Shown here: positions 1 to 64,000 of the stretch, in pieces
Position numbering within the stretch: position 1 is the stretch's first letter
Layout of the letters: each line of letters begins with the position of its first letter
NCBI GenBank assembly: GCA_032718475.1
Contig: JAUCBJ010007752.1
Span: forward strand, 26,544 to 90,543
DNA: 64,000 bases
Reading direction: 5' to 3'
DNA from: Nemertoderma westbladi
Taxonomy: Eukaryota > Animalia > Xenacoelomorpha
Notes under the pieces: generated by a model
Databases searched by the model: none
What the model saw: the letters and a program-made list of their open reading frames with translations, nothing else
Told to the model about the DNA's origin: nothing
Translations under genes and position numbers: made by a program

Positions 1-998
1 AAGCCTGTTGCGAACTCAGCTTGATAAGATAGAATATGCTCCTGTGTTGCCTTTTTCCAATCAAAACGGAGGAGATTTCTGGTTTTTACCTCTGTGCTCC
101 GATGATCCGTCAATAGTTCTGTGACACATGGAACGCCAACATTAATCATAACTGGGACATGGTCAGAGAAGTTATTCACCTCATCCTTATCAAAAACTTG
201 TCCACTTCGAATTAAGTTAACACAAGCTTTAGGTATAATCACATGATCAATACAAGATGAACCTCTAGAGCCATAAAAAGTGTCCATCGGTCCACTAAAT
301 TTCAAAGTTTTATCAACTGCCATGAGATCAAGATCTGATAGGAAGTCATGTAAAATACGCCCTTGACGTGAAGGTTGCTTGTAATTATGGCGCACACCAT
401 GCAAGTAACCAAAATCCGCATTTCCATCACACAGAATAATTGGAGTTGCATCAGAGTTACCAATTAGTAGATCTTTAAGGCGACCTAATGTTTCCAGATA
501 CTTCTCAGTTCCTTTGCTGCTGTCTGGGGCATAGACAGATAAAATTGAAAAAACTGTACTACTGTCCTTTAATACAGCCTTAATGCCAATAATGTTATCT
601 CCAGATTTTATTTCTGTATAATCCGAGAAGAGTGATTTGCGAAAGATCAATGCAACTCCCCCAATCCCCCTCCCAACCCGAACATACTCTCCCTTTTCCA
701 TGGAATCACTAATTGTATAATAACTCTGGAATTCAGATGTAAGTGATTCCTGAAAGTGCGCAAATTCAATCTTATCCATCCAATGCTCCTGTATACCAAG
801 TATGTCACAATGTTTGAGTAACTCATTCACATAATCACTGTTCCCAGTTAGTCCCCGACAATTGTATGTAGTACAAGAAAAATTTATGTACATGTTTGTT
901 AGTGTGGAATTATTTAGTAACCTATTATTTGTATCCAAACTTGTCTGCACCCTATATGAATCACCAGTGTTAGGAATACTGACGTTGACCATGTCCAT
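1..998 (-). CDS. LINE ORF2, N-terminal APE endonuclease domain (partial; not in the ORF track)
   Basis: Manual translation: TYNCRG, GIQEHW, GRGIGGVA, SVYAP, DGNADF, SCIDHV, SDHVPV. In-frame ATGs at 998, 992 and 893; overlaps the ORF1 end (970). Confidence 0.9.
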   Translation of the reverse strand, partial: MDMVNVSIPNTGDSYRVQTSLDTNNRLLNNSTLTNMYINFSCTTYNCRGLTGNSDYVNELLKHCDILGIQEHWMDKIEFAHFQESLTSEFQSYYTISDSMEKGEYVRVGRGIGGVALIFRKSLFSDYTEIKSGDNIIGIKAVLKDSSTVFSILSVYAPDSSKGTEKYLETLGRLKDLLIGNSDATPIILCDGNADFGYLHGVRHNYKQPSRQGRILHDFLSDLDLMAVDKTLKFSGPMDTFYGSRGSSCIDHVIIPKACVNLIRSGQVFDKDEVNNFSDHVPVMINVGVPCVTELLTDHRSTEVKTRNLLRFDWKKATQEHILSYQAEFATG

Positions 999-3900
999 AA
1001 CGCCCCTGACTCATTAGATCGTCATAAGTGTGGTATGGTTTCCACCCACTCATTACAGTACCATGTGGCCAATTAGAGTGATTTAATATTTGTTTTTTAT
1101 ATTGACTTCTGACGACTATGATCATGTTCTTCACTTCTTGGAATTTCCGAGTTGAAAAACACTCCACTGGAATTCCAACGTTATTAATATAATCTAATAT
1201 ATCAATTTCATCAACATGTTGATTAATTCCTATGAGTTCTACAGAGCCCAAGCTGGAGCCATTGCAACCAATGGCATCCCTAAATGTATTGCCTCGGCTG
1301 GTAGGATGATTACTATTGTTGCATTTCATATAAGAGTTAGACTGTCCATACTTCTTAGGCCTATTGAAAATATTCTTTGCACCATTGTACACGGTTGTAG
1401 AGTCTAACCTAAAATCATTGCTCTTCATATTACATGGTCTGCCATGTTGGACCTTTAGATTATGACACATCATTCCAGATTCAGAATCCTTTACAGAGAG
1501 TTTACCCATCTGAACATAACTATCCTTACTACCTAACATTTGTTGGTATTTGTCTTCCAGATTGGCAGCTAGTGATGCCTCTGCATAGTCCGCTGGTATA
1601 CACTGCCAGTATGGGACACTTAGATTGGCCACTAAAGATTCCTCAGCAAAATCTGCAGGCATATGTTGATATTGATCATTTTGACTGGCAACAGATCCCT
1701 TAACATAGTCAGGCATTCTTTGTTTATATGAGTTACATTGATTGGCAACTAGTGATGCCTCTGCATAGTCTGATGGTGGACTTACTTCAATGTTACTGTG
1801 AGACTGAGACAAACAATCAAAACGATTACTTAGTGGCAAATCCGTCTTATATCTGATTTGGCCTACCTTTCCATTTACCTGCCTATATCCAATCCCAATC
1901 AATTTTTGTCCATCTTCCGTGAGTTTTTCAGCTCGAAGATTGTAATCCTTATTAATTGCAGGATGATGAGACTGATGTAAGTGAGAATTACTGCCAATAC
2001 CATCAATTGCAGCTTGTATCAAAAGTCGCTGATGACGCTCATGGGCAATGTCCTCATGTAGTGTTTGATTTTCATGATTTAATTTATCACAATAGTTCTC
2101 TAGGCAACATATCTTTGATTGCATTTGACTAATACTTAATATTAAGTCTTGGTGCATCTTTACAATCTCATCACTAGATGTGGCTGGAATATTCTGAAGG
2201 ACTGACTCATCCGACCTCAAACGTTTTCTACAGGCTTCAGTTAATTTTCCTTGGGCTACGGCACGCATCAGTTCGTAGATATCATTTGTGATCTCACTCA
2301 ATGCACTTCGTTGTCTGAGTTGGAGAGTTGCTGATTGTATTGATGACATTTGTCCCTGTAGTTGCTTAAATAAATGCAAACGAAGTTCATACCGTTGTGT
2401 GGATTTAAGATCAGTTATAAGCCCATTTATCTCCTTTCTGGGACGTTGAATGAATTTGTGAATCTCTTCAAAGTTCATGGACTCATGAAAAGATTTGTAT
2501 GCAACAGTTTGAGGTGGTGGGCATGGTGCAAAATCTATAGCATCAACATTGAGACTAGATGCATTTAAGCTATTCATTTCTAATTTATTGAAAGTTAAAG
2601 CATTTAAAATCCAATCCCGTAGCAGCTTACTATGCATCATTTTTGGAACAAAAAGGTCTGGTGTATCGAACGCAAAAGTATAGGCATATGCACAAACATA
2701 CAGGCCACAATCATAGCTATTTTTCTGCATTGGCAGAAACGGCCTTGATTTGATAGTGGTCCACCTGTCGATATATTTACTTTTCCGTGACTTATCCTTA
2801 GGTGTATTATTGTCTATAAAATTAAGAACATAGCATATCTCCTTAGTTATCTTACTGGGGTTTGTGTGCCCTAAAGAACACAAACGGGAGACTTCCTTAT
2901 CCTTCAAGTTTGCTATATGAATTACCCAGTGATTGTTGGAACATTCTGGAATAAGGAGTATCTCGCAGGCCGGATTAAGATACTGCTCAGCAATAAATTT
3001 GACAGCACCATCAATCTTGTAAGGGGCTGATAACTTTACTGCAAAGCCTGTATTAACCACCCCCACCCTGCTGGCAGAGGTACTACCAATTAAGTCCAAA
3101 AAGTGGTCAACCACACAGGTTTCAATGCAATGCTCTGCTTTTAAAGATTCAAAGTTTGTATAATCCTTAGGCCAGCGTGTGCTAAACATAGCTTTTTCAG
3201 TGGAAAGATATTCGATTGCAGTGCTCTTTGGTGATTTTTGGTCAACTAAAATTGAGTCAACTTTTATAGGAGATAAAATTTCAACTTCTGCTTGAGAAAG
3301 ATCTGTAGATTTCATCCTACAGTCCAATACTTGTACATCGGATTGAATGTCTGTATATACATTGGCTAATATCCCTGGAGAAACCACTTTTGGTGGTAGA
3401 TAAATTAAGTCAGTAGACTGTTCCAGCCATGTGTCCATATAGGATTGTTTTAGAGGCCGGGGAGTTATGGGCTGTTCTAAAGGTAAAACAACAGTTGGGG
3501 AGAAATTAATTCCCACCTCAGACTTAAGATAGGTAGGGGATATGTAACTAAAATCTTTAGATTTGTCCGGGTACTTGCCCCTCACTACAAACTTATTATC
3601 TACCAGATCTTCAACCAAAACAGAACCTACACTAGAGGCTGGTGGAAATCTGGAGTAGGAGGTTGTGCTAAATTCTCCCACTGGATTTGTTTGGAACACA
3701 GGGCTAAAGATTGGACCCTTTGGGACCTCAGGAGAGGGTATAGCAACCTCTCGGACCTTGGTAAGGTTAGGATCCTGATATATAGTGACCCCAGGATAGC
3801 AGTTTGTAACCATTGGGATTATAGATGCAGAGATCGAGTCTGTTAGGAGCTCGGGGGTAGAGTCCAGATACATTGAGCCGTTTGGAGCAGAGTTTGGATC

Positions 3901-5121
3901 CGTTGGGACCGTGATAGTGGAGTCCAGTACCTTCCAGACCTCAGTGGGTGGGTTCGAATCCATTGGGACTGCAGTGGCTAAGTCCGAAACCTTTGTGACC
4001 CTAGTGGCGAAGATCGCACTCGCAGGAACACCTGTGTCGGAGTTCGCACTCGCAGGAACCCCTGTGGCAGAGTTTGGGACCTTTGTTACACTGGTGGCGG
4101 AGTTCACATCCGTTAGAAATCCTGTGGCGGAGTTCGCACTCGCAGAAACCCCTATGATAGCAGAGTTCGCACTCGCAGGAACCCCTATGATGGCGGAGTA
4201 CACACTCGCAGGAACCCCTGTGGCAGAGTTCGTACTCACAGTAACCCTTGTGGCGAAGTTCGCACTCGCAGGAACCCCTGTGGCGGAGTTTGGAGCCTTT
4301 GACGCACCGGTGGCGGAGTTAACATCCGTTGGAAATCTTGTGGCGGAGTTCGCACTCGCAAGAACCCCTATGGCGGAGTTCGCAATCGCACGAACCCCTG
4401 TGGTGGATTTCGCACTCGCAGGAACCCCTAAGGCGGAGTTCGGATCCTTTGTCACACTGGTGGCAGAATTCGCATCTGTTGGAAATCCTGTGGCAGAGTT
4501 CGCACTCGCAGGAACCCCTATGGCGGAGTTCGCACTCGCAGGAAACCATGTGTCGGAGTTCGCACTCACAGGAACCCCTAAGACGGAGTTCGGATCCTTT
4601 GTCGCACTGGTGGCAGAGTTCGCCTCCGTTGTAAATCCTGTGGCGGAGTTCGCACTCGCAGGAACCCCTGTGACGGAGATCGCACTCGCAAGAACCCCTG
4701 TGGCAGAGTTCATACCCGCAGTAACCCCTGTGTCGGAGTTCGGATCCTTTGTCACACTGGTGGCGGAGTTCGCATCCGTTGGAAATCCTGTGGAGGAGTT
4801 CGCACTCGCAGGAACCCCTGTTGCGGTGCTCGCACTCGCAGGAACTCCTATGGCGGAGTTCAGATCCTTCAGGTACCCAGTTGGTGAGTTCGCATCTATT
4901 TGGACTCCATGTACGGAGTTCAAAACCTTAGAGACCTCAGCGGGGAATATCGGAACATCGCTGTTTGTAGACCTACCGGTATCAGTTAAAGGCAGCTTGC
5001 CTTTGGTGAAGAGACGATCTGCACGAATAAGTAGTTGAGCCCGACTTCCTGACGACGAGACGCCATTTTTCTCCAGTAGTTGTTTGAGTCGTAAAGTACT
5101 AGCCTTCCGCAACTTATCCAT
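970..5121 (-). CDS. LINE ORF1: SAP-like N-terminus, 10-aa repeats, Ulp1/C48-like cysteine protease, coiled coil, RRM-like C-terminus
   Basis: LRLKQLLEKNGVSSSGSRAQLLIRA (SAP-like); ANSATGVPAS repeats; NNHWVIHI and QKNSYDCGLYV (C48 His/Gln/Cys motifs); heptad region LENYCDKLNHENQTLHEDI. Confidence 0.8.
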   Translation of the reverse strand: MDKLRKASTLRLKQLLEKNGVSSSGSRAQLLIRADRLFTKGKLPLTDTGRSTNSDVPIFPAEVSKVLNSVHGVQIDANSPTGYLKDLNSAIGVPASASTATGVPASANSSTGFPTDANSATSVTKDPNSDTGVTAGMNSATGVLASAISVTGVPASANSATGFTTEANSATSATKDPNSVLGVPVSANSDTWFPASANSAIGVPASANSATGFPTDANSATSVTKDPNSALGVPASAKSTTGVRAIANSAIGVLASANSATRFPTDVNSATGASKAPNSATGVPASANFATRVTVSTNSATGVPASVYSAIIGVPASANSAIIGVSASANSATGFLTDVNSATSVTKVPNSATGVPASANSDTGVPASAIFATRVTKVSDLATAVPMDSNPPTEVWKVLDSTITVPTDPNSAPNGSMYLDSTPELLTDSISASIIPMVTNCYPGVTIYQDPNLTKVREVAIPSPEVPKGPIFSPVFQTNPVGEFSTTSYSRFPPASSVGSVLVEDLVDNKFVVRGKYPDKSKDFSYISPTYLKSEVGINFSPTVVLPLEQPITPRPLKQSYMDTWLEQSTDLIYLPPKVVSPGILANVYTDIQSDVQVLDCRMKSTDLSQAEVEILSPIKVDSILVDQKSPKSTAIEYLSTEKAMFSTRWPKDYTNFESLKAEHCIETCVVDHFLDLIGSTSASRVGVVNTGFAVKLSAPYKIDGAVKFIAEQYLNPACEILLIPECSNNHWVIHIANLKDKEVSRLCSLGHTNPSKITKEICYVLNFIDNNTPKDKSRKSKYIDRWTTIKSRPFLPMQKNSYDCGLYVCAYAYTFAFDTPDLFVPKMMHSKLLRDWILNALTFNKLEMNSLNASSLNVDAIDFAPCPPPQTVAYKSFHESMNFEEIHKFIQRPRKEINGLITDLKSTQRYELRLHLFKQLQGQMSSIQSATLQLRQRSALSEITNDIYELMRAVAQGKLTEACRKRLRSDESVLQNIPATSSDEIVKMHQDLILSISQMQSKICCLENYCDKLNHENQTLHEDIAHERHQRLLIQAAIDGIGSNSHLHQSHHPAINKDYNLRAEKLTEDGQKLIGIGYRQVNGKVGQIRYKTDLPLSNRFDCLSQSHSNIEVSPPSDYAEASLVANQCNSYKQRMPDYVKGSVASQNDQYQHMPADFAEESLVANLSVPYWQCIPADYAEASLAANLEDKYQQMLGSKDSYVQMGKLSVKDSESGMMCHNLKVQHGRPCNMKSNDFRLDSTTVYNGAKNIFNRPKKYGQSNSYMKCNNSNHPTSRGNTFRDAIGCNGSSLGSVELIGINQHVDEIDILDYINNVGIPVECFSTRKFQEVKNMIIVVRSQYKKQILNHSNWPHGTVMSGWKPYHTYDDLMSQGRYGHGQRQYS
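4000..4900 (-). repeat. 30-bp coding minisatellite within ORF1
   Basis: Recurrent GGCGGAGTTCGCACTCGCAGGAACCCCTGT units on the + strand, about 30 degenerate copies. Confidence 0.95.
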
Positions 5122-5255
5122 GGAGAGATTGTCTGAGATAGTTATTTATATATCCAAATTCTCCACAATAAATTGTCTAATTAATCAAAAATCAATCAAT
5201 TTATAATAAATAAAAATATAAAGAAATACCCAGTACCGTACAGCAGTACAGCAGT

Positions 5256-5448
5256 CTTTATTATTAAAGTCGCGACTTTATTATTTTAGTCGCGACTTTA
5301 TTATTTTAGTCGCAACTCTATTATTAAAGTCGCGACTTTATTATTTTAGTCGCGACTTTATTATTAAAGTTGCTACTTTATTATTAAAGTCGCGACTTTA
5401 TTATTAAAGTCGCGCCTTTATTATTAAAGTCGCGACTTTATTATTTTA
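5256..5448 (+). repeat. 20-bp satellite array (TTTATTATTAAAGTCGCGAC)
   Basis: Direct tandem copies; the consensus unit contains the palindrome TAAAGTCGCGACTTTA. Confidence 0.97.
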
Positions 5449-5659
5449 ACTTTATAATTTGTAACCAAGTAACATAAATGACCCCCTTGGAAATAAGCTG
5501 CAAAGCTTTAGGGGTAATCCTATATGTTATGTTGGACAATACCTTTATACCGGTACATTGTTTGGTGTATTTGTTATTGTTTTTACATAATGTATAAATA
5601 AATTGTAGTTGTTGTTGTAATTGTTGTACTTTGACAATCTTGAGGAAGTTCTTAGAATT

Positions 5660-6260
5660 ATGAATTATTCTAAAGGTGCCATATCAGTAATGTTTACAGG
5701 AACTGGTGATGGACAATTGTTGCCAATGTATGTTGTGTATAAGAGTATTGGTCTCTGGTCTACATTGTGCGAGCATGGGCCCCCTGGGTGATTTGATACC
5801 AGGGCATTTGAGGACTGGTTTAAAGGGAGCGTAGTGCCATGGGCTAGTAGATTGGAAGGTCAAAAAGTTGTAATAGGGGACAACCTCAGCAGCCATCTAA
5901 GACTAGAGGTTCTTCGCCTGTGCAGTGAAAATAATATTCTCTTCACATTTATGCTGAAGTACACAACACACAAAACCAAACAATTAGATGTTGCGTTATT
6001 TGCTCCTCTTTAGAAGTCTTGGCAATGAATCATCACAACTTACAAGTGTAAACATCCCCATGCTACCACTATTGACAAAGATCTATTCCTAACCTTTCTC
6101 TGTCAGCTATTGAGAGCTTGTGGTATAGCTCCACTGGAATGCACCAAGGTGTTGTCAAATTGGAAACTGCCATGAAAGCATAGGTGCCATAGGTGCAGTA
6201 TTTGTGTGAAGCAAGAGTGGCAGACACAAATTCCAAACCACGAAGGTATGGCATACATTT
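5660..6260 (+). pseudogene. pogo/Tigger-like DDE_1 transposase remnant (copy 1)
   Basis: Manual translation with stops: SVMFTGTGDGQLLPMYVVYK, FEDWF, KVVIGDNLSSH, TTHKTKQLDVALFAPL. Confidence 0.8.
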
Positions 6261-6320
6261 TGTATTTTTATTTGCTAATTATATTCGTCCCAAATTTCAT
6301 GCTATTTATTCACGAATATT

Positions 6321-6800
6321 GTCGCGACTTTATTATTTTAGTCGCGACTTTATTATTAAAGTCGCGACTTCATTATTAAAGTCGCGACTTTATTATTAAA
6401 GTCACGACTTTATTATTTTAGTCGCGACTTTATTATTTTAGTCACAACTCTATTATTAAAGTCGCGACTTTATTATTAAAGTCGCGACTTTATTATTTTA
6501 GTCGCGACTTTATTATTTTAGTCGCAACTCTATTATTAAAGTCGCGACTTTATTATTAAAGTCGCGACTTTATTATTTTAGTCGTGACTTTATTATTAAA
6601 GTCGCGACTTTATTATTTTAGTCGCGACTTTATTATTTTAGTCACAACTCTATTATTAACGTCGCGACATTATTATTAAAGTCGCGACTTTATTATTTTA
6701 GTCGCGACTTTATTATTTAAGTCGCAACTCTATTATTAAAGTCGCGACTTTATTATTTTAGTCGCGACTTTATTATTAAAGTTGCTACTTTATTATTTTA
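6321..6800 (+). repeat. 20-bp satellite array (about 24 copies)
   Basis: Same unit as 5256-5448. Confidence 0.97.
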
Positions 6801-7011
6801 ACTTCATAATTTGTAACCAAGTAACATAAATGACCCCCTTGGAAATAAGCTGCAAAGCTTTAGGGGTAATCCTATTTGTTATGTTGGACAATACCTTTAT
6901 ACCGGTACATTGTTTGGTGTATTTGTTATTGTTTTTACATAATGTATAAATAAATTGTAGTTGTTGTTGTAATTGTTGTACTTTGACAATCTTGAGGAAG
7001 TTCTTAGAATT

Positions 7012-7478
7012 ATGAATTATTCTAAAGGTGCCATATCAGTAATGTTTACAGGAACTGGTGATGGACAATTGTTGCCAATGTATGTTGTGTATAAGAGTAT
7101 TGGTCTCTGGTCTACATTGTGCGAGCATTGGCCTCCTGGGTGATTTGATACCAGGGCATTTGAGGACTGGTTTAAAGGGAGCGTAGTGCCATGGGCTAGT
7201 AGATTGGAAGGTCAAAAAGTTGTAATAGGGGACAACCTCAGCAGCCATCTAAGACTAGAGGTTCTTTGCCTGTGCAGTGAAAATAATATCCTCTTCACAT
7301 TTATGCTGAAGAACACGACACACAAAACCAAACAATTAGATGTTGCGTTATTTGCTCCTCTTTAGAAGTCTTGGCAATGAATCATCACAACTTACAAGTG
7401 TAAACATCCCCATGCTACCACTGTTGACAAAGATCTATTCCTAACCTTTCTCTGTCAGCTATTGAGAGCTTGTGGTAT
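7012..7478 (+). pseudogene. pogo-like transposase remnant (copy 2), split by the BEL insertion; resumes at 25929
   Basis: Near-identical to copy 1 at a 1352-bp offset. Sequence from 25929 continues exactly as copy 1 (GGTATAGCTCCACTGG). Confidence 0.85.
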
Positions 7479-7605
7479 TATAGAATTATATTCCCTAAAT
7501 GCCGTGGATTTTCAAAATTTATTTTTTATTCGAATTAACTTTGTAAAGATTGCTTTGAGTTCTCATTTGTATTGGTTCTATCATTTGTACATCTATCGGT
7601 CAAGT

Positions 7606-7692
7606 GGTTCAGTAGCTCAGTCGGTAGAGCGTTGGAAATTATATGTGTAGTAGGTATTGAGTTCGAATCCTAGTAAGTGCGAATTATTTTTT
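7606..7692 (+). ncRNA. tRNA-derived Pol III cassette in the 5' LTR (not a functional tRNA)
   Basis: A-box TAGCTCAGTCGG with a D-arm (GCTC/GAGC) at 7613, B-box GAGTTCGAATCC at 7659-7670, T6 at 7687-7692. No proper anticodon or acceptor stem. Confidence 0.65.
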
Positions 7693-7749
7693 GTGCAGAA
7701 TTTCAACTCATTTAAATTAACCGCTACAAATTAATTGCATTTGCCTGTA

Positions 7750-8031
7750 CCAATGAGACTGTAGTTATTTGATTGTAACCAATGTCGTGCAAGTTATATA
7801 TTAGCTGGACCAATAGCTATCTTTAAAACCTTGTTAGAATTTATAGAACAATCGAGAATTTTCTCGATTGATTGCGGCACAAATTTAGTATATAAAGGTG
7901 CGATTTCGTTCATTATTATTGCTTACACAAACTTCTTATACAATCTATTATATCAATATTCACATCTATTCTGTCGTGCTTAGTTTATTTCAGATTACAT
8001 TGTACATATTATTATAATCTTTTGTAATAAA
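7750..8031 (+). promoter_or_regulatory. Candidate LTR Pol II promoter and poly(A) signal
   Basis: CCAAT at 7750, 7779 and 7810; TATATAAA at 7889-7896; AATAAA near 8025. Confidence 0.55.
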
Positions 8032-9430
8032 AGTTAGAAATACTTGTCAATCTCAGCCCTTTTCTATCTGTTTTACCATGGATTCACTACGGTGAACAAA
8101 CTTAGGGACAGGATGGCCGGCTAGAGATCGGGCCGCAGCAATGAACGGGAACATCACGGGAATGTAGACGAGAGACAACCCGCAATACCATCTAGAGTTA
8201 TTCGCCCATCGCCTGAAAGGTTAGACAGCGTTCGATCCTTGCTACCTAAGTATAAGACCAAAAGATCAAAAAGGTAGACGTAGTGACACGCTGTAAGCCT
8301 AAAATTACATCATAGGGACTGTACTGTCTTGATTCAGGAAAAACCGCAGTAGACCTTCATATTCCTACGGGGGGGGGGGGGGGGGGGAGCGCAGGCAGAT
8401 ACTAGTACGCAGATAGGACGTAGGCACACCGGTACGAAGCATACAAATTGGTTAGGGTGCAGCAAACTGTACGCTTAACTCTTGCTAAGTACAGGTGCGT
8501 CTGTGACTATTTGCCGTACAACGGTGTCCATTACATCAGAACTTGTAGGCTAGGAGGGTTATTGTGTTTTCACCTGAATTAGGATTGTACCGTTCAGGCG
8601 GTAGGGCAGTTTACACTAGGCGCAAATAAATTGAGGCTATCAGGGATATACTAACATCTACCGTGTCCCCGCCAACGCCCTAATAGGAAGTTACCCGGAC
8701 TACCTGGGTGACTAAAATTCTAGATAGGAGCCAGGATAGCTATTAGTACCCGTACGCCTACAGTAGTAAACTAACACATCTCTTCTTAGTATCAGGGACC
8801 TGGTACCTAAAATTGCCGAATTCTGGGCGTAGTATTAACCTTATGCCTGAATTTGAGTCCTGGAAATACGCAAGAGGGGAAGGAACCTTATCATTCGTGA
8901 GTATTAGACCTACAAGTTATAAAATTAGAATATTCGTAAAATGCACACCGTACCCAGTAATTATATATGTGAAGGAGCAAAACTGCTTTTGACCGTTCAG
9001 AATTAACACACGCGCGTTAGAAATTATTTACACCTCAAAATATATAAAATTAACTTTCGTCCTTACTGCACTTTGCTCGCTAGTTAGACATCTCCAAATA
9101 TCTGCCTCTGTACCTAGCTAGCGTCCCTTTGCCCAACCATATAAATCACACCGCGGCAAAGTATACGAGCCCCTTAGTCCGTCAGTGAGTCAGCCTGATT
9201 TTAGGATTCGCTGCGCGGGATTTTGTTTTCTCGAAGTTTGTCTGCTCGTAGACTGTTTTCTGCCTCACCGGTCATAAGAGATCGATACTGCAATATATTC
9301 GCTTACTTAGAGTTTACTGTTTTGGTGAGAAGGTCGGATTTATGATTTGATTCACAAACTTTACAGTAAGATATTGCAGGTATTGTTACCGTCTCTTCCG
9401 ATAGTAGGAATAGGCGTATCTCTTCAATTA

Positions 9431-9441
9431 GTAGGAATATG
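9431..9441 (+). promoter_or_regulatory. Non-tRNA primer-binding site candidate GTAGGAATATG
   Basis: Abuts the 5' LTR end, lacks TGG, and is the exact reverse complement of 8358-8368. Confidence 0.6.
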
Positions 9442-10239
9442 TTTTACTGAACTACGGTTCGGTAGGACTAAAGTTATTTGAAAATTTTGTATTTTGAGGT
9501 AAAAATTTGTATTTGATTAGCTAAGTGCTAATTTTTGAAATAAAATTTGATTTGAACCGCGTGTAAAATATTTTGGAATTGAATACCGGTGTTTAAAAGG
9601 GTTTAAATACCATATTGTACCGGTACAAAATTTTCGTAAAAAGTAAAACCTAACTCTTTTGTTTTTTCAGGATTCAGAACTCATTTCTAGACTGTAACGG
9701 GAGCAAGACCGTGTTTAGCAAGTTTGGGAGATAGATAACTCAACAACTTTGGTTGGGAAAATCGCGTTTCGTCCGCAACGTTAAAAACGGAAAGGTTCAC
9801 GTCCGGTTTGTATCTGGGAATCTGTTTTTCTGGAGAATTATTGGAGTGGGTGAGTTCGAAAAGTTGCATAAATAAGTTAGGCATTACCGTATTAGTTAAA
9901 ATTATTGTGGGTTCCACTGTCTCAAGTATTTATGCATTCCGTATGATTTCTTTGTTCATTGCTGAATTAGTCCGTATTATTGTATTTAATTTACCTTTTG
10001 ATAACGCATATCGTTATCCAATTTATTTGTTATAAAATTGGCCGCTAGGCTAATTTTATTATATACTTATTCCGTGACATTTATTTGCTGTAAAATTGGC
10101 CGTTTTAGGCTAATTTTATCCATCTGCTATAAAATCGGCCGGTAGGCTAATTTTATAAGACTGTAATTAGTACCGTTTAGATAAAATACGGTAAGTTTGA
10201 TACTTTGACACTCACTTTACTTGACTTACAACTACCGAA

Positions 10240-13200
10240 ATGAGTGACAAACAAGACTATACGAAGAATACACCTACCGACTATGACTCATGTGACGCGG
10301 ATAAGTCAGCAGCGGAAGAACAACAGGGGAAGACTCGCGAGCCTACCGAACCTACACCGTGTGCGTCACCAGTACATCCAACGGGAGTACCGGATGCCGT
10401 AGTACGAGGCGACGGCAGGACCGAGGACTTTCTAACTGTTCCGCAACCTAGATACAGGGAAACGGAATTGGTAAGTTCAGCAGGAAGCACAGAAAGTGTG
10501 GTTAGAAGCGTCGGTGGATACATGGCGCATATAACCAGGAGTATTGGAGAAGGCCAACGCATATTAGACGAGTTGACCGCTCCGATGTCTCGATTCGAGT
10601 TCTACACCCTCCAGGTTAGAGTACAAAGTAGAGTACACAAGTCCGTAGATAACCTAATTGGTCTACAAGATCTAGCTAGACAGAGACAGGACATGGATAC
10701 TCAACTTAGAATCCTCGAGAAACTAATGATCGCTAGGGAGAAACTGATTCAGTTTAAGTCGACGATTAGACAGATACAACAGGAACAAGCGGACCAGTTG
10801 TTAGGTGAGTCAGTTTCGGACGAATTATTACAGCCCGAGGAAGAACAGGAACTGTACCGACTGGATGGACAATTGAAACACCTGACGGATCACTTACGCA
10901 TGTGCGGCGAGGACGTCGGAGATTGGGAAACCGTGCCGGAGGCTACGAGGGAAACTTCGCTCGCACAAATCGAACTGGCACCGGGAACACTAAATCAATC
11001 ACTGGTGAGTATTCGTAGCGAAATCTGCGAAGGAAGTATGGTCACGTCAGAAGTCGCTCGACAACAGCAAGAATTCTGCCGACAACGACGAGAAATGGAG
11101 GAACAAGCTCAACTTCTAGTGATGCAGGCGGCAGTAGAAGAAGAGAAGCTACGCGTTGCGAACGTAGAGAGAATCTCTCATTTACAAGAACAAGCTGAAT
11201 TAGAAGCAGCTGAAGTAGAAAGGTTAGAGGTAGACATTGCCCAACAAACGGCAGCGGCTGATTTAGCGCAACGAAACGCAGCGGCAGAATTAGAGCGACA
11301 AACGGCAGCGGCGGAATTAGCGCAACGAAACGCAGCGGCAGAATTAGAGCGAGAACGGTTAGTTTCGGAAGCACGGGCCGAAATGAAAACACGGCAAATA
11401 AAAGCTCAATCCGCTATACGACAAGCAGAGTTTGAGGCGCAACGACAACAAACGGAACAACGAGAGAAGACAGCTAAACTTCATTTCGAACTCGAGAAGA
11501 AGGCGAGAGAATTAGCGAACGCCGAGGAAGATCTGGATCAAAAGGCCCGCGATCGATCGATGAGATCTCGTGACGGACATGATTTGGACCAGTTAGAGGT
11601 AAGACATCGCCAAATTCAGGAACGGAAGAAGGAAGGAAGCGTAGGAGCACCCGGACGGGAACGACAATTAGTAAAAGACGTGTGTCAACGATTCCCACAG
11701 GTAACTCATATGTTTGCACCGGTTACGACTAAGGAACCTGTTTCGATTGCTGGTAGTAGTAATATTTCTCCTATCCATGGTGCGACGGAACACAGGTTTG
11801 TTATTCCGGACAAGTTTACACCGCCAAGAGCAACGTCGTCGCCTATTTTGAAAGTCAAGGTAAGTAACCCACCGATTACAGATCGTAGTAGTTTATTGAC
11901 CGGACCTGCGCTACTGACGACAAAACAGGTGAGTCCACCTTTGACACCTAAACCCGTTACACACTACGCTTACCCAATGACGTTTCGACCTACAAGGCCA
12001 GTTGTTTCAAATGCTGTCATTCGCCCACCGATTCAGTTTACATCGCAATCTACGACTTCGAGGAAGACTTGTGAGCCTACCGAACAACGGAGACCAGTGG
12101 ATACGCGACCGCTCAATCAGTTTACATCGCAATCTACGACTTCGAGGAAGACTTGTGAGCCTACCGAACAACGGAGATCAGTGGACGATGTTCCGAGACG
12201 GAATGTTAGAATTCGTACGACGCAACGGACGCGAGCACGTCGACCACCATATCCAGATGATAGTAGTACTTCGAGCGAATCGGATTACCCGAAACGCGAG
12301 GTATTTAGAACAGGGGCGGCCGATGAATATAAACGCGAGCGTTCAGACAACTCCTTTGCAGACAATCCTCCACAGAATACACCAACACAGAAGGCGTTAC
12401 AACCAACGGACGCAATTAGTACACAACAGTTCGCCGACATTCTGCGACCAGTTGTCAATAAGTTGGCTCAGATCGAGGAACGTCTGGAGGAAGGTTACAC
12501 CGACAGTTCGAGAAATTCCGAATTCGAACACAATAGACACCCGAAGGAACCACAAAGACCGGTACCTTCAAACCCCACATCGAATCAGGGAAAAGCGCCA
12601 AGAAGGGATATCAACAAGGTTACCAACCAAGGACGCGAAACTCTGAACGTTGCCGAGGAGATAGCGAAATTCGCAGCCAGACAGGGATTGCCGGTACAAC
12701 AACCACCAAAGTTTTCCGGTAGCTCAAAACACTGGCATACTTTCGTAGACTATATCGAATCCCAGATCGCCGTGTGCGCCTTTACATCACGGGAGAAGTT
12801 CAATTACCTGCTTCAAACGTTGTCAGGAGAACCTAAACGTTTGGCAGAGACCTTCGTTGGTGTACCGGACGCTTTCGAACTAGCGTACGATCGTTTAACT
12901 TCGATATACGGAGGTACAGTTAGTATGGCCAGGTCAGTAATAGAGGAACTCTGTAAGGGAGGGGCTATCACTAAACCCGTCGACTTATTAAAACTAGCTG
13001 ACGAGATCAAGAACGCTATCACAACTTTAAGATCCATTGGACAACTTGATTACGGGAATACCCCTACAGTCCTATTAAAGATCATAGGACGACTCCACCA
13101 TCGACTTCGTCGGGAGTGGAGAAAGGTTGAATACCAGCGAGAAGAGCGGGGAGGATTCTTAAAATTAGAAGATGTGTACCTTTTAATATCCAGGGAGGCA

Positions 13201-16200
13201 GTAGTAGAAACTAGATCTAACTACACCGACCAGCACATCGTGGCAGAAGGAATCACATTGCCATCCTCCAACCGACAAAAACCCCAGACAACATCCACCA
13301 AGACGGCCACTTACGCCACACCGACGGAATCACGACAATTCTCGGACGGTAGTAGGGTATCTGCGCCCATTGGGACAAAACAGACGAGACAGCAACTTGG
13401 TACCGACTTCAGTGGCTGCCAATACTGCGAGCATCTAGGCAAGCGGTATATCGGTCACAAGTTGAGGGGTTGTCGACAGTTTCGCGAGTTGAACTCGGAA
13501 GAACGGCGGCTGCAAATACGGCCATTGGACTCTTGTTGGCGGTGTACGCGACACGGACACGTCCGTAAGGATTGCCCAAATACTGACACTTGTCCATCCT
13601 GTGGACGCAACCACGACGGTCTGCTCCACACAGACAGCCACACGCCGACGAAACGCTTCGCCAGGGAACACCCGGAAGCAGCAGCGAGATGTGATGCGGC
13701 CTACCGAAAACGAGAATCGAAAACGACTCCAACCTTCGTGACCCATATTGAGGATTGCTTCTCAGAACAATCCGGATCGTCGGACGAAGAATCAGAAGAC
13801 GACGACGAATATTCCAATGGAGACGAACAACCGTCGATCGCGCTTCTGACCACTGACCAACTGAAGGGATTCAGTGTAATCCCGATTAAGATCACTGGCA
13901 CAAAGGGGAGTAAGAGGATCTACGCGATTCTAGATTCAGCCTCATCTCACAGTTACGTGGATGAAAAGATAGCTGACGTCGTGACGGATCTCAGACAAGG
14001 TAAGCACGTCAGTTATACAGTAAGTAGTATGCACGGACAGCGTGCAATACCAGTGACACGAGTTAAGTTGGACTTAGACTCTCTTCTTCCGAAATCGCAA
14101 CACAGCGAGAGGGAGAGGTCTTTGTTGCCCTTTAAAGATCTAACCTTTGCGGCCACGAAGGACTTTAGTAACCTACTAGGTCCAGTGCCGGAACAATCTC
14201 TAGAGGACCGTAAGTATTTCAGACACCTTGGTGTACCCGAATGTCCTGTCAATTATAGATCGGTAGCAATGCTGATCGGGACAGACCAATTCAACCTACA
14301 TCAGGTGTGGGAAACCAGACCATCGGCAGTCGTAGCGGGAAACGCATACGCCTGCAGAACGCCGATAGGGTGGTATACTCGAGCGCCTGTGCGCACACTA
14401 GACGTAAGTGACGAGGAAGACGATGTACAGAGTACATGTAGTTTATTAACTACAAATTCAATTCATTCCTTTTCACACGACGTGAACCATACTACACTAC
14501 AGTCGACAAAACATGACAGACGTGTAACTAGTATGATAAGTCACAAAGAGCAGCTAATCCACAAGGTGAGTTTAGAACTTGGGGAGAAGACGAGTCAGCT
14601 AGAGATTCCATCGACGACAGATGATAGGCTTGCAAGTCTACCTACCCCAATAACCTCAACAGTGCCCGTCGATATCGATGATGACGCGTTGAAAATTCAT
14701 CAGTTGGAACAAGCCGCTTTGGACAAGGAATTAACGGAGAAGACTATCAGGTGGTTAGAACAAGATACAGCTGAACCTGGTAGCTACGAACCTTGTATGT
14801 CGGAACAGGAGAAACAATCTCTGAAGATCATGGAAGATACTATCCACCAGACGAAAGACGGACATTATGAGGTAGGGATGTTATGGCGTAGCCAAAGCCC
14901 TAAACTCATAAACAACTATCCACTAGCCTTGAGACGTCTACACTCAATACGGCAACGTCTATTAAAGGACGAGAAAGCCCATCTGCAGTACAACACCCAG
15001 ATGGAGACGTATTTGACTAAAGGATACGCTATCCGAATGACGAACCCGGAGATAGTGACTGACCAAACATATTACTTGCCACATCACTATGTGAGACACC
15101 CCGACAAACCAGACAAAGTACGCGTAGTCAACGACTGTGCGGCTCTGTTTGAGGGAATGTCCCTCAATAGTGAGTTGATGGATGGACCAAACATGAATAA
15201 TTATCTAATGGGGGTGATTATGCGCTTCCGTCAGCGTCAGGTAGCTTTTACTTGCGACGTTGAAGCGATGTTTCACCAAGTGAAAGCGTTAGAGCGAGAC
15301 AGAGACAGTTTGCGGTTCCTCTGGTATCCGGAAGGGGACTTAAGTCTACCACCAGCGACTTACCAAATGCAAGTTCGCGTTTTCGGTGCCAGAGACAGCC
15401 CAAATTGCACGATGTACGCCCTAAAACAAGCCGCTAGAGATCAGAAACATCTATATGACCCAGAGATAATTAAAATCGTAGAACGTGACTTTTACGTAGA
15501 CGACGGATTACAAAGTTGCGACACAGTAGAACGTGCTACAACAGTAGCACATCAATTACGGGACTGCTTGGCGGGCGGAGGTTTTAACCTCACCAAATTC
15601 GCCTCAAACAGTGCCGAATTAGTAGACTCATTCGGGACAACTGAGCGTGGAGGTGGTGACATAGACCTAGAGTTTGAACCACTACCGACGACTAAGGTGT
15701 TGGGGCTCTTTTGGGACCCAAACACAGACAACTTTCGAGTGAAAGTGAGACTGGACAGTCAAGAGAACACACTGACAAAGAGATCATGCTTGTCAAAGTT
15801 GAGCCGATTGTTCGATCCGTTAGGATTCATCAGTCCAGTGATACTGCAAGCCCGCATTTATATGCGCAGTATATGGAAGGATGGACTGACATGGGACGAG
15901 CCGATCTCATCAGACCAAGTGGACTTATGGAAAACCTGGGAGACGGAATTATCTTCGCTAGAGGATTATTCCATACCCAGAGTTTACTTTCCATTACAAA
16001 GTACATTTCCTGACAACTTGGAACTACACTGTTTTTCTGACGCCAGTGACAACGGTTTTGGTGTGGCAGCGTACTTGCGCAGACAAGTAGACTCAGACGA
16101 GTTCGATGTTTCGCTCATTACTTCTAAGGCTAAGACCATGCCTACTAAGTATATGACGACACCACGAGCTGAGCTACAAGCCGCAACCCTGTCAACCACC

Positions 16201-18861
16201 ATCGTGAACCTCATACAGACAGAACTACAGTCGAGTTTACAGATATTTTATTGGACTGACGCGACGTTGGTTTTATTTTACATAAACAACGACACACTCG
16301 AATTCAAGACATTCGTTGCTAACCGTCGCGCGGAAATTCTAGACCGTTCAATAAAAGAGGATTGGCGACATTGTCCCGGACCACAAAACCCAGCTGATAT
16401 TGCGTCGCGAGGAATGATGCCTGAGGAATTCTGTAAACCGCAGAACAAAGAATTTTGGCAACACGGACCCCAATTCTTGCAGAAATCGACACAAGATTGG
16501 CCACCATTATACGACAACAAGTCTAACACTATCCCTAAGGACGCCGAAATCAAGAAACCAAAAAAGGGGAAGACAAAGAAAAGGACGACGGCGGCAAAAC
16601 TCAAGAAAAAACCGAAGGCGAAATGGAAAGATATAACTTCAAAGGTCAAGAGAGGAAGACTTGCGAGCCTTTCTACACCAGACATATCGCCAGACGGTCA
16701 ACCAGACACGTTACCAGACGGTCAACAAGACACGTTACTAGACGGTCAATCAGACATTCTACCAGACATTAGTAACGCATTGACAAACAGTAAAGCCGCA
16801 GTTTCTCTATTGGAGCGGCCTTCTATCGACAAACAACCAGATACGTTACCAGACGTATCGCCAGACACATTACTAGACAGTCGACTAGACACTAGTAACA
16901 TACTGACAAATAGTGAAGCCGCAGTTTCCCTATTGGAGCGGCCTTGTATTGACAAACTACCAATTTTGACACACTTGAGCAACCATAAGCACGGTGAAAC
17001 CTCATGTATTACAGATGTGGGTAGTACCTACGCTAATGTAAATACAGGTGTTACTTTGCGCTCAAGAGACATACCGAACTTGCAACCTATGGTGAGACCT
17101 GGGATTAATGTCGGCAGAAAAATAAGTTTACCGAAACCTGCTGACCCCATAGAGTTCAAACCACCATTAACGATCGACTTACAAAGTACTGACGATCAAG
17201 GTAAGAAGACGAAGAAGGACAAATTACTTGTAGACCCGGACGGATCAACAGTCAACAAGGGAATACTTACCGGCGGACCCGTGGGCCCTTCTAGTAATTC
17301 AAAACCTTCCAAGTTCTCCATTGACTTACCTGATGACGTCACAAATACTTACGTCGACCGTATTGTAAACTTAACAGATTCTTGGACAAACGCTTGCCGA
17401 AAATTAGCGTGGATTGTACGTTTTGTACAATACGTTAAAGGCAAACGTGACTTTACACGTCGACTTACATTGGCTGAGATTGACAGGTGTGAGATTAAAT
17501 TAATTCGCCATTACCAACTGCGATATTTCGCGCGCGAATTCACATCTATAAGTCAAGGTCAATCAATCAAGTCGTCACCAATACTGAGTTGGAGTCCGAT
17601 TATTTATAATGGCTTAATTTGTCATAAATCTCGGCTTCAAAACATTGACTTTAACACAAACTTTAGGTACCCAATAATAATACCGCAACACCACGAACTA
17701 CAACGTGCAATGATACTGGACGCACATCTACATCTGAAACACGCTGGAAGACACCACTGTCTTTCCTACTTACGTACTAGATTTGTATTAATTAGACCCA
17801 GTAAAGCGTTAAGTTCAGTGACACGTACGTGTATTATTTGTAAAAAGGTACATTCTAGAATAGGTACCCAAGAAATGAGTGAACTACCACAAGCACAACT
17901 TCAAGCATTCAGACCACCTTTTACCGAGACTGGAATTGATTGCTTTGGTCCCATACATACGAAACGTGGACGTATACTAGTAAAACGCTGGGGACTGATT
18001 TTCACATGTATGTCCAGTAGGGCAGTTCATATTGAACGTGTGATGGATCTTTCCACCAACACGTTTATACTAGCACTGCGGCGATTTATCGCTAGACGCG
18101 GACTAGTGAAATGCTTGTACTCAGACCAAGGGACAAACTTTGTTGGTGCTCGAAATGAGATTGCTAGAGCCTTTAAGAAATTAGATCATGATCAAATCTC
18201 GAACGAACTGCAACCTCACAAGATTGTTTGGAAGTTCAATCCTCCAGATAGTCCATGGAGAGGCGGAGTCTGGGAGAGATTGATTAGATCTATAAAGACG
18301 GCAATGGCAAAGGTCATTCCAGTAAACCACATACTGACAGACGACCAACTGACAACATTGTTTGTTGAAATCGAGGCAATACTAAATACTAGACCAATAG
18401 TATTAGTACCCGATGACAAACAATCTCAGTTCGCTTTGACACCGGCACACCTGCTTATGCAGGCACCGACTACTTTGACGCCGATTTCTATTCCAATAGA
18501 AAGCGACAGCTACGGTAGAAAAGCGTGGAAAATCACGCAACTACTGGCTAACAAATTCTGGGAAATATGGCAAAACCATTATTTGCCCTCTATTTCTGCC
18601 AGAACAAACTGGTACAATAACACCCGCGCATTAAAGCCGGGAGATCACGTGCTGTTAGCGGAAGTGAATCTAAAAAGACGCTTCTGGATAACAGGTGTAA
18701 TTTTAGCCACACATCCATCTATGGATGGAGTGACAAGAACTGTGACAGTACGGACAATTGACGGTCGTACAGTAGACAGACCGACTCAACGTCTCGTACT
18801 CCTTGAAGAGACTCGTAACGAGTCTGGAGACTACAAATCTCCACCTAATACTAGTAAATAA
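10240..18861 (+). CDS. BEL/Pao Gag-Pol polyprotein (Gag, 3 Zn knuckles, PR, RT, RNase H, IN)
   Basis: CWRCTRHGHVRKDC and CPSCGRNHDGLLH; ILDSASSHSY (PR); YLPHH, RVVNDCAA, FYVDD (RT); LHCFSDAS, NPADIASRG (RNase H); GIDCFGP, SDQGTNF, GGVWERL (IN). Confidence 0.97.
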   Translation: MSDKQDYTKNTPTDYDSCDADKSAAEEQQGKTREPTEPTPCASPVHPTGVPDAVVRGDGRTEDFLTVPQPRYRETELVSSAGSTESVVRSVGGYMAHITRSIGEGQRILDELTAPMSRFEFYTLQVRVQSRVHKSVDNLIGLQDLARQRQDMDTQLRILEKLMIAREKLIQFKSTIRQIQQEQADQLLGESVSDELLQPEEEQELYRLDGQLKHLTDHLRMCGEDVGDWETVPEATRETSLAQIELAPGTLNQSLVSIRSEICEGSMVTSEVARQQQEFCRQRREMEEQAQLLVMQAAVEEEKLRVANVERISHLQEQAELEAAEVERLEVDIAQQTAAADLAQRNAAAELERQTAAAELAQRNAAAELERERLVSEARAEMKTRQIKAQSAIRQAEFEAQRQQTEQREKTAKLHFELEKKARELANAEEDLDQKARDRSMRSRDGHDLDQLEVRHRQIQERKKEGSVGAPGRERQLVKDVCQRFPQVTHMFAPVTTKEPVSIAGSSNISPIHGATEHRFVIPDKFTPPRATSSPILKVKVSNPPITDRSSLLTGPALLTTKQVSPPLTPKPVTHYAYPMTFRPTRPVVSNAVIRPPIQFTSQSTTSRKTCEPTEQRRPVDTRPLNQFTSQSTTSRKTCEPTEQRRSVDDVPRRNVRIRTTQRTRARRPPYPDDSSTSSESDYPKREVFRTGAADEYKRERSDNSFADNPPQNTPTQKALQPTDAISTQQFADILRPVVNKLAQIEERLEEGYTDSSRNSEFEHNRHPKEPQRPVPSNPTSNQGKAPRRDINKVTNQGRETLNVAEEIAKFAARQGLPVQQPPKFSGSSKHWHTFVDYIESQIAVCAFTSREKFNYLLQTLSGEPKRLAETFVGVPDAFELAYDRLTSIYGGTVSMARSVIEELCKGGAITKPVDLLKLADEIKNAITTLRSIGQLDYGNTPTVLLKIIGRLHHRLRREWRKVEYQREERGGFLKLEDVYLLISREAVVETRSNYTDQHIVAEGITLPSSNRQKPQTTSTKTATYATPTESRQFSDGSRVSAPIGTKQTRQQLGTDFSGCQYCEHLGKRYIGHKLRGCRQFRELNSEERRLQIRPLDSCWRCTRHGHVRKDCPNTDTCPSCGRNHDGLLHTDSHTPTKRFAREHPEAAARCDAAYRKRESKTTPTFVTHIEDCFSEQSGSSDEESEDDDEYSNGDEQPSIALLTTDQLKGFSVIPIKITGTKGSKRIYAILDSASSHSYVDEKIADVVTDLRQGKHVSYTVSSMHGQRAIPVTRVKLDLDSLLPKSQHSERERSLLPFKDLTFAATKDFSNLLGPVPEQSLEDRKYFRHLGVPECPVNYRSVAMLIGTDQFNLHQVWETRPSAVVAGNAYACRTPIGWYTRAPVRTLDVSDEEDDVQSTCSLLTTNSIHSFSHDVNHTTLQSTKHDRRVTSMISHKEQLIHKVSLELGEKTSQLEIPSTTDDRLASLPTPITSTVPVDIDDDALKIHQLEQAALDKELTEKTIRWLEQDTAEPGSYEPCMSEQEKQSLKIMEDTIHQTKDGHYEVGMLWRSQSPKLINNYPLALRRLHSIRQRLLKDEKAHLQYNTQMETYLTKGYAIRMTNPEIVTDQTYYLPHHYVRHPDKPDKVRVVNDCAALFEGMSLNSELMDGPNMNNYLMGVIMRFRQRQVAFTCDVEAMFHQVKALERDRDSLRFLWYPEGDLSLPPATYQMQVRVFGARDSPNCTMYALKQAARDQKHLYDPEIIKIVERDFYVDDGLQSCDTVERATTVAHQLRDCLAGGGFNLTKFASNSAELVDSFGTTERGGGDIDLEFEPLPTTKVLGLFWDPNTDNFRVKVRLDSQENTLTKRSCLSKLSRLFDPLGFISPVILQARIYMRSIWKDGLTWDEPISSDQVDLWKTWETELSSLEDYSIPRVYFPLQSTFPDNLELHCFSDASDNGFGVAAYLRRQVDSDEFDVSLITSKAKTMPTKYMTTPRAELQAATLSTTIVNLIQTELQSSLQIFYWTDATLVLFYINNDTLEFKTFVANRRAEILDRSIKEDWRHCPGPQNPADIASRGMMPEEFCKPQNKEFWQHGPQFLQKSTQDWPPLYDNKSNTIPKDAEIKKPKKGKTKKRTTAAKLKKKPKAKWKDITSKVKRGRLASLSTPDISPDGQPDTLPDGQQDTLLDGQSDILPDISNALTNSKAAVSLLERPSIDKQPDTLPDVSPDTLLDSRLDTSNILTNSEAAVSLLERPCIDKLPILTHLSNHKHGETSCITDVGSTYANVNTGVTLRSRDIPNLQPMVRPGINVGRKISLPKPADPIEFKPPLTIDLQSTDDQGKKTKKDKLLVDPDGSTVNKGILTGGPVGPSSNSKPSKFSIDLPDDVTNTYVDRIVNLTDSWTNACRKLAWIVRFVQYVKGKRDFTRRLTLAEIDRCEIKLIRHYQLRYFAREFTSISQGQSIKSSPILSWSPIIYNGLICHKSRLQNIDFNTNFRYPIIIPQHHELQRAMILDAHLHLKHAGRHHCLSYLRTRFVLIRPSKALSSVTRTCIICKKVHSRIGTQEMSELPQAQLQAFRPPFTETGIDCFGPIHTKRGRILVKRWGLIFTCMSSRAVHIERVMDLSTNTFILALRRFIARRGLVKCLYSDQGTNFVGARNEIARAFKKLDHDQISNELQPHKIVWKFNPPDSPWRGGVWERLIRSIKTAMAKVIPVNHILTDDQLTTLFVEIEAILNTRPIVLVPDDKQSQFALTPAHLLMQAPTTLTPISIPIESDSYGRKAWKITQLLANKFWEIWQNHYLPSISARTNWYNNTRALKPGDHVLLAEVNLKRRFWITGVILATHPSMDGVTRTVTVRTIDGRTVDRPTQRLVLLEETRNESGDYKSPPNTSK

Positions 18862-19518
18862 TTAGGAGTTTACAAATAGATTTCCACGTACCTGTACACT
18901 GTAGTAAGGACAGCGGTAGAATTCCATTGTCTTTATATGTGAACATTGAGGGTAGTACCCTTATGTGTCACATAGGAGCGGGATTTGTAGGTATAAGAAA
19001 TGGAATTCTACTTGGAACTCACAATATTGAGACATTTTCGAAATTTTAGACAATCCATTTGGATTTGAAAAATTTTTAAAATTTTCTCCAGTGAATAGAT
19101 TTCAGGGTACAGTCGGGTGGAACTTAAAATTAGAGAAACAAGAGAGGAAGACTTGCGAGCCTTTCTTAAAATTTTAATTAAATTTTACACGGTCTTGTTT
19201 CAATAAGTTACGTCAAAATAGACTCCCCTATATTTATTACTAATTCTTGACTGCTTATTTTCTGATAATAGTTTGGGATCAAAAAGTGAGTATTTTAGAC
19301 TCACGGCCAGTTTAGCCCAAATTCGTTTTTATTTCGGCAAAAATTTTAGATAAGAAGCAGCGTGTCATTAAAGAAACCCTAGATCTTAGGCTATGGGTAG
19401 GAGGTTAGAGCGTTGTCGAGCCCAAAGGGCAGACGAAACTCTCACGTCTCCTCACAACTAACTACAAACTCTGTTGTATTCCCTCTAGTAGTAATGATTA
19501 TGTAACTACACCCTAATT

Positions 19519-20286
19519 ATGGAGAAAGGGATACAAGGAGAGCCGAGATGGGGATATGATATCCAAGAGGAGGCAGCAGCGCCATTCGAAAGATTTGGAG
19601 CCAAGGATTACACTATATTTGGTATAAAAGAATTATCGGAAAGTACAGCGAAACTCGCGAGAACTAAATATGACTCGAATGTATTAAAGAGAAGGCAAAA
19701 CGCATTAAACGAAAGAATCGAAAGTTTGCGCCAAACCTTCAACGAACTTTACCCGTACGATGCTTTGTGTGATACGGGAGACATTAGCGAAGACCCCGAT
19801 ACTGAAATTAGTCGTTTGTATCATACCATGCAATACCTAAAGGCGCACGAACCTATGCCCGCGGTAAGAGATGAATTCGATGGAATGCATCTTTACAGAC
19901 GAACTCGAGGGGACGATAGAGAAACCAAAGAAGCATTTTCAGTTTATAAACTTTATTATCAATGCGGTTCTTGTATGCGCGAACAACGAAATGCGATTCC
20001 AATGCGTTTGAATAAGGAAAATCCCGAACCGATATTGGCGAGGTGTTCGAATCATCAACAACTACGCTACCAGGAAGGAGGGTATCCTTTATCGAATCCA
20101 TATCATTCATTTGCTATGACCGGACCAAAGGCGGGAGAAACTGTCATTTACCCACCTAAGGTTGTTGAACCCGATGTATTTGAACTTACGCTGGATGAGG
20201 CAAATCAGTCAACCCGCGAAAAGAAAGAAGCTCTTAGCCTATACAGAGCCTACAAGGCTTTCGAGAAAGGTGAGATGGAAGAATAG
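19519..20286 (+). CDS. BEL accessory ORF A, unknown function (coiled segment, possible CxxC..C..H)
   Basis: 255-aa ATG ORF inside the element. No evident signal peptide or transmembrane segment. Confidence 0.65.
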   Translation: MEKGIQGEPRWGYDIQEEAAAPFERFGAKDYTIFGIKELSESTAKLARTKYDSNVLKRRQNALNERIESLRQTFNELYPYDALCDTGDISEDPDTEISRLYHTMQYLKAHEPMPAVRDEFDGMHLYRRTRGDDRETKEAFSVYKLYYQCGSCMREQRNAIPMRLNKENPEPILARCSNHQQLRYQEGGYPLSNPYHSFAMTGPKAGETVIYPPKVVEPDVFELTLDEANQSTREKKEALSLYRAYKAFEKGEMEE

Positions 20287-20349
20287 GGTGGAAGACTCGC
20301 GAGCCTACCTTGCCATTGGACGTCACACGATCAAACTCCAGCTAAGGAG

Positions 20350-21519
20350 ATGACACCGGAAGTTTTCGAGAGCATAAACTTTGCTCAAAACGTTATTCAG
20401 AGACTACAGATTGCATCCCCGGAGAGGACAAGAGAAATGCAACCGTATAGTACTTCAACTACGAAACCATTGAGTACGACACTCAATTTCCCTATTAGTA
20501 TACCAGTCCGACAGGATACGACATACGAAATACCCATCGTGGATCATCCAGAAATCATTTCGAACTTGGAGTTTCTTCCTGCAGTTGTTTTCAGCGATAT
20601 GAGTAAGATATATGATTTACGTAGACATATTACTCAAAAGGTCGTGTACAACGTTCCACCTCATATCCAAGATTTTAAGGAACTGGATAGAGCTGGTGCC
20701 GATATAGCTCCGAGTAATCTGAAAGGATATCTAACCAAGACGATTCGTTTATGGATTGGAATCGGAACCTTCGAGTCGGATACAGATATTGCCGCAGATT
20801 GGCGAGGTAAGGTTATTCGCTTCGAAGATGATAAGGATATAGAGAAGATTTGGCAACCTTCGGAAGAATTGTTGGACGAATGGAATAGAACGTTTAGATC
20901 GTTTCAGGAAAACGGTTACATGTTTTACGATAACGAGGGCGGCAGTCATCAGCAGAGTTTGACTTCTAAGACTATACGGATTAGAGCGGCGGACGGAGTC
21001 CTGCACGTTTTCAGTAGACAGAGGAGCGACAAACGAATGCCGATACCTCCAGCGAATACAAAGCGACACCATCTTATCACCGATATAGTAAAGAAGATGG
21101 ACCAAGCTTGTAATATTGACGCTAGAATGCTACCGAAGATGGTAAGAAACATGATTTTAGATAAAACTGTTGTAAAGGTTGGATCAGGAGTAAGGGAGGA
21201 TTTAATTAGCGACTTCGCCGGCATGACGGACAGCGATGACCGACTACCGACACCATACGTCGACACTCGACCTCTTATTCTGTGGTCTATAGAACAGGGA
21301 TATTTTCGTGAGTATAATACTCAGAAGACTGGAACTGGATACATTTCCTACCTGTTATTCAATTGGGATTATAAGGAAAATAAGAGAAACAAGTATATTG
21401 AAACTTATGGAGAAGGTGATACTCCAGATATGAGTGAGTTTAATCACAGCTTAAATGGAGAGGATGCGTGTATTGGGCTATTACGTCACCTCCAAGAGCG
21501 GTCTTACAATATTATTTAG
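20350..21519 (+). CDS. BEL accessory ORF B, divergent WRN/RNase D-like 3'-5' exonuclease fold
   Basis: ILDKTVVKVGSGVREDL..YVDTR..KTGTGYISYLLF resembles the DEDDy Exo II region. The Exo I acidic motif is not clearly canonical. Confidence 0.55.
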   Translation: MTPEVFESINFAQNVIQRLQIASPERTREMQPYSTSTTKPLSTTLNFPISIPVRQDTTYEIPIVDHPEIISNLEFLPAVVFSDMSKIYDLRRHITQKVVYNVPPHIQDFKELDRAGADIAPSNLKGYLTKTIRLWIGIGTFESDTDIAADWRGKVIRFEDDKDIEKIWQPSEELLDEWNRTFRSFQENGYMFYDNEGGSHQQSLTSKTIRIRAADGVLHVFSRQRSDKRMPIPPANTKRHHLITDIVKKMDQACNIDARMLPKMVRNMILDKTVVKVGSGVREDLISDFAGMTDSDDRLPTPYVDTRPLILWSIEQGYFREYNTQKTGTGYISYLLFNWDYKENKRNKYIETYGEGDTPDMSEFNHSLNGEDACIGLLRHLQERSYNII

Positions 21520-23243
21520 CAATAGAGTCGTCAGTGAATGTTTGCCTAATCGCCGACATTGTGTCTCGGACTCTCAAAAGACATCCACTTTGTCTCGGAG
21601 AAGATCATACGTTCTACATGGAAGGGAGAATTCGTACCGACGTGTTTAGACGATTCCTTGAACCCTTCTACAACTCCGACGCTCAGTGTAATGCCTTTAC
21701 TCGAGCAGGATTTAGTATATTTCGAGACGTGTATCTTCGCTGTGCGGGATCTCTTATCGAAAGACCATCTATGTTTACATTGTTACCCTATGAAGGAGAA
21801 CGTATCGTGGAAATTACGGATGAATCACGGCAGACGCGCGCGCCTATCGGTCACCTTGGTGATGAATTCGAAGTAACTACTACGATCGCCGACGATCCTT
21901 TAGAGGAACTTCTTGAGATAGAAAGGAACCTCCCGAAGAAATCTCAGACGGAGATTCGACAACTTGAAGCAACAGATGCTATAGTTTGTATACAACCTTC
22001 AGAAACCTACCAACCCATAGACCCAGATGATTACGATTATAGTATGGGAGGAAGCGCTCGACCGATTGGAGATCTTATATACGAACGAGTGTGGTACCCT
22101 GCCAATACGATGTGTAGTAAATGTGGCGTCGCTGGACATCATATGGCAAAGTGCAGTGGAAGGCACATTACTACGACTCAGCTAATCTGTGGATGGTGTG
22201 GGGATCAAGGGTCTCATACCTTTTATACTTGCTGGAGATTTATGGCTCAATGTACTTACTGCAATATAAAAGGACATCGAGCATCTGAATGCCAACTAAG
22301 AGACATACCTTATGAACACGAATCTGTAAAACTCGTGAGGAAATTATTTGATGAGTGGGAAGATTTAGCCGACGAACATGTATCGGCACAAAGAAGACGG
22401 TTTCCGATGAGGGCGCATCTTGGATTTTGGGCGGTAAATCCTCAAACGATGATGTCGGAAGGATATATCTCCGCTATGCCCCAATATGACGAACTTATCG
22501 AGGTTGTCGATATTTTGCCCCACGACAGCGGATTCCGAGTGGTGCGCGAGTATCTACTACAGATTCACCCGGATAACAAAAACACGTGGAATTTTCAGAA
22601 AGTCGTTAATCGGATTACGTATGGTGAATTCGATCGTTTCCGAACTGAAAAACGGAATAAAGGAGCTTGGTTAACCGTCGCATGGGCGTACCGAGCCGCG
22701 TTTTACCATAAACGTATACGAGCGAGCGTATTCGAGGAAGAGGAGGTCCTAGAGGCGACAAATATACCAGCCACTCCGGTTGCGCCGTCTGCACGTCACC
22801 CTCGGGAGGACGGACAGGGTAGGATCATACGGGTCCAGAAAGTGGGCCAACAATTAAAGAAAATTATTAATGTAGAAGAACGCAAGGGAGTTGAGCCGAC
22901 TATTCGAGTTACTCGGGATACGGTATCACTTCCAAGAGAACCAGTAGGAGGATCGGGACATACACCAGCTGATCAACAGGGGGCGCAAGCTACTCTTGGG
23001 TCTGCGTCGTCCACTTCTCGCGCGTTCCCAGACGTTCTACCAACTGTAGTGACGACTGATCGGTCACGAGGAATTGGTCGAGGTTTTGGGGTGCCAAATA
23101 GACGAATTTGCGAGGAAATAGTCGCACCGTCTCTCAACGTCCCAGGTAAACCAATGACTCGCCCCATTAGTCCCATATCGCGAGCAAAGTCACCTGTGCG
23201 CAGTTTTCGAGGACGCGGCAGGGCTCGATCAACTAAGCGATAA
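21468..23243 (+). CDS. BEL accessory ORF C: exonuclease-like C-terminal helix, three CCHC zinc knuckles, basic tail; probably the -1 frame continuation of ORF B
   Basis: WAITSPPRAVLQYYLAIES (Exo III-like); CSKCGVAGHHMAKC, CGWCGDQGSHTFYTC, CTYCNIKGHRASEC. Begins at GTG; frame open from 21444. Confidence 0.7.
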   Translation: MYWAITSPPRAVLQYYLAIESSVNVCLIADIVSRTLKRHPLCLGEDHTFYMEGRIRTDVFRRFLEPFYNSDAQCNAFTRAGFSIFRDVYLRCAGSLIERPSMFTLLPYEGERIVEITDESRQTRAPIGHLGDEFEVTTTIADDPLEELLEIERNLPKKSQTEIRQLEATDAIVCIQPSETYQPIDPDDYDYSMGGSARPIGDLIYERVWYPANTMCSKCGVAGHHMAKCSGRHITTTQLICGWCGDQGSHTFYTCWRFMAQCTYCNIKGHRASECQLRDIPYEHESVKLVRKLFDEWEDLADEHVSAQRRRFPMRAHLGFWAVNPQTMMSEGYISAMPQYDELIEVVDILPHDSGFRVVREYLLQIHPDNKNTWNFQKVVNRITYGEFDRFRTEKRNKGAWLTVAWAYRAAFYHKRIRASVFEEEEVLEATNIPATPVAPSARHPREDGQGRIIRVQKVGQQLKKIINVEERKGVEPTIRVTRDTVSLPREPVGGSGHTPADQQGAQATLGSASSTSRAFPDVLPTVVTTDRSRGIGRGFGVPNRRICEEIVAPSLNVPGKPMTRPISPISRAKSPVRSFRGRGRARSTKR

Positions 23244-23973
23244 AAGGGAGGGCAAGGGTGGACGTAAGACTCGTGAGCCTTTCTTGTGAATTTGTGATTT
23301 ATTTTGAATTATATGTTTTATATTTAGAAATTAGTAAAACTTATATTTTATATTTGTGCTTATTCCGAACTTATGCAATTTATATTGTTCCGAATATTAT
23401 GCAATTTATATTTTATAAGCAGTATTTGTATTTACAGTGAAATAGAAAGTAAGAGTAGATGGAAGACTCGTGGGCCTTTCTTATAGTTTTATTTGTAAAG
23501 TGTTATATTTTGTATTTAGAAAGTTTTATAGTCAGAAAGTTTTGTGCTCAGAAAGACTCATATTTGTAATTATTCCAAACTTATGCAATCTACATTTAGG
23601 TACGAAAGTATTTGTAATTATTTGAATTTATGCAATATTTGAGATGCAATAGTGGATGGAAGACTCGCGAGCCTTTCTTATTGTTTTCATTTATTTGTAT
23701 TTGTAATTGTTTGAATTTATGCAATATTGAGATGCAATAGATTTATATTGGTGAATTTAATTTGGATTTATATTGTACTTACTTAGTAAAGCCTTAAATA
23801 CGTAAAGTCTGAATTTGTAATTATTTTTGTATCGAATCATTACGTAGAAAGGAAGTATTGTTTGAAATTTAATTGTAACTATGTAAGTACGCCCTAAGTA
23901 TTTTATAGTTTGATTGATTATTGGTGAAAACCGTATATTTTATGCACGATAATATCCTGTTTTCATGGAGCGG

Positions 23974-25928
23974 TATAGAATTATATTCCCTAAATGCCGT
24001 GGATTTTCAAAATTTATTTTTTATTCGAATTAACTTTGTAAAGATTGCTTTGAGTTCTCATTTGTATTGGTTCTATCATTTGTACATCTATCGGTCAAGT
24101 GGTTCAGTAGCTCAGTCGGTAGAGCGTTGGAAATTATATGTGTAGTAGGTATTGAGTTCGAATCCTAGTAAGTGCGAATTATTTTTTGTGCAGAATTTCA
24201 ACTCATTTAAATTAACCGCTACAAATTAATTGCATTTGCCTGTACCAATGAGACTGTAGTTATTTGATTGTAACCAATGTCGTGCAAGTTATATATTAGC
24301 TGGACTAATAGCTATCTTTAAAACCTTGTTAGAATTTATAGAACAATCGAGAATTTTCTCGATTGATTGCGGCACAAATTTAGTATATAAAGGTGCGATT
24401 TCGTTCATTATTATTGCTTACACAAACTTCTTATACAATCTATTATATCAATATTCACATCTATTCTGTCGTGCTTAGTTTATTTCAGATTACATTGTAC
24501 ATATTATTATAATCTTTTGTAATAAAAGTTAGAAATACTTGTCAATCTCAGCCCTTTTCTATCTGTTTTACCATGGATTCACTACGGTGAACAAACTTAG
24601 GGACAGGATGGCCGGCTAGAGATCGGGCCGCAGCAATGAACGGGAACATCACGGGAATGTAGACGAGAGACAACCCGCAATACCATCTAGAGTTATTCGC
24701 CCATCGCCTGAAAGGTTAGACAGCGTTCGATCCTTGCTACCTAAGTATAAGACCAAAAGATCAAAAAGGTAGACATAGTGACACGCTGTAAGCCTAAAAT
24801 TACATCATAGGGACTGTACTGTCTTGATTCAGGAAAAACCGCAGTAGACCTTCATATTCCTACGGGGGGGGGGGGGGGGGGGGAGAGCGCAGGCAGATAC
24901 TAGTACGCAGATAGGACGTAGGCACACCGGTACGAAGCATACAAATTGGTTAGGGTGCAGCAAACTGTACGCTTAACTCTTGCTAAGTACAGGTGCGTCT
25001 GTGACTATTTGCCGTACAACGGTGTCCATTACATCAGAACTTGTAGGCTAGGAGGGTTATTGTGTTTTCACCTGAATTAGGATTGTACCGTTCAGGCGGT
25101 AGGGCAGTTTACACTAGGCGCAAATAAATTGAGGCTATCAGGGATATACTAACATCTACCGTGTCCCCGCCAACGCCCTAATAGGAAGTTACCCGGACTA
25201 CCTGGGTGACTAAAATTCTAGATAGGAGCCAGGATAGCTATTAGTACCCGTACGCCTACAGTAGTAAACTAACACATCTCTTCTTAGTATCAGGGACCTG
25301 GTACCTAAAATTGCCGAATTCTGGGCGTAGTATTAACCTTATGCCTGAATTTGAGTCCTGGAAATACGCAAGAGGGGAAGGAACCTTATCATTCGTGAGT
25401 ATTAGACCTACAAGTTATAAAATTAGAATATTCGTAAAATGCACACCGTACCCAGTAATTATATATGTGAAGGAGCAAAACTGCTTTTGACCGTTCAGAA
25501 TTAACACACGCGCGTTAGAAATTATTTACACCTCAAAATATATAAAATTAACTTTCGTCCTTACTGCACTTTGCTCGCTAGTTAGACATCTCCAAATATC
25601 TGCCTCTGTACCTAGCTAGCGTCCCTTTGCCCAACCATATAAATCACACCGCGGCAAAGTATACGAGCCCCTTAGTCCGTCAGTGAGTCAGCCTGATTTT
25701 AGGATTCGCTGCGCGGGATTTTGTTTTCTCGAAGTTTGTCTGCTCGTAGACTGTTTTCTGCCTCACCGGTCATAAGAGATCGATACTGCAATATATTCGC
25801 TTACTTAGAGTTTACTGTTTTGGTGAGAAGGTCGGATTTATGATTTGATTCACAAACTTTACAGTAAGATATTGCAGGTATTGTTACCGTCTCTTCCGAT
25901 AGTAGGAATAGGCGTATCTCTTCAATTA
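23974..25928 (+). repeat. 3' LTR (1955 bp)
   Basis: Direct repeat of the 5' LTR, preceded by a short purine-rich GGAGCGG (weak PPT). Confidence 0.96.
24101..24187 (+). ncRNA. tRNA-derived Pol III cassette in the 3' LTR
   Basis: Identical to 7606-7692. Confidence 0.65.
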
Positions 25929-26131
25929 GGTATAGCTCCACTGGAATGCACCAAGGTGTTGTCAAATTGGAAACTGCCATGAAAGCATAGGTGCCATAGG
26001 TGCAGTATTTGTGTGAAGCAAGAGTGGCTGACAGACACAAATTCCAAACCACGAAGGTATGGCATACATTTTGTATTTTTATTCGCTAATTATATTCGTC
26101 CCAAATTTCATGCTATTTATTCACGAATATT

Positions 26132-26421
26132 GTCGCGACTTTATTATTTTAGTCGCGACTTTATTATTAAAGTCGCGACTTTATTATTAAAGTCGCGACT
26201 TTATTATTAAAGTCGCGACTTTATTATTAAAGTCGCGACTTTATTATTAAAGTCGCGACTTTATTATTAAAGTCGCGACTTTATTATTAAAGTCGCGACT
26301 TCATTATTAAAGTCGCAACTTTATTATTTTAGTGGCGACTTTATTATTTTAGTCGCGACTTTATTATTAAAGTCGCGACTTTATTATTAAAGTCACAACT
26401 TTATTCGTATTAAAGTCGCGA
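26132..26421 (+). repeat. 20-bp satellite array
   Basis: Same unit as 5256-5448. Confidence 0.97.
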
Positions 26422-27533
26422 TTTTGATTGGATACTTCGCTTCTCCACCTTATTATAAGGCTTAGGCATAGAGTTGAATATTGTTTTCTTGTTACTCAGT
26501 ACCTTAATGCACTCTACTCTAGCATATACAGATATAGATAGACGGAAATTGAAAGTAAAATAGGCTACCCTTATATCTGAAGCTGTCTTTCATGGCAGCA
26601 TGCAACACAACTGGCCTAGGCCATGTGCTAGCTGTGCAGTAGTCTAAATGGGACAGTCTGGCTCTAAGGCAATTTAACTGAGGTTACTGGTTGCATATTC
26701 CTGTAATTGTAATTATGGCTGAGGACTTTATTTCCAAAATTAGATCCACGTATAACACATGTCTAACTATTTTAAATGGTGGTGTGGGTAGTTCACGAGC
26801 TGTCACGGGTGCTTACTTACAAGAACTAAATGGACAGTTGAATCATTCTATGGCATGTTTAGAACTGATAAACTCATCTAAAGCACCAGACAACTCTCTT
26901 GGTTTAGAATGTGCTAAAGATCGCAATCTACTTCAGCAATGTTTAATTTCAAAGACACAACTGAGCAAAACACTGCAACACAATAATGACTGTACATCCC
27001 TTTCGAGTAGTAGCCTCACTCCTATTTTGGAACAGGCAACGGCTGGTCGGCCTAAACTCTCTATTCCAAAAAAATCTCTGCAATATCTAAAGAGCTGCGG
27101 ATTTTCCTGGATCCAAATTGCTGGATTGTTTAAAGTTAGTAGGTCCACTATAATGACTCGAGTGCGTGCTTTTGGTCTTACGAAACCACTAGTAACTGTA
27201 AGTGATGAAGAACTTAACTCTGCCATCGATAAACTCCATCTTGATTTCCCTCTGGCTGGATGTTGGCTTATAAACTCGATGCTACGTACACAGTACAATT
27301 ATTTACCTAGAGTTAGTGAAGCCTTGACTGGTATCATACACCAACTATCTATATGCTAGAGTAGAGTGCATTACGGCACTGAGTAACAAAAGAACAATAT
27401 CCAACTCTAACCAACCAATGTTCTCCTGCTTAAAGCCTTATGTGGAGAAGCGAAGTATCCAATCAAAATAGCGACTTTAATACGAATAAAGTCGCGACTT
27501 TAATACGAATAAAGTCGCAACTTTAATACGAAT
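26400..27533. mobile_element. Inverted-repeat-bounded core of a foldback-like DNA element
   Basis: ATTTTGATTGGATACTTCGCTTCTCCAC (about 26421) is inverted as GTGGAGAAGCGAAGTATCCAATCAAAAT (about 27442). Satellite orientation flips across this core. Confidence 0.8.
26691..27359 (+). pseudogene. Truncated HTH-containing transposase N-terminus (eukaryotic IS481/IS3-like); catalytic domain absent
   Basis: GRPKLSI..LQYLKSCGFSWIQIAGLFKVSRSTIMTR..VSDEEL..FPLAG..INSMLR. Confidence 0.65.
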
Positions 27534-27539
27534 CAGACT

Positions 27540-30500
27540 CTATACAACATTGGAGGTGAATAATTTATTGACTTGTACTGACTGACAGACTGCTTGGCGC
27601 CATATGCCCAACCGTTTCTAACTGCTAATACTGTCACTGATTGCCGTCCATGTCATCGAATAAGCGTTGCTGCGGTTGCAATGCAAAGTGCGCCTGCATC
27701 AAGAGGGCGCTGTGCAAAGTGTGCCTGCATCAAGGCGGGACGGCCGTGCACAAACTGTGGACCTGTGAAGTCCGACAACTGCAGAAATCCGATACGGGTG
27801 GCTCCTAGGTCAGTGTCCTCGAAACCATTACCCACTCGGGATGACGTCACGGACTCACGTTGTTTCTCCAGTACTCAGCCCGTCGATCAGAGCCTCACGC
27901 CCACATCGAATGTTGATGAAACTATTTTGGACCTCGACGTAACTCCAGTTCCCCCCACACCTTCAGGTTCAACCGGGAATCATTTATATTTTGGGGGCTT
28001 CTACTTTGAAGGTTTCTCAGGTCTCGGGGCGTCCGCCACGAGCGCCACAGTTAACGGGGCATCCACCACAAGCACCACAGTTAGCGGGGCATCCACCACG
28101 AGCGCCACAGTTAGCGGGGCATCCGCCATGAGCGCCACAGTTAGCGGGGCATCCACCATGAGTGCCACAGTTAGCGGGGAGTCCGCCATGAGCGCCGCAG
28201 TTAGTGGGGCTTCCGCCTGTATCGCCCCCCTCAACCCTACGGTGTCTGATGTTGCCCCCTCACCGATACGGTGTCCGGTGTTGCCCCACTATCACAACGG
28301 TGTCCAGTGTCGCCCCCCTCAACCCTACGGTGTCAGATGTTGCCCCCCTCGCCCCTATGGTGTCCTGTGATGCCCCCCTCAACCCTACGGTGTCCGATGT
28401 TGCCTCACCCGCCCCTATGGTGTCCGGTGTTGCCCCCCTCGTCCCTACAGTGTCCGGTGGTGCCCGCCTCGCCCCCACGGTGCCCAGCGTTGCCCCCCTC
28501 GCCCAAATGGTGCTTAGTGCTGCCCGCCGGGCCCCCATGGTGTCTGGTGTCTCCCCCCTCACCCCTACGGTGTCCGGTGTTGCCCCCCTCGCCCCCAAAG
28601 GTGTCCGGTGTTGCCCCCCTCGCCCCTACAGTGTCCGGTGCTGCCCCCCTCGCCCCTATGGTGTCTGGTGTTGCCACCATCGCCCCAATGGTTGTCTGGT
28701 GTTGCCCCCCTCACCCAAATGGTGTCTGGTGCTGCCCCCTGGGCCCCCAGGGTGTCTGGTGTCTCCCCCTTGCCCCTACAGTGTCCGGGGTTTCCCCCCT
28801 CGCCCCAATGGTGTCTAGTGCGCCACCGATCACCACAGCAACACAACCACGTGGAACCACGCCGCCGCCGAGTGCCACAATGCCAATAGCTGCCCCAATC
28901 CTGCCAATGAACGCCAACTCCAACAGAATAGTTTCCTGGGGCAATGTAAGGCTACCCTTAATTCAGTTGGAGACCTCGATCAATGGCGTCTACGACGTCA
29001 TTGTTCACTGGCGACCCAATCTATTTTTGGTTCCACAGGGTATGGTTGGGCGCGATTTTGTGGCAGGAATGTCCAATCTTCTGTCACTAGTGACGACGGG
29101 GAACCCTCTGCAGTCGTTTAGATGAAGGCGTTGATGGCGGCCCCGGCTTTTTTGCTCCAGAAACCAAGCCGCGCATCAACAATGGCGACACACTGGTGGG
29201 TTCTAGAACACTGGCTGGAAAGTTGGAAACGCGGCGAATTCGGTGAACTCCTCGTGGAAGCCAGAGCGATTCAGGCGCACCTCCCCAAGCAACGTTTCCG
29301 AGCCGAGTCTCAGAATGTGGCCATGCAGAAAGCGTTTGTGCGTCACATGTTGGTGGGAAACGTGTCTGCGGCGACAAGGGGTCTCAGCGACCTGAACCGG
29401 TGGAAACCGCTGAAGTTGGATGATACTTTCGTGGACAAAGACGGAACAACGAAGATTGTACTCAATGTTCTGCAGGAGAAACACCCGGCTGCGAAACCCG
29501 CCGATGAGTCGATTCTCCTCACTGATTTCGATGGAGCCCCAGAATACCACAGCGTGATATTCGAGCGCCTGAATGGACAGCTCATCTTGTCCAGTCTTCT
29601 CAGGATGCGTGGAAACGCTGCAGGACCTTCGGGGTTGGACGTCCAGGGATGGAAACATCTCCTGACGAGGTTCCAGAACCAATCAACGGAGCTTTGTGAC
29701 TGAATCGCCGATCTGGGGAAACTCATATCACAGACTGTTCTTCCTCCAGGAACTCTTACACCATTTCTGTCCGCCCGACTGCTCGTGCTTGATAAGAACC
29801 CCGGAGTCTGTCCCATCGGGATAGGCGAGGTTCTCCGCCGGGTGGTCGGCCAGACGGCGATGACCTATATCCGCGGGGATCTACAGGAGGTGGGCGGCTC
29901 CCTCCAGATGTGCCTCGGCCAGAAGGCCGGCATCGAGTCCGCCATCCACTCGCTGAACGACAAGTTCGCCACGGACGATTGCGACGCCGTCCTCCAGATC
30001 GACGCCACGAACGCGTTCAACGCGCTGAACCGCGAGGCAGCGCTGCACAATATCCGGCTGGTCTGCCCCGCGCTCCACACCATCGTAGTGAATTGCTACG
30101 ACCAGCCGTTGTGTTTGTTTGTAACGAGACAATGTTCTCGGAGGAGGGCTCGACGCAGGGCGACCCGGCGGCGATGCCGTTGTTTGGCGTCGGTCTCGTC
30201 CCGTTACTCGCTGAGCTTATGCGCGCCTGTACTGTCGTTCAGAAGTGGTACGTGGATGATGGGAACACCGTGGGGAATCTCAAGGAACTCCGGAAGTTCT
30301 GGGATGTGGTGTCGGTGAGGGGGCCTCTCTACGGGTACTACCCGACTAAGTGCTGCCTCACTGTCAAGCCGGAGAAGTTGGAGGAGGCGAAGGAGATGTT
30401 CGCGGACACTGGCGTTGCCATCGACACGGTGGGTAACAAACTCCTCGGCGGCGTAATCGGGACCGAGGAGTTCCGGCGGGAGTACATCGAGCGGAAGGTG

Positions 30501-30810
30501 GAGGAGTTCACCGCTGACGTGGATTGCCTCGCCACCATCGCCACAGTCGACCCGCACTGCGCATACGCTGGCCTCGCCTTCGGTCTCTCCTGCCGGTGGC
30601 GGTTCTTGGCGCGCGTTGTCCCGGGGGCCACGGACTCCTTTGGGAAGTTGGAGGATGCTGTGGAGCAGTGCCTCTGTCGGATCGTTGACTAGCCGGTGGT
30701 ATCGGCGATGGAACACGAGTTGCTGTCGCTACCAGTTCGGGACGGGGGGTTAGGGATCCCGGGTTCCCGAGGATCTACGACCCCAATACGAGAACTCCCG
30801 GAGGATCTAC
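27540..30810 (+). mobile_element. Degenerate CRE-like non-LTR retrotransposon (frameshifted, 3'-truncated)
   Basis: Cys-rich N-terminus CAKCACIKAGRPCTNC; AAGPSGLD, PIGIGEVLRR, GIESAIH, IDATNAFN, GSTQGDP, WYVDDG, GPLYGY spread over several frames. Confidence 0.85.
28025..28825 (+). repeat. Two adjacent 30-bp coding minisatellites (SATVSGASxx, then APTVSGVAPL)
   Basis: GAGCGCCACAGTTAGCGGGGCATCC units followed by CCCCTACGGTGTCCGGTGTTGCCCCCCTCG units. Confidence 0.92.
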
Positions 30811-31314
30811 AATAACAAATACACCAAACAATGTACCGGTATAAAGGTATTGTCCAACATAACATATAGGATTACCCCTAAAGCTTTGCAGTTTATTTCC
30901 AAGGGGGTCATTTATGTTACTTGGTTACAAATTATAAAGTTAAAATAATAAAGTCGCGACTTTAATAATAAAGTCGCGACTTTAATAATAAAGTAGCAAC
31001 TTTAATAATAAAGTCGCGACTAAAATAATAAAGTCGCGACTTTAATAATAGAGTTGCGACTAAAATAATAAAGTCGCGACTAAAATAATAAAGTCGCGAC
31101 TTTAATAATAAAGTCGCGACTTTAATAATAAAGTCGTGACTTTAATAATAGAGTTGCAACTAAAATAATAAAGTCGCGACTAAAATAATAAAGTCGCGAC
31201 TTGTACACCACATAGTGTGACAAATACACCAAACAATGTACCGGTATAAAGGTATTGTCCAACATAACATATAGGATTACCCCTAAAGCTTTGCAGTTTA
31301 TTTCCAAGGGGGTC
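30811..31314 (-). repeat. Inverted copy of the satellite plus spacer arm
   Basis: Reverse complement of about 5256-5580; array at 30941-31202, then a second partial spacer copy to 31314. Confidence 0.93.
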
Positions 31315-31327
31315 CTTTATGGGGTGA

Positions 31328-31684
31328 GTACAAAACGGAGACGGGAGATGGGAGACCCCCCCAAGTACAAAAGGGCGACCCCCTCAAGTACAAAAGGGAG
31401 ACCCCCCCAAGTACAAAAGGGAGACCCCCCAAGTACAAAAGGGAGACCCCCCCAAGTACAAAAGGGAGACCCCCCACCCCCCAAGTACAAAAGGGAGACC
31501 CCCCCCCCCCCCCAAGTACAAAAGGGTGACCCCCCCCCCCCAAGTACAAAAGGGAGACCCACCAAGTATGTACAAAAGGGAGACCCCCCCCCCCAAGGTA
31601 CAAAAGGGAGACCCCCCCCCCCCAAGTACAAAAGGGAGACCCACCAAGTATGTACAAAAGGGAGACCCCCCCCCACCCCCCCCT
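31328..31684 (+). repeat. Tandem array AAGTACAAAAGGGAGA(C)n
   Basis: About 13 copies with variable C-run length. Confidence 0.95.
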
Positions 31685-33507
31685 GATTGGGTTGTGAAAG
31701 TGTTTACTCTTGAGGATACTGTACAGTGCTGCAATGTATAGTGAACAAGTGACATGGGGTACTGTGGTACTGGTCCTGTGGTCCGGGTAATGCTGTAATG
31801 CAGTAAATTATAGGCCTAGCTATCTAGGCCTAGGTCACTGGCTGATTGGTTAGGTTAAATTCGGAAATTTTGTAACTTTCCTGTAACTGTCTGTCAGTCT
31901 GTGTAAAAGCAAGTCAGCAATTATAATTCTGTAGTTCGTCATCGTCAGTATCATACTGTCATACTGTAGCCTACCCTGACAGATTAGGACTAATGCTGTA
32001 ATGTGTTTCAGCTTTCAGGTTCAGGGCCTCCACCAGTACGGTCTGACGGTACTGTACCAGCAACCGGCACTGTAGGTCAGTAGGTAGTTGTACAGTATAG
32101 TACTGATGCAGTGCTCCTTGGTAAAGTGGCCTTTTATTGTTTTGATTAGAAAAGCCTGCCTCTGTTACCTGCTCCTTTCCTTCAATTGGTTTATGATGTC
32201 TACGTATGTTACTTATACTAGGCCTACATTATTAGGCCTCTACTGTATTATGCAGTTATGTGGAGGCCCCCAAACACATTAATCCCCCCTGATTCTGATA
32301 CCGTTGCACAGGCAAAAATGCCCCCCCCCCCGCATGGAATGCCCAGGGGGCATATCCACCTAGCGCCAAATGCCCCCGGGTCACATTGTCCTAGCAACAT
32401 ATGGCCCCCTACCGCCCAGAATGCCCCCTCCCCAACCCAAAATTGCACCCTAACACCACATATAAGTACTTTACAATGAAATGTATGTAGGTATATTTTG
32501 AGAGTCAGGATCAGCAGATCAGGGAAGGGAAACGGCAGAACGGAAATAGGTATACTATTGAAATAGGTACCGGTAGCTGATTACTGAATTAGTACGCCTA
32601 ACTGTTGGTTGACCCTGACAGTAATATAATCTGGTAGGCCTAATACTGTAGCAACATCTTAAATTATTATTGGGGAAGGTAGGCCTTTTACAATTACACA
32701 ATTTTCTTGCTTGCTATGGAAACTCTCTGCTACACCGGTACGCTGTACAAATGTAAACTAATCTGTCAATTACTGAATTAGAATATTAATTAATTGGAAT
32801 AATTAATTTATAACAGTCATCCCATTACAGTCACTGTTGACGTTGAGAAAGCGACTTTGAAACTTCTCATCACTCACTGTCAGACTGCTACGATGATGAA
32901 TTCCAGGCTGGATATTGTTGTGTATTTTTCGAAGTATGATATAAATGAATCAACAATCAATAGGTTTTGTGACCTTACTGATATAAACTCCGTACAAGAA
33001 CCTGCTGAAACAATAGAGTCCTTTGATGACTTGAAGGAAATTGAAAATACTCTCAAGATAATACCCATCAAAGTACGGAAAAAACTTTGTAAGGCGATTA
33101 GTGATGCTGTGGGGCTACAATCATTCAATGATAGCATATTTCAGTGTACATCTCGATTAAGTGAAACTGCAATGGAATGCATTGTTGCTGGGTCTCTCAT
33201 CAGGCCTGATACCTGCACCGATTCTGTGGCCAGTTTACAAACCCATACATCGATTACTCCTTCCAAAAGTCCTGCTTATAAAAAGCAGTGTTTTGATAAA
33301 ACCGACATAGAAAAAATCAGTGGTGGTGTTAGTGCTATGTGTTCAGAATCTTCAGAGTTTTCACATTTCACGCCAGGGGAAACTTCTACACCATTTAAAG
33401 GTTTCGATATTTCGAGTTTTGCTAATATAAAAAATGCTAAGAGATCATTAGCATCAATTATCGATACACCAGTGTCTGACACTTTTAGTGTCTGATAATT
33501 AGCAAAA

Positions 33508-33955
33508 TGTTGTGGAACCACTAATAACAGTGGGTTTACCGGATACTGGTTGGGTACCTGATAATTTGCAAAAATATGGTGGTGGTAATAGTCAAACTAC
33601 CGGTTTAGATACCAGTACAGGTTTTGATATTCTAATTGGTGGGAGAGTGGATGTTGTGGAACCACTAATAACAGTGGGTTTACCGGATACTGGTTGGGTA
33701 CCTGATAATTCGCAAAAATATGATGGTGGTAGTAGTCAAACTACTGGTTTAGATACCGGTACAGGTTTTGATATTCCAATTGGTGGGAGAGTGGATGTTG
33801 TGGAACCACTAATAACAGTGGGTTTACCGGATACTGGTTGGGTACCTGATAATTCGCAAAAATATGGTGGTGGTAATAGTCAAACTACTGGTTTAGATAC
33901 CAGTACAGGTGTTGATATTCCAATTGGTGGGAGAGTGGATGTTGTGGAACCACTA
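33508..33955 (+). repeat. 144-bp (48-aa) tandem repeat, about 3.1 copies
   Basis: TGTGGAACCACTAA recurs at 33511, 33655, 33799 and 33943. Confidence 0.95.
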
Positions 33956-36016
33956 ACAAGTACTCTTCATTCTCAAACAAATATTGAATTTTATCTCAAT
34001 GATGCTAACTTTCCAATTTTCGATAATAAATCGTCACACTATTCTCCTCACGAAGCAGCTATGATTCTAATTAATGGAACCAGTGGATATGCTACATGCT
34101 GTCTTGTTCCGCTAAGTAAGAGTGCATTCGAATTTATCTTTCCTTATTGATGTTAGAACTCTGACCAATATCAACGATATTAAGTGTGATATGAATGGAT
34201 CATATGGGACTAAATTATGCACTTGCTACTGGACTGTTGAACTACTTCGTGATAATTGTTCTAAATGTTTGGATGTGAAGATAATAAAATCGAAGTTAGG
34301 CAATCTTGGAGATGACCTGTTTTATATATCCATAAATTCTAGAAAAATTTTTGCCAGTCTTACCCGTTTGATTTTTTATTTATTGGATAAGAGTGGAAAT
34401 ATCTATAATGATATTGCGTTGTTAGAGTATGTAGTGGCAACTACTGCTGAGGATGAGGTAGGGTTAACTTTTGATGTTCAGCCACACAAAAATAGGAAAC
34501 ATGGTAGCATTCATTTCTATCCAATGCAAAAAAGTGTTCTAAATGTAATGAAGCAAGGACTAGAGACGACGTATTAAAGCAATGTATTAAAGCGTCCATA
34601 TTCTAATGATTCTGAGTGTATAAATGCGAAATTAACGAAACAGAAGGAAGAATTGATTAGTAAAGATAAATCTAAACAAAACTTCACCAAACTTCAGTTT
34701 GTTCAAGATGTATGGGAAGTTGTTGAGAAAATACAAACCATTGAAACTGAAAAGGCCATATGCGATTTAAGTGAAGTTTACACTCTCAGTGACGTAGCTG
34801 CTCATTTAAAAGTGGATCCAGAAGTTTGGTTTTCAAGGTCTTGTCAGCAACAAGCAGAGTATCTTGATAAGTTCAATACTCTTAGTATTCAAGATGTCTA
34901 TTCAGGTAAAGATATAGAAATTATGAAAGTTGGTGAATCCGAAGGATCACATAGAATTTTGAAAGAATTTTCGTTACCATTGCATAAGGTTCTTCACGAG
35001 AGTGCAATTGTCTCAGTAGAATTATTGCATGGTGTTATTGACGAGGCTGAGATTTTGTTAAATCTTTTGTGTGCGATATCGAAAAAGCCAACAATGACAG
35101 ACACAGATTCAATAACTTATTTGGTTGCTACAAAGTCGTGTAAACGTAGCATGTATGAGTGCAAAGTTACCAACAACCATGTGAACTGTACCTGTTGCTT
35201 ATATAAGTACAATATGCTTTGTAAGCATAGTCTGTGTGTTGCGGTGGTTGAGGGAATTATTATTAGCCACATCGATATTTTCATTAGAAGTGCTACAAAG
35301 ACGGCAAGTCGCAAGAAGAAGGAGGTGTTAGTTGATGTTCCCCAAGCTGCCGGAAATATAGGTGGTCGTTTTAGAACGCCATGGCCTTCGAGAGATACCC
35401 CGATAGCTGCCAATGATATGATGGTCAGCTATTATTAGTAGAGAGACCATTTACAGAAATTCACCACAATGATCTTCCAATCGTATTGTGCTTTTTAGCA
35501 GATGAACAATTAGCAAACATCTGTAATCAGTGTAAGATTGAATTTCCTCGTATTCGATTTATTAGACCATATGACATAGTGTTTTCGCATTTCGAAAGAT
35601 GGCAGTATTTCCACCCAAAAGATCCGTCTACTCATCTCCCGTCTACTAAGCTCACTAAGAAATATTACTGTGTGAAGTTTAGTTGTAATATAAAACGTTC
35701 CCATACATTAAAACTTTAAAAGAACTTCTGTCAATTGATGATGGTATAAAACATAGGCTCCATCACTCACACTTAACACTATTGAAATTTGAATTCGATT
35801 TGTAATTCTTGTTTTGACATTCACAATTGTTATTTTAATATTATATATGTACTATTTAGCTGCGTTTAAAATAACATAATAATTCAACACCGCACCGGTG
35901 AATTGGAAGTATCTTTGTGACATCACTCATGGTCATATCCCCCAACTGGTGAGAATTTGTACTTTTGTACTTTTTACCCTTTTGTACTTGGGGGGGGGGG
36001 GGGGGTCTCCCTTTTG

Positions 36017-38640
36017 TACTACTACTACTACTAGGATCGGCATGCTGCATTGCAGCTGCATTTTTAAGAATGCTGTGCCGGCTTATCGACAAAATTGTAC
36101 TGCCACAACTCCCTATCACCCATGACATTAGCTAGATCATCCGCATCTTCAAGGCCAGTGTCCTTTAAGATGCGTCTCAAGAAAGTCATGGGCTGTCCCC
36201 ATGCTTATTCACTCCATGAGGCTGCCAAAGTACAAGATTATGCACTGGTTAGTCCTCACGGTGAAAGCAATGTCCTGCAAAGCGGAGGCGATTTTGCTCT
36301 AATGTCAAGCTTGGGGGAACCAATGAGACACCGCCAATGTTATATAGTGTCTGGTTGGAGTTGTGTGCATTGTACTTGACACAATGAACCCGGTGTAGCA
36401 TTCTTGTGAATGTGTCATCCAGAGATTTGGTGTCCTCAGCAGTTAGAGCCCGGCATGGACTCCCATAGAGGAGTACTGGAACTACTGCTGCTCTAAATAA
36501 TCGGACCTTAAGTTTCCAATTAATTCTCGGTGACTTCCAAATTGTGGAAAGCCTATTCAAGGCTGCCCATCCCTTTCCCTTACGTATTCGAAGGTCCTCA
36601 CCTGACTTCCGGATCCATGATCCCAGGTAACAGAAGTCGTCCACATGCTCAAGCATACCATCTTTTGAGCTTATGCTCATCCGATCAGAGACTTGCTGAG
36701 GACTTTCAAAGTTAACTGTCAAAATTTTGGTATTTCTGGAGTTAATAAAAAGACCAACACTAGAAGCAGCATGTTCTAATGAGCTGAGGAGCCGTTGGAC
36801 TCACTCTAGTGATTCTAAGAGTACTCCTAAGTCATCAGCAAAGTCTAGATCAGTTAGGTACTTGGCAGGATTTCCTCGACTTCTGGAGCCAGTAGGTGGA
36901 GTTATCATCACCCCATCATCATTATGATGATCTAAGGACATGCGTAGAACATAGTCAACCACAATTATGAACAATAATGGTGCAAGTGTGTCTCCCTGGA
37001 GGATGCCCCATAACACTTCAAATGGTTCTGTGTCACCGTCAACAGTAGACACAAATGTTGTCGAACCATCGTATACTGATCTGATTGCTGCAATAATTTC
37101 ATCAGGAATCCCATATAATGAAAGTATGCTGAACATACGTGAGCGAGAGACTGAATCAAAGGCCTTGAAGAAGTCAACAAAGATAACAGACAGATGCCTG
37201 TCTTTCTTTTTTGATAACTCTTGAATTATCCTTCTAAGTACCAAATTGGGCTCCATGGTCCCACGACCTTTACGGAACCCATTCTGATTTCCACGGAGCA
37301 GTCTCTCAATGGGATCCCTGATGTGATTTAATAGAATTCTATTATAGCTTTGCAGCAATCGAGATCAATGAGATTCCCCGAAAAGAACCATAGAGTGTTA
37401 GGTTGCCCTTCTTGGGAACTGGCACAAACTTATTTGTTTTAATTTCTTGTGGGACTCTTGTTGTACGGTACATGTCTACTATGATGGGATAGATGAGCTT
37501 TAAACACTCAGGTATTTTAAAGACCTCAGGGGGAACACCATCTACTCCACTGGCATGATTGGTCTTAATGCTCTTTGCAGCAGCCTTCACTTCTGCAAAG
37601 GAGAAATCGTCAATGGGAATATCTGGGAGTACAGACTCAGACACTTATACTTCTATAAAGTTATCAGGCAATACCCTGTCATTATTGAGGAGCTTTTCAA
37701 AGTGGGCCTTCCAACCATTGAGGCGATCGGCTGGCGATTCAGCCTTAACCTTGGTGGTTGGTTGGCTTTTCCACCCAGTAAGCAAGTTGATCGATTTCCA
37801 TGCCTGGGATGATTGCCTGCTGTCGTCAGCATCATTGATGGCATCAACCTGTTGGTTTATTAGCTCCTGTAGATTAACAGAGTACTGCCTGTTCAGGGAC
37901 CTAGATGCAGCCTAAACTGCATTCTTGGCCGCTGTAGTCTGTTTGAGTCATTTCGGCACTTCTGGATTTTGTTGTCAGTCCAGGGGGCCCTTTTCCTGTT
38001 TCGAGGGTATACAGGAACTGTTTCTGCAGCTGCTAACTTAACTGCTTTTGTGAAGGCAGTATAGCCCTCACAGTGATCTGCAGCCTCAGAGGCAAGAACC
38101 TCATACCTGTTGCTCAGCTGTAGTGTGAATCTGGATCTCACACTTGCCTGTTGCAACAGAGAGGACCAGTCATGCCGCGGCAAGGCAGATTTCGTTGTTC
38201 TGCTAGCACGCAGACTAAGTCTTACCTTGGCCACAATATGGCGGTGATCACTGGAGAAGGGTCGAAGTGTAAATGCATTACAGCCTTGTATAGAGCTCCT
38301 GTATTTCCTACGAAACAGAATATGGTCTATCTGGGACTTGTGACCACTGGGTCCACTATGAGTCCATAGCTTTCCAGTTCGCTTCTTGAACTGGGTTCCA
38401 GCCGAAAACAATCCATTTCCAGAGATAAAATCCTGAAGATGGACGGAATTTCGGTTAACACTATTGCTATAGACCCAGGGTGATGTAGGTGATTGATGCA
38501 GACTTGCATTAAAGTCTCCCAGGAATGTTAAGAATGCATGCTGATCCACTCCATCAGTAGCTGCTTGTAGATTGTGGTAGAAATTTTCCACCTCCTTTAC
38601 AGGGGCAACACTAGTTGGAGAGTACACACAATCAGAACCA
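36017..38640 (-). mobile_element. Degenerate RTE-type LINE (EN + RT) with a (TAG)n tail
   Basis: LGDFNA, SQIDHIL, SDH; FRGISL, QNGFRKGR, FVDFFKAFDSV, GILQGDTLAPLLF, LDFADD, FCYLGS across frameshifted ORFs; (TAC)n at 36017-36032. Confidence 0.92.
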
Positions 38641-38899
38641 CCTTAGAAACTTCTCAGCCAGTCTTCCAGAACATGAGAAGTGGCAACGGATGATGCGGTT
38701 AGAGATTTGGTCTATTTTGTCCAATGCTGCATACTTTTGCACTTTGCAATGGGATTCTCCCATTCATTATTATTAGGCCTATAAGAGTATACAGAGTGCA
38801 AATACTTAGCGCATAGGCATGTAGGCAGATAGGGCCTACCCTATGCACAATATTCAGTTAGTAGTTATATTTATTATTATATATATAATATAAATTATT

Positions 38900-41560
38900 A
38901 CAGCGGGCGACAGAGTGTGCCCGTGGTGAAGCTGACATAGTACTTGAATGGCAGGACCATGAATGCTTTTTGATTGGATTGAGCTTAACTGATGCTGTTG
39001 AAAACATTACGACATCCAATCAATCATATGCGGAGGTAGTGTTAAGCAATGTACAAAGCTCTACCCCAGCAGTTTCTACACTTAATAGTCAAGAATTGGC
39101 TAGTAGTGAGAACTCAGATTGGGTTACGCCTGCGCAAAGGCACACGATACCAAGAAGTCCCCGGTTACAAACTGAATTGGTGGCACCAAATTCCGGTTCA
39201 ACTGCGACATCTAACGCATTTAGTTGCTTGGAAATGGAAACTGACGAACCGTCTTTTACCCATGTGGTGTCCAGCATCCCGGACTGAATATAAACTCAAA
39301 GGTAAATAAGAGAATCAAAATATTTAACTTGTCCAATAGGGTTTTAACGTTTGATGAAAAGTCAGTATTAAGCAAAGGATTAAAATATAGTCCAATACCG
39401 CGCCAAAACTTAGAGGACCTAGTTACTAACATTGAAGAATTTAGAAGAAAAGTTTTAATAACAGACTTTTTCCATAACCGATGTTTTAATGACGAAAGCC
39501 TGGTAAAGTTGCCAAGCGATTTTAACCCAGAAAATTGCAGTTCGTGGGATCCGTCGCTGGGCACTAAGCAATTGTCTTCGATGCTGTCGCAACTAGGAAG
39601 AGATGTAGGATCTGGGCAGTTCCAAACTGAACAAAAACCCGATAATTTGACAGGTGGTGAACGGAAAGCGATAGGTAATTTAAAAAACGATGATAACATT
39701 ATTGTTATTCCAGCTGATAAAGGCGGGGCGGTTGTAATTTTAGATAAAGATTTTTACGTTGAAAAAATGAATAATATTTTAAAAGATGAGTCAACATATA
39801 AAAAATTGGTGAAAAATGTGGACAATTTAGTAATATCAAAGGTGGCCAAATACTGTAAAAACTTTGGCAAAATGATGACCACTAACGAGATACATTATGT
39901 AGTAAACAGGGAGTTTGAAACTTCACGGGCCTATGGTTTACCAAAAATCCATAAATCAAAAGAAATAAAGAGTTGGGTGGAAGAGGTTTGCCAACCTGGT
40001 GAAATATCGCATTTACCATGCCCGGGGGATTTGAAATTCAGATGTATAGTTGGTGGCCCACATTGTCCAACAAAAGGGTTAAGCAACTTATTAGATATTC
40101 TATTAAAACCGTATCTGCAATTCATTGGGGCGCATGTAAAGGACACATTTGATTTTCTCCGAAAGTTTAGAAATTTTAAGGATGTGTTCAAGGAGCTAGA
40201 GGTGGTTCACCTTATAACAGTGGATGTAGAAAGTATGTATCCCTCAATAACATGGGAGTTGGGCGAAAAGGCAATATCCTACTGGTTAGATAAGCACCCG
40301 GAATGTTTAAACAAACGATTTACCAAGGAGTTTGTATTGAAGGGGTTGGAAATTGTGCTGAACAACAATACAATGGAGTTCCAGGGGATGTATTATATAC
40401 AAGTTAAAGGGATGGCTATTGGAACTATATTGGCACCAACTTATTCAGATTTGGTAATGGGTTACTTGGAACAAACAAGATAAATTTTATCCAGAGATAG
40501 AACGAAAATATGGAACGGCCGTTGCTAATTTTATTGAGAAAATGTGGACCAGATTTTTAGATGACGGTGAACTTGCTGTCGATGATGCCATCATTAAACC
40601 GAACCAAATACTGCAGATATTGAATACCATGTCACCGGGAATAAGTTTTACGATGGAAACAAGTCAAACGAGTATAAACTATTTAAATGTTACAATAAAC
40701 CGCATTAATAATATTTTAGAAACCGAAGTATTTTTTAAGCCAACAGATTCAAGGGAGTACCTTCCATTTTCGTCCTGCCATCCAAGACATGTAAAAATAA
40801 ATATACCATACAATATGTCACGTTTGCTGGCTACAATTATTGATAATAGAAGTATTCTGGAAACCAGGTTAATTAAACTAAAAGAGTCACTGATACGATC
40901 AGGTTATCCGGAAGACCTTTGTGGTGACGCAGTGGAATGGGCGTTAACGTTGAACAAAACCACACTATTGAAAGAAAAAGTGAAATCGAGTACAAACATT
41001 CTGCCAATGGTTCTAAACTACAATCCATTAAACCCACACGTGTTCCCTATGGTAAAAAATTGCATCGCTCAAATGTCGATCATATGGATCATAGATCAAA
41101 CTATCGTATTCGAACTGTTTTTGGGAATACCAAGGTGATTTGTAGTTACAGACGGGCACCAACATTAAAGGATATATTTCACTCTGATCCAATTTAATAT
41201 AACTCCATTTCACAAAATGAGAATTGGCTCAACACCTGTAGCAAGGCGGATAAAGGAAGATTTCTTTATTAAAAGATATAAGCCCTCCCCTCAACAGTTG
41301 AATCTGGAACACAATGGAATGGAACAGTGAACCACAAAGGAACTATAGAAATAGTAACATTAGTAGCCCCCCCCCCCCCCCCCCCCGCCCTTCTTCATCG
41401 CCTAATGATCAACTAACTCATATTCCCTAAACTGGTGTATTGCATAGTATATTACACATACTTTAGGCCCACATTTAGTATAATTCTATAATTTGCCTGA
41501 AGATAACTTTAAGTTTGAAATGCATTGCAATTTTTATAAATAATTTTAAATACAGTATTT
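38900..41560 (+). mobile_element. Penelope-like element (PLE), frameshifted RT, GIY-YIG domain not seen
   Basis: LSKGLKY, PADKGGAVV, YGLPKIHK, DVESMYPSI, GMAIGT, TRFLDD, FKPT..YL.FSSCHP in ORFs 39329-40483 and 40542-41138. Boundaries approximate. Confidence 0.92.
41492..41531 (+). ncRNA. Minimal type I hammerhead ribozyme in the PLE 3' region
   Basis: TTGC-CTGAAGA-tAAC tttaa GTTt-GAAA-TGCA-TT-GCAA: core boxes, stem II, palindromic stem III and stem I all present. Confidence 0.7.
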
Positions 41561-43604
41561 TACCTCATATTTATTATTTTATTTGCTGTAATATTGTTTT
41601 AATTGGAAATTAAATATAATAACTGAATCTGTGAATCATTTTATCTCAATTGCTGTTAATATAAATTGTATATGCACAATATTTAGTTAGTTAGTAGAAA
41701 TCGACAATTTACAATTTATTTATTTACAATGTACAATTTACAATAACCCGATTTTTTTTTTAATAAGTGGTACTGTTTAGTAGCCCATTTAAACTAGTTA
41801 TCACCATAGCAGAACAATCGTCAAACATCAAGCACTTGTTTGTCTGTTATATAGGACTCCAAAAGCTACTTCAAATTTGAAAATTATTTCCATTTTTGTA
41901 AGCAGATTCAATTCCACTACATTACCCACCAGAAAATGGGACCAGTGGCATTTTGTTAATATAGTTGGGGATGCGAGATTACCAATAATAATCTCGCCTC
42001 ATAACCAACTTTGGGGGGGGGGGGGGGGGGGGCGACACAAGCCCTAAAGCCACAGAGAGAGGTGAGAGGTCAAACCACCTCGGAGGGAGAACACAGCTAG
42101 TAGAGGCTAGCGGCGGGGGGAAACACTCACAGGGAGTGCCAAAGTGACAATTAATATATTAGCCAATAGCGGGGAGGGAAGCACGTGATTAGAGATAGGA
42201 AAGTATCCACTGGGTACAGAAGGCCAAGTAGAGTAAGAGGTGAAACCAATATCTTTGTGTATCAATCATATATTATTCTGCATTACTGATTTACCGGTCA
42301 GTTGATTAGTTACAGAGTTGCAGACCGGTCATAGTTTATGACTGTCACCGCCACCAATTATTATCTGTGTATTTTCTGCTGTCATTCTGTATCACTGATA
42401 TACCGATCCTGTGCTATTGTCAATCGGAACATTAATATTGAGAAACTCAAACTCCATTATTTTCCCCGACGGCCTTCGGCCAAAACGACTATAGTGCAGC
42501 AGCCCAGCAAAACGGTGACGCGTATATATCTAACCCGGTCGGGATCTATGATCCCGTCACAATTTTGTAGCTTTATGAAAATTTCATACTTTTTATCACA
42601 ATTTTCCAAATTGAGTTACTAAGGCAACAGGATAGATATCTGAGCTATCCTCTACAGCAACTTACATATTCTGGCACCTAACAGTTTTTTGAAAATCGAA
42701 AATTAAAACATTTCATTCGGCCAAAGTAACCTCAGAGGCCAAAGAAACCCTGTGATGGTACTTGGAGATGTCATGTTTGTCGACAGATGAAAAATACTTG
42801 TATTTATAGGAATCGCATAAATCTTTACCCTGCATAGCCCGAATTTTCTGTTGTTATATAAAACAAAGCCTGTTAATACTAGAGATAAAAAACTTAGCCA
42901 GCTGCTTGATAACAAAACATACATTATATTATTGGGACAGTCATATTCTTCAGTTTTGGTTTCTCCAGTCATTGAATTGATTGATGCTCAGTCTTCTTTC
43001 ACGTCTCATCTGTTTTATTGGAATTCTTCCTACTGAGGTTGACTCGGAGATCTGTGAACTGAATTGGCCATGGCCATATTTTAATGCATGGCTAGCCTCA
43101 CCCTGAGATTCCAAATCTCAAATATAATTTTATCCATATTCTATGACTGTCAATTGATATTAGCATTGATACTCCTTGTTACAAGGTGCTGTTGCCTGTA
43201 AACAGCATTATTGTATTATTTTCTGTTATAACATGCAACTCTACAGATTGTAAGTAGCAGTGTTAGTACAAGCTGCCTATCTAAAGTGTTTGGTATACAG
43301 TGCTCCATTATTTGATAGGCGTTGGTTGTAGCCCTCAATGATAGAACTAGTATGTTATAACTGAGCTCTGATTGGCCGGCCATTATACAGTGTACTGCAG
43401 TGCCTTTTTCTTTGACTTATAAATATCGTAATTCGGGATTTATCCTTTAAGCCTAACTAACTATATTATCTTAGGAAAAAGCTTCATGTAATTCGCATAG
43501 ACCACCTTAAATTACAGGAGGTCTAATCCTCCACCCTATTCACTCCATGAGGCTGCCAAAGCACAAGATTATGCAATGGTTGGTCCTCAGCGAAAGCAAT
43601 GTAC

Positions 43605-44014
43605 GGAACCACCTGCAAAGCGCAGGTGGTTCCGTTCAAGTGTGAAGCTAGGGGAGACTAATAATAACTTCATTGTTCCCTAAATAGGCAGTAATGTCTG
43701 TGTTTCCTAAAGGCAACAGCTTCTAAGGAATTTAAATTAAATCGCTAACATCTGACCATGGGAACCTTTTTTAAGTTAAGTGGGTGCTTCAAAATTACCT
43801 CTGAGGTTGGGAACCACCTGCAAAGCGCAGGTGGTTCCGTTCAAGTGTCAAGCTAGGGGAGACTAATAATAACTTCATTATTCCCTAAATAGGCAGTAAT
43901 GTCTGTGTTTCCTAAAGGCAACAGCTTCTAAGGAATTTAAATTAAATCGCTAACATCTGACCATGGGAACCTTTTTTAAGTGAAGTGGGTGCTTCAAAAT
44001 TACCTCTGAGGTTG
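43605..44014 (+). repeat. 205-bp tandem duplication next to a short RTE 3' fragment (about 43535-43625)
   Basis: GGAACCACCTGCAAAGCGCAGG at 43605 and 43810. The preceding sequence matches 36206-36290. Confidence 0.9.
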
Positions 44015-44199
44015 ATTGTAGAAGTACAATCAGACAATGTGGTCCCTGTTTCCCTTTTAAGTGATAATGAAGCATATAATCATACATATAATCATAGTGT
44101 ATAAATAGCTTGAGTATGATGAATATAGTCACTATTCATTATTCAAATTCTATAATCGCAGACTCATACAGTATATAAATAGGTCTATAACTGTTTAGC

Positions 44200-44740
44200 C
44201 AACCTACCTACCTGTTCTTGAACAAATATTTTTTGTTATAGAACATTTTTTTAGAAAAAAATCTGGATTATATTTAAAATGCATGGGATCGTTCTAAAAC
44301 GTGTTTAAAACCAATAAAAAAAATTGTGAAAGATATTGTGAATAAAATTTTTTGAAAAAATTTTTTTGAAATTTTTGTTTTATTGATTTTAAACACGTTT
44401 TGAAACGATTCCATGCGTTTTAAATAGAATCCAGATTTTTTTCTAAAAAATATTCTAGAACAAAAAATATTTGTTCTAGAACATATTTTAAAAAAAAAAT
44501 GAATAGCTAACATCTTCAGGAACATTTTCTATACAAATAGTAACAAGAACTAGCTACTACAAAATATTTATAGAGGGAAGTAGGATATCGGAACCAGTGT
44601 CGAAATTACTAGCTTAAACCTATCTAAAATACTAGCTACCATAAAATTTCGTATCGTACTTAATGAGGAGGCTTCAATTATGTCCGTTGACCAAATTGCA
44701 GCAATTGAAAATTTATAGAACTCACCCCATATCAAAATAT
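44200..44740. mobile_element. Partial AT-rich foldback MITE related to 59110-59720
   Basis: Internal palindrome at about 44215-44480; the right part matches 59450-59690. Confidence 0.7.
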
Positions 44741-46079
44741 CAGTATGCCTTGCAGGTAGTACAGGAACTCGATATGAACTTGGTTCGTCCACATGGTCAT
44801 CCGCAATCACAGCTGTGGGGGTCAGTTTGGAAATGGTGTCATCTGGGGATCTCTATATAGAACAAACTATGGAAAGCAATGATAATACAAATTACACTAT
44901 CAATTCGCAAGAACTTGATATATAACAAAGTCCAATTATTGATGAACACCACTCTGGTACAAATACTAATGTTAGGCGCACTGGAACTAAACAGTACAAA
45001 AGAGAAAAATTCGCGATTAATTTGAATTTCTAAATAAAAAGAGAAATCGAGAATCCAGTTAGTGCAAACGTAAGATCTGATGTAATTTTTATTGAAACAA
45101 AGGTCAATAAAAAATTCATAAGGAAATATTTGAAGTGCAGGTAAATCATTCGAAAGAATCATCGAATCAAAGTACTGATGAAAGCCTTCTTGCAGGAAAA
45201 AACTTTAATAAAATAACTAACAAAAAGTTTGATTCTAGAGGAGGCATTCGATGCCTTCTTGAGTTGCCTTAAAGACTCACAACCAACCGGTACTACACCT
45301 ACTATCTCTACACCTACCTTATCATAGGCAATCCCTACAAACTCTCAACCTATACCTCCTGTTTGTCCTACACTAGTAACTCTGACAAAAACCCTTCACG
45401 TACAAAGCATTTTCCCTGTGAGGATATTACCATGTCCATCAGAAGCTTGTCGAGTATGTAGGTTGTTCTCAAGAATAGAAGGCCAATATGCTCTTGATGG
45501 ATTATTTAAGGATTATGTAAACTGTAAAGGGGATAAATCGACCTGTTCTGGTTGGACGCATATATATTTTGCTTAGGATTGGGTGGAGTTTCCATTGCCC
45601 TTTCCAAGAAGGTGGAATGGTATTGCAACTACCAACCACTTTTTGGGCTAGAGTTTACAAGCCAGAGCCGAGTTTGCGGTACATATAGTGGCTCACTTGA
45701 TCCTGAGCAAATGTGTCGCCAATGTGGTTGTACGTATCTAAGTCCATTCTTGAAGCATGTAAATTAGACTAGAAAGAAAAAACAATGATGAAAAATTACA
45801 TTTTTTTTTTTATGAAAAGTGCTCTGTCATTGTGCAGCTGTCGTCCATGTAAAATTTTCATGCACCAAAAAATTGCTCGATTTTTTAATAATTAATTTGT
45901 AATTTGATCATAATCTGTTGCCTATTTAGGATGCACACTTTTTGGCTATGATGCCTATATTGGTAACACCTTGGGACATTGTTGTCCTACCTAATAGGCA
46001 ACAACTTACCTGGTAATCCGGTTTCCTAAATAGGAAACTGTCCATAATTGCCAATGAGCAGAAGAGCCTTTTGGCTCCC

Positions 46080-46295
46080 TCTAGTGATTCTGACAGTATC
46101 CCTAAGTCATCAGCAAAGTCTAGATCAATAAGGTACTTTGCTGAATTTCCTCTACATCTTGTGCCAGTAGGGGGGTGTTACCATCACTCCATCTTTATTA
46201 AGATGGTCTAAGGACATGCATAGAAGAACATAATCAACCCCAATTACGAATAAAAATGGTGCAAGTGTGTCACCCTGTAGGACTCCCCATAAGGT
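46080..46295 (-). pseudogene. RTE RT fragment
   Basis: Diverged match to 36805-37015 (GVLQGDTLAP, DLDFADD). Confidence 0.8.
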
Positions 46296-49026
46296 TCATA
46301 GACATATATCCTCATAGACAATAACAATGGGCCAAATAGTTCAGTTACCTCAAATAATATTGAGATTGAGAATGGCCATCACGTAATAATCTTGAGATGG
46401 AGCATGTTCTGTCAGCCAATAACTATCAAATAATGCAAGTACAAAGTATTCGGGATTTTTTCTCAACATTGAACAAACAACAGACCTTGACAATGATATC
46501 AAAGAGATCAACGAAAAACTGTCTCTTCTTCTAAAGATAACTACTACAGTTGATATGACTGGTGAAAAGGATATTGATTGAAGTCTAAATTATATGGAAA
46601 TTATTGAAAAAGCCACAAAGCTTCAGGACTTGGGTGAAAGTTGTATCAAATACTTTCCCAAAAAAGATGGGGGGCATTATAAAATGTGAAATGTGATTTA
46701 AATGTGAAATTTGCTTTTAAATGTAAAAGGAATCTGGAAGCTCCAAACATCTTCATTCTGAGATCTCTGAAATTGCCATGGGTGGGTATGCATTGGGTGA
46801 GTAACTTATTTCAGGAGGAAATTAAAACTGGTATTCATTAAGGTCAATGGCTTGTCCAACATGTTAGCTGCTCATTGTCACAAAAGCTTTGATTTCGGAT
46901 GAAAGAAATCGTAAATCAGAAGCTATTACAAGCATTGTTGGAAACCAATTATGATTAGGCACTGATGATAGGCACTGACAATAGTTAAGTCCATCAAGGC
47001 ACTGATGATAGTTAAGTTATGCACTGCTTTACAATGAAGATATGATTTTGTTCTAGCATCACTGTGGAGCAAAAATTTGAAATTTGGACACAGCTGATAT
47101 ATGATGAAGAAAATGGTAAATGCATTTTTAGTTTACAGTTAAAAAAATCAATTTTGCTAACTCCAATACATCATCTACAGGTATCTATCAACATTTTGCA
47201 ACTGTGAGTCACAAATCGTCTTATGGACAAATTTCGAATCATGCCATAATGGTTTTAGTAATGTACCAAGGTCTATGATGTTCTTTATCAATCAATGATC
47301 CACAAGTGTATGAAATCAATGAGGAGCTATAATCGGTGGAACGGTTAAAGACTTAGCAGAACTGGCAGGGTTCTGGCAATATTGGGCACCTGGCCGGAGT
47401 AGTTATTTTTTATTTAAATTTAATTCTGTTGCCACCAAAAGACTTAAGAAGACCAATCTGCGTCATTATAGTAGTTCAAAATTTATGAAATCAAAGATTT
47501 GTGACACTTTGGTGGAAGTGGGCACCTCAAAATAACAAGTGTTTAAATAAGGTATGTAAGATTTTGTCCAATCACAGGGACTACCGGCCCTCACCCATTG
47601 ATTGAATCATCACTCAAAAAAAAACAATCAAATCAAAACTCAATCAAAACTCAATTTAATGTCAAAATTTATTTATATGATTAACCAAATTGATGAGGCA
47701 AAGAAAGAACCCTCCCTGGGAAGGTAGGAAATTCCCTAGTTCGACCAATACCACAAACACACCTGTCACTCACCCACACATATGGAACTCGCCTGGCTAG
47801 TGTATGTTGTTTGGTTTGGCCCGCTGCACACTAGAGATGCAAGATGCACAATGCAAGATACAAGATGCAAAAATCGTTCCCAACGTACACTATAGATGCA
47901 AGATGCATTGTATTTTATTTTATATATTGATAGCTTTTATGTTATTTATTACGTTTAAATTTTATTCCAATATCAGCGTCATAATGAAATTTTTTTCCTG
48001 ACCATCCACATACTGTATCATTTGATTTCAATGGATGAAAGTGATGAAGTTATTGAAACTGTTGCTGAATATATGTTGTGGGAACAAACTAGCCTCATTT
48101 AACGAGAGCATTGGATACATCCAATAAATTACAAGAGACCTGTGGCTGGCGTTATGGCAAAGTTATATAATCAACTGTGAGATGATCCACAGAATAATTA
48201 TAACTATGTCCATTGCTATATTTGATGAGCTTTTGTCCCTAATTAATGGAAACATCCGAAAGTGTAGTACCGAGTTTCTAAAAGCGATTGGAACGAAGGA
48301 AAAACTGCTTGTCACTCTGTGGTACAGTATAATATAACAATTGGAGGCAACACACACTAATATTTCTTTGATTATTTATTTATTGGTTGTATAACAAGGT
48401 CCTAAATACTTATTATAAATGCATATATGTGCCAGCATTGTCCGTGTAAATATCGTTAGGCTGGGTTGAGACCAGACTGAAACTTATGAGGGTAAGAGTA
48501 TGGTATATCTACTATTGGTAGCAAATTTTTGAGAGCGAGAACTTTCCTCCTGTTCTTGGTTGTGAAGCATATCAGATATTATGGCCATCGATTGCTGCTT
48601 AAATCTTCTCAGTCAGTTTTTTTAAATCTGGTCCTTTAAAAAAACTCAGTGTTGGATCTTCTTCTATTCGTATCGATTTTTCTTTAACAAAAGTAACTTA
48701 AGCTTCTTCGACATTTTTCCTCTTTATCCCTTTTCCTTTCTTTAGCTAGTGATTAATGGCGACGCTTTACTATATTATATTATTTGGTGTCCGGAGACAA
48801 CACAGTCATAACAGCGAAATAAGTACACAAGTAAACAAACATAAAATAATAAAATTTACAGTTATAACGTGCTCAGCTCAGCGACTTATGCTATGGCTAA
48901 AATTGCAATTTAAAATATAGAAACACAAATAAGTAATGTTACATATTATACATATACACCTACGTACAAATCACATTACAAAACAGTTCGGTTATATCTC
49001 ATAAAATGCAAAATCACATAAAACGG

Positions 49027-49285
49027 TTATATTAAAAAATTCGAATTAAAATCAATGGTTAAAATATTTGTTTTAAAAGTTTCTAAAGAAGCAGACACGA
49101 CGACACTTTCTGGCAATGAGTTCCATATCGGCACCACACGATGGCAAAAGGTGTTTTGAATAGCTACGGATATGCACGGTACCTGATGCAATTTAAAACG
49201 ATGGCCGCAGGTTTCACCTGTGGACATAACAGGTTGAAAAATATCAGTGATACGGATATTTACTAAGCCACTGAAAATTTTATAT
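49027..49285 (-). pseudogene. CR1/L2-type LINE ORF2 C-terminal fragment
   Basis: YKIFSGL..TCGHRFKL..FCHRVVPIWNSLP..VV..SLETFK. Confidence 0.8.
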
Positions 49286-50753
49286 ACCGGGTGTTCCATA
49301 ATGATTGCCCCCCCCCCCTTGCCAGCCAAAACTGCCAGACATGTACCTTAGTGTAATATATCATTCGAAAGATAATTTAATTCTGAGCTTGCATGCAAAA
49401 ATCCAATAAAAAAGTATAAAAATTTTATAGGCTATTCTTTAAAACAATCTTATTTTTCATTATTTTTGATTTAATCACAATTAAAAAAATATAATTTATC
49501 CAGCGTTAGTCATCAGCTTTACAGCCATGATTCCCCTTTGCAGCACGGGGAGCTCCTCGATAGTGGCAAAGGATGTTGGCCCTTAAAAGGGCCGTTTTAG
49601 TTTGAGTTCAGGTTTGATTATGCCACAGATTCAGGACCCTCTCTAAAAGTAACATCTCTGATCCTGTCAACCATACGTTTTTCTTCAGAGTCATTGAAGA
49701 TTGCACTGGAACTTGTCATTTTAATTACTTCTGTTAGACTAAAACTTACTGTTAAAACTAAAAGCAGAAGGGTCGCTAATACCAAGATGGGGTTCATTGC
49801 CCACTGATAAAATTAAGTCATCATCGTTGCACAATAAAAGATCTAAAAAGTTTTCACCTCTGCTCTGCTGATGCTGGCTGACCTATTTATAAATTCATCC
49901 TGTAATTCTGGTTCACTCCCACTACCAGCCTGACTTTCTTCATCCCTCTCAAGAAGCAGACATATCACCAAAATTACCTGCCATAGTATTATGCGATAAT
50001 TGAATGTACCGACATACTGACTAACAGGCGGTTGTGACGATTAGCGCGTACTGGTCCTAGACGCCGAAACGCAACCATATTTTAACAAATTAATTATTTT
50101 TGTCCTAGTCCTACCTCTTTCACGGCGACAAAAATGTCATATATTTTCTTATAGAATATAGGCTTAGTGTTTGTGCAGTTTATTACCGGTATCATTTAGT
50201 GTATGGTGGTTAGGTTTTAGGGTTAGGTTTGCGATACATACTTGTATGTGGAGCATGTTATAATATATTTTGTTTGTGTTGTTTGTTTGTTTTGTTTGTG
50301 TTCCTTGATGGCCTTAGGGTCTGGAAGGTATTTAGGGCTTAATGTCCTGATTCTATATTTTTTTTGTAGTTAAAGGTTGTAAGATTCTAGTGTTTACCTT
50401 AAAGTTAATAGTATTATGCTTCATGTAGGGTGCGATGAACCTTATCTGATCCGTGAGGTGCCAGGCTTTCTTTCAGGCTGCGAGCGAATGAGCTTCTTAA
50501 ATTGTGCCATTTTAATTTAGCTTCTTTACCTGAAAGAAAATAATAATAATATAAAATATACATTATTTTTTATTAATATGAAACCACATAATATATGAAT
50601 TTCATTACAGATACCTGCCTGGCAACACGTGAATCATACGTATCTCCATTACCAGTTCCGAATGGGGGCAACAACCATTGGAAAGATTGTAGTAGAAGTG
50701 TGTTGTGCGCTTTGGAAGCAACTCCAACCAATAGAGATGCCAATTCCTGATAT

Positions 50754-51012
50754 GTCGCAGTGTCCGAGTGGATATGGCGCCTGAACTGCTTACACAATAG
50801 TCTTTGGTGGCGCAGGTTCGAATCCGACTAAAGGCTGTAGAACTTTCGCACTGTTGTGTCCCTAGGCAAGACACTTTAGACATTAGTGCCTAAGGCAACC
50901 CAGCGGTATAATGGGAACCTGGCTTTGCTGGGGTAATGATAATAAAAGCGCTTTGAGTATGCTGAGCATAGAAAAGCGCTATATAAATAACCAATATTAT
51001 ATTATTATTATA
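50754..51012 (+). mobile_element. tRNA-derived SINE with an L2-type 3' tail, inserted in the Harbinger transposase
   Basis: A-box TGTCCGAGTGG (50761), B-box GGTTCGAATCC (50815), body TGTGTCCCTAGGCAAGACACTT, tail AAGCGCTTTGAG..AAAGCGCTATATAAAT followed by (TAT)n. Confidence 0.85.
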
Positions 51013-52379
51013 AAGATTCTTATATGAAAATCACTGACGAATTTCATTGGATTTGACAATATCCTATCCTGCCTTCTGTGGGGCTATAGATGGAAAAGAC
51101 ATTCGAAGGGGATGCCCATTAAAGAGTGGATCAACATATTATAACTACAAACATTACTTTTCAACTGTGCTACAAGGAGTTGTTGATGCTAATGGTTGCT
51201 GGTTCTATCACTTTTGCGTACCAATGGATGTTAGTGTACCATACTGCCATATACATGCTTGCTACTGATTTCTTACTACAATCAGTACCAGTAGCTTATA
51301 GTCTGTATGTGATAGACTGTCTCATAGACTGTGTGTGTACTGTCGGTAGGTCTATCTATTGAATGCTGCTGACAGCTACTATAATATAAGAGAGGGAGGA
51401 AGAGAGTCATTATAGTTTGCCATTTTTTGAATGTAATGGTTTTGACTCCTGTCAGTTTGACTGCATGGAGCCAGTAACCTTGCGCGATATATTCTCCACG
51501 CCATCCGCTACACTATGGAAATGGTGGTATTGCCATGGTCTGATATGTGGAACCATTTTACACTCCCAAGTTCGCAAATCACTATCCAAGATTAGGCCCA
51601 ATTCCACCATGTTGTACTGGCAGTGCACCAAGTTCAGGTGCCGCAAGACAAACATAGCTGTTCAGATGGACTATGACAGGGGCTACTTTGGAGTTGGAGG
51701 AAGGTTAGACCATGTCACTGCATTTGCGAATTTCTACATGGTTTGTAATGGGTTTACTCAAACAAATCGCTAGGGAGTAGAAGGTTCACTTAAATACTAC
51801 TACTAACTAAACTATGTGAATTATGTTATGGAGGTTATCGCAAACTTCAATCACCTCGACTACGAGGCCTCTGGTGGTTCATTCAAGAAGGCCAGTTTGA
51901 CGAGACTGCTGTATCAAAGCATAAGTATGGATGCGGAAAAAGGGTTGGCAAAGCTTCCACGCAATGGCTTGCCACGGCTGTTGAGGTGTCACCTGTTTCA
52001 AATAAGTGTAGGAAGTTGATTGCATGCGTTATTCCGAACCGCAGTGGACCAAATCTACAAGGACCGATCTTTCACTTGGCTGCGGTTTGTGCTAAGGTCA
52101 TGACAGGCGGCCATAAAAGCTACACTGCAAACTACCAGCCTGTTGTCACCCATGGAGTAGTTATTCATAGTTGCAAGCGAACATACTAACGTTGCTGGTG
52201 AACATACTAACCATGTGGAAGCGACACATGGCATATTGAAATGCCAACTGAGACGTTTCTATTGGTAGTGTCATGTAAAGGGGACGAAGTTAGCCAGAAT
52301 AAAATACAATTTGTAACCTTTCTTGGCAACTGCATTCGGTATAAGGAACCCAAATGCCCACTCGTAGCCTGGCTCAAGA

Positions 52380-55300
52380 TAGCTGTACTGTACAAGTTGG
52401 AGGGTAATGATGGTATTCGCAATGCTCTGGAGAATGGTTCTGACTCAGAACCTGAGGAATAAATTTGTACTGTGTAGATTCAGCGTCTCGGAAAAGAGAA
52501 CTCCGGATCAAGGGATAGACCCAGGCCCATTCTGGCTGTTGTCCGCAACAGAGAGGATCGCAACGTTATTTTGAGTAACGCTAAGAAGTTGAAGGAGGCA
52601 GAGGCTCCATTCAAAACCACGTATCTAAAGAAGGATGTTCATCCAAGTATTAGGAAGGAGATGGGTCGCCTGCGTGCGCGAGAATATACGGAGAAGAAAA
52701 AGCCACAGAACGAGGGGTGCGAAATATACTTGGATTATCGTGAGCGGGTGTTGAAGCGGGACAGTCTAATTATCGACAGATTCAACGCGGTCCTGAGCGC
52801 CTAGCGGCGCGTAGGGCATGATAGACGTCTACGGATATGTTCGTGGAATGCTAGAGGAGTTTGTGACAAACTATTAGAACGTGACCGACTGAAATTTTTT
52901 AGTCAATTTGATTTAGTTTGGGTTCTTGAAACTAAGACAGCTGCAAAGATTTACTTACCGGGATTCGAGGGTGTCCAGAACACTTCCAAGAAGAACTCTA
53001 ACCGCGGAGGAGTTGCTCTATTTATTAAAGACTACCTACTACCACAGATTAAACGATTAGACTGCGAGACAGAAGGCTACATTGCTATAGAATTACTATG
53101 TCTCCCAGATTGCTTGTTAAGCGGCTGCTATATTCCGCCCTTAGACTCGCCGTACTACGATCCGTTCCAACTCGCCCAGCTTCAGGCGCAACTACAGACA
53201 GGCGGCCAATCCGTTGTAGTTCTAGGGGATCTTAACGCTCGAGTTGGCGACGCTTCGCCTCACCTAGATGTGCCTTACAGAAACATAGTCGACCGAGATG
53301 TAAACCGCCACGGGAAGGACGTGATCTGTAAATCTACGAATTCTCTTATTTTAAACCATCTCGAATACAAAGGTAAACAGTTGGGAGGAAATCTTTCATA
53401 CAGGATGGGAAATAAATGGGTTTCAGAAATCGATATAGGTGTAGCGAAGGGGCCTATTCTAAACTGTATCTCTCGCTGGGAAGTCGACCAGTCCGTAACC
53501 GGATCAGACCACGCCGCACTACTGCTCGACGTAGATTGCGGTTTGCAGGTCCCAGTTAGTGACCTAAAGAACCGCTCAGTACTCCTGGGCGTTTCAGGTA
53601 ACCAAACAAAATCTGGTCTTGGGAACAGTACACACCACTCGAACGTCGATTGCGTCAAGTTCCACAATGTAATGGAGGAAGTCGAACCTCCGCTCCTGGT
53701 CGGTCTATCTCCGGAGGATGTAGATACCACGCTGAAGGATTTAAATAACCTTATCGCCTCCAGTTCTAGAATAGCTCGCAATCCGGGCTGCAACACTAGA
53801 TTCGATAAACGCAACAAATATACTAGGTGGGAAACCATTCTTGAAGGTAATGATCCTAAACAGATATGGCGGGCAATAAACTGGAAGGGCCAGCTGTACG
53901 ACGGTAACGATAATCTCGCTCAGGACCAACCGCCCCCTAGCCAGTTTAAAGCTCACTTTGAATCTCTACTAAATCCCACAAGCGCCGTTCCGCTAAGCGC
54001 TGGAATCGATCCTGAGTTTGAATCGGCGCCGTATATACCGGAACTAGACGATAAGTTTACTCCACGCGAGCTTGCTGATACTCTAGCTGATATTAAGGTT
54101 AATAAAGCGTATTGGGGCATTAGTTTAGGGTTAATATGCAAACTTCCAGGATCTTGGTTAATTTTTATGTTATCAATATTCAATGTAATATTTGAGTATG
54201 TACGATTCCCCCCAGCATGGTGTTACAGTAAACTGTTTGTGCTTTATAAGAATAGTGGGTCACGTATGGACTGCGGTAATTACCATGGTATTAGTATTGT
54301 TGACTCATTCGCTAAGATTTATGATATGCTTATAAACTCTAGGCTGCTTAGATGGGTCAATATTGACAGCTGTCAAGCGGGTGGTAGAAAGAACCGTGGG
54401 TGTACTGAACAAGTTGTTGCATTACGATTATTAATTAATTATGCTATTTCTAAGAAGTGTAAATTATTTGTTATGTTTGTCGATTTTCGTAAAGCCTACG
54501 ATCTGGTTCCCCGTAACAAACTGTTGAATGTACTAAGGGAAGCAGGCTGTGGGAAACAATTACTCTACGCCATTAGGGCTATATATAGTTGTACAAAAAT
54601 TGTGTTGAAAGATGCAGTAATTATATCTATTCTCGGTGTAAAACAAGGTGCATCAACCAGCATAACTTTATTTTGTATGTATTTAAATCAGTTTGTTGTA
54701 AGGTTACGTGCAGCGTACAGTACAGATGGTTTTTTGGGAATTATACAGATATTGCTACTTATGGATGACTCAGTTATTCTGTCTACTACACGTAGCGCAT
54801 GTGAAACAAAATTTCGTGTTCTAGCTGATTATTGTACAGATTACGGAATGACTATAAACCCCAAAAAGACAAACTTTATGGTTATTAATGGATCGTTGTC
54901 TGACCGGGTCCCCATAGAATATGGAGGAATTAAAGTTTCTAACTGTGCTACATACATTTATCTAGGCTCACCATTCTGTGAGAATGGTAAAATGTCCTCA
55001 GTGCTCAATGTACACGCAAGTCGGTGTACCGATGCTGTTAATAAGTTTATTATTTTCTGTACGGTCAACGATTCAATGCCCTTCCACTTGAAACTGAAAG
55101 TTTTCCAAGCTTGCCTATCAGCAGTACTGACATATGGGTGTGAGTCTTGGTTAACTAGAGATTTCAAGTCTATAGAGGTACTGTATATGAAAGCGATTAA
55201 GTCGTTGCTTGGGGTACGTAAAACTACTCCGAATGACGTCTGTTTGGTAGAACTCGGTATTAAACCGCTACGAGCCATTGTTGTCGAAGCTCAAAAGAAA

Positions 55301-55991
55301 TTGTTCACAAAATACTCAAAATTAGCCGACAGAGCTCTACCAATCACGCAAACTCTTGATTTATGTGCAAATGTGGTAGGAATACACGGATATACTATAC
55401 TATCTGGTGCGTGCAATGAAGATATTTCTAACTACAATTTAGATTCTATTAGGCGTAGGATTCGTAGTAAGCCACCCACTGCGACTAAGTTTTGGTCATA
55501 CTGTCATGATATTAACCCGGAGCTAACAGTACATACAATTTATCGTGATAATGTTAACTACATACCAGACTACCAGCGTAAAGCATTTACTCGTTTTAGG
55601 GTGTTTTCGCATGAGTTACGCAGTGAAAAGGGTAGATGGAGTCGTACTCCGCCTGCCGAGCGTGTGTGTTCATGCGACCACATCTCAGTTCAGAACGAGG
55701 AACATGCAGCTATGATATGTTCTCGTACTAGGGAACTACGTGGTCAATTTCGTTACGTTGGATATTCGTCTTTAGTAGATCTGTTTCGTTGCCAGGATAC
55801 AAAACAACTGTGTTGCTTCATTGAAAAAGTATTAGACAAATTTAAATGTTAATCAGTAAATTAGTTGGACAAATATTGTGCTCTACCGTGTTATAATGTG
55901 AGTTAATTAATTAAGTTTGTTTTCAGTGTATTGTGTAATAATTATTGCTTTGTTTATCGAAAGTATTTGTCAATAAAATAATAATAATAAT
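52380..55991 (+). mobile_element. 5'-truncated LINE (RTEX-like) with an ORF1 C-terminal part, open ORF2 and (AAT)n tail
   Basis: ORF1 piece IQRLGK..RPRPIL..ILSNAKKLK; ORF2 as below; tail AATAAAATAATAATAATAAT near 55972-55991. Confidence 0.85.
52805..55852 (+). CDS. LINE ORF2: APE endonuclease, RT and C-terminal CCHC
   Basis: Frame is open from 52805: ICSWNARG, VLET, RGGVA, YIPP, LGDLNAR, SDH; FVDFRKAYD, GVKQG, LMDD, YLGS; RVCSC..EEH..C. Confidence 0.92.
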   Translation, partial: RRVGHDRRLRICSWNARGVCDKLLERDRLKFFSQFDLVWVLETKTAAKIYLPGFEGVQNTSKKNSNRGGVALFIKDYLLPQIKRLDCETEGYIAIELLCLPDCLLSGCYIPPLDSPYYDPFQLAQLQAQLQTGGQSVVVLGDLNARVGDASPHLDVPYRNIVDRDVNRHGKDVICKSTNSLILNHLEYKGKQLGGNLSYRMGNKWVSEIDIGVAKGPILNCISRWEVDQSVTGSDHAALLLDVDCGLQVPVSDLKNRSVLLGVSGNQTKSGLGNSTHHSNVDCVKFHNVMEEVEPPLLVGLSPEDVDTTLKDLNNLIASSSRIARNPGCNTRFDKRNKYTRWETILEGNDPKQIWRAINWKGQLYDGNDNLAQDQPPPSQFKAHFESLLNPTSAVPLSAGIDPEFESAPYIPELDDKFTPRELADTLADIKVNKAYWGISLGLICKLPGSWLIFMLSIFNVIFEYVRFPPAWCYSKLFVLYKNSGSRMDCGNYHGISIVDSFAKIYDMLINSRLLRWVNIDSCQAGGRKNRGCTEQVVALRLLINYAISKKCKLFVMFVDFRKAYDLVPRNKLLNVLREAGCGKQLLYAIRAIYSCTKIVLKDAVIISILGVKQGASTSITLFCMYLNQFVVRLRAAYSTDGFLGIIQILLLMDDSVILSTTRSACETKFRVLADYCTDYGMTINPKKTNFMVINGSLSDRVPIEYGGIKVSNCATYIYLGSPFCENGKMSSVLNVHASRCTDAVNKFIIFCTVNDSMPFHLKLKVFQACLSAVLTYGCESWLTRDFKSIEVLYMKAIKSLLGVRKTTPNDVCLVELGIKPLRAIVVEAQKKLFTKYSKLADRALPITQTLDLCANVVGIHGYTILSGACNEDISNYNLDSIRRRIRSKPPTATKFWSYCHDINPELTVHTIYRDNVNYIPDYQRKAFTRFRVFSHELRSEKGRWSRTPPAERVCSCDHISVQNEEHAAMICSRTRELRGQFRYVGYSSLVDLFRCQDTKQLCCFIEKVLDKFKC

Positions 55992-57478
55992 AGATGGTAG
56001 AAATTTTAATTTTGCTACTGGTAGAATTACATTTTCTTATATTAAATGTGTAAAATTGTGTGAACAACAGTGTAAAATACAAATTCGGAAAAAAATTCTG
56101 AGTGTTTCTGAAAACCAACAATGTAAAATATAAATTCGGTAAAAAAATTCTGAGCGTTTCTGAAAACCCACGGTATTTTGGACACTTTTGAAAAATAAAA
56201 AAAGTCCATCACATCAGTATGCTATTGTGACTTCCCCTGGTTGCTTTATTGCCATTGATGTTGGAGATTTTGGAGACACTGCGATCCAGGAGTACTTAAA
56301 CACTCTAGCTTTGGTAAAGCTTTGGCACAAGGGAAAATTCCCCTACTTGAAGCACGAGAAAGTTCGCAAGAATATATCCATCCCACACGTTTCATAGGTG
56401 ATGAAATTTATGCATTACTTCCAAATCGAATGCATCCCTATCCTGGATTGAATTTGACTGATATGCGACGAATATACAATTACCATCATTCCTGTGCATG
56501 GTGTACTTTTGAATGTGGTTTCGGGATGAGGGCATCTAAGTTCGTTTTTGTAAAACGTTTATGTTTTATTGTTGTTAATAATGCAACAAATTTAACAAAC
56601 TACTGTATATTGTACAACTAACTTTATCAGTGATACTCACTTACCTGGTATATTTAATATTCTCCCAATATCACTCCAGTGATGGTCCTGGTCCTTATAA
56701 TTAGGTAGTCCGTGATTATATAATTCCTCTCTCACTTGAACAAGATTTATTAATTTTTCGGTATTACCGATATCCCAAGTAACAGGCATGGTTTGAATAT
56801 TGAATATAACGTAAATGTAAAATATATTGTTAAAAAAATCTATTACAAACCAGACATACTGGGAAGATATAAATCAGATATTTTATTACATAAATCTCTG
56901 CCTTACCTACAGAGTATATACGCGGTTATAACGTTATAACATAGACCCACCCCCTGCATTATTCGACATGTATCAACATACAATCAATCAACATTGAACC
57001 AACCAACTGCTCATTGAACTACATTATGTTGTATTGTGTATATTATGTACATTATGTTACATTATTGGCGGCTGCCTTTGATGAAATTTTTTAATATATA
57101 ATTAAAAATTAGAATTTGTCATGCATCTTGCATCTCTAGTGTACGGCCTGCCATAGTCTACCAAGTATTCTATAATTCGAGATGCAAGATGCAAAAAATA
57201 GAACATCGAGGATGTCCTATTTTTCATCTTGCATCTCTAGTGTGTGTGGTCTGATAGGAAATAATGCATTCTAAAAAAATTTTGCATCTTGCATCTCTAG
57301 TGGACGCCAGGCCTTATGTTGAACCAGTTGCTGTGTCTCGCTCCATATAATACAATAGTAGCAAAATTGTCTGCTCGATGCCTGGGAGCCTGGCTGTATT
57401 AAAATTGAGTTTTACATCGATCTGCTTATTTATGTGTTTATAAATTGTGTACATATACAATATATGTGTACAAATTTT

Positions 57479-57780
57479 CTTCTCACTATGCTTGATGTAT
57501 TTTACTATAATTTATTAATTTTTAGGCCTAATCAATCGCCTTCTCACTACGCTTGAGGTATTTTACTATAATTTATTAATTTAAGGTCTAATCAATCGCC
57601 TTCTCACTACGCTTGAGGTATTTTACTATAATTTATTAATTTAAGGTCTAATGAATAGCCTTCTCACTACGCTTGAGGTATTTTACTATAATTTATTATT
57701 TTAAGGCCTAATCAATCGCCTTCTCACTACGCTTGAGGTATTTTACTATAATTTATTAATTTAAGGCCTAATCAATCGCC
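57479..57780 (+). repeat. 60-bp tandem repeat, 5 copies
   Basis: TTCTCACTACGCTTGAGGTATTTTACTATAATTTATTAATTTAAGG..TAATCAATCGCC. Confidence 0.97.
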
Positions 57781-58032
57781 ATACTCTTTCACAGTTCTCG
57801 TGGGCCTCGCAAATTAGAAGAATTGGGACCCAAATCCAAATTAAAGCAGTATTTGAACCCTAACCCTAAGTCATGAGAATCTAATATAAGAAATTTTGTG
57901 GACTTTTTTGTCTATGTCTGTTTCAAATTTCATGCAATCCCATTAAGATTTGTAGACAAATTTGGGGGGGGGGGGGGGACATGTACCTGAATAAGGACAC
58001 TATTCCAGGACATAGTGTATCAAATGTATAAA

Positions 58033-58826
58033 CAGGTATCGTATGGTAGTAAATTTTTGCAGTGGCGGTAGCGGTAATGGTATGGCTTTGTGGTAGTGGT
58101 ATTTACCGCAAAAAATTTAGCTGGTATTAATGCAGTTAGATGCTCACTTTTTGACGACTTTTTTTTTAATTTGTGGCGTTTATTTTTGGTAAATTGATTT
58201 CTTGAATTAATCAATTTTAATTTCTTTTTGTTTTTGTTGACAGAAAATATGCTACAATGCGAATCAATTTTTCATATATAATGTGTAACTGCTGTAATGA
58301 AGAATGAACGTTATTTTGCATATATTATGATTTTTGAAGGTATAAAAAAGGAAACAATATGATATGAATGTGATTTTAAGAAAATGCGATATGATACGAA
58401 AAAGTTTTATAATTTTTTTGTATCATAAAAAATTAATATTTGAATAATTTCATAGTTATACGAAATCAGGATATTTATTTTAGAAAATTATTTGACGATT
58501 TCAAATAATTTTACTATTACTATTGCTGCTGTTTCAGCCTGTTATGACATATGATTGATATGAACTTCAACTTAATTTAGGAACACAGTTTACAGTAAAA
58601 GTTTTATTTCTTAGGTACTTATTTTTCAATTATCAAATTAACATAAATTCAATGGACAGGCAGAAACAGCACCCCAATTGGAAATTTGCATACGGTAAAT
58701 AGAAAAGACTAAAAACCAACTACCGCAAATACTGCAGTAGTTGGCATTTGCAGTAGCAGTAGAGGTAGCGGTAGTAAAAAGCACGGTATATGCCGTAGCG
58801 GTAGCGGTAGTACCCTACGATCCCTG
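58033..58826. mobile_element. Non-autonomous hAT-like element
   Basis: TIRs CAGG(T/G)ATCGTA(T/G)GGTA, exact 8-bp TSD TGTATAAA (58025-58032 / 58827-58834), subterminal GCGGTA repeats. Confidence 0.88.
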
Positions 58827-59109
58827 TGTATAAATACACTCCATGTTTTTACTGTTCTATGCTTAGCTTATGCAATAAGCCTAATGCAATCAGGCAAGAG
58901 CATCCTCAGATCCATTTTCTGTGAAGTATGGGAGACTTGGCTGCACACAAAATATATATCTACCACCGTTTCAAAGCATACATACTACTTGCATTTCCAG
59001 AAATCATATTTACCTTGGTTTTCTCCTGAATGCATGGCTAATAATAATACTACATTACCTTTTCTACCAATAATGGATGATGATGAGAATAACTTAACAA
59101 TACTCGACA

Positions 59110-59720
59110 AAGAGACCAGTTTACAACAATTTGATATAATTCTTTAATTTTACGTACTTGAAGTCTCCTTGTTAAGCAAGATACTAAATTATATGGTAGC
59201 TAGTGTTTTAGGTAGGTTTAGCTAGTAATTTTGACACTGGTTCCGACATCATACTTCCTTCTATAAATATTTTGTAGTAGCTAGTTCTTATTACTATTCG
59301 TATAGAAAATGTTTAAAATCAATAAAAAAAAAATTTCAAAGTTTTTTTTTCTAAAATATTTTTTCACAATATTTTTTTTTTCAAAATTTTTTTATTGATT
59401 TTAATAAACACGTTTTAGAACGATGCCATGCCTTTTTAAATAGAAACTAGAATATTTGTTCTAGAACATTTTTTTAAAAAAATGACTCGCTAACATGTTC
59501 TGGAACATTTTCTATACGAATAGTAATAAGAACTAGCTACTACAAAATATTTATAGAAGGAAGTATGATGTCGGAACCAGTGTCAAAATTACTAGCTAAA
59601 CCTACCTAAAACACTAGCTACCATATAATTTAGAATCTTGCTTAACTAGAAGAATTCAATTATGTCAAATTATAGAATTATATCAAAATATCAAATTGTT
59701 GTAAAAAAAAACTGGTCTCT
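59110..59720. mobile_element. Foldback MITE with about 200-bp inverted arms
   Basis: About 59170-59312 is a near-perfect reverse complement of about 59505-59645; the arms extend to AGAGACCAGT / ACTGGTCTCT. Confidence 0.85.
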
Positions 59721-61132
59721 TTTTGAATGGCCTCAAAATGCAGCTTACTAGGTCATGTATATATAGTAGGCCATGGGAGCGTTATATAAAATGCTATATC
59801 TCAAAAACGGCATGACAGATTTTGAAAAAATTTAGCAGCGGCTTTCTGTCATTCATATCTATCGTTAGGGGTATGATACATTTGACCTTCCGTGTATATT
59901 TAGTATTCCATGAGCTAACTTATATTTACTGAATTATTTTTAGTTACATAGATATTAATGTCTGAGTTATCCCTTTTTAAACGGAACCGTTTAAAATGAG
60001 CTAACTCAAAATTGTTGGAATTATTTTGAGTAAGCTCCCTGGGTTAAACGGTTCTGTTTAAACGTAGCTAACTCAGTTAATGGAATTCCTATTCAAAATG
60101 ATAATTGTAATTAAATTAAATTTATTATACCAGTACAGGCTATAAATATTGAAATTGATATCCAATCACAATGGGGTAGACAAGTCGGAATTTTTTTTCG
60201 AGTTTTCGTTGGTTTCATGTGAAAGAGCATGTGAAAAAACCCCAGAGAGCAATTTTACTTAAAAAAATTAATATTGGCCGAGTTATAGCGATTTTAAAAC
60301 GCAAAATTAGCAACATCGAAAAATCAGGCTGTTTCAGAAAACTGCACGAGTGACGTCACTCGTGCAGCACTAAATGTTCATTGGTTACTATACAATATAA
60401 ATCTCTTAGTAACTAAAATAAATTGTGTAGCTAATTTTTATTTAGTGTGTTTTGGTGTTGTGTTAAGAATACATTATTTGATATCTTAATGTGGAAATTG
60501 ATTCATAACAAGTTAATTATTCCAGAATAATAATTATTTATCCCAAACTATACAGTTGTTAGCTATAAAAATAAAACATATTTTGTAGCTAAAACTGCCA
60601 GGTGGTAGAAATCCAGTAGCTTATTGATGTTTTATTAAGCTTCAAAACTTAGATTACTTTGGATTAGATTGTGGATTCGCACTTTTTCGATTGTAATTAT
60701 TTTTATACAAGTTCAATTATTGAATTCCATAAAGCATTGATAGTTAGTCCATGTAGCTGTAATGGATGACGTAGTAAAAATATCTTCAGCTGCCATCTCA
60801 ATACAATCAGCATTAATCAGAATTTAGTTGAACTATAACTATAATTTACATTTTTTAATTATCTATTTTTTCACAATTTTGGGAAATATATATTTCTTCT
60901 AGAAGCTACTACTACTTTTCAGTAAACTTTGCATGTATATGGAATCATATGATACTTCAACTATTTTCACTTCGCCATTTATTTCAAAAGATGGATCTGC
61001 GACGCTAAACAAGGCCCATTGTTTATTGCAAAGATGTATTTGAAGTTGGATTTGTGACATGAATTTAGCGCTTACGATATTCGATTGTGTAAGATAAGAT
61101 TTTTGAATGGCATGTTTTGATGTTGGATATTT

Positions 61133-61411
61133 ATAAATGAATTGTTGTGGGGTGGGTGACGGCGAATTAAATATAATATGTTATAGTACATTATTGTGCA
61201 TACATTATAGTGACTGAAAAAGGCCTAAATATGATAGCCCACTCCATAGCGAATAAATCTTCTACCGCCCTGGTAGCTCAGTGGTCTTAGGACACAAACT
61301 CGGCTGATGATAACCGGAAGTTTGAAACCTAGGTACCGGGTTCGAGCCCCAATAGTGGTGGTTGATATTTTTCGCTATGGAGAGCATTATCATAATGTAC
61401 TATAACATATT
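61133..61411 (+). mobile_element. Small insertion with a 13-bp TSD, foldback arms and a central tRNA-like/hammerhead unit
   Basis: Direct repeat ATGTTGGA(T/C)ATTT at 61120-61132 and 61412-61424; inverted arms at 61173-61194 / 61392-61413 and about 61230-61270 / 61355-61393. Confidence 0.8.
61265..61372 (+). ncRNA. tRNA-like Pol III unit containing a type I hammerhead ribozyme
   Basis: A-box TAGCTCAGTGG 61274-61284; CTCGG-CTGATGA-tAAC cggaa GTTt-GAAA-CCTAGG-TA-CCGGG 61299-61340; B-box GGTTCGAGCCC 61339-61349; T5 61368-61372. Confidence 0.8.
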
Positions 61412-61889
61412 ATGTTGGACATTTTACTTCTACCACATGCGTTGGTGTAATGGCATCTGAAATGGCATCAAAAAATAAGATTTTGTGGTATTTTATAAAA
61501 ACACTAGCTACAATATTAAAACAGTACATACCATTGAAAACACTAGCTACCACAAACATTTGTTTTTATTTTCTTTAAAACATTTTTTTTTCACATGTAA
61601 CTAGCCAAAATATATCAAGAACATAAACCAATAGCCCAAAACATTACGTTTTGGTATTTTTTGGTATTTTGATATTTTTGGATGTCAAACCAAAAACGGC
61701 TAGAGTTCTGTACATCCGTACATCATTCTGTACATTTTTAAAATGACTTGAATTGCCCGTGTATTGTCATTTAATGTTATGGAATAGATTTTTTATATTG
61801 TACTATTGCATTTGTTTATTACATACAAATAGTTGATTTTTTATAAAAATAACTTTATACAGTGTACTGTAACAACTGTATCTAATAGA

Positions 61890-62954
61890 TTACGCAGCTG
61901 GGTATGCACGTTTTATTGCATCAATTATATACATGAAACTATTCCTACTCTCTTTCCGCATTTGTCTCCTCCAAAGATACGTGATGATTTTGTCTGCGAA
62001 CTTATCTGCGTATTCTGAACATTTGGTGCATTCGGCACGTTTATTATATTTCGCACATATCTTTATCCTGGTCTTCTGTTTGATCTGCTTTAATTTCTTC
62101 TTATGGATTTCGCATGCCTTCTGCACGCTTTCGCAATCACTGCATTCCTCTTGTTCCTCGTTGATTTTAGTAGTCTTTTCCTTTGCTTCTCTGCCCAGTT
62201 TGTTCAAATCCGTTTCACATTTTTTGCAGACACTTCTCAATTTCACAGTTCTAAAGTAATCCTTTGCTGGTTTCCATGACGATTCTATCCTGTTTGTGTG
62301 TGTTCCGTCCTCAGCAACGAAAGGATTTGTCTTTGAGCTGTGATTTACAACCTTATGCGTGTATTCTAGATTCTCTAGGTCGTTGTACGCCTTCCATAGA
62401 TCCGTTCGTATTGTTGTTCCATCTTTAATGTGCTTCTTAATGATGGGCAGTAATTCATTTGCGCTTCTTTTATTATTTGGGCAAAGAATTAACCGTAGGT
62501 CCTCTTTTCCGTCTTCTATCATTCCTAATACCCAATGTCCCTCAGTCCTACGCCCTTTGTTGTGCTTTCGTTTACCAAATGTACTTTCATCGATTTGCAC
62601 AATCGTTTCTGGCCCTCCCATTTGTCCCTTTGCTTCCTGTTCCTCAAGAAATCTATCTGTAATCAATTCTTGGCAGTAATTGTACCAGTCGGCTATACTC
62701 TCTTGGGACAATCGTATGTTGTCTGGTTCGTTCTCTGAATTTATATCTATTGCTTCACGGCGACAGTAGTCGTAAGAGTCATTGACAGAGTATGAGTATA
62801 TTATATTAAGTACTTTTTCAGGCGCCAGTTTCACTCCCTCAAACCATGTTCCCTTTGTTATTGAAATTTCGTTTTCTCTACATTCTCCATTTCTGCATCT
62901 AAATCTTCCAATTCCCTTAGTTTTTTCATTAAAATGCATGTCAGTATGGTGCAC
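61890..62954 (-). CDS. Merlin/ISXO2-like DDE transposase (N-terminus disrupted)
   Basis: VQIDES.FGKRK..KGR..WVLG, IRTDLWKAY, VNHS, HTNRIESSW. Confidence 0.92.
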   Translation of the reverse strand: MHHTDMHFNEKTKGIGRFRCRNGECRENEISITKGTWFEGVKLAPEKVLNIIYSYSVNDSYDYCRREAIDINSENEPDNIRLSQESIADWYNYCQELITDRFLEEQEAKGQMGGPETIVQIDESTFGKRKHNKGRRTEGHWVLGMIEDGKEDLRLILCPNNKRSANELLPIIKKHIKDGTTIRTDLWKAYNDLENLEYTHKVVNHSSKTNPFVAEDGTHTNRIESSWKPAKDYFRTVKLRSVCKKCETDLNKLGREAKEKTTKINEEQEECSDCESVQKACEIHKKKLKQIKQKTRIKICAKYNKRAECTKCSEYADKFADKIITYLWRRQMRKESRNSFMYIIDAIKRAYPAA

Positions 62955-64000
62955 AGTGCATATCTTTTTTTGGAAGAAGATTAACTCCCTGTAACCAGTT
63001 AATTGTCGATGTCCTGTCCCTGCACACGCTGTACAAATGACGGCGATTGATAATGGAACACATTTTTTCTGCTTTTTTAGAATGTTCTATAATATTTAAT
63101 TAGCATCACTCAAGAAACATGGTGTTATGGTATAGTAAAAAAATCTCGCAAAATGGGGGGACGTACGGAACTGTTCCCCCAAAAACAGCTATTATGAAAG
63201 GCAGAATAGTGGTGACACGCCGCAGGCAACACTAGTACCAGTAACAGTGAACTGACAAAAAAAAACTAAATAATTTCCATCTAGTGCTAATCTACCCATC
63301 CCGCATTGTTCGCTGTAAAAACAATTAAAAAATATATTAATGAAATGCCTGGCAGTATTTAGCTAGCTATATTTGTTTTTAGCTACAGCTCTATGGTACA
63401 GGTATGGGCGAAATAAATATTATTCTAGAATAATTAACTTGATATGAATAATTTGCCTCCATACCACTATCCTATAATCGATTCTTAACACAACATAAAT
63501 ACACATCCAAATAAATACATAGCTACATTTATTATTTGTTTTATTTTAGATACTGCAATATTATACTTTATATTAGCCAATCAACTGCGCTTGACAACTG
63601 TTGCTGTGTTATGGCTGACGTCACTCGTGCAGTTTTCTGAAACGGCCTGATTTTTCGATGTTGCTAATTTTGCGTTTTAAAATTGCTATAACTCGGCAAA
63701 TATTAATTTTTTTGAAGTAAAATTGCTCTCTGGGGTTTTTTCACATGCTCTTTCACATGAAACCAACGAAAACTCGAAAAAGAATTTCCGATTCGTCTAC
63801 CCCATTCCAAATAGTACTGTGGGGGATGTAAATGCCACATATAAATAACTAACGTACTAGTGAGCTATTTTATTATTGTTAAACATTGTTGTGTTTTATA
63901 TGTTCTAGAATACGTAATACTCAAGGAAACGAGTTAAGTGTCCGAACGATAGGTATGCCATCGAGTGGACGCTACATCACTCCCCCCCAGTGAGGGCACG

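Follow-up and report, generated by a model that had tools for sequence, protein, structure and literature searches.

So far, one Gypsy group has been described as priming reverse transcription from the element's own RNA, and the same has been predicted of a single Copia lineage; Cer7 of C. elegans is said, with Frame et al. 2001 as the reputed source, to encode its own tRNA-like primer. In the Tf1/sushi group (Tf1, Tf2, and Tj1), there is no tRNA site, and an 11-nt primer binding site (PBS) next to the 5′ LTR is complementary to RNA from the LTR of the same element; RNase H cuts the Tf1 transcript after base 11 (PMC7175516 and PMC4600332, as excerpted). For the TAR lineage of Ty1/copia (Houba, Osr-1) and for Tcn1, self-priming was predicted from a complement of at least 10 nt placed 0 to 5 bp past the LTR; these are plant Copia and Gypsy lineages, and the excerpted text of PMC6317226 describes no splice-built primer for them. 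Full-text searches of open-licence papers in PubMed Central and bioRxiv listed none on self-priming in BEL/Pao; a precedent may exist in subscription articles, Repbase reports, or supplements. The words primer, PBS, tRNA, priming, and intron are all absent from a survey of BEL/Pao (PMC3118150), and the excerpts of further papers (PMC3601003, PMC6934838, PMC3286476, PMC5371799, PMC554778, and PMC8220671) contain no self-priming BEL/Pao element.

The window analyzed here, a 64,000-nt stretch of the Nemertoderma westbladi assembly (contig JAUCBJ010007752.1), harbors at positions 7479-25928 an intact BEL/Pao LTR retrotransposon of 18.4 kb, which is organized as follows.

7474-7478 and 25929-25933, no strand: 5-bp target site duplication (TSD) GGTAT, flanking both LTRs
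7479-9430, plus strand: 5′ LTR of 1952 nt with TA..TA ends, from alignment to the 3′ LTR
10240-18861, plus strand: open Gag-Pol polyprotein of 2873 aa in the order PR-RT-RNase H-IN, from Pfam domains
23964-23973, plus strand: short purine-rich tract at the PPT position ahead of the 3′ LTR
23974-25928, plus strand: 3′ LTR of 1955 nt, with a primer copy at 24853-24863 and a run of 20 G (G20) at 24864-24883

The two LTRs agree in 1951 of 1956 alignment columns, and the boundary was set at 9430 because of the 5-bp TSD, the repeat itself extending one G further. Pfam matches of the polyprotein comprise Peptidase_A17, DUF1759, DUF5641, and Integrase_H2C2; its catalytic-type RT and RNase H motifs are intact, and all 120 protein matches listed carry PF05380. 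Features that define BEL/Pao were found, namely a single Gag-Pol with DUF1759, Peptidase_A17, integrase, DUF5641, and the PR-RT-RH-IN order, and an LTR pair within a TSD of 4 to 6 bp. TG..CA ends, which are usual for BEL/Pao but not strict, are replaced by TA..TA, and the LTR of one relative described below (L033) also begins with TA. The Ty3/gypsy chromovirus polyprotein that typifies Tf1/sushi is absent, BEL/Pao domains being found instead. By its proteins, the element belongs to BEL/Pao and falls outside the Tf1/sushi group, and it would be Tf1-like in using its own RNA. Polyprotein type and 5-bp TSD are shared with the tRNA-primed BEL/Pao elements Achilles and L030, whose LTRs instead end in TG..CA and whose TGG site fits tRNA-Tyr (PMC4580426, as excerpted). 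The closest protein relatives are 43-44% identical, those that are named coming from marine invertebrates. In an RT-RH tree of the fetched loci, which omits L033, and an integrase tree, which omits L005, L008, and L019 (short or broken matches), the window element forms a long unplaced branch.

The preliminary description of this DNA had stated that no TGG-type PBS follows the 5′ LTR and that the LTR itself holds the complement of the bases found there, and both statements held. The first TGG occurs at 9574, 143 nt away, and a CCA-ended primer is impossible at any offset from -10 to +15; a PBS complementary to a CCA-ended tRNA beside the LTR, as in tRNA-primed elements, is therefore missing. 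By eye, none of 189 metazoan tRNA 3′ 12-mers (PMC13524379, supplement 1, as excerpted) lies within two mismatches of the putative PBS. The pairing involves three adjoining or facing features.

8358-8368, plus strand: contiguous 11-mer, candidate self-primer, complement of the PBS
8369-8387, plus strand: run of 19 G (G19) directly 3′ of the primer, which would become the template 5′ end after a cut
9431-9441, plus strand: putative PBS at offset 0 from the LTR end, with no TGG

Positions 9431-9441 are the exact reverse complement of 8358-8368 (11 of 11), and the 3′ end of the primer meets the TSD-defined LTR boundary with the G-run coming next, just as first reported. The primer 11-mer occurs solely at 8358-8368 and in the 3′ LTR; the length of the G-run and the AG tail differ between the two LTRs and among copies. 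A PBS complementary to the own LTR is what characterizes Tf1/sushi, and the element also conforms to the rule proposed for TAR and Tcn1. Dinucleotide shuffling of the LTR produced an 11/11 complement at offset 0 in 3 of 5000 cases and, with offsets 0 to 3 allowed, a match in 13 of 5000, while 15 of the 14517 positions of the internal region begin an LTR complement of at least 11 nt. The primer:PBS duplex was computed at -13.7 kcal/mol; in a comparison with shuffles, the PBS duplex scored -16.1, which 0 of 40 shuffles attained, the best null being -10.9 ± 1.3. A chance match in a 2-kb LTR, with the true PBS overlooked, has to be weighed here: at 13 of 5000, some false cases are to be expected in a genome-wide scan, and primer position 8360 is variable. 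A T>C variant at this position makes up 21% (run X1) and 24% (run X3) of the summed contig depth and is carried by the one X4 contig there. It mismatches the PBS unless 9439 changes as well; among the 40 of 81 variants listed, none lies past 9353. With 9439 unchanged, 8360C would leave 8 perfect pairs and -8.7 kcal/mol.

Related elements bear on this question. Three alignment scans of genome contigs yielded 32 loci on 30 contigs, 31-43% identical, whereas single-protein scans found one short unrelated locus in metagenomes and 0 loci in either viral or genome contigs, and alignment scans of viral contigs returned 0 loci. We dropped two duplicate contigs (L024 and L029), seven short loci outside the LTR-pair screen (L002, L015, L017, L018, L020, L023, and L025), and 14 loci with no readable 5′ LTR end, which left nine readable elements. 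These 30 distinct BEL/Pao contigs (L002-L033) stem from assemblies that carry bacterial or archaeal labels, L030 even inside a Wolbachia chromosome record, and are probably host DNA. The LTR ends of L012, L013, and L019 were placed by eye, and the acceptor filter was lowered from 8 to 7 pyrimidines after L012 had been inspected by eye. Nested within the BEL/Pao element of L012, at 1575-6294, is another LTR element that has 331-nt repeats and a TSD of its own.

TGG is missing from the LTR boundary in eight of the nine readable elements, which come from five assemblies; L008 and L013 have a TGG at offset 10, for which no match in the tRNA list was seen by eye. Seven of these eight relatives carry a perfect own-LTR complement of 11 to 14 nt (14 nt in L033, 12 in L019, and 11 in L003, L005, L012, L013, and L014), and L008 pairs at 10 of 11 positions. 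In seven of the eight, the match spans a predicted LTR intron of 77-1022 nt with a GT(R)AG donor and a pyrimidine-AG acceptor, 3 to 7 bases being drawn from the first exon; it is contiguous in L014, as in the window element, whose LTR contains 0 GT..AG introns that would yield a splice-built primer of at least 10 nt. The PBS starts 0 or 1 nt from the LTR end in six relatives, 4 nt in L014, and 8 nt in L019, and the distance from primer to LTR end, 1062 nt in the window element, is 44-149 nt in the relatives. At least six distinct PBS sequences occur among the eight, each paired by its own LTR, whereas cross-pairings, in which a PBS was matched to the LTR of a different element and to its spliced forms, reached 11 nt in 0 of 90 cases (best 10). 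Compensatory changes between PBS and LTR motif, proposed beforehand as a check, were found within one family, where two differences between L003 and L005 at the exon end are matched by two in the PBS. Shuffled PBS regions attained the observed length 0 or 1 times in 100 to 200 for eight matched elements, 21 times in 200 for L008, and 179 times in 200 for L030. The latter serves as a natural control, with a TGG at the boundary, a site that differs by one mismatch from a tRNA-Tyr end on the list, and an own-LTR complement of only 5 nt.

Considering that L003, L005, and L013 form one clade and L008 and L012 another, these relatives amount to about five independent cases. The signature in seven of eight relatives against 0 of 90 cross-pairings makes a chance match with an overlooked true PBS scarcely credible. 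The preliminary proposal of tRNA-free self-priming is strengthened on two counts, since no CCA-ended primer fits and relatives change the PBS and its LTR complement together, and we consider it likely that the element uses a self-derived primer, as judged from these sequence patterns. The trait is not limited to the window element, the signature being spread, by sequence, over several branches of the sampled BEL/Pao. That a whole BEL/Pao branch self-primes from its own LTR seems likely to us; common descent of the trait is only inferred, because the relatives are 31-44% identical and the window element is a long unplaced branch. Kinship with L033, hinted at by the TA start, a similar PPT, and the PBS start, was rejected, as the two are not sisters in the integrase tree.

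The position of the primer within the transcript was approached through promoter motifs and contigs from four runs (X1, X3, X4, and X5).

7750-7896, plus strand: likely Pol II promoter with CCAAT at 7750, 7779, and 7810 and a TATA box at 7889, from a motif scan
8220-9670, plus strand: intron whose splicing strips the mRNA of primer, U5, and PBS, with a GT donor, a CTAAC branch at 9650, a pyrimidine tract, and AG

These motifs place the inferred transcription start near 7915-7925. Over 8150-9700, a joint of 8219 to 9671 across GT..AG was seen in X4 alone of the four runs, as one contig at depth 250 with a 25-letter side (joint 8217-9669, cut +2), and X4 contigs cover 8150-8219 and then splice onward from 8219. 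Run X4 is recorded as 'DNA?' and was read as RNA because of the GT..AG joint and a contig rich in A>G changes; coverage by X5 is low, with chance matches at the G-run. In our reading, one transcript class starts above 8150 and has a spliced form without primer, U5, and PBS, the contigs showing neither start nor level. The A>G-rich X4 contig lies at 8556-9260, has depth 37, and carries 94 differences; almost every listed one is A>G, a pattern that resembles A-to-I hyper-editing of LTR RNA.

This arrangement bears directly on a Tf1-like alternative, in which a second start at or just above 8358 would make the primer the first bases of the genomic RNA. The preliminary description had favored such a start, which finds no support in the promoter motifs at 7750-7896, the X4 splice from 8219 to 9671, or the exon junction spanned by the primer in seven of the eight relatives. 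Whereas the Tf1 primer consists of the transcript's first 11 bases, the window primer would lie about 440 nt inside the likely one. The initiator word claimed at 8357 is indeed there, but it carries no weight, being one of 19 YYANWYY matches in the LTR and having no TATA box upstream, and an X4 contig at 8301-8497 crosses the site. Alternative start sites are used by Tf2 (PMC5341516, as excerpted), and this speaks for the alternative, as do some of the predicted folds.

8542-8566, plus strand: predicted to pair with 8345-8371 in a rival helix, -23.7 kcal/mol
9441-9468, plus strand: predicted 12-bp hairpin with a cUACGg loop directly after the PBS, from folding

When folding started anywhere from 8250 to 8358 (seven start points), the primer:PBS duplex had a probability of about 0.9; starts at 7915-8200 gave 0-0.02 for this duplex and 0.97-1.0 for the rival helix (6 of 6 folds). 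Tf1 forms a pretzel of three duplexes (bioRxiv 10.1101/2022.12.06.519325, as excerpted), and here, too, the U5 end would pair best within the LTR with the G-run past the primer, but 22 of 40 shuffles equalled this arm, and the post-PBS arms were matched by 8 of 40 and 10 of 40. Tf1-style pretzel arms show no excess over shuffles. Moreover, an upstream exon is required in the relatives, and the primer cannot simply be the first bases of their unspliced RNA because an exon junction is spanned in seven of the eight. Altogether, we regard priming from a 5′ end at 8358 as unlikely.

The folds also suggest that the primer region is bistable, with two mutually exclusive predicted helices. The rival helix is kept by 4 of 4 variants listed at its paired positions, although four transitions are weak evidence, and 8360 is unpaired within it. 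Downstream, positions 9431-9480 fold with z = -4.1 against 200 shuffles, and the closing pair of the 9441-9468 hairpin has a probability of 0.8-1.0 in 12 of 12 folds. The CAGTA/TACTG extension described earlier for the primer pairing is present across the bulge but loses to this cUACGg hairpin and was discarded. Two exclusive helices could mean that the pairing is a structural switch controlling splicing, packaging, or dimer formation and that the actual priming falls to a piece of host RNA, for instance half a tRNA or some other small RNA; half-tRNA priming is known in Copia lineages (PMC6317226, as excerpted). A switch has no need to end at the LTR edge, whereas the PBS does so to within 0-1 base in six of the eight relatives, and their several PBS sequences, for each of which the element's own LTR supplies a match, would demand a separate host fragment per element. 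A switch with a host-derived primer is improbable on these grounds.

The reading that we prefer, and which the balance of sequence evidence somewhat favors, is that an internal piece of the element's unspliced RNA serves as primer once a cut immediately ahead of the G-run has released it. Transcription would start near 7920, and the unspliced RNA would fold 8358-8368 onto 9431-9441. By analogy with Tf1, the element's RNase H would then cut between 8368 and 8369 to give a 3′ OH; for such a mechanism, a 5′-terminal primer is not required. That the cut falls at the G-run is an inference. RT would copy U5 from 9430 back to the G-run, and the cDNA would jump to the 3′ LTR via the stretch that extends from the G-run to the poly(A) site past 8625. 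The spliced RNA (8219 to 9671), which lacks primer and PBS, would serve as mRNA only. A G-run at the presumed cut and an intron whose splicing leaves the mRNA without primer and PBS both set the window element apart from Tf1. Two further LTR features belong to this stretch.

8625-8630, plus strand: AATAAA, candidate poly(A) signal downstream of the primer, from a motif scan
9390-9416, plus strand: U5 hairpin containing a second GTAGGAATA at 9404-9412, and the leading unit of a duplicated 27-nt stretch at the LTR end

Both the AATAAA at 8625 and the second GTAGGAATA had been pointed out previously and were recovered; another AATAAA lies upstream of the primer, at 8026. Loose contig ends at 9419 (five contigs in X1 and three in X3) suggest that some copies lack the second GTAGGAATA unit at 9390-9416. 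A rare copy in X1 and X3 has the last 89 U5 bases swapped for 26 others, rejoining at the LTR end (9340-9430).

In most relatives, splicing of the LTR intron would build the primer, whereas the window element and L014 would carry a ready-made one, probably from the copying of a once-spliced 3′ LTR. The contiguous primer of the window element thus probably follows intron loss, and the element appears, from its sequence, to be a plainer, intron-less form of the self-primer trait.

The AATAAA found 0-31 nt past the primer in six of the eight relatives speaks for a different origin of the 3′ OH, namely the genomic RNA's 3′ terminus or that of a short LTR-only transcript acting in trans, trimmed to the duplex edge by a 3′-5′ exonuclease. 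Such an enzyme might be sought among the extra ORFs that follow pol.

19519-20286, plus strand: ORF2, extra, of no family, behind a strong splice acceptor at 19458-19488
20287-21519, plus strand: ORF3, extra, in frame past the ORF2 stop, a weak WRN-like 3′-5′ exonuclease lead
21444-23243, plus strand: ORF4, extra, with CCHC zinc knuckles (zf-CCHC E 0.0046, under the curated cut-off; Atlas 0.88)

ORF2 and ORF3 are joined in frame across a single TAG, and ORF4 overlaps ORF3 in a different frame. By eye, ORF3 seems to show a likeness to exonuclease motifs. It lies near WRN-like exonucleases in Atlas at 0.92, but with a recognition of 2151, below the threshold of 2300. Neither Pfam, PDB sequences, nor two protein searches gave a match, 0 homologs were found in 1.84 billion proteins, and the structure model was unusable (pLDDT 33.5). 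With one weak Atlas result and neither the other protein searches nor the model in support, ORF3 is at best a weak candidate for an exonuclease. Extra ORFs after pol, one possibly a 3′-5′ exonuclease, are shared with the bdelloid elements Juno and Vesta, which are not BEL/Pao and whose ORF3 is a DEDDy exonuclease, the likeness of the window ORF3 being a weak lead only. The bdelloid enzymes were proposed to trim element RNA (PMC5408684, as excerpted, in which the words 'PBS' and 'priming' do not occur). In the window element, however, about 280 nt of structured RNA (z -4.3), beginning with G19, would need trimming, and L033 has no room for such an ORF past its integrase. Priming from a trimmed 3′ end or in trans is, in our estimate, quite improbable. 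Highly doubtful, too, is a composite scenario in which a splice-built primer replaced tRNA across a wide BEL/Pao branch and the window element then lost the intron, with the G-run marking the primer end and its own ORF3 exonuclease finishing the primer.

If an internal primer is indeed cut from the element's own RNA, a third LTR superfamily would self-prime, and it would do so via an internal primer that is splice-assembled in most sampled relatives. The start of reverse transcription would be tied to host RNA processing, and the element might be freed from tRNA supply and tRNA-fragment silencing. As a rule for annotation, BEL/Pao elements with a seemingly missing PBS should be tested for spliced LTR forms.

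Two other features of the element deserve mention. Ten plus-strand copies (up to 3 mismatches) of a 16-nt motif, the core of which is an 8-nt palindrome, lie in coding and noncoding parts of the element, and 0 copies lie outside it on either strand of the window.

10328, 12062, 12146, 16654, 19146, 20290, 21829, 23264, 23461, and 23658, plus strand: starts of the 16-nt motif

A packaging or dimerization signal is possible. In U3, positions 7606-7691 (also in the 3′ LTR) contain a tRNA-like A box (7613), a D-arm hairpin, a B box (7661), and a T run; ARAGORN and Rfam gave nothing relevant and did not recognize these boxes, which could possibly be a Pol III promoter or an insulator. As a primer source they were rejected, no PBS complement being found there. 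The remainder of the window includes several tandem arrays of 20-30 nt and the following neighbors.

970-5145, minus strand: ORF with a Ulp1/C48 peptidase domain
52805-55852, plus strand: endonuclease-RT ORF of a non-LTR element
61890-63086, minus strand: ISXO2-like transposase

Follow-up and report, generated by a model that had tools for sequence, protein, structure and literature searches.

Insertions of Penelope-like elements (PLEs) are described as containing an inverted, 5'-truncated copy and a tail of 30–40 bp at one end (cited passages of PMC8557442). Target-site duplications (TSDs) of 8–10 bp and action in trans are reported in the cited part of PMC3846280, and the cited passages of PMC11167929 describe two internal start sites of reverse transcription (RT) that bound the tail, AT-rich targets and uncut RNA as the main template. 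In that same work, cutting was not required for insertion in vitro. The hammerhead ribozymes of metazoan PLEs have a palindromic stem III formed by two molecules and cut poorly in vitro (cited section of PMC4209133). Animal retrozymes are organized in tandem and were argued to derive from PLE ends (cited sections of PMC7229834 and 10.64898/2026.07.22.740005), and retrozyme RNAs are said to mask their own hammerheads by self-pairing (cited passage of PMC5680766). In the schistosome Sm-alpha repeat, a promoter is followed by a hammerhead, as outlined in a passage of the review PMC6765202. In Schistosoma mansoni, 2,342 of the 2,368 predicted tRNA-Gln copies, called by tRNAscan-SE, were classed as Sm-alpha-like SINEs (cited passage of PMC2770079), which implies that the tRNA part of Sm-alpha is intact. 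Helenus carries its tRNA-like part inside the LTR (cited section of PMC10886601).

We analyzed an insert in a window of 64,000 nucleotides from Nemertoderma westbladi (the window is the whole stretch of DNA under study, and all positions refer to it). The insert combines several PLE-type traits, specifically an inverted truncated partner, a tail of 37–42 nt at one end, a TSD and a type I hammerhead with a palindromic helix III near the 3' end. The TSD of 13 bp is longer than the 8–10 bp of the cited PLE passages, and the tail may reach 42 nt compared with 30–40. We consider it probable (about 0.72) that the insert represents head-to-head truncated copies of an abundant repeat with a predicted hammerhead in a tRNA-derived shell, and that a Penelope-like RT-endonuclease is likely to have copied the insert from a long RNA that had not been cut. 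The features are collected in Table 1. Part of the stretch is also contained in five of eight listed public sequencing runs, all of one organism and from three studies; X1, X2, X3 and X4 denote such runs below.

Table 1. Positions of the insert, its parts and its surroundings in the window.
Positions	Strand	Feature	Basis
39245..41531	+	Broken Penelope-type RT element with its own hammerhead (41492–41531)	RT relatives; descriptor match at 41497
60899..61132	-	Downstream half of host frame; the gene may be YqaJ/lambda-exonuclease-like and part of a multi-copy element	Weak matches; multi-copy depth
61120..61132	+	Left TSD	13 bp, one mismatch; empty site known
61133..61174	-	Penelope-type 3' tail of the short inverted copy	37–42 nt, boundary ambiguous; none on the long copy
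61170..61194	-	Short 5'-truncated inverted copy of the family 3' end (outer inverted arm)	Inverted-repeat match; depth trough 61184–61215
61195..61208	.	Junction of two head-to-head copies	14 nt not common to other copies
61209..61411	+	Long tail-less 5'-truncated copy of the family unit	Fold z = -4.66, 0/200 shuffles
61230..61256	+	5' arm of the family's inner inverted repeat, upstream of tRNA +1	Pairs with 61368–61394
61267..61273	+	Acceptor 5' strand, tRNA positions 1–7	Register tables
61274..61284	+	A box, tRNA positions 8–19	Box match; U8 = 61274
61285..61298	+	Spacer; 61286–61291 predicted to pair with the stem III palindrome, locking the ribozyme off	Pair probabilities
61299..61340	+	Predicted type I hammerhead with palindromic stem III	Descriptor, Rfam, fold; cut predicted after 61335
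61339..61349	+	B box / T-loop	T54 = 61341
61353..61360	+	Acceptor 3' strand (66–72) and position 73	Register from U8 = 61274 and T54 = 61341
61368..61394	+	T5 (61368–61372), where Pol III may terminate; inner repeat, 3' arm	No variant row at T5
61412..61424	+	Right TSD	Direct-repeat comparison and empty site in public runs
61412..61520	-	Upstream part of host frame, ending in EVKCP	Reading at break; no family match

Structure of the insert and its insertion site

The insert of 279 bp (61133–61411) is bordered by 13-bp direct repeats that are identical at 12 of 13 positions (61120–61132 and 61412–61424). Contigs from the public runs (two in X1 and one in X3) pass from 61132 directly into 12 letters that are found after 61424, and because such empty-site contigs exist, the duplication is a true TSD. 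An earlier note, made from the letters alone, had described the insert with its 13-bp TSD (one mismatch), A box, hammerhead, B box, T5 and nested repeats. All of these were found where it had placed them, and the duplication that it wanted examined is confirmed by the empty-site contigs of two runs. The window contains no second copy; the best other blastn match covers 27 nt at 20946–20972 and has no hammerhead stems.

On the minus strand, the insert interrupts a reading frame in which EVKCP is read at the break. The same note had named the interrupted frame YqaJ. Its reading of EVKCP at the break holds, and the YqaJ label is weakly supported by a match of the downstream half to a RecE-like exonuclease in PHROG (E 0.044) and by an Atlas cluster in the third row of matches with 12% YqaJ. 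Neither half was found in Pfam, there were no homologues among longer proteins and there was no meaningful match in PDB. A YqaJ-type ORF is carried by ISL2EU transposons, as described in a passage of PMC4482050.

The insert consists of two copies with a 14-nt junction between them. The one on the minus strand (61133–61194) is short and tailed, and the plus-strand one (61209–61411) is long and has no tail. Contig depth is zero at 61195–61202, and before 61209 the other copies have a different sequence that they share with one another. The tail is rich in A and C (68% over 61133–61169). Two pairs of inverted arms are nested in the insert, the outer arms (61170–61194 and 61392–61416) with an identity of 96% and the inner arms (61230–61256 and 61368–61394) with 81%. 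Since the head-to-head pair matches the published PLE signature, the outer foldback is a product of the insertion, and only the inner foldback belongs to the family. The picture of one rod-like unit with two nested repeats, also from the earlier note, thus stands for the inner repeat as a part of the family unit, while the outer one results from two copies lying head to head. The inner inverted repeat may itself be an older inversion that became fixed in the master copy. An assignment of the whole left half (61133–61256) to a single inverted copy was dropped, as 61209–61256 is contiguous with the tRNA part in other copies; the inner 5' arm is joined to it in 14 of the 24 listed pieces, which are the longest of 1970 and include some loci seen in different runs. 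The insert stretch is predicted to fold more stably than any of 100 shuffled sequences (z = -5.2), and the plus-strand unit 61209–61411 is itself predicted to be a stable rod (z -4.66 against shuffles).

The tRNA-derived shell and the predicted hammerhead

The A and B boxes are both full matches and represent the sole A–B pair within 100 nt in the window. In the insert copy, five of seven acceptor pairs are present. This copy has a private T at both 61356 and 61359, where G and C are found in 95–99% of the family depth; with the family majority at tRNA positions 69 and 72 and the insert copy's own G71, six of seven pairs form (naive chance 0.014). Position 71 varies (C in 53–58% and T in 11–13% of the depth), and pair 2–71 is then broken unless position 2 changes as well. 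G and A are seen at position 2 in the loose ends of other copies, an unphased hint of covariation. Three of five T-stem pairs are left, and there is neither a D-stem nor an anticodon arm. T-stem positions 49–53 are at the same time the 3' strand of hammerhead stem I, with the B box overlapping this stem. T-arm and acceptor presumably resemble those of a eukaryotic tRNA-Lys.

ARAGORN at default settings called 0 genes in the insert, and Rfam tRNA gave no match at E-values up to 10. Relaxed ARAGORN settings gave inconsistent calls, which were discarded. The two anchors flanking the ribozyme retrieve 12 viral control loci. ARAGORN classes every one of them as a tRNA, and their acceptors keep the register of the insert with five to seven pairs. 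The distance from U8 to T54 is 45–48 in 11 of these loci and 68 in the remaining one, with 67 in the insert. Because both acceptor strands and the T-loop keep the tRNA register, the predicted ribozyme occupies the site of the anticodon arm in a tRNA-derived shell. This replacement had been proposed in the earlier note, and the identity of the 12 control loci as tRNAs speaks for it as well.

We regard it as quite improbable that B box and acceptor pairing are merely a chance likeness of hammerhead stem I and loop 1 without tRNA ancestry. A chance likeness would agree with the alignment of Rfam HH9, in which an extension of the model's own stem I covers these letters, with the two negative tRNA searches and with a short-spacer variant that lacks the final GG of the A box (15, 13 and 2 contigs), but it is at odds with the sole full pair of boxes, with the six acceptor pairs in register and with the retrieval of only tRNAs by the same anchors. 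Among the copies, the A box is the looser of the two boxes, G61283 being replaced by T in 3% (X2), 10% (X3) and 49% (X4) of the depth. Variants of the B box account for at most 0.4% of the depth in X2 and X3 and for about 4% in X4.

A hammerhead descriptor that requires the core, the first two stems and a palindrome as stem III matches twice in the window, in the insert and at 41497, compared with a single match in a set of 150 random windows whose dinucleotide composition equals that of the real one. Stem I is formed by 61299–61303 and 61336–61340, the core CUGAUGA lies at 61304–61310, stem II at 61311–61323, GAAA at 61324–61327 and the stem III palindrome at 61327–61334. Rfam Hammerhead_HH9 matches at E 0.048, but its 17.5 bits fall short of the gathering score of 52, and the wider scan gave no match to the insert stretch. 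Slightly ahead of HH9 is a minus-strand match to mir-3 (E 0.02). Stem II is weak, with three pairs and a U-U, and its base does not have the G10.1–C11.1 pair that is typical of PLE hammerheads; in both the insert and the PLE elsewhere in the window, A-U or U-U is found there instead, an unusual base that the two hammerheads share.

According to the fold predictions, stem III would form well solely between two molecules, and the ribozyme would need a dimer and be locked off in the monomer. Self-pairing of the palindrome in a dimer is predicted at -15.2 kcal/mol. In the monomer, the spacer segment 61286–61291 is predicted to pair with the palindrome, with a probability of 0.55–0.65 in an RNA from +1 to T5 and of about 1.0 in the long unit, while the predicted pair probability of stem I is close to 0.

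Across the other copies, there is no variant row (differences from 2%) in 61317–61343, which spans the rest of the loop and stem II, GAAA, the palindrome, the cut site, the 3' strand of stem I and the start of the B box. Within the core, 61304 and 61307 differ in no more than 0.5% of the depth in X2 and X3, and in X4 a single contig with a depth of 183 carries a pair of core changes (22% and 15%). The frequent variants lie in loop II (44–64%), in the stem I wobble, which becomes C-G (21–58%), in the spacer and in the acceptor. The catalytic core and the B box are thus kept in the contig variant table, as the earlier note had expected. The 3' stretch beyond the ribozyme, with one variant row in 61360–61410, is no more variable than the core, so this conservation may reflect youth or RT binding rather than selection for cleavage. 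The looser A box and the 80% identity that the contig alignment required likewise call for caution.

The descriptor was also applied to 260 loci that match general patterns, from collections poor in animal DNA (5 + 15 viral, at least 120 from metagenomes in 39 of 64 parts and at least 120 from prokaryotes in 54 of 64 parts). Four of them passed a relaxed hammerhead form, none with an upstream A box. A stricter descriptor matched none of 140 loci, and a family-specific pattern had no matches in metagenome_contigs.

Copies of the family and a possible route of copying

Contigs of the public runs were aligned to 61195–61424 (230 bases, the left end of the insert being left out of the reference) at an identity of at least 80%. 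This gave 1195 contig records in X2, 651 in X3 and 68 in X4. Summed depth reaches peaks of 20,000–300,000, against 6–50 for the majority of long contigs taken singly. It does not give the number of copies, but its height suggests a high-copy repeat. The earlier note had predicted a mobile multi-copy family and suggested a copy-number search; the contig records of three studies, the multi-copy depth and the empty site all bear this prediction out.

The family has two 3' ends about 40 nt apart, because some contigs carry a tail behind 61410 and others stop at 61403–61408. The sense-strand tail is found in nine X2 contigs, has a median length of 40 nt and resembles the reverse complement of 61133–61169, whereas the tail-less ends run into unlike AT-rich flanks (21 contigs in X2, 18 in X3 and 3 in X4). 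Nine opposite-strand joints were counted among 15 of the 17 joints, at different coordinates and each in one contig per run; their head-to-head geometry was confirmed from record coordinates for two (61265/61345 and 61232/61317) and inferred for the rest. Some joints near 61234–61254 could be deleted copies aligned to the mirror arm. In seven listed junctions, an inverted tail is joined to a plus copy whose truncation point lies between 61292 and 61376. The depth over 61315–61394 is 6, 18 and 21 times that of the A box (X2, X3 and X4, respectively), in line with 5' truncation. Mobilization by a Penelope RT, raised as a possibility in the earlier note, agrees well with these head-to-head junctions and the optional tail.

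Other copies reach at least 58 nt upstream of the tRNA +1, past T5 and across the cut site. Fourteen of the 24 listed pieces have their start at 61242 or further upstream, span the ribozyme core and differ in 6–27 letters. Upstream of 61209, 6 contigs in X1, 15 in X2 and 9 in X3 continue into shared sequence, which is known solely as short loose ends (median length 150, 33 and 70 nt, respectively). The ratio of A-box depth to the depth upstream of +1 is 2.14 (X2), 1.03 (X3) and 0.90 (X4). There is no depth step at the predicted cut site in the contigs of the public runs, and six of nine short partners start upstream of it. With copies crossing the cut site, we infer that the copied RNA was uncut, or religated.

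These boundaries bear on the SINE side of the SINE/retrozyme-like family offered in the earlier note. A conventional tRNA-derived SINE would have its own internal promoter and be mobilized by a LINE, the hammerhead being incidental. Boxes in tRNA register, a TSD, a high copy number, the roughly two-fold rise of X2 depth at +1 and several long pieces that begin at 61258–61269 are all SINE-like, but X3 and X4 have no step at +1 and most of the listed pieces begin further upstream, as given above. Neither is there an A-rich or simple-repeat 3' end; the ends at 61403–61410 meet unlike flanks or an AC-rich tail, and the combination of head-to-head copies with an optional tail is a PLE trait. A transcript from +1 to T5 would also lack the 3' end at which copying starts. 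Two SINE traits, a start at the tRNA 5' end and a LINE-type tail, are therefore lacking, and with copies extending both upstream of +1 and downstream of T5, the contig alignment largely refutes a LINE-type SINE, which we hold to be highly improbable.

In the main reading, a GIY-YIG nuclease would nick AT-rich DNA at sites 13 bp apart, and reverse transcription would begin internally at two points some 40 nt from each other, so that one copy has the tail and the other lacks it. The two copies would point outward and be truncated at variable 5' positions. Uncut RNA would be the template, since the ribozyme would need a dimer and the predicted monomer fold locks cutting off. This template would be longer than a Pol III monomer from +1 to T5, because that transcript lacks the upstream part and the 3' start of copying. 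The A and B boxes could not drive the copy's own template, because the template starts upstream of the boxes and passes T5; they would most likely be the promoter of a terminal-repeat-like unit and drive the next unit of a tandem by read-through, or else be a relic of the tRNA that is tolerated. A non-coding unit (retrozyme-like and mobilized in trans) seems likelier than the end of an autonomous element.

Two other explanations overlap with this main reading and differ from it in the source of the RNA. In one of them, a real if minority possibility, the unit would be the pseudo-LTR of an autonomous protein-coding PLE with a captured tRNA, and the short inserts would be its heavily truncated copies, made by the same mechanism acting in cis. 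The continuation of copies upstream of 61209 into shared sequence (X1, X2 and X3) and the nearly equal depths upstream and at the A box in X3 and X4 would be expected of such an element, and PLE hammerheads are mostly solo truncated ends according to the cited part of PMC4209133. It fits poorly with the frame that starts from the core ATG, which closes after 32 codons, whereas the Poseidon ORF starts at stem II (cited passage of PMC11167929), and with the strong inner rod around the ribozyme, which is more like the retrozyme RNA described in the cited passage of PMC5680766.

In the other, which is possible but doubtful, the unit would be a Pol III-driven tandem retrozyme with head-to-tail masters, in which read-through and self-cleavage of dimers would yield circles that template PLE reverse transcription. 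A circle or multimer would account for templates that include sequence before +1; the locked rod-like monomer and the palindrome of stem III fit as well, and such a cycle is known for Sm-alpha and animal retrozymes (cited passages of PMC6765202, PMC7229834 and 10.64898/2026.07.22.740005). The insert locus has a single hammerhead. No same-strand go-back joint was present among 15 of the 17 joints, although a unit longer than the aligned stretch would hide one, the conserved T5 directly after the tRNA should stop most Pol III transcripts, and the depth passes the cut site without a step, all of which count against a tandem origin.

A bolder extension of the main reading, which we think unlikely, starts from the position of the predicted cut between the boxes. 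A monomer running from cut to cut would carry the B box first and the A box last, and only uncut multimers or religated circles would give transcribed daughters. The strand shared by stem I and the T-stem, together with the spacer, would then act as a switch between a tRNA-like fold and an active dimer, the acceptor helix would be under selection, and the family would be a self-cleaving, Pol III-driven parasite of Penelope elements.

The window itself contains a broken Penelope-type element, relatives of whose RT carry RT and GIY-YIG Pfam domains; no PLE relatives were confirmed in viral_contigs. This element shows that PLEs exist in the genome, not that it is the partner of the insert. Nine comparisons of it with the 3' end, the tail and the upstream part of the insert gave no significant similarity (the best score was reached by 27 of 300 shuffles), and a partnership of the two is not supported.

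Relation to known mobile elements

The insert is best read as a PLE-mobilized terminal-repeat or retrozyme-like unit with a putative fusion of tRNA and hammerhead, the ribozyme being predicted from its sequence. We found no description of a hammerhead inside a tRNA in the main texts of the openly available papers that our searches covered. The nested layout is therefore new as far as our literature and pattern searches reach. A natural fusion of tRNA and ribozyme with one shared strand would be a route for a PLE end to gain a Pol III promoter. A cut site inside the promoter would give cutting a built-in, testable consequence, which bears on the role of hammerheads in PLEs. The tail and the head-to-head pairs are moreover genomic support for short non-coding hammerhead repeats that use PLE enzymes, which the 2026 preprint argues by phylogeny. 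If the boxes or the ribozyme are dead, the family would be one more PLE-derived repeat with an odd history.

With endonuclease-positive PLEs (Penelope/Poseidon and Neptune), as described in the cited passages of PMC3846280, PMC8557442, PMC11167929 and PMC4209133, the insert shares the inverted truncated partner, the tail at one end, the TSD and AT-rich flanks, as well as a type I hammerhead with a palindromic stem III and a presumably uncut template. It differs from them in that the insert copy has no ORF, the predicted hammerhead is placed inside a tRNA shell with A and B boxes, and stem II is without G10.1–C11.1; a hammerhead in a tRNA shell is not described in the PLE passages of these four sources. 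Animal non-LTR retrozymes, in the cited parts of PMC7229834 and 10.64898/2026.07.22.740005, are likewise short and non-coding, with a type I hammerhead, self-paired RNA and a proposed dependence on PLEs. They are defined by head-to-tail tandems and circular RNA; no sign of tandem arrays or of ends at the cut site was seen in the contigs of the insert family. The term ‘Polymerase III’ has 0 occurrences in these two sources.

Like tRNA-derived SINEs and the TRIM Helenus, the insert is a non-coding mobile element in which what is left of a tRNA would probably provide an internal Pol III promoter. In contrast to these, it has no LINE-type 3' tail and no LTR, PBS or PPT, and the middle of its tRNA is taken by the predicted ribozyme. 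The nearest described mix is that of the schistosome repeats Sm-alpha and Sj-alpha, which likewise combine tRNA-derived Pol III boxes with a type I hammerhead in a high-copy repeat. Compared with the Sm-alpha layout, as given in the cited parts of the review and annotation descriptions, the putative ribozyme of the insert lies inside the tRNA, and its cut would separate the A box from the B box.

Variants of the tRNA-hammerhead family

Contigs from public runs contain two variants of the high-copy repeat family to which the insert belongs. One has the same A box and spacer, followed by a different 5' strand of stem I, while the second has a short spacer and an A box without its final GG. Stem I and the acceptor-helix pair 2-71 of the tRNA-derived shell appear to vary between subfamilies.

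Other repeats and coding regions in the window

Features of the window (positions in the window)
Feature	Position	Strand	Characteristics
ORF 1	10225-18861	+	2878 codons, uninterrupted
ORF 2	52805-55852	+	1015 codons, open
Penelope-type RT element	39245-41531	+	broken, two frames
Its predicted type I hammerhead	41492-41531		palindromic
Transposase ORF, ISXO2-like (IS1595 family)	61890-63086	-	Pfam E 4e-17
Arrays, unit roughly 20 bp	5256-7478; 26126-26425; 30929-31321		match on both strands
Inverted matches	60456-60522 / 63428-63495

Judged by eye, ORF 1 resembles an LTR retrotransposon polyprotein of the Bel/Pao type, and ORF 2 looks like an endonuclease-RT frame of the non-LTR type. The inverted matches may frame a larger element that encloses both the transposase ORF and the YqaJ-like frame (a weakly supported label), which is the host reading frame interrupted by the insert. 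The short-unit arrays recur at several places with common flanks and form a family of the MITE- or satellite-like kind.

Hammerheads of the Penelope-type element and of other collections

No GIY-YIG of the Penelope-type element was seen in the three frames of positions 41100-41500. Its hammerhead and that of the insert have an unusual stem II base in common.

Among the pattern matches in other collections, a metagenome contig (L090) carries a type I hammerhead-like motif on the minus strand, from forward position ~350. The motif starts just behind a stretch that resembles the T-arm and 3' end of a tRNA, and ARAGORN predicts a tRNA-Met at c[475,551]; this is possibly a ribozyme within a tRNA trailer. 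A bacterial MAG chromosome (L187:301-345, minus strand) also contains a hammerhead-like motif, in which stems II and III are long.
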